A stretch of 64,000 nt of DNA from Guillardia theta CCMP2712. Its lineage: Eukaryota; Protista; Cryptophyta. Positions 1-64,000 of this stretch are shown here, one piece after another. The notes beneath the pieces are model-generated. The model ran no database searches and was not told the DNA's origin. It saw only the letters and a program-made list of their open reading frames with translations. The stretch's first letter is position 1. Each line of letters starts with the position of its first letter. The stretch lies in the NCBI RefSeq assembly GCF_000315625.1, contig NW_005434658.1, positions 587,139 through 651,138 of the forward strand, in the 5' to 3' direction. Made by a program: the position numbers and the translations under genes.

Positions 1-55
1 ACCACCCGGTCTGTTGTGCTGCCTGCGAGCTCCTCCAGTCATGACAAGCTGTTAG

Positions 56-210
56 GTGTTGGAATTCCTTAGCAAGGTGCTGGAGTTCGGCAAGGGAATA
101 GGAGCCTTCTTCTTCATCTCAGCAGTCGCTCACATCGGGTTCGGGATCGCTGCCGGCCCCAAACGAACTTCGCCTCCTCCCGTCAGAACCACGACTGGGC
201 TGCCTTACTA
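56..210 (+). CDS. Probable last exon of an upstream membrane-protein gene (VLEFLSKVLEFGKGIGAFFFISAVAHIGFGIAAGPKRTSPPPVRTTTGLPY*)
   Basis: Follows a ...GCTGTTAG acceptor at 55, reads open through a hydrophobic segment to TAG at 208-210. The gene start lies outside the window. Confidence 0.35.
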
Positions 211-582
211 GAATGCGTGCGCGACTCGCTAGGGCATGAGAAATGAATGAATTGAGTCTTACAGACAGTCAAGTTCGCTGAACTAAGATATCAATGCTGG
301 TGTACACGTTCGATCTCCTTGACGATGACGAGGACGATAGAGGTCACCACAACAAATCATCCGCCAGAGTAACACAATGAATGCGGCATTGAAGCTATGA
401 AGCCGGACATGCCTTGTCCACATCGGTAAAGAGCACATCATAGGACGATTCAGAGGTCATTTTGCAACGAGATGCGCAAAATTTACTTGAGCTGCCCAGT
501 TGAATAACCATAACAGTATAACTGAACTCATAATGTAACAGCAGAAGAGTTTGTGAGAGCTGATGTAATTTACAGCGCCAAA

Positions 583-1907
583 TCATGTGAATGGCAGGTC
601 GTGGTTGGACCTTGGCTTCTTGATCTTGTCAAGGTTCTTCGTGATGGAGTCATACAGAATGAAATAATTGTTGCGAAGGTCATGCAGCGACAAGCAGAGG
701 TTGACCCGCTCCCTGCGATCAACTTCTTGGATGCTCATCGCGTAATCCTTGACGCCGGGATATTTGCCAAGTCGAGAAACAAGCTTCCCGCGAGTCATGA
801 AGTACTTGTTGATTCTTACAGGCACGTCAGTGACCAGCCGTTGAAGTCAAATATCAATCTCACCCGTCCAGCAGCGCGAAACTGGTGTCCTCTGCCTTAG
901 CGAGATCATTCACGCTCTCTTCCTGAATCGAAACCCCGAAATTGTTGCCATCCTCCACCTTGGGGATATTCAGCTGAATCCAAATCTTGACTTTGCTCAG
1001 CATCTGAAGACAGTCTTGTATCTCCTTCTTCAAGATGGCCTAACGCGAAATTATCACGGGGACACAGCTAATCAGACGATTTCTCGTCGATCCGGAGCAA
1101 GATGACTACCTGCTGCTTCAGAATCCTCTCGTTGGATCCGAAAACGATATCGCTTTTGACGATAGAATGTTCACAGAGAGGGGCGTCATGGTCCTGAAGG
1201 ACAGGTCAGTTCCACATCTGCACGTGCAGCAGCATGTCCGAACAAGACGTCCAGACGGTCAATCAGCAGGTCGAACACAAGAGGGAACAAACAAAACAGG
1301 AATATTCATATAATACCTTGTCGGATTTCGCAGTTTTCCTGGGTGACAGGTTTCCATCTTCCACTTTCCTCTTCTTCGCGCTTGCAGCTGTGTTGTCCAG
1401 GCTTCCCTGAAAAGATTCGTGTTAGAATCAAAATGTTTGCTTCGAGATGCCAAGAAAGAGGATTCTAACAGTAAGATTGACGATGTCATCGTGTTCCGGG
1501 TATCTCCACAGCTCGTCTTCCTCTAAGATCTTGGAAAGCTCCGCCACCTGAATCAAGTTTGAATCTTGGGAAACCGAGGAGGGGGCGGAGAAAGCAAGGA
1601 AAATCAAGAACATGGTGGCAGATAGTTCAACCGCCATGAATCATCATCTGCCCTAAATGATTGGCATACAGACATGTATAACAGCATCGCGCTATGACGG
1701 CCCCTGGTCGTTTCTCACCTTTTGAGGCATCTTCTCATGGACGATAATCTCTGCCTCGGCTGCGATCCCTTGTCTGAGCTTGTCGATCTTCTGCCTGACT
1801 TCCTTCACTTGGGGGCTCTCCTCCGAGCTCACCGCGTGCTTCTCCTTCTTCTGCCCGTGCTTGGACGCCATACCGCTTCCTGCCGCGTGATCCTGAGAGG
1901 GGCCCAT
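583..1907 (-). CDS. PSME3: Proteasome activator 11S subunit, PA28/REG gamma-like (multi-exon)
   Basis: Spliced exons give KIWIQLNIPKVEDGNNFGVSIQEE (PA28 activation loop, ~910-990) and YFMTRGKLVSRLGKYPGVKDY...LRNNYFILYDSITKNLDKIKKPRS. A KKRKV NLS-like motif lies in the homolog-specific insert (~1360-1377). Start is ATG 1907 or 1871. Confidence 0.9.
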
Positions 1908-2248
1908 GGGCGTGCCCTTCTTTTTTTAAAAGTGTAACGATCAGGGTCCATTGTAACTGTAACTGTCTTGGAGGCTCAGCTAGGGTCTAGCGGCTAGTTC
2001 AGTTGATAGCAGGTAGTAAGTTACGATGGTATGGTCAGTGACGGACTGAGAGCTGAGGTCTGACTGATCCGACGATGCTGCTGAGGGATCACCCGGCGAC
2101 CGTGCGGCTGAGACTCATGATGACTCGAGTCTCACTGTCATGCCGGCAGTACCGTACGGTACTGACAGCGCGATGACGCCTGGCTGCGCCAGAGGAGCAA
2201 AATAGTGCCTAATGTCACAAGCCTTTATTTAGACAAGAAAAAACTACA

Positions 2249-5200
2249 TCAGAACTTGAGGGCACAGAACAAAGCAGCAGCTCGCTTGATCCAAAACGAT
2301 TGAGACTTGTCTGTTGGTAATTCGATCATCAAGACGAAGTTGGTGGAATGCCCTGTGGTTGAGAGTGTTCCAGCGCGATCTAGGGTCTTGTACAAAGGAG
2401 CCTCGTAAATTGTCTTGTGATCTGTGGGAGGTTTGTCGTAGGCTGGTTTCAGCCAGAAGCAAGGAGCCTCTGAGAACAACTCTTTGGGGAGCGGGTCGCT
2501 CAGCAAGTGGTTCTCTGAATCCCATCGGCAGGATTCCATATAGAGACCATAGATGATCACCCCGTCCTCCGGCTTCTGAGCCGACTCAGCAGTGATGTCG
2601 TCACGAACCACGTGCTCGAAGCTGACTTTGTCGATCGCATACTGATACTTGCGAGCAAAGTTTTGCTTGGCTCCCGTCAGGAACGCTTGAGGGAAGTAGA
2701 AACCTGAAATCCAGTATGCCTCCTGATGCCCATCGTTGATCCATTTCTGGATGAAAGCAAGTCTTGCTTCGAGGTCGATGAGCCAGGACGCGAGAGGCTT
2801 GAGGCTAGGATATGCCTTCTGAGCCCACGCGTCTGGAACCTGATTGTTGAAGATTGAGGTGCCGATGGCGTCCATCTCTCCGGACATGGCGACGATGCCC
2901 TTGATGGCCTTGAGCAGAACCTTGAGCGTGGAGTTGATCACCTTGAGCATGGCGTTGTAGCGCAGGATCTCTTGGGTGAGAACAGTGTTCATCGACTCAT
3001 GGTAGTCTGTCGGAAACTTCTCTTGTGCGTGGAGAATATCCAGTGACGCAGGGATTCTGTTCAAGATGTCCTGTGCCTCCTGCAAGATCTGGTCATCTCT
3101 ATTCCCGTCTCCACTCGCAGACTTGGGCTGGCATTTGAGCAGACTAGCGAAGAGAGCGAAGGTCTCGTTCTGAGCACAGGTGATGTCAGCGTTCTCATGC
3201 AGGCCAAAAGCCTCAGGTGCTGGTGAGAGTGGGAAGCCTCTCACAAACTCAACATACTCCTCCACGGTCGCGAATTCAGGAGCATAATAGATCCCAGACT
3301 CAGAGAACTTGTAATCGCTCTCTAAGACTGCCTCGCAGGTGAGTCCTCTCACTATCGTGTTGAGCAACCTCCTATCTTTATCATCTGTCACCCTCCCACC
3401 ATAATTGATTTCTGCCTCCAGGAACTGCAGCACTGCCCATGGGATTTCCTCGTACTCATTCAGGAACATCTGCAACTGTTGCCGGCAGCAATCTAAATCT
3501 CCTTCAGCAAACTCATACAGGATGTTCCACCCCAGAGGACCGAACTTGCGCCTGTCTTGTAAGACCGCGTGGAGAAAGCAGATTCCAAACAGAAGTTTCC
3601 TCCACTCCGTCAGCTTACTGCACTCACTGAGATAATTCCCTTCGAACTTCAAGTAGGTTGAAATCACGTTTGTACGCAGACCGCTGGGCGGTTCCATCAC
3701 CATCTTGGCTCCGTCTTGCAGTACAGACGCCGGGAAGTTGGCGGAGGGCATGCTCGTCAACCACAGCCGGAAGTCTTTGTGCACCGTGTCAGGATCCAAG
3801 GTCTCGATGATCCTCTCCATGGTAGGCATCCAGCTAGTGGCGAGATGACAATTCTGCAAGAGGACCCAGGACCCTCGATCTTTCGCCTCGTTGATCATCT
3901 TTGCCGCTATCGGACCTTGTCCTTGACCCAGAGAAATGGCATCGAGCTTCTTGCCAAACCCCTGCTCCTCTGCAAACTTGAGGAACGTTGCGGTGGGGTC
4001 TGCACCGGATGAGAGCACGAAGATGAGGGGGGTGGTAGCTGACGAGTCCATGTAGACAGCTGCCAGGTCGAAGGGAGGAGTCTCAATGAACTGTTCTCCC
4101 AGAAGCTCGCTGACGGTTTTTTGTATCCCTTGGATGCATTTGTCAGGCCGCAGGGCCCGCAGCAACAAACATTTCTGTAGAGATTTCCACTGCCATGGTT
4201 CAGGAATCGGTTCATCTTGAGGAGCTAGAGAGTCGTAGATCCTCTTGAAGCTGTCGAGGTTCTGAGCAAAGTTCTCGTCCAGCCCGTGGAAGTTGGGATA
4301 CTTTGCCAGGTTGCTGATTTCGATCCACGCGTTCTGAGGGAGCCACTCAGGCGCAGGGTTAGGATTGCTGGTCTGCACGGAAGTCGGGCCAGCAAGCAAG
4401 TAACGGAACTCAGAATGATCCAAGTTGCCATCGCCATCTTCTATGCGGGTGTAAATCAAGAACGAAAGCATAAGCTTGTGCCTTTCGAAGAGACTGCGGC
4501 AGCAATTGATGTAGATGGAGTACGTGAAGTAGTCAGTGATGTTCTGCAGTCTGATGTCGAGGTTGCTATCGCTGGCGGCATTCTGGATGCCTCTTCTGTA
4601 GAGACTCACAAACCAGCTTAACGAGTACTGGTACATGGGATCGATCGCTGACAAGTCCGCCACTGCAAAGTACAGAATAGCTGAACGAAAAGCGACCGGT
4701 TGGTATTTCTCTCTCGTTTCGTCGATTTCTTTCTCTGTGCTCTCGGCCTCCTTCAACTTCTCTTCAACTTCTGTCGACGTCTTCTTTGACTCAGACAGCG
4801 TGTTGATCAGAGTTTCATCTTCAAGAATGTCTCCTGTCGATTCAGCTAACAGTTTGAGAATGTTGCTCTCGATTTCAGTCATTTGTTTGACCATCGCCGC
4901 GTTGTTGATGACCAACTGGTCCTTCATCTGAGCGAGATCGGGCCTCTCTTCTTGCACAACAACTCCAAGCAGCTGCTGGATCAGTCCAGCCTGTGTGATG
5001 GCGAAGTTCAACAGGGTGACCTTGACAGCTGTCTCAGGGGTGTAGTATGGATTCCTCAATTTTGTTGTCATGTAGAAGAGAAACTCTTCATGGTAAGGAA
5101 TGGCTGAATCTCCAAGATTGATGGTCAATTGACCGCCAGCCTTGTAGACCTGCTTGAGCAACAACGGCTCTAGGGACGCATCCAAATCTTCGTGTAAGTT

Positions 5201-8200
5201 TTCGAGAAGCACCGGTTTCCCGAACCGAATCGCTCCTTCGAGGGTCCGCAAGTAATCCTTATCGTTCAACTTGATGACTGCTAGGCCATCGGAGTGATGC
5301 CTGTTCTTGATCCATTTGTTTGCCTGTGTCTCAGGATCAATCATCAGAGGCCATCTCCTTGCTTTCGACACTATGATGCCGTTCTCAGTCGAGAGCCTGT
5401 CTGCAGGCAAACCCTCTATTCTCCATTGGCGGACCAAGACTGGGTCTTCTAAGACGCTGATCAAATCGCAGATCTTGGAATGAGGTATCGAGAACTCTTT
5501 CATGCTCTCTTGCCATATCGAATAAAGCTCATCACGGTACTGCCCGGTGAAGGCTCCCAAGTAGCCTATCGCGCCAGCCGCTGAGAGCACGTCTCCGACC
5601 ACGTTCTTGAAGTCTATCTCGAACTGCTTCACTGACTCCTGCCACCGGCTCCTTTCCCCCCCGAGACCTCCGATGAGCTTGTCCGCCCTGACCAACTTCA
5701 ACGCGCATAGCTCGACCTTGTGTGCTAGCTCACTCTTCTCCTTGACCGCGTCGTTGAACTTGGCCTCGAGCTCCGCTACCCGGTCCTGCACTTCCTTCAA
5801 CTCTTTCTGCGCAAGAGCTAGTTTTGCAAGGGTTTCATCCAGCTCTGCCTGAGCTTCAGCAAGCTGCCTCTTCTTGGGTTCGACCATCTTGGCCACATGA
5901 TAGTATTTGTTCATCGCCAAGACCCAAAGACATATGGATGTGCAAGCCTTCGACACCTTAGCTACGGCTTCAGGAGTGAAGTCAGGGTTGTTGGCGAAAG
6001 GCTCGATCTTCTTGATCGTCGTGTCTTTGATGTTATCTTTCTCATAGTTGAACAAAGAGTCGAGAAACTTTGTGGGGTCAGCCAAAACCTAAAATGAAGT
6101 TTGTCAAGGAAGCACAAAACGTGTTGAATCAGGAAGACCTTGCTCTTTGCAACGCCCCAATAATCATCAATCTTCTTCATTGGGTCGTTTGGATCCTTGA
6201 CCTTCTCAGGCTTGTACTCGAACATGATGCAAACAGCTTCCATCACCTGGAATGAGAGTCAAACATGCACAGGACAAGCACTTGACTATTCTCACCATCT
6301 TTACTCCAGCTGGAGGGTTTGATAAAGCCTTCACCTCGACAATGTCATTCCTGTTCAGACTCTTCAAGGAAGCGACAGCAGCATCCAAGGCAGGGAGAGC
6401 TTCGTCTAGATCACGTTGCGCGTCGTCTGCAATCGTCTTGGTGGCTACAGCCTTCTCGTTCGCCTTCTTCTCTTCTTCGGCACATGCCGCCTGGGTGATC
6501 TCGGCGTCGGCTTTGTCTTTGGAAATGACCTTCATGAGGTCTTCCACCTCCTGTCCTTTCTTCTCTAAGATCGGCTGTAGCTCGCTCAACTCCACCTGCA
6601 TCACAGATACCATCTCTGCTGTGCTGATCAGCTTGTCCAGCCCGATCTCCAGCCTTTGCTTCGACCGTTGGACTTCTTGCTTCTTGAGAGAATAGAGCTC
6701 TTTGTACGTGATCAGCAACTCGAGGTAACTCGTCGGAGTGACATGATTGTATCGACCGAGTTCCGAGAGAAACTTGGCTGACATCTTCTCTACACTCATG
6801 TGGATTCTGGTACACATATCATACACGCCTTGCCGAATTTGCTGTGATTCAAAATCGATGTCGGATAATTTTTGTTGCGCAACGGACTCCAAAGCTTCAT
6901 CAGGCCACTCCGCAAACCAATCGAGCGAGCAACAATTCACAAGGGCTGGATACATCCTGAGCCGAGTCCTGAAAGCATCGCCGACGGGGCTCATAGCAAG
7001 GACCACGTGCAGATTACTGCGAACCCTAGTGAGGTATTCTGCGTAGAGAGACGCTTTCGTTGGGGCGATTCCCTTTGCCTGGAGAACCGGACGCATAGCT
7101 GCTCCGATTTCTTCTAGGGTGTCGTTCCCGTACATGTTGGCAACGTCGCCGCTGTTTAAGATGCCATTAATGTCTTCCATGAAGGACTCTTTGATGATTT
7201 GCGTGTCCGTGAATAAGAATACTATCTGCTCGTTCTCCACACCTGCAGCCAGCAGGCATTTCTTCAAATCTTCCCGCCATTCGTTCTTTCCGTACCCTTT
7301 GGTGATTTCGATAGAGATGCATTTGAATTCTGCAATGAAGGCAGCCAGCCGTGTCAAGCTTTGCCTTCCGCTTCCACCAACACCAAGAAGCAAAGCATTG
7401 CCGAGAGGAGTTCGAATGATTCGACAGATCCTTGAAACATGCTCAATTGCGTCCAAGAACATGACTAAGTTCATCTTCTTGGTAGTCTCTGCATTGTAAT
7501 CATCCAAATATTCTTCCATCACCTTTTGCAGCTTTCCAAAATCCTCAATCCACTGGTACCGCTTGTTGTCTGTACCAGGATTCATATAATCCCCGAAGAT
7601 CAGCCTGTTGCTGCCGATCAGCTCAGTGTAATCTATTTCAAAGTTCTCTTGAAGCTGCAGAGAAAGCAGTTTTCTAAACCATTCTCTATCTTCGTCGTTG
7701 ATGAGTCGATCAGAAAACACTCGCATACATTCGTGTATCCAGATTCTGCAAACATCTTGAAGTGTAGTTAATGACTTAACATCCCCCATGAGGACTCCCT
7801 GGAACACCTTTGACAAATCTCTCAAGTTGAACGCATAATGTGCTTTAGCAGGTGTGGGCAGCAGCTCCTTCAACACGGAGGAATAGACAGCATGAGTAGC
7901 TTTCACAAACTTTGGAACAACGTCTCCGAATGTTTCCATGTGATTCGTAAAGTTGTGAGCAAACCATCCTGACAAGATGGTTGAGAAGATCAAGCTCAAT
8001 GAATCGTAACCCATCTCAGGGAATGCCAAGAAGTTCAAGTGCCGCATGAACCTATTGGTCAGGGCTACTCTACCGCCACCGGGAGGACCCATCACTCCAC
8101 ATAAAGTAACATCCACGATGTTTCGAAACTCAAACGTTTTCCTGTCGTACCAACCTTGGTGATCAAACCATTGACGAATCAATTCAATGGGCGGTTGGGC

Positions 8201-11200
8201 CCCGTACACTTCCTTGGCAGGCATGTTGAGGTCGTCGATCACAAGGACGAGCTTCTTCCCTACTGGCGGGCCGAAGATTCCCTTCCTCCGCTTGTCCATG
8301 GTGCCGTCAAGAACATCCTGTGTCTGATTGGCAGAGGTAGATGCTGAGAACGCCATGAACTTCGGAACATACTTCTCCGGCATTTTCTTTCCAACTTTTT
8401 CATTGACAACCACTGATTTTCCTGTGCCTGTCTGACCACAGCAAAGCACGTTCACATCGTTTCGAAGGAGCAAATCAAGCACATGAGAAGATCGAATGGT
8501 ATCAACCGTAGGCACAGCAATGTTCTCGAAGCTTGTTTGCATGTCCAAAACAAACTTCTCTGTCGTTTCTAACCATGTTACCCATTCGTAACTTCTGAAG
8601 GAAAACAAGAAATCATAACAAGTCGTAACACCGTCCTCGAGGGATGGCATTTTGCTATTGAGGTTTGCTGAAGCAACGCTTTCCTTCAGCCATGAGTTAA
8701 ACTTGGATCTTCCAGCATAATCGCATGAGGCTCCAATGGACCAGATGAGGGCGAAGAAGAAGGACTCTGAAACGATTTTAGCTGGCTCCACCTTCCTTTC
8801 GTCCTCTTCTTCTTCCACCCGTGCAAAACATGTTGCAATTTGACAATCGATCAACCTCAACAAGCTGTTTACAAGGTTATTGTCCACAGTTTGAGCAACT
8901 TCGGTGATATTTCGACGGACAAATTGCAAGGCAGGTTCAATAAAGGTAGACATGAGATGTTGAAACTCCTTCTCAAACGGCTTGAACTTTTCATCTAATC
9001 GTTCCAACCAGGATTCGTACAAGACAGTCACTCCAAGCGCAGATGGCTCCACAAAGATCATTCCGCATCTACTGACAGTGGCCGGAGAAGCTACAGCAAG
9101 ATCCTCAACTTCAAACTGCATGCAGATGGTTGGCGACAATTTGATTATTTCACCACTGACAAGACACAACTTCTTGTTATCATCCAGAACAGTGTTCATG
9201 CTCTCAATCCAGATGGCATCCACAGGGCCGTCGCAAACAATCCACTTCTTGTCTTCCGTCTCCTCGTTGGTGCATTGCCTCACGATGGTAGAGAGGATGC
9301 CGTCAGTCCACTCGTGCGTGTTCTCGTCGAAGCTTCCGTACAGCTGACCCATGGTGATCGACTTGGGGTTGATGATCAACCTCTTGGTGTGAGTAAAGCC
9401 GTCTATTCCCGCACACATTGACTGGGCCTCTGCCAGGATCAGGTCGACTTTCGTCTTGCCGCCCCCTGCAGGACCAACGAGCATGAGGCCGTGCCTGACC
9501 GTGGTAGTCTCATACAGCTGAATGCACTTGCTCGTGAAGGCCTCGACAGGCTGCAGGTTGTTTTCTTTGCTTCTGGCATGGATGGCTTCCATCAGCTTGC
9601 CGTATTCTCTCGTGGGCTCCTTGGTCCCCGGAAAGAGATCGCTGATGATGCCTTGGAACAAGATGAGGTCGTCCCTCAGAAACTTGGGGCGATTGACATC
9701 GAGAAGAGCTCTCATCACCAGCAGCTCTTCGTCGGCGTCAGGTTGAGCTCGTTTGAGCAGTCCAGCTGCATTGATGACACTCTTGACTGCACGCATACCG
9801 AAGTCATAATGATCCTGAGAGGAGAGCTGCTCAGATGAAAGCTGGAAGGTGCCCACCATCTTCTTGCTTGCAGGCCTTGGATCACCAAATCCAAATGAAA
9901 ACAGACTGATCTCTGCAATGAGCGCGTAGTCTGGAACCATCATTGCCACTGGCCTAAACAACGCCTTGAGATTATCAGGCAATTCAGCTCGGCCAGCATA
10001 TCCAGGATTCATCTGCACAGCAATCAGCCATCAACGAAAGGAGAAGTTCAGATCAATCTACCGTGATGAAGACTGCGTTGGCGGGATCTAGATTGATTTC
10101 TGAGCCCTCGAAAGTAAATCTGGGTAACCTTGCTCTCACAGCTTTCTGAATGGAGATGATTTGCTGGGCAATGACCGACAGCACTTCTACGTTAATCCTG
10201 ATAAGAGAGAGTCAACGACCACAGCTAAAGCCGGTAAACGAATCACCTGTTGAACTCGTCAAAGCAAGCCCACGCTCCAGAGCTTGCAAGCCCCTTGAAG
10301 AATTTTCCCATTGCAAGATAGTCAAGGCCATCACTGCAATTGAACACGACACACTGCTTAGCAAGTGCTTTAGCAAGATCCTTAGTGGTTTCAGTCTTTC
10401 CCGTCCCTGCTGGTCCCTGCGGAGCTCCTCCAAGAAGTAGATCCATGGCACCGGTGAGGGTGATATAGCAGCGATCAGTCAGAGGGGTGATGACTAGTCG
10501 GGGGGTGTTGCCGAGGTACTCCATTCCATATGGGAAACTAGCTTGAATCTGCCTCACGATGAACCCTGGGCTACCTAGACCTGGCAAGTCCTCTTGATCT
10601 TCCCAGTAGTACCTGAGCTGGCTGACCCAGGAAAACTCTTTTGGGCTTGAGACTCCATCCTCACACATCTTCAAAGTAACGTCTCGAGCATGTACGTCGA
10701 TCACCATCAAGGCTCCGAGGGTCAGCGCTATCAAGTACGATGGGTTCGAACGAACAATGTCCACCAAATCCTGTAACTGGAGAAGCATCTTTTGATAGTA
10801 CTTACGCAGTCCCTCGTTTCCGCCCTGCAGCATCGCTTCCTCCATCTCGATAGACCAGTAATGCTGGCTTCCAGCCAATACCATCTGCCCTTGCCATTCC
10901 TGCACCCACTGTTTCCTTCCGCCAGTGTTCGTCAGGTAATCTTCTGCAGACGCCTTACAAATGGACTTCACACTCTGCTTCATCATTCTTTCCACTTGCG
11001 ATAACCAGTTCTCAACATTTCCCGCCACAGGCACTGCAGTGTCAAACGAAGCCTTTTCCTTCTCGGCCGAATTCATGGCAGTCCACAACATCTTACCGCT
11101 TTCTTCCTTGAAGTCGAGACGATCAATCGCTTCAAAACATTTTCTGAGATGGGGTTGAACAGCCAAAGGATCCCTTGTCTGACTCAAAATCTCGAGTAAT

Positions 11201-14200
11201 TCATCGTTTGACAAGAAATAGAACCTTGCAAATCCAGAACGTTTGGTTTCCAAGTAATCAGATAGTCCTTTCGCCACGATATCGAGAAGTTTGTTACAAT
11301 CCACGAAGGTGTGCAATATTCTTTCTGTATTGCATAACTGCAAAGGCTCGGAATTCTTGTTGGCTTCTGCAGTGAATTTTCTCCAATTTCGGTCTACTGT
11401 TTGAAATCTTTTTGACTCAGTGGGCAATTGCTTCTGAATATCATCTGAAGCAAAAATTGGTTCCAAATACATCCAATTTCGCTGGCACGCAAGAAGTTGT
11501 TCTAGAATATCAGAACACAATTTCAAAGCATGTTCCCATTTTGAGATGCGTTCTTCGAACGGTTTCTTGTAGGGAGAAAATGTCATGCCTTGAGTCAAAA
11601 CAATGTGATCATCAAGTAATTGAAAGATCTCGTCCCAGCCACCAAGAACAAATGTCCCAGTGTCTCTGTATGCTTTTACGTGCAGCTCCACTCCTTTCCA
11701 ATCTCTCTCCATCTTATTCAATGCTTCTTCTATAGCAAATTCTTTGCCTGCAATGTCACAAACCTTCACTATGGTTTCCATCCTTTCGTTGAGCTTTTGC
11801 TGCTCGATACCTATCCTCAGCGTGAATGAATCATCAGGCTTTAGGTCAAAACCAAGGAGCTCGGTAAGATTTTGCCAGTGCCGATCTCTCATGCCAGGCT
11901 GCCTCAATGCCTGCACCAGAGGTATCAATTCTTTGAATGAATCGATCTGCGATTTCAAATTGTTCGCAGCATCCAAAAGTTCTGGAAGTTTTCCTTCAAA
12001 AAACTTGGTGCTCTTCAGGATTACTCTAAAGCAGTTCTGTGTTACCCTGTCCACTTGCTCTGGATCTATCTCATTGAATTTTCCGTCCATCCAAGTAGAA
12101 AAGTTGCTTTCCCACTCCCTTGCAGCCAACCAAAAATTTGAATATGGCTCAAAGGCCTTCTGAACTTTCTGTAGCTCATATGGCATTTCATTGTAGTTGG
12201 TGATGGCCCTTTCTAGCTGGGCTTCTCTAGAATTGAAAAGCTGGGCTTGTGCCATCGCATTTTTCAATTTTTCGTTGATTGACATCACCGTCTCTGAAAT
12301 CTCTTTCGTTTTCGATAAATCTGAGTGCTTCGAGAAATTCGAAACAAGGGCAGAGATTGAGCTCAGCTCATTTGCAAATTCTTCTTGTGCTTCAAGCATC
12401 TCGTTCTCAAAGATCTCCTTATCCGACTTGATCATCGTGTTGGCAAACTCCATAGCTTGAGAGATTTTTGAGAGAACTCCGAATGTGTTCCACCTTCTCT
12501 TGGTATCATCTCTGGTGTATTCATACTTGTAGTCGTCAAGTAGCTCATAATTTTGCATTGTTCGAGCTATCTCCTGATGTATTGCATTTATGGATTCGGG
12601 TAAATGATGAATAAAGTCTTTCAATTCGGTCAATTCCTCAATGCTTTTTGAAGGATTTTTCAACTTCTTGACAATCTGATCACATTTCTTCATATGTTCG
12701 TCGCACAAGTCCCTTGTTTGGGCAGCTACCTGATGCAGAAAGAGATCTATCATTTTTTGATAGTCATTTTGCAATGCAACTCTCAAGCTCTCTAAACTTA
12801 ATTCGAAGGCTCCAATTTGCATAGATAAGGGGATTCGGTTCTCAATGTCCGCTTTAGAATCTACAAGATTGGTCAATTTCTTCTTGAGCACGTCACTGCT
12901 AGATGCATCCTTCATGAATTCGGCCACATACTCTTCGGGATTCGTTGTCAAGATTGACCGAAATTCACCAAACTTGCCCATGTACTCTTGCATAGGTTTC
13001 AACGATTCCTGTAGACCATTTTTCATCTTGTCTCTCAAAGTTGATGGAAGACTTTCAGTAGGATGTATGCTGGCCAGAATTGGTTTTGAGCTCCAAAATA
13101 TTTGATCGACAACCATTGGTTCGATTTGCGGGATATCTGAAATAGACGAAAGGGCTTTGTCAAACAAGGAGAGAGGCATTTCAACAACTTGCTCGAAAGG
13201 TGTTGGAACTCCATTGCTCCCGATGTCCACCGTTCCGTCTTGATTCAAAATCAATTCTAATTTGAAGAGCGGCCATTTCAATTGACTGTCAACCAAGCGA
13301 TGATTTCTGACGGTCGAGATGTCGTGTACCTCCACGTCATATGCAACGGCACTGCAGATGAAGTCCGCAAAACTAGTCAGAGAGTCCTCTGCCATTGACC
13401 TTAGCGTATCTTGCATCATAAAGTTTATCATGGTCATGAATTTCTTTAGTTTGCTTATGTCGTAAACCTCACGTTTGGTTTCATTTAGGTTGAACCATCC
13501 TTTTCCAACATCTTTCAATCCGTTCCTGAGACTGTTCTTCAGTGAAGTCAACCAGGTGTCCTTTAGATATGCGGAGGTCTGAGAAATAGCTTGAAGCTCA
13601 AGGTGCTCGAATTCATCTGGTTTGGTGGTTTTGTTTGGATGCGGCGCGAACAAACTCATCGAAAGAATCTTCTGATTCTCTGTTTTGGTTTTGACAATGC
13701 AATTGATCAATTCTGTCTTGGTAAGAAAAGAGTTGAAATTAAAAAGACAATATTGTTGTGCCCAATCATGCGGAGGAATATCTTGCAAAACACCGTATTC
13801 TCGACTACTATGGAAACGTAAGGGTGGTACGTAAACATTTCGCATCATTTCGTTGCTGTTGTCAATGTCATACTGTGAGTCCAAGGTAATCCGATTCATA
13901 GTTCTTGAATACTCTAAATTCATTTCATCAACCAGTCCAATGGCATCCAGACTCTTTCGGTCAATCTTTCCTGAATTTGAAACTAACATCATAACTCTAT
14001 TCAGCTGTTCCAGTGACAGATTCGAAACGCCTTCAGTTGGCATGTTATCAACAAAGAAGTTGTACATAAGCTCTTTCATGTTCAAATCCCGTATTTTCAG
14101 AGCTCTTGCAACTCGCCTGGCGAATAGAAACGGATCTTCCGCAAGAAACATTATCAGTAAACGAGGAAGAATTTCGATTTCATCATTATCAGCCCAGCGA

Positions 14201-14899
14201 AACTTATAGGTATCGTTGTCAGCTATCCTGTCCATCACTTTGCACGGTCTCCAAAACCCTCCTGATGCATGAAATGCGCGAGCAGGTAAGAAGTTAAACT
14301 TTCCATTCACGGAACCAATTTCTATCCATTCATCCCACGTTCTTGGTTCAAGATCCTTGTCGTCAAACACGCTACGATAAAGACATCAATGAAGGAATTA
14401 CGAATGTGCAAGGTACTTTCACCTCAGAGTTATAAAATCTTGATCATGGACAGCATCACTAAGCCGCTCTTTCGTCACACCCTCGCTTTCCAGTATTTTC
14501 CTAGACGATCAGCATGAGTAGAATGAATTTCATAAGTCATCATACGAAATGTCTTGATTCGCAAACAGCTTCCGTCTCCTATCGATTTCCACTTTCAATG
14601 GGACTTTGACTGAGGCCGTTACTTTGGGATCCAATGACCGAGGGGGAAACAACTCGGCAGAAGGGTCTTGTGGAAAGAAAAGATCCTTGTCCTGCAAGCA
14701 ACTCAATGTCCAGCTGTAGCCAATCATTGTGTGACCTGTTGTGAGCTGGAATGAACTTCATTATCATTTTCTCCCAGTTTGTTCAGCTTTATCTCATCAT
14801 AACCATTTATTTCTTGGTTGCAAGTTTGAACTTGCTTGCTGCAATGACAAGTCATCATCAGAATGAAGCAACTGCCTGTGACTTCTCCTTACCGCGCAT
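2249..14899 (-). CDS. DNAH1: Axonemal single-headed inner-arm dynein heavy chain, DNAH1-like (~4100 aa)
   Basis: Long ORFs 10243-14370, 6206-10018 and 2249-6085 are joined by short GT-AG introns (~10198-10246, ~10013-10061, ~6247-6294, ~6088-6138). P-loops are GPAGTGKT, GPAGGGKT, GQTGTGKS and GVGGSGRQS, followed by the stalk and a C-terminal LSTTGHSTNF. N-terminal exons KVEIDRRRKLFANQDI and FDDKDLEPRTWDEW resemble the DNAH1 N-terminus. Putative first exon ATGCGCG|GTAAG at 14899. Confidence 0.93.
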
Positions 14900-15061
14900 A
14901 TCGGCGAATCCCACCGGCACGACAGCAGGAGTCAGTTAGCAACGGCCAGGTAGTCCGGGAGGGGAGTTGGGTAGGGGTAGGAGGTAGGGGGTGATTGACT
15001 ACCCCATTTTGAGAAGACGAATGTAGGGGTGATACAGACAGGTATCCCTGATTGGGGCTTC

Positions 15062-15481
15062 ATGGCAGATTTTCGGCTGAAGATGGTGGAGCTGCGGGTG
15101 GGAATGACGTACGCTCACCTTCCTCTCACAGTAGAGGAGCTCAAACCAGCAGCAGCTGAAGGCGACCTGATGGCCATGTGCAACCTTGGTTGGTGCTTCT
15201 TCAATGCAGTTACAGTCCAAAAGGATAGGAAGACGGCCGTTTCACTGTGGAAGAAGGCAGCAGAAAAAGGTGACTGGAATAACAGCTGGAGAAGGATATT
15301 TGGTCGACTGATGCGTTTACATACAGGGAATGCGGGATCTTGCTACAATCTCGGATACTGCTACACTTTTGGGATCGTTGTAAAGCAAGACGATCAGATT
15401 TCTTCAGATTTCTTCGCCAAGTATCATCGTTGTCGGAACACTGAACGTTTCAATTACCTGCTACATCATCGATCCTCATGA
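15062..15481 (+). CDS. Small Sel1-like repeat protein
   Basis: AAEGDLMAMCNLGWCFFNAVTVQKDRKTAVSLWKKAAEKG|NAGSCYNLGYCYTFGIVVKQD gives two SEL1 repeats once a GT-AG intron at ~15270-15326 is removed. Lies head-to-head with the dynein gene. Confidence 0.75.
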   Translation: MADFRLKMVELRVGMTYAHLPLTVEELKPAAAEGDLMAMCNLGWCFFNAVTVQKDRKTAVSLWKKAAEKGDWNNSWRRIFGRLMRLHTGNAGSCYNLGYCYTFGIVVKQDDQISSDFFAKYHRCRNTERFNYLLHHRSS

Positions 15482-15669
15482 GCACAACCACCATCGAGAC
15501 AAACAATATTCATTTCTCCTATGAAAGTGTAAAAATAAATAACTACCCCAGTGTTGATCTGAAAGGATCCGCGGTGATGCTACCAGGCGACGACAAACTA
15601 GCATAACGAGCCTTGACAGATGTTGCTTGTTCATATACACTTCATTCCAGAATTCCATGCCTCCAGTCT

Positions 15670-18600
15670 TCAGGTTGCAGTTATGTCCGGATTCGAAGCG
15701 TCGCTGATACAGTCCACCGCCTCGTTCTTGAGGCTATCCTCACCTGCATCGAGCTTTTCCTTCCCCGCACTGTCATCAGGCACTACTGAGATCAGCTCAA
15801 GAGTGTTGTCGTTGCAGCTTTCACTCAGGCATTGGTTTGGGTCTTGGTTGTTGATCTTTGTCTTCTCGTCACACTCTTTCAGCACAGTCGTACAAGAATT
15901 TCTAGGGCCTGTCAACTACACACATTTCACGATTACAAGTCAAGTTACACAAGATACCTTGATAAGATTGAAGGTCATTGCAAAGGGCACAGTATTCCTT
16001 GGCTGTGAAAGGATTGGAGAGCACTTGAGCCTTAGAATATTCAATTTCGCTTTCAGATATGCTTGTTGGATCCTGAGATTTCGTGTAGCTTGTTGAATGC
16101 TCGCCAAGTCGAATGCGTCAGTGTGCACATTGATGTCTTCGTGAGAATGAGAATGTACACTGCGAGAAGAGACGGGGCAGAAAGGCTCCTCTACGATACT
16201 CCAAGTCTTCCTTTCTCCGCATGTTTGATACCCCACGAATGTGATTTTTGATATTCCGCACATGCTCTTAGCCTTCCTCGACCTTGAAACAGTGCAGATC
16301 AACCCAAGCAGTGCATGTGCACTCTCCACATTGTTTTGGAGTTCAAGATCAGGTGCTCCAGGAAACTTCTTATCGTTGTCCTCTCCGGATCGAAAGATAC
16401 CGACAACTCTTCCATGCATTCCACCAGCAAGCGCCCCACGCATGGCGTCACTATCCAAGGTCGTACAATCAGTTTGATCGAGACGAACTACCCCAGTAAC
16501 CTCTGTTCTCCCATTAGCATTCTCCTTTCCAACTAGCAAGCCTTGCGCTTGACATTGATCAGCGTTGAAAGCAACACGCATAATAGAAAACATTGAAGAG
16601 CTTGAAATGAGGATAGCTGCTTTATCTTGTTGGAAGAGCCCTGTTCTGTGAGCAACTTCTAATATCTTGCTTTTTGAGGCTTTCATTAAATCGTTCGGTC
16701 TGGCGTTCAAGATGGCTGGCATGTCCTTACCAATGGCAAGACCAGAGAAGGCATTCCAGATCCGCTTGTAAATTTGACAATGTCGGGTAAAAGTGGCCAA
16801 CGACTGCGAAAGTGCGACACAATCTTGACTCGCTGGTTTTGGACTGTCCACTTGAGAGTTGCTGACGGCGTGTTTAGATTCGACTTGAGAAACTCCATCC
16901 TTCTCACATTCCATCACCTGATCATCTCCTACCTTGTCAGACTTCAATTCATGTGAAGTGATCAAGGTGTTGTCCTGTCTGTTCCCGTCTCCCGCCTCCT
17001 TCTCTCCTTCCTTCATGTCGACCCTCATCGCATCCAGATCACCTTGCGCATTGCCTGCATCTCCTGGCTCTTCTCCGGCCTTGCAGCTTGCCTGCTCCGA
17101 AACTTCCTCTACCAAAGTATTCACATTCCTCTCCTCATCCTCTGCAATCAGGTCTAGGCTCCTTGCTTTTTCCACAATTTTCTCAAGGCTGACATCATCC
17201 TCATCTTCTTGATTGCTTTGGCCCTCAGATCCAATCTTGCAGGCGCCAGGATGCGAGTCACCCTCGACTGCCTCCTTTTCTCCTAGGTTTAACGCTAGAT
17301 TTTGTTGCTCATCAATGCTTGCTGTGGGATTCACATTCCCCGCCTCTATCTCAGAGTCTTCGTGTTTGTTTCGTTTTCGACCACCGAGACCTTTCTCAGT
17401 TTCACCCGTGTGTACGTCGCCAACAACGGAAGCGGAATCGTTTGAAATGAAACAATCATCTGATTCTTGGCTGCCTTCTTCTCTGGAACGTTTGCCTGTA
17501 AGAGATGCACCGGATTGCTGTCTGTTTGTTGCTTTGGGCGCATCATCTATATCGAAAATGAGCAAACTGATCTATGCTTCAACATCCAATCGTACCTTCG
17601 AGATTTGTAGAAGCATGATTAGGAGCTTCAGAGCTTAGTATCGGCCTCACACCAGTATTTGATGCAGAAACAGTGATCCCTTTGCGGCGATCAATCAATT
17701 CAACGAGAGATTCATCTAGCAGAAGCACATCAGTGAAACCAAACAATGTCATTGATATTGCACGCACCCTCTCCTACCAAATCTTCTTTCACTTCTTCTT
17801 TTTCTGAGGCCACTTTCTCAGTTGCTAGTGGTTGACCTTCTTTTTCTATCTCTTCGTCATCGGAGATCAGGTCTACCACAATTTGGCTGTTCTTTATCGG
17901 CGATTTCACGGTGGAAGGGGTGATCGGGACATCAGGGTTATCGCCTTTCTGGAATCTCACCAGCCCTTTGATGAAATTTTTGACTTGGAAAGGAGAGTCG
18001 TATTCATAGATCTCTATATCGAGGTAATGAGCATGTTCCGACTCTCCAAAATTCTTCTTGTTTTGACTACGTAAGATGACTAGCCCTTTCCAAGATTCAC
18101 ACTGTCGCAGTTCAGTCTCCAAATTTGACTTCTTCAGATTGGAATACTTTGCCGAATAGAACTCATACATTGTCCATTTCAGATTCTTGAACATCACGTC
18201 AGAGATTTTGTCCGCGAACTCTGGTAGCCTTCCAGCTCCCACAAAAAACCAGCCTGCAAGTTCAGCGTCTTTTCTTGTCAGAATTTCTATCATTGGTCCA
18301 AGGATTCCTTTAGGACTGAAATTATAACACAACCTATACTCCTGTTCCAAGTCCAACAGTCGTGTCAAACAGCAAAGAGCTGGCATACCATTCATACCTC
18401 GATCAGCTTAGCTTCTTGGTGAACTGTTGGCTTGGTCTGGATCAGGAATCCAGTGTGCACCTCCATGGAGTTGAGACTGAGCAGGCTTAAGAGCGTACCT
18501 GTGACATTGTTTGGAGTCGATAAAAGATCAGATTGACATGCGGAGTTGCGTACAAATGACAACCTTGTGTGACTTTGCAGTCCGATGCCATCACAGCCAA

Positions 18601-18740
18601 CACCTTTCTCAGAGGTCCTCGGAGTTGTGGGAGATCTCACTGGCCAGCTCAATGTCCCTTTCCATTCCTCACCCACATCGCTTATTTCTGACAAGCGTTA
18701 TACTCGTCGTTGCCGACCGACTTTCCGGGATCTTCGCCAT
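15670..18740 (-). CDS. MPN/JAB-domain protein, BRCC36-like but lacking JAMM metal ligands (pseudo-deubiquitinase), with a long acidic linker
   Basis: ORFs 18392-18694, 17730-18395, 17579-17767 and 15940-17565 can be linked by short GT-AG introns. The segment ILISSSSMFSIMRVAFNADQCQAQGLLVG...RVVGIFRSGEDNDKKFPGAPDLELQNNVESAHALLGLIC...KITFVGYQT aligns by eye with the BRCC36 MPN fold. Both gene ends are uncertain. Confidence 0.65.
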
Positions 18741-18861
18741 GGAGGCTACCTGCCCACGAAGCTTCTGACCTTGCCGTACATTGCCTTCAACCAGCACTGC
18801 AGTACGACCATGTCCTGTACCTCCCTTGTGAGGACGAGCGCCGTCACGACTCTCTTTCCGG

Positions 18862-19235
18862 GGCCCGGCCGGCCGGGCCATTAACTAAACCAGAGTTCAT
18901 AAACGGTTTAGTTAGAACATCCGGGGCGTAGGGCTAAACAACCCTCACCCCCCTGGATTCATCATTTGTCAAATGCTACCCTCCAGTTTCCCGTGCAAAA
19001 CTAGATTATTCAACCGGTACCTTTAGACCCACCCATTCTTTTCCATGAACATTCTAACCCCTCACTTAGACCTGCGAAAGACTGAAAATAAGGGGTACTG
19101 AAGTTTTCTGCTTCTCGGGGTGATTGCAATGACCACATCGAACAGTAGGGGTCATCACCCTGAAATTCTTATAGATATGCAGGGGTCTATTGGAGCAAGA
19201 GGGGGTAGGGGTAAAGGGGTACCAAGATTCCCCGC
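18862..19235. promoter_or_regulatory. Intergenic, probably bidirectional promoter with an 18-bp GC palindrome, a hairpin and mirrored ACCC(C)/GGGGT motifs
   Basis: GGCCCGGCCGGCCGGGCC at 18862-18879 and TAACTAAACC...GGTTTAGTTA at 18882-18914. ACCC motifs occupy the left half and GGGGT motifs the right half. Confidence 0.45.
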
Positions 19236-20135
19236 TCCCTACAGGATGTCGTGGGAGCACTACTAGGCTCGGCGACGTACAGACAAGCCTCCTCCTCTAT
19301 CTTCCTCCCTTCGCTTCCTCTTGCTCTTCTGATCACTCCGCAGTCTTGTCTTCTCTCTTCTTGTCCCTACTCCTATGTGTGTTTTTCCTCGTATCTGTCC
19401 CGCGAATGAGGATTCGTTCTCTCGTTTCAAGAATTCTTTGATCCTGATTCAGTAGATTCAGGCGTTCATTTGCATGCTGAGTGCAAAGTTGCAAAGAGAA
19501 CGTATTTTGTGCCTTTTAGTTCGCAATCTCCTTTCTGATGAAGGCAAATCAGAATCTCGCACAGGCTTTTTATCGCAACATGAGCAACTTGATAGCACTG
19601 CCCTAGCTGGAGTACAACCTAGATGATATTTGAGCATAGTTGACAAGTTTTGACATCGGTCAACAAGTACTTAACTCATGGTTCATCCTGTTTTTCATAG
19701 ACACTCATCCCGTAAACACAGGTATGTATCTTGTCTACAACGCTCTGGAACCCCCAACGACCTTGTCGTACCTCGTTGGAGCTGTAAGAATATCGGAAGT
19801 GGGGGATAGTAGAACTAAATTTGCGCTCAAGGTTGTCATGATTGCGGGGGTTGTGGTACCGATAGGATGGTTCGTGCTCAAGAACAAACACTCGGTATGA
19901 TAATGCAATCTTGTGTTCTCGAATGTGATGCATTTCTTTTGTTGTCCACTCGATCGTTCGATGATGTTCTCCTGTTGTGTGTCTTCTCCATTAGATCTTT
20001 CGTAATTCTTCCAGTCAAAAAATACGTTGAGTTGGGGTCTGTTCGAATAGGTTCAAAGCGCATGGGGATCGATGTCCAATAAGAGACCGAACTAAAGAAA
20101 GCAGTGCACTGCCTTCCAGCACATTTTGAAACAAG

Positions 20136-23100
20136 ATGTCTTCTGCTGTGAAAGGCGGCGTAAGCCGAATGACCAATGCGGCTTCATCGATCACATCCAA
20201 GACTACGTCGTTGACGACGTCCTTCGTTATGGATGCTGCAAGTATCACAATGGATGCTGCCAAGAAGACAACGCAATACACGAACAATCTTGTATCCGAT
20301 GCAGCGGCGTTGGCGTTCGACCGTGAAGAAAAGGTTGATGAGGAGCCACTAGAGGAGTTGCCTCCTCTCTCTATTTCCAGCTGCTGGGCTCCTTTTGATG
20401 ACAGTCACTTGTACTTGAAGCGAGAAGACCTGGAGCAGATGGTTTCTAAGGTTGATGCCAACATTCGAAAATCTTTGAACGATTGCACGAAACGCGCAGA
20501 AGCTATTCGGGCAAAGGAGGCACGAGTGTCGGATGTGAATGTCCTGGCGTCACAACATGGGCTGCATGTGATGTACACTCGCGCAATATCCTGCATCTTG
20601 TTCCCGCACACTCCTGCAAGCCAGGAAGAGATGAGCATGTGGACACAGGACGATTACAATCTGCTACGTGAATGGTGTGGCAAGTGTGATGATAGAGTCA
20701 GAGTGACTGAGTCCCATCATCATGCTGCGATGGAGTTCCTTGATAGCTTCGATGGGAAAGGAGCTTTGATGGCCGGTACGTACTTCTTTCTGTGAGAGAA
20801 ATGTTTAAGTGTTTACAGGTTTGAATGAAAGGCTAACATTGGTGAATCAACATCCTTTCTATGATCGAGAGCAGTTTGCTTCTCCAGAAGACTATGAGTC
20901 TTGGAAGATTTTTGAGTTGTCAGCTGTTGAACGTCAGAAACAGGTGAGTTCTGACTTGGAAGAGTCACCATGTCGGACTCACGTGGTCCTTCTAAGGTGC
21001 TTGTGAAGTACAACAAGACAGAATTGATTGTAGATGTCATGGAAGTACGCGCCTCTGAGAGTATGAATCAAGAACTTGCTGAGAAGAGCAGTTCCATGGC
21101 ATCAATGCTCAAGAAGCCCATCAGCTTGACGACTCAGTTTGGACGGGCCTTTGCGGAAGCCCCCGTGTCGTCAGTTGTGCGAGCGACTGGGGCGATGGTG
21201 TCAGCCCCCTCGAACTTTGCTAAAGCCATGGTCGCAACCCGCTCTCAGATCTGGAGTGTTATTTCATTTGCCACCTACCAGCACAAGTCAGAGATGGTGG
21301 GAGACATCATCCCGGAAGAGCCTGTGGTGTCTATCAACGATGGTGTGACTTGGCAAGTGCGGCCTCATGAGAAAGGAGCAGTCTGCATTCAGTTATGGAG
21401 GAAGAAGAAGTACGTTGTGTCTATCAAGGCTTCTGCCGATGAAGTACTGGGGAGTGTGATGTTTTGCTGGGAGGAGTTGCATCAAGCTGCTGAACTGAAC
21501 AAGCCAATCGAAGGCTGGTTTCAATTTGAGGATGGATCGTATGATGAGAAGGGACACCCTTGCCCTGGAGGAAGGGAAGTGAAGCTGAAGATTCAACTCG
21601 TGACAAAACCGATCGATGGAACCGAGGAGCAACCTCTGTTAGATCCTGTCGATGAACTGCACAAGGTGTACACTGACTTCTACCGAGCTCTCAACCCAGG
21701 CTTGAGCATGATGCCCCCACCTGGTGTCGACTGGTTGTTGAAGGAGATGAGAATGAAATGTGGAATCGGGGAGAGTTGGCACCACCTGCTTCGACTTTCT
21801 CCTGGATTGAACTTGACCACTCCTCCAGGACTAGAGAAATCGGCAGAACTAGAGATCCGAGAAGGCAGGCTCGCTGCGTTGCTGGAGTGCATCAAAAGTG
21901 GAGCTGCTGCTAGAGTTGGTACAATCAAGCCGGTAGAAGACGGCTTGTTGTTTGCGCTTCACTATATCCAAGGGCAGATTCGAAACAACCTTCTCCGCTT
22001 CCCCTATCAGTACGCTTGTGAAGATGGAGAGGACGAGTACCAGGAGCCGATTGAGCTGAGGTTGTTCATAGAGATTGATGAGGCAATCAATCAAGAATTC
22101 CAGAACTTTTCTGGGAAGATTGATGGGTTGTTAGAATCAAACATGTTGATACAATGCAGCTCGTCGCACCTTTCGACTGATCAAGTTGTGTCGGAGGGGA
22201 TGAAACACTTTGTTAACGACTTCTATGGTCGATCATTGAGAGCAGCTCTTCACAAAGCTCCCCCGGGAGAACTGATACCAGAAGGCGAGATGGAAGTGAA
22301 GCACCTGAAGAAGATTTGCAAGAGGTGCGAGCAGATGATTGTCAAATTGCATGAGAACTTTGCGCCTGTGGTGTCTTGGGATTCGGAGCTGAAGGCCTTT
22401 GAGACCCTGATAGACCTCGTCACTGTCGATGTTTTGTCAGCCATTGCAGCCTATCACGTGCGGGGACCTTCGCACGATGCGTTCGAGGAGGGGAGCGTGG
22501 AAGCGACTCTCCTCAAGCTGCATCTTCGCATCAACTCGCTGAGGAGGATCTTGGTGGAGCTTCAGCCGTCCATCAGGTGCGATGGTCTCGCCACTGCTAC
22601 AGGGCCGGTGCTGTCAGCATGGGTGGAGAAGACGCGGGAGAACATGTTCAAGTGGATGGACAAGTCGATGGCGCTAGATCAGTGGGTTCCTGTAGCCCTC
22701 GAGAGCGGGAACGGATACACTTCCTCCCTCATCGATGTTTTCTCCTCGGCTGAGAATGCATGCCGAACCTTTGTGACAGTGAGGATGGGAGCCTTGCCTG
22801 CAGTCAGAGAAGCCTTCTTGGAGCTGCTCGGCGACGTCTGCCTGCGCTATGTGGAGATGATGAACCATGAGGCAGAGAAGGAGCATGCAGCAGCAGCCCA
22901 GGCCAAGAAACTGAACACCAAGACCTCTCATGGGCTCGGAAGCATGTTGGGTCTGATGTCCTTCCAGAAGGTAGGAGACCTCAAGTTCATGCATGGCGTT
23001 CAGACCCTCGTCAGCAGCCCCGTCAATCGTTTCTCCAGTCAGAGTGCGGGAGGATCGGAGCATGGTTCCTCTAAAGGAGACGAGGAGCAAGTTACTCAAG

Positions 23101-24736
23101 AAGAGAAGACCTGGGAGGAGAGGGGGGAGGAGTACCTGGAGAAGATGGAGCATCTCGCAGACGAGCTGGCGAGTGTCAGCGCTTGGAAGAAGAACCTCGG
23201 CGCACTAGGCAAGAAGTCGCTGCAAGCCTCGATCAGCATCACAAAGAAGACGGCGAGCTTGGCGACGTTCGGTAAGGTAGGAGTCAAGTCCAACGGATCG
23301 ACGCCGTCCGGGACGGAGACACCCAAGCCAGAATCGAAGGCAAGCAAGCAGCAGCCCAAGAAGAAGCTGACCAGTCACGACTTCTTCGACGGTCAGCCCC
23401 TCGTGTCTCAGCAAGCTTGTCCTCGCATCAGCAACGCGATGGAGGTCAAGGGTCAGCTCGACAACCTCATCGCCATCCTCGAACAAGATCCAGGCTTCCT
23501 TGGTGGGGAAGGCTGCCATCAGATCCCCATAGACATGGACGACCCGTTCCAAGAGCACGCCAAGTCCGACGACTGGACACTCTCCCCGCGCGTCCTCGAC
23601 ATGTACAACAGAGTTCGTGTAGGCGTCGAAGACTCGGTGGAGGTCGAACTGCGTCCTCTCCTGCAGTGGCTCGCTACTACGATCGCTGCTGCCCTCACGG
23701 AGGAAGCAGGATCGAGCGACGACGGAGGCGCGTCTGCGCGTGAAGCTTGCATGTCGGTGAACTTCTTCGAGGGGCAGAAGGTGAGGCAAGCTGTCTGGCA
23801 ATGCGGTTAGTGACGACGTGTCGCAGGTTGTCCGTGGCCCCGACTGGAAATGGGGCAGGCAGGATGGGTGGGAGGAGGGAAGTGAAACTCCTCCCGTCGG
23901 CCTGGTAACTCTCATGAAGCCCAACGGTTGGTGCAAGGTGCTGTGGGAGAATGGGCACGAAGACAGCTACCGATGGTTTGTACTTGGCTTGCCTCCCTCC
24001 TTTCCTCTTATTCCTGTCCCCCCAGTGGGGCTGAAGGAGATCATTTCGACGTTCAGCCGCTGGACCTGAAGCTACCGGAGGTCCCTTCTCGCCCTGCCCT
24101 TGCACCTTCCCCCTCTTCTGCTTTGTTTGCGGAAACCTGCCGCCCTTGCCGCCATCCCTTCCCCCTGTCCTACCTACACTACACACCACCACCACCATTA
24201 CCACCAAGTTCGACTCCTTCCTAACGCCACTCTGCTCAGCCTCCGTTGCCTCCGGCTGTGGCAGCCATAGAAGACGCTCTTGAAGCGGTGAGAAACTGAG
24301 AGCGAGGACAAGGGGAGGTGAAACTTGTTGACAGACGCTTGCTGCACTGCGCGAGAGTCTGAGCGACAAGGGGTTCATGCAATGCCTGCGGGTGATCTGG
24401 CTCGGTAGGTGGAGTGAGGAGGAGAGGAAGGAACTGACGGATGGCCCAGCATGCGTCTCTGTGCTGGAAACTTGTTTGCACGATGATCTCACGGGCAACC
24501 GAGGAGTTTTGTTGCGCGCCAGAGCTCTGGCTGAGCGCTTGAAGAACTACATGCATGCTGGTAGCTCGCTGCTGCTGGCCTCAGGCGAAACTGACAAGGT
24601 GGACCAGGAGGAGCTGGAGTCTCCATGCCGATGCTCGACAAGTCTTCCATGGCGCTCATGCAGGTCTGCCTGCCTTCGCCATTCTCCCTCCTTGCTCACG
24701 TTCCTCCTGCAGACGATCGAGGCATCTTTAATGTAG
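20136..24736 (+). CDS. Munc13/BAIAP3/UNC13-4-like vesicle-priming protein (C2 + MUN/MHD1) with an inserted MIB-HERC2 domain
   Basis: C2-like region VCIQLWRKKK...DEVLGSVMF...IEGWFQF...EVKLKIQLV. MHD1-like GPVLSAWVEKTRENMFKWMDKSMALDQWVPV...YTSSLIDVF. The exon after intron 23781-23827 encodes VVRGPDWKWGRQDG...GWCKVLWENGHEDSYRW|GAEGDHFDV (MIB-HERC2). The last exon ends TIEASLM*. Confidence 0.75.
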
Positions 24737-24761
24737 GAGAGGCTCTTCACAGACCCTCTGC

Positions 24762-27221
24762 TCAGAAGCAACTCCAGTACTCGTTTTCTAGCCACCAAAA
24801 CCGCTGCCCCTCCTGCCATGGTGGCTCGGGCTGGAGCAGGGAGGTCAGAGAAGCAATAAACAGGACTGAGCTCTGTGAACCTGTGGCCACCTTGTCGGGG
24901 GATCTCGAGAGCTCCGGAAGCAGAATCTCCTGACGTTGTGGATCCACCTGCTTGCACGCTAACAAGATCGTCTCCTCTCCCTCCTCCTCTACATACCCCT
25001 CAGAGAACGGATAGATTCCGACCTGAGATGAAACAGTCAGCTTTCCCTCCTGCCATCATCCTCTGTAGCCCTCGCGCCCACACACACATCCCTCCCCCCT
25101 CCTCCTCCTCCCTCCTCCTCCCCTCTCCTCTTCTCGCATTCTCTCACCGGCAGCCCCTTGAGGTACGTCACGTTCCCAATGCTGCTTGCTTCCCACGTCG
25201 TCTGCACGTGCGAGTCACGGCAGCAGCGCGCGCTCCTCAGCTTACTTGTCCGGTGACGACCAGGTAGGAATGGAAGAAGAGAAGAGCTCCGAGCAGGATG
25301 GTGAACCCGATGCACACAAGCATTGCAACTAGTCCAACAGTCACCCGGCCAGCCTGCCTCTCCCCCTCTCCTCCTCTCCCCTTCTTCCCTTCTCTTCCAG
25401 TCCTCCTCAATACCCTCCAAACTTACGAAACGATGGCAGGTTGTAGTAAACCCAATCGCTCGCCCACTGCAAAGAGATTCAACCCACTCGATGAAGTCCA
25501 GCGGCAGCCTCACGTTGAGCCCAGACGTCGCTCTGAAGGTGGAGGCAGACAGAGAGCAGGTCCAGCAGACTGTGATGAACTCGAAGAAGAGATACCTGAA
25601 CATACTCGTTGGCCTTGCCAGTACGCCATCAAAACGTTATGCTCACCACCAGAACAGCCGATGATTGTACTCTCCAACACAATTTCCTGTCCCACCAAGT
25701 CAACGCTTGCATCGTGTGATGTACAAGTCCGAAGTGATCACCAATCCAGAAGCAATGGTGATCAAACGTGTAAACGCATCTGTCCTCCTAGTAAATCGAC
25801 AGACTTGATAGAAGGAGGTACAACTCACTTGCCACAATCGTAGCAATGCTTTGTTCGAAGAGGTTGATCCCTCTTACAGACCCTGCATATCCTTGAGTGA
25901 TCTTCATTCTCCCTGGGTCGCTCATACTTGCAAACCCGATTTGTTGCTTCTTCTTGCAGGGCACCATCTAGAATTGAGCAGGAGATCATGAAACAAGTAA
26001 CCAGATAGCTGGAGAAGGATTACGTTTTGGTTCTTCTTCTACTATCTCAATCTCATTCAGAGATTCTGAAATTTCTCTTCAGCAGGCAACACATCGCAGT
26101 ACAATTTTCACCGATGGTCGGCGCCTGTCTAGAGGCAGATACTGATTCCTGCTTGCATGAATGTCATTCACAACGCAGAGTGCAGGCTGAGCGCACTGAA
26201 CCATTTCTGGCCCTCCTTCTTCGATCTCATCCTCGCCGTAAGCTTGTCCGTGAACCGGCTGCTCAAAACGTCTCAAGGAGCAGCAGCGCCGAGAGGATGT
26301 GCATTCACTACATTCGCCTTGACGGTCGAGCTTCGCACCTGCAAGTCGCTCAACATGTCGAACGAGGCAGATGCATGAAAGACCTCCATGAGCTCGATGG
26401 GCGCGTTCCCCTTCCTCGGCCTTACCACCTCCACGTCTGCACCATGTCAAGGATTCTCATCTGCCCCCAACGGGATGGACCATCTAGCAAGCGGCTCTCC
26501 TCCACTGTTGGGACATATCCCTGCACTTCAAGTCACTGTAGGTATCGGAAGCATGTGTACGTACAGGATCTGCTCGTGAAACAGCAAAGTACAAGATCGT
26601 GCTGACCGCGAAAAAGGCGAAATATGTCATGCAATATAGGACTGACTCAACTGAGGTGCTGTATCACTACAAGTAGCGAATCGTCGATCATCACCGTCTG
26701 CCCTGAGCGCGTTCTTCAAGTCCCCATCCCATCGAACGATCACGTACATCACTCCCACTTTGCAACCATCAGTACTTTCGAAAGAGCAGGAGTGTTTCTT
26801 TGACCTCGAAAGAAGACCCAGAAGAAGAGTGCTCCTACAACAATCGTGAGATTCCATGTGACTATGGAGTTTCAAACCTTTTGCAGCTGACTTTGCCGTC
26901 AACAATCTTTCCTCCCTCCTCCGAAACATGTTCGCAGCGAGCAAGACTTCGTTCAGCCCGCGAACTAAGCTTGATCCACCCGTCTCAGCACATGGCGAGT
27001 GCAAGTCTGCTCCTGCTCGTCCCTCACAACAGCTCTGTCAGTGAACTGGTTTCCCCTCCCTTTGTTCCAGATGATGTTTTCGCAAATCCACCAACAGCAC
27101 GGACTGATTCGATTCAATCCCGCCAAATCCAGTTACGGGCATAACGGACAACGGCTGGTCTTCGGAAATGGTTTGGGAGGAGCGCTGAGGAGCGAGGGAG
27201 CGAGGGCAAGCGGCAACCATG
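24762..27221 (-). CDS. DHHC-type protein S-palmitoyltransferase (ZDHHC12/plant PAT10-like), more than 10 short exons
   Basis: Spliced minus-strand exons read YFAVSRADP|GYVP (DPG motif), RVCK|VCKRDQPLRTKHCYDCG|.CVYTFDHHCFWI|GNCVGEYNHRLFWW|YLFFE (DHHC codons at 25752-25763), FHSYLVVTGQ|TTWE (TTxE motif), YPFSEG and a terminal WWLENEYWSCF* at 24762. The start codon is uncertain. Confidence 0.88.
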
Positions 27222-27339
27222 GCGATGAGGAGAGGAGTCAGGCGGTGACTGCCACGAGGAGGAGAGAGTTTCTTGCAGCAGGTCTGTAGCAGGAGGGGCA
27301 GGGGAGGACAAGGAGTCTGCGTGATCCCAGTGAGGGAAG

Positions 27340-29985
27340 ATGGAGGAATCCAAAAGGGGCAACGAGGCTCAGGACAAGCCAGAGGAGGAAAGAAGCAAAC
27401 TCGACAAACCGCCAGAATCTGGGAATGATGTTGCAAGATCAGAGCAGAGAAAAGGTTCTACGAGCGCCCCGCCTGTTCCTCCTGGGCCATCAGGACGGAG
27501 CAAGCAAGACCTGAAGGAGGCATTATCTATGAATATCTTTCAACGAGCAAGGACGGAGATCGCCAAGTCGAAACTCCATCTGACGGCTGGAGCAACGAGG
27601 ATACACGGAAGGTTCTCCACGTACAACAGTCAGCGTCCGCAAGAGGTTGTATCTCTGGCGGGGTTGAGTATCAAACTTATAACCTGCGGGAGCGACCATG
27701 TTCTAGCTCTCGATGCAAGTGGGAAGATACGAAGTTGGGGCAGGGGGGAATCCGGGCAGCTGGGTCATGCAAGCTTCAGCCACTCGAGCACTCCTTCCAT
27801 CATCGATGAGCTCGCAAGTCAACGGGTGAAAGAGGTCGCTTGTGGAGTTGCGTTCAGTGCAGCCTTGATGGAGGGAGGACAGCTGTACACATGGGGTTGC
27901 AACAGGTACGGGCAGCTAGGTCAAGGCGATAGAACCTCCTCTGCAATACCTCGCATGCTGCCATCCATGAACCACCGCCATGTCCACTTGATGGCATGCG
28001 GTGCAGCCCATATCGTCGTGTTGACTACATCAAGGGATGTGTACACTTGGGGCAACAACAGCTACGGACAGCTGGGACATGGATTCCGCAAGAAACATTG
28101 TCTACAGCCAAAGTCTGTTAGAGTTATGAGCGGGCTGGACATCAAGCAGATCGTAGCAGGGGAGAACCATTCGTGTGTGATGACATCTTTCGGAGACATT
28201 TACACTTGGGGACGAGGAGATTTTGGACAGTTGGGACATGGGGACATGGAGAGCAAGGACATCCCAACTCTCTTGTCTCCTCTCGACCCAAAGACGCAAG
28301 CCTCACTCATTGTTTCTGGTGCAGACTTCATCATGGCTATGACATACTCAGGAGCTGTGTATTCGTGGGGTAGAAACTGTTTCGGCCAACTGGGGCATGG
28401 GGTGGATATGCATTATTCAAAGAGCAATCGGTTTCCTTCAGATGTGATATCGTAAGTGCTGGAGCAAGAGATCATTGGCCTCAAGGTGAAGTTCGTTTGT
28501 TGTAGGCCGAAGATTATTTCCTTCTTCGCTGCCAGTGAAGAGCATGACGCAATCTCCCTCTCTTCGATTTCCTGCGGGTGATATGCTTGTTAGTGCGACA
28601 TACTTGCGTCTGACGACCTCTTGAACGACAGGAGTCATCATGTCCTGGCAATCACAGAGAAGAAAGACACGCTGTTTGCCGTAAGTTTTGAACCTTGACA
28701 TTGATCTCGCGAGTAGATGACTCGTTGTACAGTGGGGGCGCGGTGAACATGGTCAGCTTGGTTTGGATCCACGGGATACATCTTTTCGTCCAATACCGCA
28801 GGTGCATATTTCCTAATGACTTCCTGTTGAACTGATGTTGGATTTGTTTCTTCACCTTCCACAGGAGGTGAAAAAGATGAAAGGGATGATTGTCTTGGCG
28901 GCGGCATGCAGCGAGAATCACTCGGTAGTGGTAGCGACAATGCCAGGATCGGGGCCCAAAGGAGATATGAAGGTGTTTTCGTGGGGTAGAGGATCGTTCG
29001 GTCAGCTCGGCTATGGGAGGTGATGATTGTTGAATGCGTAAGTCTTCCTCTTGAGACTTCAAGACAGTGGGAAAGTGCCAGTGATGAAGGAGACTGTCCA
29101 AGATAATCAAGGTAAAGGAAACTTACACCCTTACTGTCTACCTGACACATCGCCAGGGGCGAAGGGGCTGCTTTGGAAGAGAAGCACTGTGCGCCCGACA
29201 ACTTCATTGGGTTTCGCCGATGCGACAAAGAAAGCTTCATGGAAGTCCTCCACAGATACTTCTTTCAAAGTCTTGCCCGCGGGGTAACTGACCAGCTCCT
29301 TGAGTTCTTCGCCTGATGCAAGTCAACAGCAAATCTTCTACTCGTGTTCCTCAGATGCTTGTTGAGCGTCCAGCAAGCTGTGAGCCAAGGCTGTCATCGA
29401 TGTACAAACAGTCTGTCAACTCCATGGAGAGCCTTTCAAGCTCAGCCATGCTACAATCTCAGCATAGCCAATGGTGAGTATGATACCAGGACCAAGTCCT
29501 CGATACTGATGAAGAATTTAATCCAGGGAGCCGACATTGCAATCACAGGACTCGTTCACCCGAATAAGCAGCCTGATAACAACGATGGATACGAGCAAAC
29601 TCGCACAGAGAATCATGCTCTCGAGGAAGCGCGACAGGAAGCAGCCGATCAAGTACCCATCGACCCCAACTCGAGCTCGCAACCCTCTGATGCCTCTTGA
29701 CAGGGTGCATCCCGATGACCCGGAGCCCCTCAGCATGGCCGAGTTACTGAGGTGATTCCGAAGTATCTCAAGATCAGCTGACAATCTCTTAGACTCGTCG
29801 ATGAATACAAGGAATCCTATTGAAACAATAATGCCGCACAAGGTAAGAACGCGGCGTCCAATTATGTTATTGCCCTTTCACTAACATGGTCGATTAGAGA
29901 TATCGCGAGTTGTTGCAGAATAAGAATGCATCAGTCTGTCGTGATATGTTCAGAATGATCTTGTTCCCCATAACCTCGAGATGAA
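27340..29985 (+). CDS. RCC1-repeat (beta-propeller) protein with C-terminal extension
   Basis: Repeated VACGxxHS/FS...G-x-VYxWGxN/GxxGQLG motifs: five repeats in ORF 27340-28455 and two more in exons ~28717-29020. The 3' end is approximate. Confidence 0.85.
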
Positions 29986-30146
29986 AAGATCATCAATCTC
30001 AAACCAAAAGGTTTAACTTCGTAGTCGAAGCAGAAAAAAGTAAAACATGACGAAATAGCTCAAGTCCTTTAGATGTGGAGGAGCGTCTCCGCATTCATTC
30101 ATAGCTCGAAACAGAAAAACTATCCCAAGATTCGGCGAGGAATCAT

Positions 30147-30547
30147 TTAAGACTTCCACTGGTTAACAGCCTCGACGTACTTCTGCATTGCCTCGTCCTT
30201 GGACATGCCTGAGAAAAAACGTTATTGTGGAGCATGCGAGACTTCCAGATAATCTCACCTTTGTTCTTGTTCCATGCCTCCCACTTGGCTTTGCCAGAAA
30301 AGTCCAGCATTCCTGGCTTGGCGGTGTTGCAATCCCCTTCCTTCACCTGAACAAATACAATCAGGTTACGTTGCGACCAGCTACTGCAGCGTTGAACATT
30401 CGCAAGAGGACGAGGAAGGTGTGTTTCTACCTGCTTGAACCACCCATAGAGGAGCAGCTGCTGGTCCTGAGAGATCTTCTTCAGCCCATCGTTGCTGCCC
30501 GACGCCGCCAGTGCTGCAGCTGCTTCGAAATCTTCGGCGAGGCCCAT
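30147..30547 (-). CDS. ACBP: Acyl-CoA-binding protein (3 exons: 30547-30431, 30346-30259, 30208-30147)
   Basis: [15 protein letters not shown]...[11 protein letters not shown]|[30 protein letters not shown]|[19 protein letters not shown] matches the canonical ACBP signature. Confidence 0.95.
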
Positions 30548-31306
30548 GATTGTGTCACCACAGAGATACACAGGGGGTGGGGTGCTTCTAATAACATACA
30601 AGGACGGGTAGTCCTCTGTGTGGAAAGTAGTCAATGGACCCCTGGTATGAAATATAAGTTGGGGGAGGGGGGGGTGAATCATCATTCGAGTTCTCAGTAT
30701 CACTGATGCAGTGCAGTGCCGGCCGGCCCGGCGGCCAGGGCCCGGCCCGGTCTGAAGAGTCTACAGGCTCGCTTTACTCAAAGTTTAAGTTAAAATCAGT
30801 ACGAGGGCAATAAGGAGAGGAGAGGAGGCTTGACCCTAACACTGCCGCACTGACCGTACGGCGAGAAGAGAAAAGACAGCGAGGACCAACCCTCCGCATC
30901 CTGCCTACTGCTGTCCTCCAAACTTAACTGATACATTCACTTAACTCCGCCGCAGGACCATTCCCCCGCGCCATGCCCATGATGTAGTCCGACGGTCGTG
31001 GTGGCCGCCGCCGAAGGAATGATATGTCCTTTTAATTTAACTTAACTTCCAGTGAGTAAAAGGCTTGATCATCCGAGTCACTTTACTGGCCCGGGTCCGG
31101 AGTCCGGGGCTAGTCATGGTAGGTAAGAAACCGTTGAACTCACTACCTAATGTCAGTTGAACACTCGACCGTGAGAGGAAAGAAAATGAAATATAGGAGG
31201 AAGGTTTCAAATGTGAGCTGGAAAACAGGTAGTCACCTGCTGAAATCATATCGTTGCAGTACGATTAAGGTAGGAGCTCTAGGCAAGACGTGCTTCACGT
31301 TGGACG

Positions 31307-34300
31307 ATGGCGAGGACGAAACGACTGACCGAGGACCGTGACGACTCGAGGGACAACCGTAGATCGAAGACTCCCAGACTTTCAGCCTCGGAAGAAGCCA
31401 ACGACGATGGTGATGAGACCGAAAGTGACGAGGAAACAGATGTGAACGAGCATGTGACGGGAATTGGGATTTTGAGCAGATTCCGTGGGCTCCTCCACAA
31501 GATTTCTTCTGAGCTAGATGATGACAGCGACCCATCACTCGCTCACGTCAAAAGTGATTGTTCCAGCATACAACGCTGGGTCAATGAGCGGAAGATATTG
31601 TTTGTCGGACCAAATGGAGTGGGAAAGAGCTGGATTATCAACATTTTGTTGCTCCTAACGACGGAGCTTCCAAGTACATATCGGAAGGTCAACGAAGGAA
31701 AAAAACCAGTCAAGACAGCAAAGGGCACATTAGATCCTTTGATGCAAGATGGATATAGCTTTCTTCCTCCTGTCATCATTCCTGAGTCAACTCCATCGAG
31801 GCATAAAGCCGGATCAGAGATGTTCAAGGCCCTTGCTGAATACTGTGTAAACCCGAGTTGGAACGCCTCATGCTGTGAGTATATCTTGCCGAGTAAGGAG
31901 AGAGGAACAGCCACCACGCCTTGCTTGATTTCAGTGGTCTACAGCCCAGTGTTCTGTCTGGTGATTACTTTCGAAAAGGAAGAGAAGCTACGAGAGAAGG
32001 CTTTCCAATGGGTCCTAGCAAACCAACAAGTTCTGGATGGAGAACGAGATCGCAAGGATTTGAATGGTCCCGATTATCGATGGAAGCACGAATACTTCAA
32101 ACAATTAGTGAGTGAAAGTCAGCAATTTGAAGAAGGCGACGCAAGGTTCAAAGACATTAAAGACCAGAATGCTCTTCAGCTCAAAAAGATTGTCAGTTCG
32201 AGAGCTGGAAAAATTCAAATCTACACAGGTAGAGGGGTTGACTTGCATGCTGAGCGAGAATTTATTCGCGATCAGCTAAATCAAGTTGTAATGGAGGAAT
32301 ACAGAGAAACGATTTGCATGGTAAAGAGCTTGCGTGTTGGTGTCCCGTCATCACTCGTGAAGGGTGGGGGGATGATCTCTGATTGTCCAGGTACTTGAAT
32401 ACTCCAGATGTCCTGCCTGACTTGATGTCATTCACAGGGTCAGGGGACACCAATGCCGTCCGATCCAATGAAATGCAGAAAGCCATCAACGAGCATGAGA
32501 TTGTGATCGTGGTATCCAACAGGGCACTCGACAGCAGCAAGGAAATCTGGACTGAGGTGAAGAACTCAAATTTCTTCTCGAACTGTTTCAAATATCCCCA
32601 TGAATATCATCTCATCGTTCTACACTACAACGAAAGGCAACAAAACAGGAATGATCTTGAGAGAACGCTTGAAGGAGACTTTCATGTCGAGGATAAAAAC
32701 AAAGAAAATATGAGGACAAGAAGCAGGGAGCATATACTTGAAGCTTTCAGGAAACTCGACAGGTCAGGGCCAGAATCTGATATAAACGAAGAGTGCTTCA
32801 CTATTCTGAATATTTCCCCAACTTTATTCGCTTCGATGGAATTGAATGCATCTTTTCGTTTGGAAAAAAAGGCAGAATTGGATAGACTGGTTCAGTTCAC
32901 CGAATGTGGTGAACTCTTTGGAATCTTGAACTGTGCCAATTCTGCATCTTTGAGACAAGGCAAAAAGATCATTTCAGACGCATTGGAGGAATTGGAAAGA
33001 TGTTTCATGAATCAAGTCAGAGGCAAGTGGGAAACATTTCCTATTGATGACTTCAAGAAACGAACCAGGGGTTTCTTGTCTATGATAAGAACGCAAAATA
33101 CAGTACAAATGGACAAATTCCTGAACTTTGTATCAGATTGTATTCAGGACCTGACAAAAAGAATTGAGAAACTTGTGGAAAGGTTTTTGATCACCAACAA
33201 GAATTTTCTGGACAGATGCTCTAGAAGATCGAAAGAACAATGGAGAGATTACCCTTCACAAAAGCTGAGCCAGACTATCGAAATAATGAATATAGATTCT
33301 GCTTTCCGGGACCGAACTCTACAAAGGAGAATGCAAAAGCTTGTACTAGGGCCTCTGCGCAAGAAGAGTATTGAATTCGATCCCATGATACGTAATGTTG
33401 ATGAGGCTCTATTGGAATTGAATGGAAAAGTCGTGAAGGAGATCCGTTCATTCATTACAATATGTTACGAGCAGTTCAGCAATGATTCTTTATTCAAAGA
33501 CATGTTGAATGAATACTGCAAGTTGGTCTCATTTAATTTGAATGATAGGTCAAAGAGGTTTTTCTGCTTCGGGCGAAAATCCTTACACATCAATCAGCTT
33601 GTACTTGACGGGACAATATCTTGGAAAGCTCAAGAATCAAGTTTGAAAAAGATGATGAAGGAGTGGTTTCAGGACAATGCAAAAGACGCTCGAAGTCGGA
33701 ATCAGAAGTTGTTACCTCCGAGGACACCTGGTCAGGCTATCAATGATTTTGAAGAATATATCGACAAATTTTTTCAATATTTTGCCTCTGAATTGCAGGC
33801 TAAGGTGATCAAACAAATCACCTACCAGAAGGAGCAATTGAAAAAGCATTGGGTCGCTTTTGGAATTCCCAAACACAAGAAACCCACTCCAAAACAGAAT
33901 CAATCGCTTCAATATGCACTGTTTGCATTTCCTCAATGGCTTGAGGAAAACTGTGAGCCGGAAATGATCAAAAAGGTGGGTATTTCAGGATCAACGACCT
34001 CGCAGCTGAGCAACTATCGAAAGAGCTTAAAAGAAATCTTTCCTTCAGACGACATTCAACAGATCAAAGAGAAGCTGAAGCATGAAACGCTGGAGCAGAT
34101 TGCAAGAGATCGAGTTCTTCGGGTGCTTGATATGCACTTTGATGATCGTGAGGGGCCGATTGTCAATATCCCTTTGAGACCTGCTCACGATGCTGTTCTC
34201 AACATCGATCAGTTTTCTTCATCACTTTTCTTCTCGGTCGATCCTCTTGAGGTAACGCAAATGAAGCAATCATTGAGCGATCGTGCATACAAATTGTGGC

Positions 34301-35367
34301 CAGATGATGGTGATGGAGACGAAGATGAAAACAAGCAAAGTCTTTTCCTGTCCGTCGCTCATCAGCTCTGGGGAGGGTCCAAGAAGAAGATCGTCGAAGC
34401 TCATGCCTACCAGCTTCGTCAGGCAGTATGTCTGACCATTTCAGAGCAGAATGCAACACATGAACTCAGAGCTCGTTTCATAGATCGATACAGGGATGTC
34501 ATCCCGTCGTCATTCAGCGATTGGCACAACTGTTGGAAAGAGTATGTCGAGCTGCAGGCTAACTTATCCAGGACCGGCGACATGCTGTGCCTGCGTGTGA
34601 TCTTTGATTGCGTTCTCCACATCCAAGTCAACGTTCTCGTGTGGTGTCCGGGAGATTCTCCCTTTTGCTTGCGTTCAACGGAAGCACATCAATCCGCCTA
34701 TCAGCTTGCAGTGATTGGCGTAGACGATGCTGATGATTCCAACAGTCAGTTTGTGTTTCGTTCCGTAGTCAAGCTGGAAGATGCAGCGCTCGAGCCTGAA
34801 AGAGGTTTGAGACATGTCTTACAGCCTTCTGACCAGGACAAGCTGGTTTTGATGATTGGTACCTCCTTGGCCATGAATCTGTCTCTTCATCAGAAGCTTT
34901 TTGATCACCTGGAGAAATATCACGGGCAACAAGTTTCTCCATGCGTTCCACGTTCTGTTCGAAAAGCTCTTCGCTCGATTTCAAATAATAGCAGGGATTC
35001 AAATCGAAACAAAGCAAAAACAGCGCTGAAGCACATAGAGACTATCCTCGACAAGTCGTCATTTTGGTTGCTGGGACTCGAAGAGCGGTACGAACAGGAG
35101 CTGAACATGCGTTATGCGCTCGCCAATGTCAACAAGAGGCCGAAGCATCTATTGAAGTTGTTGAGGTCACGGGGTAACAAAGTCATTCTCGTTGCAGAAA
35201 GCAAAGATCCGCTGCACGCTCAGTGCAAGGACGAACGACTTCCTGTGTTAGAACCTTTCGACAAAACTGGTACGGGACTCTTTCAGATCATGAAAAAATC
35301 TGGGGGGACTGGAAATCCTCAACTGAGTTTCACATCTGCTCTGCTGGAGCAAGCAACAGCGAAGTGA
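31307..35367 (+). CDS. Dynamin-superfamily (NUGGC/SLIP-GC-like) GTPase fused to degenerate OTU and PIN domains, 1337 aa, single intron 32391-32437
   Basis: G1 ILFVGPNGVGKS and G2 GTATTP are present. Splicing a 47-nt GT-AG intron joins the ORFs into G3 DCPGSGDTNAVR. A long helical region follows, then OTU-like QSLFLSVAHQLWG...LRQAV...YVELQANLSRTGDMLCL and PIN-like LVLMIGTS...CVPRSVRKAL...AKTALKHIE...KVILVAESKDPL...LPVL. Confidence 0.75.
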
Positions 35368-35613
35368 ACGAGCTGGTCAGCTTGTTTGGAGTGATAAGTT
35401 TCCAACTGAAACACTGACAGGGATGAAATTGAAGAGTTGAAAGCGCTCTAATGCAACGCTGCCAACGTATTGAAAGCCGCGGAATCCTTGGCGAAGACAA
35501 GGACGCCTTGATATGATTCATTCTACCATACAGCTAATTGATTGAAACCTGCTGCCTAAGGGGTTATGCCTTGCCGTTTATCTTATAAGAGCTCGTTTAA
35601 TAGATCCTCAGTC

Positions 35614-37427
35614 TCACAGATGCAAGTTGCTGCTGCCGCTCCTGCTGCCGACCTGCCGGGAGTTTGGGCGGCTCGGAGACTTTCCACCTGGCCTCGAGAT
35701 GACCATCGGGATGGTATCCGCATCCTCCAACTTATTCGGTGCCTCCTCCTCCTGAGCCTTGCTCGTCCAACTGCCCTTGCCAGAACCGTTGCTGCGATGC
35801 AAGTTAGGACAAGAGCAAGGGGGGCGAGAGCAACGACTCACCCCTTGATCGAGGCGAGCAACGTAGATTGCGTCTGCTGTAGTGATGCCCTCATTTGCTG
35901 CCTGATGGACGCCAGCTCCATCCGCTTCTGAGTGGCTGGGGAGACGTTGCTCGAGAGCTTCTCCCTCGATAGCTCGCTCAGCTGACGATTCTTCGACGGG
36001 CTTCCCGTCTCCAACGTCCCCTGTGACGGTGACGTGGCAACAGTCGATGGTCTCTCTTGCTCAGCGTTGTGGGGCTCCGTCGGCCCCAGATGGAGCTGCT
36101 TGCTAACATGATGCGCCGGGGCAGACCGAGGAACTTCACCTTGTGCGTCTCCTCCATGCAGCGATGAGGAAGGTCGGTAGTTCACGGTCCTTCGCATCAG
36201 CAGGCTTCCCTTCCTGCTGCTACCAAGGTCGCGATACACAGAGACGTCGAGGGAGTGGCCGAGGAGCTGTCTCGGAGCAGTGATCCACGGTAGCACATCA
36301 CATGGGCTCAGGACGGTCGTGAAACGAATTTCTCCCGCCACGGACCTGGGGAAGAGAATCTTCCGGCCCTCGTTGCACTCCAGCGCGAAAGGAAACTCGT
36401 ACTCGGGCTTCGAGCTCAGGGAAGAACCCACGATCTCGACGATGAAAGTTCCTCTGATGTCTATCTCGTCGCCATCCGGCAGTCTCATCTGCAGGAAGTA
36501 GAACTCCGCATTCTCTGGATTCTGCAGGCTGTCAGCGACATTGAACCGGGCTGTCTGCTCCAAGTTGACGTTCACTTCTTGGTTCTCGAGGTCGTGCAGG
36601 GAGTTCCGGTGCGGCTGTGTTGTTGACATTCTGCGCTGGGGTTTGTGCATAAAGTCCTTCAACTCAGCCACGTTGTCTTCGTCCGACTCTAGCTCCTCCT
36701 CCTCAACCTCCAAGCTCTCCACGTCGTAGTCACCATCGGCACTTCGGCCATGTCTTGATGGGAAGTGATCGAAGACCGGCCCTCCCGTCCACCGCATCCC
36801 TCCAGCAGCGTGCACCTCTATCTCCCTCGGGTTTGCTGATCCCGTGGAGCTGAGGGGCGTTCGTCTCGCGCTCGCGTCATCAGCCCGCGTGCTCTTGAAG
36901 AGCGGCTCCATGTCCCCCGCCTCGTCCTCCACTTTCAGCAAGCCTGCCTCACGGTAGAGCCTCTGCTTGAGCTTCTCTCTGCGCTGCTGAAACTCCGAGT
37001 CGATCGCTTCTCGCAGCTGCCGCTCCTTCCCTGCCGTGTACGACACCATCTCCTGCGACTGCCTGCTCGGCCCCACCAGCCTGCCAGCAGAGAGCAGACT
37101 CTCCCGCTCAGCAACGTTTCTGTTCACTGTCTGCAGGCGCTCAGTGCCGGCAGTGGAAGCTCGCACATCGTGCGACTGCTCCTGCACGTTGTTCTCCATG
37201 TTGTTCTCCATGTTGTTCCCCAGCATTGCCTCGCGCCATTCGCCGGTTCCTTTGTCTATCGTCTTCACAACATCGCCGGGCTCCAACACGTCCGCATAGC
37301 GATGCCTGTTCGACCAAGATTTCTTCTTGGACTGAGTTGAAAGTGGCTTGTAAAAGTTTCTTACGTTCTTCTCCCTCTCTTTAATCTCATCCAGTCGGTT
37401 GATCACCATGGTGTACGTCAGCACCAT
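35614..37427 (-). CDS. Uncharacterised protein (coiled coil, acidic tract, possible beta-sandwich domain)
   Basis: 529-codon ORF plus a probable terminal exon 35614-35790 after a GT-AG intron. A GTAAG donor at ~37432 suggests further upstream exons, so the start is uncertain. Confidence 0.55.
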
Positions 37428-37794
37428 CTTACCTCAGTAGGGTATGTGGTTTGAAGAAACGAGCTTCCTCACAACCTGATGTTCAAGAATGGCACCAGAT
37501 GACTTTCTTGTTGTAGCTCTGACCGTGCACGATGCTTCGATTGTCCGCAATCAGTTGTCAATCAGTTCCATCTTGCTGAATATACATCATCAATGAGCTG
37601 ATACTGATATGAATTGGAGATCGTTCCTTTCACGTCCTGTTCTAATTCCCCCGATTCTCTACGTCCTCTCCTTCTTCTCCTCCCGCTCCTCTTGCTCTTG
37701 CTCTTGCTCTTGATCTTGCACTTGCACTTGCTCTTGCTCTCCTCGCTTCTTCCTCTACTGTCGTCCCCCACTGCCTCTATGGGATCAACGCAAC

Positions 37795-38055
37795 GGACCT
37801 TTGACGACCCACCCCCTTTTAGATCACAATTTTTATCCATACCACCCCTATATTTCATTATCGTCGGAAGATGAAGGGACGGGACCTAATGACTACCCCA
37901 CCCTCCTAAGAAAACGACTTTACGTTTCGCTGCCCCACTCGAGATTATTATGCAGAAAAGTATATTGTCGTTGCTGTCTTCGCAAGCTTCGCGGAGGGGG
38001 TTATAAACACTGTCGAAGAAGGGGGTACTTCGCATACCCGAGGGGGGGTCCAGCA
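37795..38055. promoter_or_regulatory. Divergent intergenic region with mirrored ACCCC / GGGGGT motifs
   Basis: C-runs (GACCCACCCCC, ACCACCCCTA, GACTACCCCACCC) lie on the left and G-runs (AGGGGGTT, AGGGGGTAC, AGGGGGGGTC) on the right, between two divergently transcribed genes. Confidence 0.4.
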
Positions 38056-38126
38056 TGCCCGAGTCAGTTGTGAGTCACGATCTGAAACGATAGCGGCAGC
38101 AGCGTTTGACCTGCCGGCTCAGGAGG

Positions 38127-39874
38127 ATGCTTGGGAGATGCTCAGCATGCTACCGCATGATCTGCGAGTGCAAGTGGAAGAAGGCTCAGGAGGAAGAGAA
38201 AGAAGCCAAGACGCTGCCAGCCCACCAGCGCGGGTTCGACGTCAACAGCAGGAGCAGCCCGACCTCGCGATCAAGCAAGAGAGCAGTTGACGTTCGACCC
38301 CAGTCAACGTGGGGGTCAAGACCGATGGCAGGCCCTCGCTCGCCAGTCAGCTCGAGCATCGACCTCAATGGGAACCCCAAGGCAAGGGAAGGGACTCGAC
38401 AACCTGCCGGATCGGATCCGAATGGCAACGGGGCTCATGGAAACACTCCTTCGAAACCCACCAGTGCTCCCCCCTCTCAGCGACGGCCCAGCAGCAGTGG
38501 CGTACTGACTTCGAGGGACGAGACGAACAGGAGTGTCGGCTCCAGCATCATACAGGCAAGTCGTGATGGAACTCGGCAACGTAGCCAGCGAGGCCAGGTT
38601 GATCCATCCAGCGGCAATTCCAAACAAGAGAGCAGCAGAGCAAGCGTTGCCGCTCTATCTGTCGAGTGCAAGCACGAGCATGCAACTGAACTTTCTGGAG
38701 ATGATACTCTGTGTGATCAAGAAGCCCTCGTTGCTGTGAAGAAGCAACAGGTTGAAACGATCCTGTACGTGAACCAACACGTTTCCCGGCCTCAGGCGAC
38801 AAGTGAAGATCAGCTCCGAGCAAGGTCCGAGGGTGATGATGATGTTGGGGCAGAACACTCGGGTTGCAGAAACGAACTGACGAGATCAATCGACCTGCGA
38901 GAGGATGAAGCCGCTCGTGCTCACTCGGCCGGGTTGCTTCTGCCGCATTCTCCCACCAGTCCTAATGTACAGGAGAGGGAGGAGGAGGAGCAGCAGGGCA
39001 AGGAGCAAGGTAATGCCTCTTGCTCCAGCACTCCTCTGGGGGACGATGAGCTTGCAAAGCTACAACTCAATCACGATGACTCCATACTTCCACTCGACGA
39101 TGTTGAACGATCATACTCGCACCTGGAGGACTCAGGTTGGTCAGTCAAAACCCCGTCCGAGGATGGCAGAGAAACGGTGGCCGATATCTCTCAAAGCTGC
39201 CAGGCAGAGGAGCGAGCCGATGGCGTGGAGGACGTCGAGCTGCGCTCAAAGAAGTTTTCGTCATCGTCCTTCCCGTTACCTGTCACAGCATCTCCGATGT
39301 GGAAAGACGTTGAACCAAACGGAGCAGACTCAGGAGGGCTGCCATCGAAGCAGCTGCATGGCAACAAGAGTGAAGTCAATGAAGAGGATCTCTTGGAGTG
39401 GTACTGACGATCTTCCCTTTCCCTCCCTTCGTTGTGCCCTCTCACTCACTCCGAGTCGCAGGGTGCACTCAGTGGTGGGCAGGCGGTATACTTTGGAGGA
39501 GCTGAGGGATGGACACATACTGTGTAAGATCGTGGACAACGCTTACGATGGGACCTTCCCCATGAGGAGGATCTATCAAGTCGCCACTCACGACTACCAG
39601 CGAGAAAGGAACTTCCACGTCCTGCACTTCTTCCTCAACAGCCTGGGTGATGTGGACTGAGAGCGGGTTGAGTTGAGGGGAGTGACGACCCTGCAAGGTG
39701 TCAAGACTGAGGTCAACGTGGCGTCGTTGTGGGAGGCGGGCCCGGGGTCTCTCCTCAAGTTCTTCGACTGGCTCCGATCACACTGTGAGGATCTGCAGCG
39801 GCAGCGCTTGAGGGCCTCGCACTGCTCGCCTCCTCATGGGTTGTGGAAAAGCCTAGACGATGTAAGCCAAGTCG

Positions 39875-39913
<39 letters not shown>

Positions 39914-41291
39914 CTGCTGGTCCTTGCTGCTGCTGCTGCTGGCTGCTGCTGCTGGCTGCTGCTGCTGCTGCTCCACCTCCTCCTCCACCTCCTCCACCTC
40001 CTCCTCTCCCTCTTCCTCCTTGCTGCTGCTGCTGCTGCTCTTGCCCCCGTCTTCCCTTTCTCAGCTGAAACGACTTCTTGCCCTTTAGTTGCAGCCGACA
40101 TACCAGGCTCCCAAGGCGAACGTCTCCTGGCGCACGTTCCCCATCCTTCCGATCGCGAGTCGCGGGCTGCAGGCGCGAGCGACCGATCAGAGCGGCTCCA
40201 ACACATTCACGAAGCTCACGCAAGCCGATGGGCTCGTGCGGGTGGCTGGATGCCACAAACTTGAGAGCGTCAACTCGCCGGCGAGGAGGCCCTCGTTCCC
40301 TGAGCCTTGTCCTTACTGCAGCTCCACGGTCGACAAGAAGTTGATCTGCGAGATGCAGGAGCTGGAAGTGACGCAGCAGCTCGCCCGTCTGCTGGACTCA
40401 ATCCGAGCCAATGACTCCAACAACATTCTCGTCCAGCAGAGCCTCGACGTGCTCGAGAGCTCGTTGGCTCGCACCGAGTCTCTCTTATCGCAGCTCCTCT
40501 TGCAGGTCAATCCTCCTCACGGCTCGATGAGAAGTGCAGGACAAGATCAGCGGCCGCGTCGATCGCCCCCGTCCCCGCCCTCCACTCACAGCTTTCTCAG
40601 AGCCAAGATGTTGAGCTCCTGCTGCAAGGCCAAGAACAAGGTCTTCAAACTTAGACGAGAGCGCAGGAGGTCTTGTGACCGCAACGAGCGACGGGAAGAG
40701 GAGGAAGAAGATGAGGATGAGGAGGAGGAGGAGAAGCACCCGACTCTTTGGCACACGGCTCGCTCTCACAGCCACTCCAACGAGGAGCAGGTGGAGAATG
40801 GTCATGTGACCCCAGCGAGGTTCTCTCATGGCAAGCTGTCGTCGATCTGCTTGGACGAGCCGAGCAGGTTTGACTCTCCTCCCTTCCTCGCCTCCCCTGT
40901 CTCTCAGCCCTTCAATCGCCGCAAGAGGATGCTGGACGCCAGCTCGAACGAGGATGATGATGATGGTGAGGAGGAAGAGGAGGAGGGAGACTTTCAGGGG
41001 TGTCACAGGAGGCTCGGGGACGTCGGGCTGATCGTCGGCTTCGACCAGGCCCGGAACTGCCTCACGGTCCAGCGCATCCGAGCTGGCAGCGCAGCTGAGA
41101 AGTGCGGGGCGATCGAGGAAGGGGACCAGCTGGTAGGCATCAACGGATCCTCCGAGCTCCACAGCCCAGGAGAGGTCGAGCAGAGGCTCTTGGGCGAGCA
41201 CGGCAGTCTCGTGCGGGTGAGGCTGAAGAGGCAGTGGAACATCTTTGACGTGACCCTGTCAAGAGACTCAGTCGTGGCCCTGTGGATCTAA
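38127..41291 (+). CDS. EB1/MAPRE-like calponin-homology protein with long disordered N-terminus and C-terminal PDZ domain
   Basis: EEDLLEW|VHSVVGRRYTLEELRDGHILCKIVDNAYDGTFPMRRIYQVATHDYQRERNFHVLHFFLNSLG|VKTEVNVASLWEAGPGSLLKFFDWLRSH is an EB1-type CH domain. GDVGLIVGFD...VQRIRAGSAAEKCGAIEEGDQLVGING...LLGEHGSLVRVRLKR is a PDZ domain. Confidence 0.75.
39875..40040 (+). repeat. (CTG)n/(CCT)n compound trinucleotide microsatellite inside an intron
   Basis: Directly visible. Bounded by a GT donor at ~39862-39871 and a ...TTGCAG acceptor at 40094. Confidence 0.85.
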
Positions 41292-41397
41292 GGGAGGGGC
41301 CGCCCCCTGTCAACATCAAGTAGGTTGTCAAGCTGTACATTTCATTCACTTGTTGTAAAGAAGCGGAAACGGATCGACGAGCTGGGACTCAGCTGGG

Positions 41398-43286
41398 TCA
41401 GGCCCGGTTGGAGAGGAGAGGCCTCTCCTCCGCCTTCTTCGACTTGTGGGTATTGTCAAACGCGTCGTCCATGTACTCGGGGAGCTGCGCCTGGCTCGTC
41501 TCGTATTCGTACGAGATGGAGGCTAAGGCTCCCAGCGCCATGGCCAGCGCGAAGATGTCGTACGTGATGTCCACCGACTGCGTCAGGGCCCAGGCCGTGA
41601 CCAGCGGCGAGAGAGCCCCGGCGACCCTCGAGCTGGCACTGCAGAAGGCGATGCCGGATGCCCGGTGAGTGGTGGGGAAGAGCTCGGCCGCGAACACGTA
41701 GAGGATGCAGAACGGGGTGTTGATGAGACTCTTGAGCACCATATTGCCGATCAGGAAGTCCGTCGACTCCGTGAAGTAGGGGACCACCAACGCCATGAGG
41801 CTCGCGGCGATGAAGAAGACGAGGATCGATCGCCGCCTGCCCACCCCCTCCATGTCCACGATCATGATCCCCAGAATGACTCCCGGAATCTCTGCGAGGC
41901 TCGAGAGGAAGACAGCAAAGAAGGCGTTCTCGAGCTGCATGTGATATCGCTGCTCCAAGGCGATGGGGTAGATGAACACGTGCCCGTAGTAAGTGAAGCA
42001 GCACACAAACCATCTAGAGTACTTGTCATGTGCAGGTCACAAGCATGAAGAAGTGAAGCATACATGATCATCATGAAGGTCGTGATGGACCTTAGCTTAC
42101 TCGAGAAAAGCTGTACAGCACGCGTCAGACCACAGCGTCCGCGCTCCCTCCTCCATCACATCCAGGACAAGCCAGGAATCTCGAGGCGCCTCCTCGTGGT
42201 GGACGTGCCTGACACGACCGTCCTGAGAGTTTCAACGGTCAATCAGAGGTGACTCGCAGAGCCTCTCGGCAGTCAACCTGCAAGAGAGCACTCCGACTTC
42301 CCGTGTTGACGACCGCCACCTCCTCGAGCAGCGCGTCCAGCTCATCCTCGCGGCCCTGCAGGAGAACCTCTTAAGACCCGCGAACCTCCCGAGCTGGACA
42401 CGCACCTGAGTCAAGAGGAAGTGCGGGCTCTCTGGCATGTAAAACCATACTAGCGGAACTGCAATGATGTCCGGCAGCACGCAGGCGATCAGCAAGGTTC
42501 TCCACCTGCAGCAGGTTGCGGTCAGAGGTCACGGGGAACTCAGGCAGAGCTTGCCAGTCAGGGGAGGTGTCGAGCGTGTGGATGATGATCCCAGCCAAGC
42601 ACACGAACATCTCTCCTGCCGAGAAGGCGAAGCCAGACAGCGCCATGCCGTAAAACCCTCGGCTCTTGGAGGGCGTCAGCTCCACGAGGATCGTCATGGA
42701 CACCGGCAGCTTGCAGCCAACCGCGAAGCCAACGAACATGCGCAGGATGCAGAGAGTGATGAGGTCGGGAGAGAAGGCAGAGAGCGTAGCTGCTATCAAG
42801 AAGAGGACCCCGGAGAGCACAAGCGTGTTCCTCCTACCCCATACATCCCCAAGGTAACCACCGACGAGGTTCCCAAATAAAAAGCCTTGACAAGCATCAG
42901 CGCATCAAACGTTCCTCTTGTCACTCACCAGTGAAAATGACGCTGGCAAGGAGTCCTTCCTCCAGCTCACTCAACCCCCACTCCGTATGCAGCGCTGAAT
43001 ACAGCAAACTGCACAGTCAAGTGGTCAGGTATGCCACCGGCAACGTCGCTGTCTGTACCTGATAACCACCATCTCCATCCCATCAGTAATCACCATGAGC
43101 GCGAATATGAACAAGAGGAAGTACTGGAACCTGGTCATCATCAACATATCAGTATAATGACGCAAACCCAAGACCATCGAGCTACCTCCCCATGCCGATT
43201 GCATTGATCTGATCCTCGACAGTCGGGGCCCCTATGTTGCCCGTATCACCATGTAGGGCTTCGAATTCTGTTCTCCGCTCAGACAT
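41398..43286 (-). CDS. Major facilitator superfamily transporter, SVOP/SV2-like
   Basis: MSERRTEF...PTVEDQINAIGMGR|FQYFLLFIFALMVITDGMEMVVIS, then GGYLGDVWGRR, CILRMFVGFAVG...VELTPSKSRG, MPESP, and YVFAAELFPTTHRASGIAFCSASSRVAGALSP. Confidence 0.9.
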
Positions 43287-43632
43287 GCTGCGAAACTTTC
43301 GACGCTATGCACGAAGAGAAGACGGGCTCCCTTCAATCACCGCAGTGCTCTCTCACAATAGTGCCCACCAATCTTCACCTGAGGATCCTGCAGGGAAACT
43401 CAACATGGAGTTTGTGGCAACAAGGACGAGCAGCACACGGATTTCAACTCAATGAAAGACAGCATGTCATACCTCGTCTCTTCTTTCTCTATGAGCCTTC
43501 CCCTTCTTCCCCATCCCCCCTGCCCTCTTTTTGGGCATTGCGAGACATGGCTTTTCGCCCGTGGTCACCCATCGTCACTGGTCTCCACCTGACCAGTCAC
43601 TGAGAGTCAACTTTTAAGTCGGTCAAGTCACT

Positions 43633-43803
43633 GAGTCACCGGCGGGCCGCGGCGGTGACCGGACGGTCCGACGGTCCGGTCCGGCAGTCACTTACCTTTT
43701 ACTCAAATCATGGGGCGCGGCACGACTCATGATCTAACTTCGGCGGTCGGACGTGTCAGGCCACTGCAGTGCGGGCCGGTCACAGGGCCCCGCCGGGTGA
43801 CTC
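43633..43803. repeat. ~170-bp element with ~30-bp imperfect terminal inverted repeats in a divergent promoter
   Basis: GAGTCACCGGCGGGCCGCGGCGGTGACCGG (43633-43662) versus the reverse complement of 43776-43803, GAGTCACCCGGCGGGGCCCTGTGACCGG. Confidence 0.45.
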
Positions 43804-44195
43804 CGCGTTTCAAGGAACTTTTCATAGGGAATCACGAACTTTTGGGTGTCGTCAAGGCTCAGGGGGATTTCTGCTTCTGCGATGCACAGGCATGGGGTGG
43901 AGAAGAGGAGGGGGGAGGAGGAAGCAATGGAGCAGCAGGGAGAGAAGGAGGAAGGGAACGACAAGATGTGCTGAGAGAAAGAGGACAGGTGGGACAAACA
44001 AGCGGTAAAGTGGATCAAAGCTGCTCTTCCTGCCAGGGAGGCCAGTGACAGCCACTGGGTAACTCGCTGAAGAACCTTGGTTATGCTGCCAGCAGAGGAG
44101 AAATAGGAGAAAGTCAGGGTTAACTACAGGATTGACAAGGCGTTTGACTGACTCAGCCAAAGTTTTTACGATCTTTGTTCATATTTGTTTCAAGT

Positions 44196-47100
44196 ATGTC
44201 CACGAAGATACCCGAGTGGGTGAACACAGTACTCAAAGACAAGGACAATCAAGAAGCTGTCAGCTCGATCTTGGAACCAAGAATCATCCTGCTGAAGAAT
44301 CCAAGAGTGACTCAATCCATCTCTGCTGCCGGGGATACTGTACCGGGCTTGCAAGAGATCTCCAAGAAATGTCCAAAAATCTTTGGCTACAAGAGGGTGG
44401 TTGATTCTTTGTTGGAGGTGCTGCGATGGAGTTCTGGATTGAGTGCACCACGTGATGGCATCGTGCAGCATCAGCTCACATGTTCGCTCTTGATGGCAGG
44501 TCACGAGGAGCTGGAGGTTTGGCCCATCTCGCTGGTTCAGGCGTATCTCGAGGACGCATCGGAGAAACGGATGTGGGTGGATATCCCACAGGCGTCGGTT
44601 CTCGTTTCGAACATCCTGACTGCATTCCCGGGGCAGTCTGATGCCACGTCGGTCGTGTCAGACACCAAGTCACAATCGTCATCGAAGGAGCCTGACAGCA
44701 AACGAAGAAAGATCGCGGCCTCGGAGTCTCCCTCGCTCCGCCCAACCTCTGCCAACTCGGGGGCGAGTGCATCTTACTTCAACGAAGAAGGCATGGAGAA
44801 CCTAGAGCTCTCTTCTTCCTCCGGCGCTCCAGCGGAAAAGTCTCCGGTCCGCCCACGGTTCAGGAGCGCACCACTGCAGCAGGAGATTGCAAGGATTTCC
44901 TTGGAGGTGGTGAAACGCTGCATCGACCCCTCGACCAGCAGTGAGGCAAATCAGAAGCGTCTGCAGAACTTTCTTCGCGTGCTGTCCCACTTGGTGGTGT
45001 ACGAGCCGATCAGGAAGATGGTGGTCCAGAAGTTGGATTTCTGGATCAACAACCCCAACCTCGTCCGTTACGTGAAGGAGATCCTCCCCCGGCTGGCCGT
45101 CTCTTGTTTGCAGGACTCTGAGATGGAGAGGGACACCATGGTCACTCTGCTCCGAATGAAACCCAAGGCGAACGCCATCCAGATGCACAACGAGGCGATC
45201 GCGACGATCTGCAAGACCAACATTCACTTCCAACACGTGGCCATGTACCAGCTCATGGAGTCCGAGATGCGATCTGGAGATTTGCAGGCGAACAAGGCGC
45301 TCAGGAACATGCATCAAATAAGCACTCTTTTCAAGAATGCTGGCTGCGCTCTGTTCTCCACCGAGCGAAGCCCTGAGAGTGGCAGTGGGCTGGAGAGACA
45401 TTCGGTGTTTGACTTCGGCATTGGAAGCATTCAGTACGTCGTGCGGGGCAAGCTCAAGACGTACAGCCCCGATACATTGAAAGGTGATGCATCTAAAGAT
45501 CGTGTTGTGGTGGCGTCGGAATCCGATCTCTTCGGCGACAACTCCGATGCTGAAAACCGTGACGTGTCTCGAATCCACGACTTGGCCAACAAGCTACACA
45601 GCCTAGGAGCAGCAGGATTGGTTCTGATTGTAAATTCTTCACCTAAGAATCAAAACCCCAAGTCATGGCAGCCGGGAAAGCTGAACATCCCTGTGGTAGT
45701 CATGCCGGCTTCAGAAGCATCTGTGAGTTTCATGGAGGCCTTGCGCGCAGAGAGTTATGCAATCATGGGAAGAACTCCGAGAGAAGTCGAGCTTGCTTTC
45801 ACGCTGAAGCTACTGGCCAAGGATGCAGATAATTGCGACCTTTTACCTGTTCTTCTTCGCAAGGTCCGACCCTTTCACTCTGCCCTACCCCCATCCTTCT
45901 CGTTTTGGATTTCTTTTGTTTGTGTTCTCACTCTCAATCGACAGGTTCTCAAGTGCTGTCAGAGTTTCCAAGGAACCCCCGAGCTTGATGCTGTTGCTCT
46001 CTGCAAGGCAATTATGGATCCTGTCGAAGAGATGGAGCATGAGCCGTCCGAGGAGGAGCGAAGTAAGTGGGCATGGGCGATGGTGGAGCTAGTCTGCTTC
46101 GTCTGCATCTTCGTTGCTGGGCAGACGGTGGAGGCCGTGCAGGCGCCGGTACATGCGGATAGAGGAAATTTATCGAGCAGCGAGCAAAGATTAGACAAGT
46201 CGATGTCAAAATTTCGCTATCAGGTTGTAAGGATTCAAGAGATGGCCATCTTGTGGTTGTCAAGGGTGCTTGTGCGATACTTGAAAGGGGAAAAGTTCGT
46301 GGCAGCGGTGACAAAGTTGCTTTTCTGCGACAAATCTACGTCATACGGCTCAGAAACTCTAGTCCTTGAGACGCAAGAGAAAGCTGGCATCAACCGGCTG
46401 CAGAGTGACATGGCTGTGACGGAAACATCACTCCTTGAGATCGCGTCGTGGGGGAGGAGTCGACCAACGGGCTTCTTGGTGGAGCCTTGGCTGGTGTTGG
46501 ATATCCTAGAGAAGATTATCTCACGAGCACTTTCCATCGTTGGCAAATCATCCCCTCTGCCGAGCGACGATGGTGGAGATAACTTGGATAACCTTGAGAT
46601 CTCTGTGATGGGTGAGCGTGCGATGTTTTGATTGTCTGCCCCTCTGATTGCGATTCATGTGTGGCAGGCGTCAGCATCTGGGAGGTCATACTGGAGCTCT
46701 GCACGTATGCGAACTTGTATCCATTCCTGAAAGGATTGGCTCCCTACGAGCGGCTGTGGCAGGTCGGGCGACTTGAGATCCATGGCTGCAACTCACTTTC
46801 CTTGCTCCCCAGGCTTACGTCATCATTACCATCCTTGCTGCTCTCAATCCAGAGACCCTCGGGCAGGTGGCATGGTCGAGCATCCCGACTGTTCGGGTGA
46901 TGCTTCAGATGCTGGTGATGCGTCGATTCTGCTTTCCACCTATCCGCACGGGCCAAGGGAATGCAGACGAGATCAAGTCTCCTTCGCATCCATCGAGCTC
47001 ACAGAAGGAAGAAGAAGTCAACGAAGTCCTCCAACAAGACCTGATCGCCAGGAACAAGGAGTTGGCTGCCATCGATCTGGCTCGCCAGCAGCTTCAGAGC

Positions 47101-50100
47101 ACAGTGAGTGTTTTTGTCCCTGCTCTTTGCAGTCGGCATCATCTGAGGTCATCACAGAATTTACCGGAGAAGGAGAGGTTTCAACAGCTCCTAGAGATCT
47201 CTGTCGTTGTCAACCCCACGGGGCCAGCACGCTCTCCACCGAAGGAGAAGCTGGCGGATCTTGAGAAGGTGAAAATCTCTTGATGTTTGTTTGCTGCGTG
47301 ACCTTCTTCGTTCAGTTGGACACGAAAGTTGGTCTGGGGAACATCCTGCGGCAGTCACGGAACCCCGACATGTTGCTCGAGACGATCAAAGCGCATGGCT
47401 CCGACTCCTCTTGTGTGCAGTGGCTCGGTGAAGTGATCTCGTTCGGAGAGCTGTGCTGACTCAGTCTGCAGGCGACATCCTGGAGGTGTATCCCTCCACC
47501 GTGGAAGCTCTGCCGGCAGTCACCATCTGCCAGCTCCTGTACAATCACGTGGAGCAGAATCTTGGAGGTAGGAGCGCACTTGCCGTCCTCTCGCTGCTCG
47601 CTGACCCCTCAAATTCAGTCAAACGACTCGTGACTCGCCTGGCCCGCTCGATCAAGACTAGCACTGCTGAGGTATGACAGAGGCGGGCAGAAGTGCTGGA
47701 CCTCAAGACTGATTGTCATGGCAGACGTGGGAGCAAGACTGGATGGGAATAACGTTCTTCGTTGACTTCCTTGAGAGCATCGATGAGGGCAAGAGGAAAA
47801 TTGCCGTCAAGGCCCTTGACCTGATCACCTCAGCCGTGACAAACGATGCTGAAGGGTCCGTGGTGCCGGAGCCGAACTCCAAGACTCCTGTAGAGTTTGC
47901 TGCCCCCTCGTCAACTCCCCCCTTGAGGTCGGAGGCTGACACAGCACAGGCCTCTCCTGTCCTTTCTCCCGAGATCCTGAATCAAGACAAGCAGAACCAA
48001 CAGCAGGAGAGCTGGTTGAAGGCTCTTCTGGCCCTCGACGTCCCAGATGCCCTGCGTGAAAACCTGCGAAGCAGATTGCTCGGGGCCTTGTTCACAGAGA
48101 CCGATGTTCAGCTGCTCTTGGATTATCTGCTCTGCCTGCGATCCATGCAAGATGTCATCTCAGTCTCCCTGGCGCAAGAAGTTGCAAACTTTGTTCTGAA
48201 GAGAAGAGTCCTGGTGACGTACTTGTCTAAGCTCGAAGATGGCGCCCACGTCCTCCGCAAGACACTCCTCGAGGCGATTCAAGCAGACCGCAAGGACGAG
48301 ATGGAGGACGAGAGTTTCGTGAAGATCGGAGACTATGTGATGACGAGGGATCTCGCTCGTGCCGGCATCCATGCCATCTGCTTGGAGGATGAATTCTGTA
48401 TGGAAGGAACGGAGAACTACGAGGAGCGGGAGAAGTTGATCTCAATCCTGGTCTCAGATCACGCAGCGCTCTCTGTCCTCGAGCTCGACTATCACGATCT
48501 CCTCATCATGCTTCAGTCTCAGCTCCAACGCCTCGTCGATGCGGCGCTGGGAGTCTGCACGGCCCAGCAGATGGTAGAGTCGCTCAGCGTCTTCGGCCTC
48601 AACGTCAAGGTGCTGGCTACCATTGTCTCTCGGCTTGAGCAGAGCCCAGCCGACGTCGACCTGAAGTCTCAGATCCAGCTGGGCACTGGTGCTCGCATCG
48701 TGAGGATGTTGTCCTCTGACTTCCCGCGCGAGTCATCGTGGCTGTCGGAGCGTCTCGAGCTCTCTTACGGTCCCCCGAAAGTCCTCGCCCCTCCACCTGT
48801 CGACGACCTCCTCCTCGACTTTGCCGCTCACAAGGAGCTGGCGCAGGAGTTGGACCTTGACGTGGCGAAGAAGGAATTTCCCAGCTGCCTCGACTCTCTA
48901 CGTCAAGCTGTCGGGGGCGGCGACCTGGATCACTTGAAACTAGAGATCTGCTTCCCCATGTGGAGCTCAGCAGATGGAGGGCTGCTGAGAGCGGTGCCCT
49001 TCTGGTGGGCCTGCAGGGTCGCATCGCTAAGGGAGAGGAGCAGCACGTGGGGGCCGGTCTGGACGTTGACGTTTGAACCAAAGGAAGACGCGACCCAGAA
49101 GATCTCTGCCGTGCGCAAGAGCTTTTGCCTCCTCCCTGGCCACCTTGCCGTCGACTTTGGGAGCCCGGATCACAACGTTCTCTTGTGAGTGACATGAACC
49201 TCTTTGAATCATGACGTCTGTCTCGCTATCGATTCGTTCTCTGACTTTTCCTTGGCTGTTTCTTCTGTCTGCACCTTGCACGTGATGTTCTTGTCCTGCT
49301 AGTTGGAGGTTGCAAGGGGATACTTCTTCGGTGACGAGGACCTTCTTTGTCGGGGAGACGATCATGTTAAGGTGAGAGACGCGCAGGACGATCTTGTGAG
49401 AAGGATGAAGGAGAGACTTTGACTTGACTTGTCTGTTTTCAACTTGTTTCGATTTTCTCGAGCTGTCATTTGCACGAAAAGTGACTTGCGTTTTCGTTGT
49501 CTCAGCTCGGAGCGTGTGAAGGGAACGATCGTCTCCATCAACACCAGCGGGAAGGTGAGCGTGAAGAAGGACGACGGGAGCACGTGTGAAACAACTATGG
49601 AGGGGCTGCTGCCGTTGGGCGAGGAGGAGAGGTACCCCTGATCACATCTGAAGCTGCTGGAGCCGTTGAACGAGTGATGCACGCAGGTCGAACCAGGATG
49701 CGCACTTTCATGAGAAACTCCGTGAAGCCCTCGAGGGCCCCAAGTCGTCGGGCCTGGCGTTGCAGGGCAGCAACATGGACTTGGACGAGACAGACGTGAA
49801 GTCACGTGGCGTCTGGGGCGAGTTGGTTCTGGACATGCTGCGCCAGTCGCGGGATCGTCGGCGTTACGGTTCCTCCTGCGACCTCCTCTATGCTCTGAAC
49901 GCGCTGTCGATGGTGAAAGGCTCCTCGGACTCTCTGGGGGAGATCGTCGCCTCTGCTTTCTCGGTGGGCAACGGAACTTCTTCTCGTCATGCTGTCTTGT
50001 GCTCTGCTCTTCTCCAGCACGACCGGGGCTCGGGCTTGCAGGCGTGTGCCTCATTCCTTCTCAACCATCTTGTCTTCCGCAAGCCGCAAAGCGCCATGAC

Positions 50101-53100
50101 ATTTGAAGGCTCAGGAGAGTCAACGTGCGAGGGTCAAGTCGACTGTGCCATGGCGCTCGACGTTCTGTCTGCGTGCATGCTGGGGAGCAGCAGGGTGAGA
50201 GAAGGAGACTGGGGTGAGGGAGGAGGGGGAGAAGTCTCGGAGACCAAGACAAGGAAGGAGAACAGCGGCATCGGAACTGGACTGAGGAGGCTCAAGGCGG
50301 AGGAGTGCGTCACGCTCGCTCTGCTCATCGTCTGCGAGAGTCTGGCAAACGAGCAGCGGGGAAGCATCAGAATGGGGAGGATCCAGCTGCTGCTGGAGGG
50401 AGTCGCCAACGAGACTTGCTCGGCGAGTGCCGTGCGAGATTGCCTGCTCGATATCTTGACAGGGGCACACGGGGACTCTGAGGCAGGAAGTGAAGGGGAT
50501 GAGAGAGGGATGGAAAGGGGGAAGGTCGACAGGGTCGATGCTTCCTTGGAGCTGAAGTTTGCAGCTCTAGACCTCTACGAGCGACTCAGGATGTCCCTTC
50601 CTCTCCAGCTGTCTGCAAGAGCAGCGGGATTGCCAGTCGTTGCCCAGCAGGAGCTCTTGCAGATCATGCAGGAGCTCAAGGGGGATAGCAGGAAAACTTC
50701 TTCGAGCACTGCGCTGATCCGACAAACTGCCAAGTTGGACAGGCTGTTGCAGGTTTGTGACTGTGACGATCTTGTCTAGTCACCCTTTCTTTGGCTCATT
50801 GTTCTTGGTTTTAATCCCAACCCCTCCATCCCTCTGATCTCTCGCTCCTGTTCTTTGCTCATGGACGGCTAGCACTTGACCTGACCTTGACCGCAGAACG
50901 TCTTGATCTTCCTGCAAGACAAGTCCAAGGCCCAGGAAGCCATCGTGGTCGCCCGACAGATCGCATGCGCCCATCCCGCGCTCATCGCGAACCACATGCT
51001 CTCCATCCGCTCCCTCTGCTCGGGCAAGGCGATGCTGCGACTCGCGGACTTCGTCGAGGTGGGAACATGCCCTTTCAGCTGGGGTGTATGTGAAGGTTGA
51101 TGGCAGAGGAACGGACCCCAGCTCTTTTCCCACGTCATCACCATCCTAGAAGCTGCGAAGCCTTTTTCGCTCAACAGCCCGTGAGCCACTCTTGCTCCCC
51201 ATCCTGCTGCTGCTGTGTCTGTAGCTTTTGCTCCTCCTCCTCGCTATCGTCCTCGTCTTTTCGTGCTCGTCCAGATCATTTATCTCCTCTCCCTTCTACC
51301 TGCTTCTCTTCTGGCCGGACTTTCTCGCCTTCGCCTGGTCTGACAGGATCCACCAGTGCGCTCTCTCTCGTCCTCGAAGAATTCTTCTTCCTCTACGCCA
51401 GCACCGCCAGGAGGGAGGAGCTGCTGAAGCCGCTGCTGAGCAAGTTCATGGTGCGTTGCTGCCTCTAGGTGCCCCTGAGCTGACGACACGCCAGGGACTT
51501 TGCCTGAGTGTCGTCAAGTCCAGCTCACCCTCAGCTGGACACGTCAGAGAGTAATAAATTACTTGACACCTTCGGTGCTGCCAGTTGTCTGACAATTGAA
51601 CAAGGAATGTTCCCCTCCTCGAGAAGCTCTGCGGTTGGTACCCAGGTGATACTTCTTCCAATCCTTCTCGCCCCTCTCCTTCTCTCCTTCTCTCTTTCGT
51701 CTGCTGCTTCGCTGCTGTCCTCTTTCCTCCTGACTTGTTGCAAGACGTTCCCGAGTTGCAAGCCCTCCTGGAGTTGCTCAACCCGTCGAGCTTCGTGAAG
51801 GTCTGTGTGAGGAGGAGGAGGAGGAGGAGGAGGAGGAGGTGGTGGTGGTGGTGGTGGTGGTGGTGGCGTACTGGCGTTGACGGCCTTGCAGGGATTGGGA
51901 CTGCAAGAACTTCACGGTGCCAGCCGTCAAGTGGAAGACATATCGTGAGTCAAAGCAATTTCTCCTCCTCCTTTCCCTCTCCCTTTTTCTCTCCTGCTCT
52001 TCTTTCTCTTCTTGCTCTCTTTTCCGTTCCTGTTTCCTTCCCTTGCCTGGAGCTCCTTTACCTTGAGATTCCCTCCCTCCTCTCTCCTTGCTCTTCCCCT
52101 CCTCCTCTCCTTCCTGCTGACACTCCAGCAGCTCGCGTCTTCGACTGAGGAGGAGCATCCGCATGATTGGGACAGGAGAGCGAGCGAGCGAGGACGAGTC
52201 CTCTGCCTACCGCGGTCTGACGCAGGTGGGAGGAGGCGCGTTGACCCTTCGAGCGCTGACGCAGCCCAGGCGCTGGAGGAGGCAGACGCTCTCATCACTG
52301 AGGAAGTAAACTTGCAGACGCTGTCCTGCCTTGAGAGGCCTCTGCTGGACCTGGTGAGTGCAGGGAGGACTGAGGAGGAGGAGGAGGGAGGGGGGAGGTG
52401 TTGGAGGAGGAGGAGGAGGAGGAGGAGGAGAAGTGAGAAGTGAGAAGGAGGACGAGGAGGAGAAGTGAGAAGGAGGAGGAGGAGGAGGAGGACAAAAAGA
52501 AGGAGGACGAGAAGGAGGAGTGAGAAGGAGGTCGAGGAGGAGAAGTGAGAAGGAGGAGGAGGACTGTGTGTCTGTGGGGGTTCAACGAGGAAGGAGGAGA
52601 TAGAGATGATCATAGTGACAGCTGAGGGCGATTATGGGGGAGGAGAGAGGAATGTAGACAATGACTCATTTCACTGCAGACAACAGCTCGAAGCTCTTCT
52701 ATCCGCATTCTCGTCTATCGCCTCCTCCTCCGCCTTGCGCGGATCCTCCCTGAATCGGCTACTCGAATAGCCAACAAGTATGATCTCTCCTCTAAACCCT
52801 TCTCATCCTCCTGCTCTTCTCCTGCTTCTTCCGCTCCCGTTCTCTTCTCCACTCAACCTCTCTCATCGTGGTGCAGGCACTTCCTCTGCATGTGCTCTGA
52901 AGACGATGGTGTTCAGCTTTCTGCCACAAGCTTTGCTTCCCAAGTGAGTCTCGTACTTACGTCACCTCTACTCCTCCTCTCCCTCTCTCCTCTCCTCCAC
53001 TCCTCCATCCATACCTGAACACCTGCCTGCCTACAGATGGTTCACATTTCTGCTCCTACGGCACCGAAAGTTTTGCGGAAGCTGCTGGCCATGGTGGGAC

Positions 53101-53383
53101 CTTGGTGCTTGCGTAGAGTTCTGATGACGAGGGCAGGCGCGAGGAGGAAGCAAGACGGCAGAGAAAGAACTGATGCGCGCGGTGCAATCAGGTGAGGGGC
53201 TGGCAAGAGATTGTGAGCGAAGGGGAAGGAGGAGGAGGAGGAGGAGGAGGGGGAGGGGGAGGTGGAGTGGGAGGAAGGGAATGAAAAGGAGAGTGAGGGC
53301 GATTGAGGAAAATGGAGTGGCAAGGGAGGTGAGAGGCTGAAAGGTCTTGCAGGGTTGGAGTATCACTGCTTAGAGGCTCGGTG
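44196..53383 (+). CDS. INTS1: Integrator complex subunit 1 (multi-exon) with lineage-specific inserted domains
   Basis: WPISLVQAYLEDASEKRMWVDIPQASVLVSNILTAF, VRPRF, IRKMVVQKLDFWINNP, WSSIPTVRVMLQM and LGNILRQSRNPDMLL match INTS1 blocks. The C-terminal HPALIANH..IRSLCSGK and FLCMCSEDD region does too. Confidence 0.88.
51809..51866 (+). repeat. (GAG)n-(GTG)n microsatellite in an INTS1 intron
   Basis: Directly visible just after a GT donor at ~51801. Confidence 0.85.
52364..52600 (+). repeat. Purine-rich low-complexity repeat (GAGGAG/GAGAAGTGAGAAG units) in an INTS1 intron
   Basis: Directly visible between a GTGAGT donor at ~52354 and a ...CTGCAG acceptor at ~52679. Confidence 0.75.
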
Positions 53384-53430
53384 AGAGGGAGGAGGAGCTG
53401 TAAATGTACAACCATGCACGCCTCAGTCCT

Positions 53431-56400
53431 TTACTCCGGGGGCATCAAGAGGTCCCGCGCCTGCATCTTCTCCAGCTCCAGTCGGCTCTGGTACTTCCTC
53501 TCCTCCTCCTTCCTCTGCTCCGCCTGCCGCTGCTTCTCTTCCAGCTCCTTTTGCTTCGCCTCCCTCATCCTCGCCTAGCGCCGAGAGTTAGGGGCGGCGG
53601 CACATAAAGCAAGCAGGGATACAATCCAGAGGTCAGGATAATTCTTCTCCAGCCGCTTCCGCGTCAGGATCTGCCGCACTTTAGTCCAATGCCATCTCCC
53701 CCATTGTTCTCCTTCCCACCTCCTGCTGTTCCCCCAGCTCCTCTCCCACCCCCTCCCTCGTCCTCTCCCTCTCCCAGCGCCCCTCCTCCTCCCTCACATC
53801 TTCGATCTCGAATCCTCGCTGTGCTTCTGTCGTCCAGAGCAGCTCGAATCCCTTGCCATCCATCAGTCAGAATGTCCTTCGTCTCTCTTCCAAACCCCAC
53901 TCCCTCCTCCTCTCCCTCCTCCCCTCCTCTCCTCTCCCTCCTCCCCTTCTCTCCTCTCCCCCTTCCCCTTCCCCTTTTCCCCCATCTACCACGAGATTCT
54001 TCGGAACGCATCCTGAGTACGTCAAGTTCTCCATGAGAGCGGCAAACGCCGGCAGACTCTCTGCCTCCATGGCAGTCCGAGCGGAGGCGATGAGCTTTTT
54101 GCTGTAGCAGGTCAGACAGACGGGACAGGGGGGGGAAGGGATTACGCGGAGTCAGATTTGGGGAGGCAGAGGTTGACCTGGGCGACTCGTCACTTTCATC
54201 TCAACCCGTCAAGTTGATGACTACCATCAGTGTCGCCACGCAATGAGGCTCAGGGAAGCCGAAGGCCGCTCGGTTCGCAATGGCGAACTTTCTCTCTTTC
54301 TCCTCCTGCTCCTTCGAGCTCTGAAGGCTCTGTGCTTCTTCTATGACCAGTTCAGTCTGCACCTGCTCCGCACTGTCCTGATCTGGCTCTACAAACTCTT
54401 CCAGCTTGTCCATGACCTCGTCGAGCATCGCCTGCATGTCGTTGCTCAGAGTTTCCGCCGGGTCCTTGTTGTTGTCTTGCAAGTCAGTCATGTACACGCA
54501 CAACTTATCAAAGAATCTGAGAGAGATTCGCTCCTGCAGCTCCTTGTTTCTCTTCAGGACAGTCCACTGCCACCTGGGCAGCATCAGCTTGCAAGCCGTG
54601 ACCTGCTGTAAAGTCTGGTTCGACAGGGTCAGGTTGGAAGTCTCCCCTTGCGAGATGTTTATCCCGAGAGCATTGAGGTCGAAGATGACGTAATCATCCA
54701 GCTGCTTCTCTAGCTCTTCGCTCTCCCCGATCAAGGAGATTAAGCTGTCTGCCCTGCGATGTCGTTCCTCCTTGTTCGAGTCGTTCTGCGGCACTTCTTC
54801 TCCCATCTCTACAACTTCATCTCTCCCTAAGACGCCTTTGGAAACAATCCTGCTGAAGGATTTTGACTGCACCGTCCTCTTCAAGGCCTCTTCGAGTTTT
54901 TCCGACTGCAGCATACCGATGTAAGATAAGTGGAGTGAAGGAGAGTGAAATTCACCTTTTCTCGGTCGTTGCTCCTCCACCGAAAGTTGAGCACGCAAGA
55001 CTGAATGAGTTCGTTGCCCACATCTGTCGTGACCAATTTCACATCAACATGTCACGATGGGGCATCTCACCTCTGACGACATCTTTGAGAGTCATGTCCA
55101 CTGGGAGCGAGAAATTTTCAGATGACTGCTGAGCTGCTACTTCAGCTTCGTACTCCTCAAGCGTCTTCGACGCATTTGCGAGGGCGAGCAGAGACGAATC
55201 GTTTGAAGTCTGCCACGTGAAGTTTTGACTCTCTGGTTCCATAATCATTGAAGGGAAATTCCCTGTCGACACCTTGTCGGATTCTGAAAGTGAGCTTATG
55301 ATTTGTCCAATGGAGGGAGCCTTCTCATCGGGAGCTGCGAACTGCAAGCCATCGATTAAGAGTGATTCAGGGTTTGACATGGCAATCAGAACGTTCTTGG
55401 CTTCCTGCATAATTCTGTAGAGCTCAGTTGCGAACATTGACGTGCATTCCAACTCTTCCAACTCCTTGCGAATTGATTCATCGATCCCATCCAACACCCA
55501 TTCTACTTCTACTGGAATTCTGTTGCTGTCTTGAGCCATGCCTGCGTCTTGTTTCCTTTGCACCGTTGAGTTCTTCAAGTCATTTGTCATCGCCTCCCCT
55601 GCAGTCTCTTCATCAGCATTTTCTCTCAAGATCTTCACCATATCATCGGCTGAATTCACCACGTTCCAGTCAAAGTCTTTCCCCAAGTTTATCCCTGACG
55701 ATACGTTCTGAAGTTGGAGACCGGACAGCTTGAGAACGTCGGCCGGAGTGTTGAAATTTCTTCCCCTCTCCTTGTGATACCACTCCTTCAGCTCCTGGAT
55801 GAGCCTCAAATTCTCCTCCTTGACTGCCTTGAAATCTTCTGGAAAGTCTTTCTTCCAGTCATCACCGTACTCCTCCGTATAGAGCTTGTTGAAATCCGCC
55901 TTCCTGATATCGATGAATCGATCATCATCATCATCCATCATCCCTCCTGTCTTGTTCGCCTCCTTCCACTCCTCAGCTGTGGCAAGGGGAAGCTCCCTCC
56001 TCTTGCGAACTTCCTGCAGTCTTTTCAGGTATCCTCCTGTCTTGTTAAAGAGAATCTTGTGAACTCGATCTTGGTTTGCTGCTCGACGATCTTCGATGAA
56101 TTCTTGCTCCTCGATGCTCCTCGTCGACGGAGGTATCATGGCGTACTCCACAGGAGCCTTCCGTCGGGGGTTCATCCACAAGATCTCCTTCCAGTCTCCC
56201 GCACCATCTTCAACAAGTTCGATGGCTTCTGCGCGCTTCTCGAGTGCGATTCCCGTGATGGCAGGTTTCGGCTTCTCATCCCATGACCCCACTTGGAACT
56301 CCCCTGGCTTGTGGGGGTACTCATCGACTGGGACGCCACGGAACTCCTCCTCCATTAAGGTGTTCTCCCAGGCCTCAAACGCCTTCTCCACCTCCGACGC

Positions 56401-57542
56401 TTTGAACTCGTCGGCGACGACTCGATGGACTACGACGTCCTGCCGAGTAGCGTTTAAGAAAACCATGGAGGAGTACCGGACTGCTGCCGCCAACACTTGA
56501 TTCTCGGGCAGACTTTCCTTCTCTATAACCCCATTCTCATCAAAATCGATTGGAAAAATTTCTTCAGCAGCCTTACGAGCAATAGTCTGGCACGTCTGGA
56601 TCAGTCGAACTGCATCGTCCCCTGAACAACGATCTGTGCTTTGATCACAAGGATGGAATTGGCTTTCTGGTACCGAAAGCAGACCCCTCTGATCGCTCTC
56701 CAGATCTGAAGTCTGACCAAGTAGATACCGAAAAAGACGAAAGAGCCAGTGACAACAGGATCTATCATGCCAGCAACGATTTGGCTCCTAGGAATGTCAC
56801 TCTCTCCGTAAATCAACAACGCCGGGTCTCGGAGCCGTTCTAGTACCCACCTCTCATCCATCTGCTGTGAACTTTGATATAGAGCATCCGCCTCTTCCAT
56901 CATTATCAACTTCCATCTTGCACTTGCTTGGATCCTTGCCCAGGATTCCTGGAACATCGTCTGTGGCCGAAACCCTGCTCGGCTCAGAATGTTTCCTTCG
57001 CCGTTGGCGGGGGTTTGCTGGGGATTGACATACTCTGGGGTCTGCTTTTCGGGCTTATTTGGGCCAGATTCGATGCAAACATGTCCAATGCCGTTAAATG
57101 TGGGAACAGGTATGCAGATTGACGCCGCTTGCGCTGCGTTCAGTTGGATTGAGAGAGAAAGGAAAATGGTCAGAAATGATAAAACTAAGAGTTTGATGCG
57201 CTGCGCCATCCATTTCCACAAGAGCACAAGTTTGAGTACAACCTTTTTCTGCAGAGGCACACCATCTCCATATCCGCTCTCATCCACATGGTTGGTTTTC
57301 AAAAGACAGGTAGTCCTCGTTGGAGCTCCCTGCCTTATGAAATGGTAGAGCGCAGTCTGCATCGGCCTTTCTCTGCCTCCAAGTGAACAAGTCCATGCCG
57401 ATCTGCCAGGATTTCGGGTGTAGCATGGTTTTGGCGAGTTCAGAATGAAAGAATCTGTGCAGCAGACAGCTGCAAGCAGCAGAAGATTCCTCAAACCCAA
57501 GGGCAGCCAGGTACCGTGCACAGATCGCTTCATAGTCCCCAC
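53431..57542 (-). CDS. Nucleus-encoded, putatively plastid/thylakoid-targeted protein of unknown function with a large acidic domain
   Basis: The N-terminus has a signal peptide LLLLAAVCCTDS|F, a Ser/Thr/Arg-rich transit-like stretch and a second hydrophobic segment ending NAAQA|A, then a TM segment VVTGSFVFFGIYLV. ORFs 56601-57542, 55039-56496 and 54201-54998 are joinable by GT-AG introns. The last exon ends RDLLMPPE* at 53431. Confidence 0.6.
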
Positions 57543-57786
57543 AGATACAACTCACAGACGGTCCTGCCGAGGTCAAAGTTGTCTCATCACCAGCTTACTA
57601 TGCCTCCTCCTCCCTGCCATCGTGCTGCCTGCTGATCAAGTTCTCCTCCTCCCCTCCTCCTCTCATCGTCCTGACAACAACGATGCGGCCCCACACATTT
57701 TTCTGCTCTGAAGGCTGAAAAAAGGGATTTTTGTTTCTTTTTTTTATGTGTAAAGGTAGTCACCAGCTTTCAAACTTTCATGCGCA

Positions 57787-60586
57787 ATGCCGTGGACGTT
57801 GCGAACGATGCCGGGCAAGAGGGACGACAAGGTAAGGAGGTCACGACGAGTCGAGGAGAGAAGAGGAAGTGAAGACAGAGGGAGAGGAGGAGGCGGGGCC
57901 CTACGATGACTCGGAAGCCTCCGAGAGGAGAGAAAGAACTCTAGGAAGAAAGAGGAGACAGATTATGATGAGGAGAAATCGTTGCAAAAATGTGAAGTGA
58001 AAGTGTGTGTAAAGCGATTCTGAAAGGTTTAACTTGATTTGTTTCATTTCAGGACAATGCGTATAAAATATACACACTTTCTACAGATGTAAGTTCCTTC
58101 TTCTTTGGAATTTTTGAAAGCCACGATCGAAACGTTTGGAAGACTTAGCCTTTCTTCACAGCGGACATGGTGGATTGGATCGAGCAAGGAACTCTGCGAC
58201 ATTCATTTGAATCATGATTTCATTGAGAGGTGCCTTCGAGCTGAACTTCGCATGTGACTCAAAGCTCTAGGCGTCACGCCAGTCTTGTACCAGTTGGCGA
58301 AACATGGCAAGTGAGGTGCAATGACACCGAGGTACCATCCTCGTTGTCTTATCGAACATGATCCTTGTTGTCTTATCGAACATGATCCTTGTTGTCTTAT
58401 CGAACATGATCCTTGTTGTCTTATCGAACATGATCCTTGTTGTCTTATCACACATGATCCTTGTTGTCTTATCACACATGATCCTTGTTGTCTTATCACA
58501 CATGACCGATGCTCAGCATGGGACGTACGTTAACGGCCGCAAGGTTCATCAAGTTGAGCTAGAGCATGGAGATGAGATCAGCTTTGGCCTTGGAAGGTGA
58601 GTAACCCGCCAGCTGTAGCATGTTCGAGTGATCCTTCCGCCGCAGAAACATCAGGATGGGAGGTAGCATCCCTGACGTGGCCATCAGAGCGTCGTTCCGG
58701 ATCGAGGAGGTAGCCCATACTGCTCCTCTGCGGGAACTCTTGGGGAACTAAGAGCACCGGCAGGAACGGACGGGCCCTGATGGGAAACCGAAGTACAAGA
58801 TGCTTGTGCTGTGTGCATGTTATCAAGAGCCTTTGACTGGTGCAGTCCCGCCAGGTTGAAGTCAGTGACGGAAATCTCAAACAAGCCGACACCGGGAGGG
58901 AAGGTTCTTTCTCCAGAGGCGGTCAAGATTTTGTTGGAAAAGTTGGACTCGGTAAGAGCCGACGCAGACACGCCCTTAGACGAAGTGATCGGACCGCAGA
59001 CCGAAAGGAAGTTGGCGGCTGCAAACCAGATGCTGGTGGATGAAAGAAGCAGCTTCGAGAAGAGGTGAACAGTCTGCCCTGCCTCCCTTGGTTAGCGTGT
59101 GTTTGAAGCAAAGTTTGGCAAGAGAGGAAGAGCTGCGGAAGCAGCTGCAAGAGGCAGCCTACGTGCTGCGAAGCTCAGTCAAGAAACCCAATCATGAAAG
59201 AACGCAGAAAGACGGAGCTGGCGGATTTTTTGTCTGCCCATCTTGCGGGTGGAAAGAAGATTCTGCCGACCAGTTGTCAAACGAGGTCAAGCCTGACACT
59301 AGGACTCGCCGACCCCTCCACAGCGCGACGAGGAAAGAGCAAATTGCAGATACTCCTGCAAGCTCGAACTTGTCTGTGACGGCAAGGTCAGAGGCGTCAG
59401 ACGTGATGTACTTCTCCGAGTGGACAGGAACTTCCACGACGTCCAACTCGAACTCCAACAGGATCAAGAAGATCCTCAAGTTCGACGAGTCTGCCAACAA
59501 GCTTCACGCATACGAGGACACCAAGAGCCAGAGTCAGCTGCTGGAGGCCTCCGGGGCAGTTCAGATCTCTGACAGCCACATCTACCCTCCTCCCGACCTG
59601 CTCGCTCAACTCGACCAGGAGCTTGCCAAGTCAAGGTCAGCCCTTGAGAGGGAGATGGTGGCCCCTGACTCGTGTCGCCGTAGCAGCACCAGCTCTCTGC
59701 ACTCCATCGTGCAGAAGCTACGAACGCGAGACGAGCTGCGGGAAGACCCGCTGTCTCTCTGGAGCGTGCTGCTGTCAAGAACGCCGACGTTGAGCACGCC
59801 CGAGGGAGGCAGCCGTCAGATCGACATGCGGGACTTGATAGTCTTCGGAAGGGTGAGGACGGATCGTCAGTCCTGCCAGCTGCTTCTCATCATGTTGCAC
59901 AAGGTGTGGAAGGGGCTGATGGAAGAGAGGTTGAGATGTTATCGCGCGGAGATCGTCGAGATGAGGTTGAGGCCCTTCCTTATGCTCCACCAAACTCAAA
60001 CCTGACAACAGGGGGTACACGAACCCTCCTCAAGTTCTCTGCCAGCTCTGGGAAGTAGGGGGACTCTTGACTTCATGGCCACGTCCTGACACGGCTGTGT
60101 GCTCAGGTCATCCTCTCCATCCTCGGGAACCAGTACGTCAACCAGAACAGGCACGCGAGCAGGGAGGACGCGCTTGTCGGCTCATCGTGTCTGCAGGATG
60201 TGCGACTGGAACGTGCTGAAGAAGTACATCGACCTCGGCCTCAACAAGAAGGGTGCGTCCTCTACCCATGACCTCTCCTCCCTGACTCTCCTCGTCGCCG
60301 CTCAGGCGAGCTGATCGCCCAGATGCGAAGCTTCGACCCCCTGGCTGCGGGCGACGAGCTCTCTGCTCCCTCCCAGGTCCTCGCCGTCCTCCCTCCTCTT
60401 CTGCTCAGCGACCTGCAGATCCTTGGAGGCATCAGCAAGCAAGCGGCGGAGAGAGCAGGGGAGGTAACCGGGCTGCTCTACCACTGGGCCAGCCTGCAGG
60501 TCAGGAAAGCTCTTGACTTCCACCATGATATGTTTTGCAGGTCCAGCTGTGGGAGCTCGGCAAGGCATGCAGGCATTCTCGGATAG
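57787..60586 (+). CDS. FHA-domain protein with coiled coil
   Basis: Spliced exons give WWIGSSKELCDIHLNHDFIER|RHASLVPVGETWQVRCNDTE|HGTYVNGRKVHQVELEHGDEISFG (FHA consensus). ORF 59040-60005 continues the gene. The 3' end is approximate. Confidence 0.75.
58333..58500 (+). repeat. 24-bp minisatellite, 7 copies (CATGATCCTTGTTGTCTTATC[GAA/ACA]), filling intron 58332-58516
   Basis: Directly visible head-to-tail copies without spacers. The first four end in GAA and the last three in ACA. Confidence 0.95.
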
Positions 60587-61039
60587 CGCAGGTGCGCCAT
60601 GGCCTCGTGTAGGCTGAAAATCTCACAAAGATGCAGCACATCTCGACGCAAAGTTCGTGAGGAATGTCATGGTGGGACCCGAGAGAGAACTGTTTGAAGT
60701 CTTGATGCATGTAAACAAATGAACACCTTGTACCTGCGCCTTGATGCAGCACCCGCTCATGGTCTTGTTGGCAGCATATCAAGGTGTTGTTGGGGGTGGG
60801 TCTGGGGGTGGATGGGGTAGAGTTTAGTAGTAAAGCGAGATTTTGTCCCCCGTCCAGGGAGGAGGAGGAAGGGGAGGGGGGAGAGGGAGAAGACGCTGGA
60901 GGAGAGGGAGGAGATGGCCAGTGAGTGGAGACAAGGGGCCTGACGAGGAAGGGATGGGGGAGGGAGCGGTGAAGGATGGAACATGGGAGCTGCACAAGGG
61001 GAGGGCCGAGGAACACGCCAGGTTCACCACGGCACCTCC

Positions 61040-63012
61040 ATGGTCATGACGACGAAGGTAGAGGAGACCAAGGCCAGCCAGCCCCCCCCTTCCCTTCAGA
61101 AGTGCACATCGAGCTGTTTGCTTGCCATCCTGCTAGCGGTGCTTTCCTCCCCCCTCTCCCTCGGAGATGCAGGCGAGGATCAAGTGGACCTGACCAGGTT
61201 CCCTCCCGTCCCCCTGACAAGGCATGCTGTCATCGAGCAGGTATGGCAGCACCCGGACCATGAACTCACGAGCGACCCTGCATTCCCGGAGTACGTCGAG
61301 CTCCTCTCTGACCTCGGAGAGCTCATCGCCGTCCCCGACCGCAGGCATGACGCCATCAAACTCATCAGGTGGGGCAAGGCGCAGTATCCGCAGTTCTCCT
61401 CCCCCAACAACTACCTTGCCGTGTCGCTGATGCGATTGGGAGGGGACGAGAACTTGCAAGAAGCGCAGGAGCTGCTCGAGGACGCTGTAGAGTCCTGGAA
61501 CCTGGACATGATGGCTCAGAACAACCTGGGAGTTGTCTGGGAGACCCGGGGGAGGCTCGAAGATGCGTATGAGTGCTATCAGTTCGCAATCGAGGGGCTG
61601 GACCAGGAGTGCTTCCTGCATTTATCTTGTATCATCAATGCAAACAAGGTCTTGCTCAACATGGCCAGGATGCATCAGGCGAAGAAGGACTACCGCTCGG
61701 CCGCCAGGTTCTACCAGCTCGCAGCGAGACTGTACGAGAGGATCTCGGGGTGCTCGTACCCTCACATGCAGGAGCACGTCAGGGGGCGCGGCGCCTTCCG
61801 CCCTTGCAAGGACGTTGCCGCAGCCCGGTACTCTCGATCGCTAGAGCATCTCATGACTGCGATGCTGCACGAGGAGGAAGGGAACAAGTCGATGTCCGAC
61901 AAGAGCAGGGTCAGGAACTGCTACCTCTCCTCTTCCTCCTTCGCTCATTCTCGCTGCAGAGATCCGCGAGGCGGTACCTCCTCCAGAGCCTCGTCCTGCC
62001 GGACTTTTTCTTCGATCCCCCAAGGCAGATCCTGACAAGGGAGGACGAGCCCTTAGTGAGGAGGCTGCGATTCGAGTCGATCTTTCAGAGGAAGTTCTGG
62101 TGTGTTTCCTTCTTCCCCCATCGCTGCCCCCTCCTCCTTCCTCCTCACTTGGTCGACGTGCAGGTCCCCCGAATCGGAGAGTGCTTCCGGCCCAGGCTCG
62201 AACGCCGACATGACAGCGGGCGTTCAAGAGCTTCTCCACGAGGTGGGGCTTAGCCCACAGACCTCGTCCTCCTCATCGCTGCTGTAGGTGATGACCGACC
62301 TTGGCCTCAGCTCCCTGCTGGATATAGGATGCGGGGACTGGTTTTGGATGAGCAGGACGAACTTGACAGGAGTGAGATACGTGGGTGTGGACATCGTGCA
62401 CGACATCATCGCCTCCAACATCCGCCATGTGCAGCAGAGGACGAGAGAGTGCGCGGGCGGTGGGAGCAGCCCGGGCGGCGCGTGCTCCTTCCTTCCCCGG
62501 TCTGTGCGTTTCGGGCAGGAGGACGCGGTGCAAGGGCTAGAGCCTGCCATGTGTGAATACCAGGAGGAGGGGCAGGTGCGGGCGGGATGCGAGCTAATCT
62601 TTGTGAAAGAAGTCCTAATCCACCTAACTATCAATGACATCAAGAAGGTTCTTGACAACATTCAGGTCCTCCTCTTACGCTTGCGCCTTCACCAACCCGC
62701 GGTCTGATGCTGTCCTCTCAGAATCTCTCGCTTTCGCTCCAAGGAAACCCGCACTACAGGTTCGTCTGCTCTGTCAATACTGGAGCGTCATCATACTCTG
62801 ACTGAAAACTTTCGAGCAGCACGAAGCAAAGATACCTGCTAGTCACGCACGACTCGACTGTCAAGGTCAACAACGACGAAACCATCACTTCCTTCTCGCT
62901 ACCTGGAGGAGGCTGGAGGCCTGTCAACCTCTATCTCCAGCCATTTCTCCTGCCCCCGGCGCTGGTAGAGTTCGAGCAAGGGTTCTCCCTGTGGAAGCTT
63001 CCCTTCGAGTGA
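61040..63012 (+). CDS. Signal-anchored TPR-repeat protein fused to a class I SAM-dependent methyltransferase
   Basis: Hydrophobic CLLAILLAVLSSPLSLG, then TPR motifs (AQNNLGVVWETRGRLEDAYECYQFAIE). The MTase reads FESIFQRKFW|SPESESASGPGS...LSSLLDIGCGDWFWM...YVGVDIV...ELIFVKEVLIHL...YLLVTH...WRPVNLYLQPF...LWKLPFE*. Confidence 0.8.
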
Positions 63013-63321
63013 CTGGTCGAACCGAACACAAGTTTGAAGCTCAGTCGAGCCAAGAGGTACGATCCTGCCTGCTGGTCCCGTGAGCCTGTGAGTATGGTCC
63101 GATCGTTGGAAAACATCACCAGGAATGAAATGCGTTAGCTCAGATTTTAATGAATTCAATGAGGTAAAGAACTATCATTTCTCTGACTTCTCTCCACCAC
63201 TGTCCGCTCTTACTCCCATTCTGTCCAACCTCCTCCTTTCTCCGTTCTCCTCCCTCCGTCCTCAATCCTCCTACTCTTCCTCCCTCCCTCCTCCTGCTCT
63301 GGACTTTATCATCCCCTTCTT

Positions 63322-64000
63322 TCACATGGCGAACAATGTCAAGAAGTCACCCTCCTGCCCCCACATGGTACGCCTAGCTAGTCAAAGAATGGGGGAAGTG
63401 GGGTACTCGTGTGGGAAAGAGTGGGGTGGGGTAGAGGCAAGGGGGGGAATGTGTGGTTGTCAATCGCGTGACCGGAGGGTCCGTCCGCGCCCCGACGATG
63501 CAGGTTGGGCAAGGGAGGCGGAAGGAGGAGACGAGGGAGAGGAGGGAGAGGGGGAGACGGGGGAGGGAGTAGATAGCAAGAAGAAGATGGCGACAAGTTG
63601 AGAGGCGAGGCCAGGACTGGAGAGGAGAGCAGAGGAGGGAGAAGGGAAGGTGAAGTCAACAATGGTACTGGTACGACATGTTTGCTCTGGACAAAATAAA
63701 CCTCGCATCTGATAGCTGTGCTGACGCTGAGAGGTCTTCTGACTTGTGGTGATGATACAGATTGATTGATTGCACCTCCAAGAGAGCTTGTTCCTGCCGT
63801 CGTCTCTTTGATTTCCGCCTCTCCGACCGCCTGAGAGTTTGGAGCGCAACAGACTACTAGGCGACGAATTCTCCTACCCTTGACTTGTGAGCTATCGTCA
63901 TCCTATGCTGCTAATATGCTGCTCTGCGCTGAAATGATGCGGATGATAGCATATCACACATCTAGAACACCGAAAAGATGTCATTCATGACATCAAACAG
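63322..64000 (-). CDS. Possible 3' exons of a minus-strand gene extending beyond the window
   Basis: Short open segments are separated by minus-strand GT...AG-bounded pyrimidine-rich tracts. No recognisable domain. Confidence 0.25.

What the first reader, a model, noticed from the sequence alone, without database searches (positions are those of the whole stretch)
31307..35367. Dynamin/NUGGC-like GTPase fused to a pseudo-OTU and a pseudo-PIN domain: candidate undescribed algal defence or sensor protein
Seen in sequence: removing one 47-nt intron (32391-32437) fuses the two ORFs into a 1337-aa protein. It has intact G1 (GPNGVGKS, 31607-31630), G2 (ATT) and G3 (DCPG), no clear TKxD G4 (LHYNER instead), and a ~500-aa helical stalk. 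An OTU-like block (~34300-34780) has Ser at the catalytic Cys (DGNCLF to KQSLF), WGG reads RTGD, and the HY motif reads VF. A PIN-like block (~34840-35250) has the acidic residues replaced (DTN to GTS, VxxEL to VRKAL). Established: large dynamin-family GTPases (Mx, GBP, bacterial anti-phage dynamin-like proteins) act in cell-autonomous immunity, OTU domains bind and cleave ubiquitin chains, and PIN domains are RNases. Inference: both accessory domains have lost catalysis while the P-loop is kept. This suggests they serve as ubiquitin- and RNA-binding sensors or integrated decoys that trigger an oligomerising GTPase, for example against giant viruses. I know of no described protein with this architecture. 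The gene is also intron-poor relative to most neighbours and has an AT-richer central region.
Basis: partly seen in the sequence, partly recalled or inferred. Interest (0 to 1): 0.82.

Follow-up and report, generated by a model that had tools for sequence, protein, structure and literature searches.

The report
Orphan dynamin-like GTPase, degenerate OTU-like tail
A low-expressed nuclear gene of the cryptophyte alga Guillardia theta encodes a 1337-residue protein with a bacterial-dynamin/mitofusin-type GTPase head, a long middle region and a tail that looks like a deubiquitinase (OTU) domain without its catalytic residues; it belongs to a very small, undescribed protein family whose function is unknown.

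Summary
The window is Guillardia theta CCMP2712 nuclear DNA. Two ORFs (31307-32398, 32383-35367) join through a 47-nt GT..AG intron (32391-32437) into a 1337-aa protein. The splice has no RNA junction read. Four indirect lines support it: an intron at the same place in a 33%-identical relative, an uninterrupted transcript-derived homologue from Baffinella, a 2-nt indel confined to the intron in an orthologue, and 49-50-nt introns in the neighbouring dynein gene. The NCBI model (XP_005836953.1, 1283 aa) deletes 54 conserved residues, including G3.

The head is a dynamin-superfamily G domain of the BDLP/mitofusin type. This rests on an AlphaFold model of a homologue (pLDDT 83; VIA Z 16.2 to SynDLP). 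G4 is replaced by a family-invariant YxE[KR].

The OTU-like block is homologous across the family and weakly but repeatedly matches OTU: Pfam E=0.14, and OTU folds top an unbiased fold search at Z 5.3 on a poor model. It has Ser996 at the Cys position and no His. The PIN reading is weaker. It rests on a near-threshold PIN_4 hit in the Baffinella homologue and on position in the protein.

An exhaustive search of 1.84 billion representatives found only 20 relatives. A defence or sensor role is untested. First readers of this scan flagged two similar fusions elsewhere in this genome; those notes are unchecked.

The parts
31307..32390 (+). Exon 1 (codons 1-361 plus the first base of Gly362). It carries a basic/acidic N-terminal tail (aa 1-85) and the first part of the G domain.
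   Evidence: ORF and splice arithmetic. The N-terminal EEANDDGDE string resembles EDANDDGE in Baffinella P0008.
32391..32437 (+). 47-nt GT..AG phase-1 intron inside the Gly codon of the G3 motif DCPG.
   Evidence: The orthologue L002 has a 2-nt insertion here and nowhere else; the other indels are 3 and 9 nt. Relative L004 has a 49-nt intron at the identical place. Transcript-derived P0008 reads DSPGSGESN without a break. Dynein introns in the window are 49, 49 and 50 nt. No RNA junction read was found.
32438..35367 (+). Exon 2 (rest of codon 362 to codon 1337, plus stop).
31559..32988 (+). Dynamin-superfamily G domain with large insertions (about aa 85-545; the range includes the intron).
   Evidence: Family alignment A5. 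AF2 model of homologue P0008:105-560 has pLDDT 82.9. Foldseek and VIA matches are SynDLP, C. jejuni DLP1/2, mitofusins, Fzo1, BDLP and IniA. Atlas features of the window's own N-terminal part give Dynamin_N clusters at 0.94.
31607..31630 (+). G1 / P-loop GPNGVGKS (aa 101-108).
   Evidence: N, G and K are invariant in the family.
31904..31921 (+). G2 / switch I candidate GTATTP (aa 200-205). The family motif is LPSxxxGxSTTP.
   Evidence: TT invariant; it precedes strand beta2 in the homologue model.
32243..32278 (+). Family-specific motif LHAEREFIRDQL (aa 313-324). It lies inside the 54 residues that the NCBI model removes.
32381..32454 (+). G3 / switch II DCPG|SGDTN (aa 359-367), interrupted by the intron.
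32620..32637 (+). LHYNER (aa 423-428) at the end of strand beta5, where N/TKxD (G4) is expected. The family motif is YxE[KR], with Y and E invariant.
32989..34275 (+). Middle region (about aa 546-974), presumed helical stalk or bundle. It is AT-rich and the fastest-evolving part.
   Evidence: Composition; dN/dS 0.59. Only marginal similarity to relatives. Its structure was not predicted here.
34276..34788 (+). OTU-like block (aa 975-1145). Ser996 is at the Cys position, TGDMLCL lies in a helix, and S1131/Q1132 stand where relatives have His.
34816..35313 (+). C-terminal alpha/beta block (aa 1155-1320), in the position of the PIN_4-like domain of Baffinella P0008. It has G1169 and A1205 where P0008 has Asp and Glu.
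   Evidence: dN/dS 0.17.

Best explanation
GUITHDRAFT_104368 is a real, selectively maintained, weakly expressed nuclear gene of Guillardia theta. Its correct product is 1337 aa, made by removing one 47-nt intron.

Shown or well supported:
- The head (about aa 85-545) is a G domain of the dynamin superfamily, closest in shape to the bacterial-DLP/mitofusin branch.
- G1, G2 and G3 are intact. A family-specific YxE[KR] stands in place of the guanine-specificity motif.
- The tail carries a domain shared by the whole small family. This domain most probably has the OTU (papain-like deubiquitinase) fold, with Ser at the nucleophile position and no catalytic His.

Inferred:
- The protein binds and hydrolyses a nucleotide and self-assembles through the G domain and a helical middle region, as BDLP and mitofusin do.
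- The OTU-like module acts as a non-catalytic binding module, most plausibly for ubiquitin or a ubiquitin-like protein.
- The last alpha/beta module is a degenerate descendant of the PIN_4-like domain seen in the Baffinella homologue. It has lost at least two of its acidic metal ligands, so it is a binding or structural domain and not an RNase.

The cellular process is unknown. A role in conflict or defence is possible but not shown.
For: Identity: P0002 = XP_005836953.1 of G. theta CCMP2712.

Splice.

Selection: against a metagenomic orthologue (L002/L003), dN/dS is 0.37 overall, 0.24 in the G domain and 0.17 in the last block. The binomial p for fewer nonsynonymous changes than neutral is 6e-8, and all CDS indels are multiples of 3.

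G domain:
- Eight relatives give sub-threshold Dynamin_N hits, E 5.5e-5 to 5.9e-3.
- Atlas features score 0.94 with 185 shared features.
- The homologue model has pLDDT 82.9 and pTM 0.86.
- Foldseek gives E 2e-6 to SynDLP.
- VIA gives Z 16.2 for SynDLP (245 aligned, rmsd 4.0), 14.1 for DLP, 14.0 for MFN1, 13.6 for Fzo1 and 12.7 for BDLP, against about 11 for generic TRAFAC GTPases.
- Atlas shape search finds Dynamin_N clusters at TM 0.54.

OTU-like block:
- A profile of four relatives scores 14.3 bits on the window block; no shuffle of 3000 reaches it (maximum 9.4).
- The block's only Pfam hit is PF02338 OTU, E 0.14.
- On the weak model, Foldseek's top hit is OTUD3, E 0.083.
- In the VIA search of 48,161 representatives made without Foldseek, Otu2 ranks first (Z 5.3). 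OTUD3, Otu1, OTUB1, TYMV PRO, SnOTU, OTUD1 and a tick-virus OTU are all in the top 30, and all align to the same residues.

Last block: P0008:1245-1498 hits PIN_4 at E 3.8e-4, 21.2 bits. The motifs are collinear. Smith-Waterman of the window against P0008 gives z 2.7, reached by 46 of 2000 shuffles.

Expression: there are a few RNA reads and small low-depth contigs in a probable RNA run.
Against: - No RNA read crosses the splice junction.
- The G-domain fold was modelled on a homologue that is 24-29% identical, not on the window protein, because the spliced sequence has no reference usable by the tools.
- The window protein has no Pfam hit above threshold. Its best are an RsgA P-loop hit at E 6.6e-4 and OTU at E 0.14.
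- Profile searches of PDB sequences found neither OTU nor PIN.
- hhalign of the window's tail against the Baffinella tail is not significant, E 0.19.
- The C-terminal AF2 model is poor (pLDDT 37). All its fold matches have Z at or below 5.3, under the tool's own caution line of 8.
- The last block matches HAD, BRCT and PIN folds equally, at Z 3-4.
- The profile test for the PIN block is not significant, p about 0.1.
- The metagenomic orthologue carries TAT to TAG at codon 888, and the middle region shows relaxed constraint with dN/dS 0.6-0.96.
- The helical nature of the middle region, nucleotide binding, oligomerisation and any ligand of the tail were not tested.
Confidence: 0.55

Rival explanations
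1. It is an ordinary membrane-remodelling dynamin-like protein (organelle or plastid-membrane fusion or fission, like BDLP, mitofusin or SynDLP). Its divergent C-terminal region only superficially resembles OTU and PIN, and the tail is a lineage-specific helical/alpha-beta extension with no relation to ubiquitin or RNA.
For: The closest structures are all membrane-active DLPs. None of the OTU or PIN evidence for the window protein reaches significance. The second block fits several Rossmann-like folds equally.
Against: There is no hydrophobic paddle or transmembrane-like segment; the highest 19-residue Kyte-Doolittle means (1.9) fall in predicted beta strands. OTU folds recur at the top of three different searches. 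The family is very sparse and patchy, with 20 representatives in 1.84 billion. That is unlike a housekeeping organelle-division factor.
Confidence: 0.2
2. One reading: an oligomerising immune GTPase whose dead OTU and dead PIN domains are integrated decoys or sensors for ubiquitin and RNA, directed for example against giant viruses.
For: The architecture is a P-loop NTPase with effector-like C-terminal modules that differ between relatives. Examples are the GIY-YIG in the Spea protein (E 7e-8), the OTU-like-only tail in Mylnosiga, and OTU-like plus PIN_4-like in Baffinella. The family's distribution is patchy. Expression is low. Other first readers of the scan flagged similar fusions elsewhere in the genome (unchecked).
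Against: Nothing links the gene to infection. No relatives were found in viral contigs. There is no sign of positive selection; dN/dS is below 1 in every 100-codon stretch that can be computed. No relative examined shows a clear canonical OTU triad (P0008/P0035 have a Cys two residues upstream plus His; the truncated P0006 cannot be judged), so 'decoy of an active ancestor' is not evident. The PIN identity is itself uncertain. The Spea GIY-YIG may be a gene-model fusion with a transposon.
Confidence: 0.15
3. A decaying gene: a formerly functional dynamin-like/OTU/PIN protein on its way to becoming a pseudogene, barely transcribed.
For: Expression is very low. A close relative carries a nonsense codon at position 888. 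The middle region has dN/dS 0.6-0.96. Catalytic residues are missing in both tail modules.
Against: The 1337-codon frame is intact in the reference and, over the 976 codons its contig covers, in a second isolate (L001, 15 synonymous and 14 nonsynonymous differences). Purifying selection is significant (p 6e-8) and strongest in the G domain and the last block. Indels are in frame only. The single nonsense change comes from one low-coverage metagenome contig and may be an error or a strain allele.
Confidence: 0.1

Closest known systems
Bacterial dynamin-like proteins and mitofusins (SynDLP 9em9/7zw6, C. jejuni DLP1/DLP2 5owv, BDLP 2j68/2j69, IniA 6j72, MFN1/MFN2, Fzo1)
   Same: The fold of the enlarged G domain matches: VIA Z 12-16 over 200-245 residues for the family model, and Foldseek E down to 2e-6. 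G1, G2 and G3 are present, and a long region follows the G domain.
   Different: Sequence similarity is marginal; the family profile against PDB gives mitofusin at E 0.07 and IniA at E 0.23. There are very long insertions between G1-G2 and G2-G3. G4 N/TKxD is replaced by YxE[KR]. There is no hydrophobic paddle or transmembrane segment. A 360-residue tail carries OTU-like and alpha/beta modules that none of these proteins has.
NUGGC / SLIP-GC (nuclear GTPase, germinal-centre associated) and 'SLIP-GC-like' vertebrate proteins
   Same: It is a large eukaryotic Dynamin_N-type GTPase outside the classical dynamins. An ESM-Atlas cluster named 'nuclear GTPase SLIP-GC-like' matches the family model at TM 0.53 over 298 residues. 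The N-terminus is basic and NLS-like (by eye).
   Different: None of the 20 sequence relatives carries that name. The fold score is no better than for bacterial DLP clusters (TM 0.54). SLIP-GC-like clusters carry Pfam Dynamin_N in 100% of members, whereas this family reaches it only below threshold. No OTU- or PIN-like tail is known to me in NUGGC (my own knowledge, not tested).
OTU deubiquitinases (Pfam PF02338; Otu2, OTUD3, Otu1, OTUB1, viral OTUs)
   Same: The order of elements matches: a helix starting at the nucleophile position, a helical lobe, a helix with a GD/E motif, then a four-stranded sheet ending in xFRSV. OTU is the only Pfam hit of the block. OTU folds come top in fold searches.
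   Different: The score is far below the family threshold (13.1 against 23.3 bits). Ser996 replaces the catalytic Cys and there is no His at the expected place. The model confidence is too low for a firm fold assignment.
PIN_4 / SMG6-Nmd4-type PIN domains (Pfam PF13638)
   Same: The block occupies the same position at the C-terminus as the near-threshold PIN_4 match of the Baffinella homologue. The motifs are collinear: LVLMIGTS with LYLILDAN, VRKAL with VRGEL, and VILVAESKD with VVMVTDDKD. Nmd4, SMG6 and archaeal PIN domains appear among the weak fold matches.
   Different: The window block has no Pfam hit. Its homology to the Baffinella block is not significant. Gly1169 and Ala1205 stand where the first two acidic ligands would be. 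HAD and BRCT folds match the weak model just as well.

Membership tests
Dynamin superfamily (BDLP/mitofusin-like branch) | P-loop G1 GxxxxGKS/T, switch I Thr (G2) and DxxG (G3) | tested here: met
   GPNGVGKS (aa 101-108), ATTP (aa 201-204) and DCPG (aa 359-362). They are conserved in 17 aligned relatives.
Dynamin superfamily (BDLP/mitofusin-like branch) | G4 guanine-specificity motif N/TKxD | tested here: not met
   LHYNER stands at the end of beta5. The family has invariant Y and E (YxE[KR]) there. Nucleotide specificity is therefore open.
Dynamin superfamily (BDLP/mitofusin-like branch) | Enlarged G-domain fold matching solved dynamin-family structures better than generic GTPases | tested here: met
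   Tested on homologue P0008:105-560 (24-29% identical to the window, pLDDT 82.9). VIA gives Z 16.2 for SynDLP and 12-14 for DLP1/2, MFN, Fzo1, BDLP and IniA, against about 11 for Era or EF-type GTPases. It was not tested on the window's own sequence.
Dynamin superfamily (BDLP/mitofusin-like branch) | Pfam Dynamin_N (PF00350) above the gathering score | tested here: not met
   The window has no Dynamin_N hit. Eight relatives score 17-24 bits against a cut-off of 27.
Dynamin superfamily (BDLP/mitofusin-like branch) | Helical stalk or bundle after the G domain; nucleotide-dependent oligomerisation | not tested
Oligomerisation needs biochemistry.
NUGGC / SLIP-GC | Detectable sequence relationship to named NUGGC/SLIP-GC proteins | tested here: not met
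   None of the 20 hits of the exhaustive search carries that name. Only a fold-level match exists, TM 0.53.
OTU deubiquitinase (PF02338) | Profile match above the gathering score | tested here: not met
   13.1 bits, E 0.14, against a cut-off of 23.3. Relatives' blocks gave no hit.
OTU deubiquitinase (PF02338) | Catalytic Cys at the N-terminus of helix 1 and catalytic His in the last strands | tested here: not met
   Ser996 stands in KQSLF, and S1131/Q1132 stand where P0008, P0035 and P0015 have His. Among relatives, P0006 and P0018 have Cys, P0015 has Thr, and P0008/P0035 have Ser with a Cys two residues upstream.
OTU deubiquitinase (PF02338) | OTU fold | tested here: inconclusive
   The model has pLDDT 37. 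OTU structures still rank first: Otu2 at Z 5.3, with at least 8 further OTU-fold chains in the top 30 of 48,161, and Foldseek's top hit is OTUD3 at E 0.083.
PIN domain (PIN_4, PF13638) | Profile match above the gathering score | tested here: not met
   The window block has none. Homologue P0008 scores 21.2 bits, E 3.8e-4, against a cut-off of 21.9. P0035 has none.
PIN domain (PIN_4, PF13638) | Conserved acidic residues that bind the metal | tested here: not met
   In the collinear alignment with P0008, Asp aligns with Gly1169, Glu with Ala1205, and DD with Glu1282-Ser1283. The alignment itself is not statistically supported.
PIN domain (PIN_4, PF13638) | PIN (Rossmann-like 3-layer) fold | tested here: inconclusive
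   Residues 216-391 of the weak model match HAD, BRCT, EIIA and PIN chains alike at Z 3-4.2.

The most novel reading that the evidence does not exclude
The gene belongs to an undescribed eukaryotic family of BDLP/mitofusin-like NTPases that carry exchangeable C-terminal effector-type modules: OTU-like, PIN-like, possibly BRCT-like in a paralogue, and GIY-YIG in a frog. The family is scattered among cryptophytes, a choanoflagellate and frogs, and it would work as a cell-autonomous conflict or defence system. In Guillardia the enzymatically dead OTU-like and PIN-like modules would serve as ligand sensors that trigger assembly of the GTPase.
Probability: 0.15. Interest if true: 0.8.

Novelty: new variant of a known kind. 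Interest (0 to 1): 0.55.

Why it matters
If the reading is right, the dynamin superfamily gains a small eukaryotic branch that combines a bacterial-DLP/mitofusin-type head with ubiquitin-system and nuclease-type folds. I found no paper describing this architecture, and the family has only about 20 representatives among 1.84 billion protein clusters. It gives a concrete case for two questions: how pseudo-enzymes are recruited as binding modules on assembling NTPases, and whether protists have dynamin-based surveillance comparable to Mx or GBP. On the practical side, the public gene model of GUITHDRAFT_104368 lacks 54 conserved residues, including switch II, and should be corrected.

Tried and rejected
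- Pfam, NCBIfam and PADLOC scans of both pieces gave only P-loop noise.
- PDB sequence searches with single pieces and with the family profiles A5, A7 and A8 gave nothing significant.
- The three word-index protein searches returned only the protein itself, or P0008 and P0035.
- ESM-Atlas feature searches of the window's tail and of the Baffinella tail gave no usable hit.
- Two metagenome scans for more tail relatives found none, and one viral-contig scan for head relatives found none.
- hhalign of the window tail against the Baffinella tail was not significant.
- AF2 of the window's tail with a 7-row alignment failed, pLDDT 37. The Atlas shape search with that model was noise, TM about 0.25.
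- RNA reads: one raw RNA run and one probable RNA run gave too little coverage to see the junction.
- No paralogue lies in the window; the three 1270-1375-aa ORFs upstream are dynein heavy-chain exons.
- The spliced 1337-aa sequence could not be handed to the remote tools because it has no reference, so the G domain was folded on a homologue and the window protein was searched in two pieces.
- I rejected the NCBI splice (donor near 32229). It removes the family-conserved LHxDRxFIRDxL...DxPG stretch.


Full report
**What is there**

The window is nuclear DNA of the cryptophyte Guillardia theta CCMP2712. The second ORF is 99% identical to a cluster that contains XP_005836953.1 / EKX49973.1, 'hypothetical protein GUITHDRAFT_104368', 1283 aa. 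The neighbours are ordinary nuclear genes:
- A dynein heavy chain split into three large exons (2249-14370, minus strand).
- An RCC1-repeat protein (27340-28455).

The 47 bases at 32391-32437 begin with GT and end with AG. Removing them joins the frames into 1337 codons that read DCPG|SGDTN across the joint. All quoted motifs sit at the quoted coordinates. The middle of the gene contains the most AT-rich kilobase of the window.

**Is the intron real?**

RNA data could not answer this.
- One raw RNA-seq run gave 14 reads on the gene from about 6% of the run.
- A probable RNA run gave two low-depth contigs at 34221-34747.
- Neither touches the junction.
- The contigs that run through the intron come from runs that also cover the intergenic flanks evenly, so they look like DNA.

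Four comparative lines support the splice.
1. A metagenomic orthologue (ERZ930071; L002 and L003, 94-96% identical in DNA) differs by three indels in total. Those of 3 and 9 nt lie in the coding sequence, and the 2-nt one lies inside the 47-nt segment.
2. L004 encodes a relative only about 33% identical (P0010). It has a 49-nt GT..AG intron at exactly the same place, after the first base of the Gly codon of DCPG. The ORFs of P0013 and P0007 stop at the same point.
3. The Baffinella frigidus homologue P0008 is transcript-derived (MMETSP) and reads DSPGSGESN... without interruption.
4. Introns of the dynein gene in this window are 49, 49 and 50 nt.

The NCBI model instead removes residues 308-361.

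**Relatives**

HMMER read all 1.84 billion cluster representatives with residues 84-1283 of the NCBI protein as the query. It found 20 proteins at E<=1e-3, and every match lies in the first ~520 residues of the query (about residues 85-690 of the 1337-aa protein). Their sources:
- Baffinella frigidus (cryptophyte).
- Mylnosiga fluctuans (choanoflagellate).
- Four frogs (Xenopus, Spea, Leptobrachium, Rhinophrynus).
- Unnamed metagenome or Logan contigs.

None has a functional name. No second G. theta protein is among the representatives, but representatives hide cluster members. First readers of this scan flagged a 'GTPase-OTU-PIN-like fusion' and a 'dynamin-like GTPase + OTU-like + BRCT-like fusion' on other pieces of the same genome. 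I could not check these notes, so I make no claim on copy number.

**The head**

The family shares the following motifs:
- G1: GxNGxGKS[WF]IxNLLL
- G2: LPSxxxGxSTTP
- G3: DxPGxxDxxP
- YxE[KR], with invariant Y and E, at the end of strand beta5 where N/TKxD would be

The window's own N-terminal piece resembles Dynamin_N/MMR_HSR1 clusters in language-model features (0.94, 185 shared features). Eight relatives give sub-threshold Dynamin_N hits.

I therefore folded the homologue P0008:105-560 with the 17-row family alignment, and the model is confident (pLDDT 82.9, pTM 0.86).
- Foldseek finds SynDLP (E 2e-6), the Campylobacter DLP1/DLP2 pair, IniA, BDLP and mitofusins.
- VIA-align gives Z 16.2 for SynDLP (245 residues, rmsd 4.0) and 12-14 for DLP1/2, MFN1/2, Fzo1, BDLP and IniA. 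Generic TRAFAC GTPases score about 11.
- The Atlas shape search gives Dynamin_N clusters at TM 0.52-0.54, one of them named 'nuclear GTPase SLIP-GC-like'.

The head is therefore a dynamin-superfamily G domain of the BDLP/mitofusin type with a non-canonical base-recognition motif. 'NUGGC-like' is true only at that fold level. No hydrophobic paddle or membrane segment is present.

**The tail, first block (aa 975-1145)**

Alignment with the tails of P0008, P0035, P0015, P0018 and P0006 shows a shared block: xSLFxxL, LRxxxxLxIS, GDExxL, VW/PG and xFRSV. A profile built from four relatives without the window scores 14.3 bits on the window block. The best of 3000 shuffles scores 9.4. The block is therefore a real family domain.

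The evidence that it is OTU comes from several independent searches, but each is weak.
- PF02338 OTU is the block's only Pfam hit, but at E 0.14 and 13.1 bits, against a cut-off of 23.3.
- The AF2 model of the tail is poor (pLDDT 37). Its order of helices and strands fits OTU.
- Foldseek's first hit is OTUD3 (E 0.083), with OTUB2, OTUD5 and OTUD7B in the top 30.
- The VIA search of 48,161 PDB representatives does not depend on Foldseek. It puts Otu2 first (Z 5.3) and OTUD3, Otu1, OTUB1, Otu2 again, TYMV protease, SnOTU, OTUD1 and a tick-virus OTU in the top 30, all on the same model residues.
- These Z values are below the tool's caution line. Profile-to-PDB sequence search and hhalign gave nothing.

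I put the OTU fold at roughly three in four.

On catalytic residues:
- The nucleophile position holds Ser996, and the His position holds Ser/Gln.
- Among relatives, P0006 and P0018 have the canonical Cys (P0018 lacks the His).
- P0015 has Thr plus His.
- P0008 and P0035 have Ser with a Cys two residues upstream, plus His.
- No member examined shows a clear canonical triad, though P0008/P0035 pair a displaced Cys with His and the truncated P0006 cannot be judged, so degeneracy seems to be a family trait and not a Guillardia novelty.

**The tail, second block (aa 1155-1320)**

The Baffinella homologue almost reaches Pfam PIN_4 (E 3.8e-4, 21.2 bits against 21.9). Its relative P0035 does not.

The window block is collinear with it motif by motif. 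It has Gly1169 and Ala1205 where the first two acidic residues would be.

The similarity is not significant, however. The profile test gives p about 0.1, and the best pairwise z is 2.7. The weak model fits HAD, BRCT, EIIA and PIN folds equally at Z 3-4.

I rate 'degenerate PIN-like' at about even odds. This block is the most constrained part of the tail (dN/dS 0.17).

**Selection and expression**

Against the metagenomic orthologue:

| Region | dN/dS |
|---|---|
| Whole gene | 0.37 |
| G domain | 0.24 |
| Middle region | 0.59 |
| OTU-like block | 0.47 |
| Last block | 0.17 |

- The deficit of nonsynonymous changes is significant (p 6e-8).
- A second isolate (L001) differs by 15 synonymous and 14 nonsynonymous changes.
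- The orthologue carries a single TAT to TAG change at codon 888. This may be an error, a strain allele or the beginning of decay.
- Divergence is mosaic: none in the 321 nt upstream or the first 85 codons, but 4-6% elsewhere.
- Expression is low, whereas the convergent neighbour is highly expressed. The neighbour's transcript ends at 35225, inside this gene's last 143 coding bases.

**Mechanism**

Shown:
- The gene model is right.
- The gene is under purifying selection.
- The head has a dynamin-type G domain, shown by proxy on a homologue.
- The tail carries a domain shared across the family.

Inferred:
- The protein hydrolyses a nucleotide (base specificity open) and self-assembles, as BDLP and mitofusin do.
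- The OTU-like module binds ubiquitin or a ubiquitin-like protein without cleaving it.
- The last block is a binding or structural domain.

A defence or sensor role remains a hypothesis. It is favoured only by the architecture, the patchy distribution and the different C-terminal modules in relatives, such as the GIY-YIG in the Spea protein, which may be a gene-model artefact. No relatives were found in viral contigs.

**Novelty**

No paper in the library holds dynamin, OTU, PIN domain and GTPase together, and the broader searches gave nothing pertinent. I class this as a new variant of a known kind: a dynamin-superfamily protein with an undescribed tail. Interest is moderate because the key domain assignments are still soft and the function is unknown.

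Noticed in passing
window 32228-32437: The public model XP_005836953.1 uses a 209-nt intron (donor near 32229). It therefore lacks 54 family-conserved residues, including switch II (DCPG). The annotation appears to be wrong.
   Followed up: yes
window 2249-14370 (minus strand): Three ORFs of 1270-1375 aa are exons of one dynein heavy-chain gene (DHC_N2, AAA_6 to AAA_9, MT, Dynein_C). The introns between them are 49, 49 and 50 nt, which gives the local norm for intron size.
   Followed up: partly
window 35225-35500: A contig of depth about 1500 in a probable RNA run lies on the minus strand and ends at 35225. The 3' end of the convergent neighbour (ORF 35838-37427, no Pfam hit) therefore seems to overlap the last 143 coding bases of this gene, giving possible antisense overlap.
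   Followed up: no
L003 1106-1108 (= window 34015-34017): The metagenomic orthologue (ERZ930071) has TAG where the window has TAT (codon 888). This may be a sequencing error, a null allele or early pseudogenisation in that strain.
   Followed up: partly
window 30986-31600 and 34000-34300 against L002/L003: Divergence from the metagenomic orthologue is mosaic. It is zero over 321 nt upstream plus the first 85 codons, and almost zero over codons 901-1000, but 4-6% elsewhere. The cause may be recombination between strains or a chimeric metagenome assembly.
   Followed up: no
L004 816-3456: The metagenome that holds the orthologue also holds a 33%-identical relative (P0010 plus a 525-aa downstream ORF). 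It has the same acidic N-terminus and the same intron position. It is either a paralogue in a Guillardia-like alga or an orthologue in another cryptophyte.
   Followed up: partly
P0019 (Spea bombifrons XP_053314288.1) aa 836-918: A frog member of the family ends in a GIY-YIG nuclease domain (Pfam E 7e-8). It is either a real effector module or a gene-model fusion with a transposon.
   Followed up: no
window 30143-30703 (minus strand): The upstream ORF contains a KWEAWN-type string typical of acyl-CoA-binding proteins. This was judged by eye only and no search was run.
   Followed up: no
other pieces of the same genome (scan notes s1-445588, s1-437550): First readers reported a 'GTPase-OTU-PIN-like' fusion and a 'dynamin-like GTPase + OTU-like + BRCT-like' fusion, of about 4.1-4.2 kb, elsewhere in G. 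theta. These are probably paralogues. BRCT folds also appear among the weak matches of this gene's last block.
   Followed up: no
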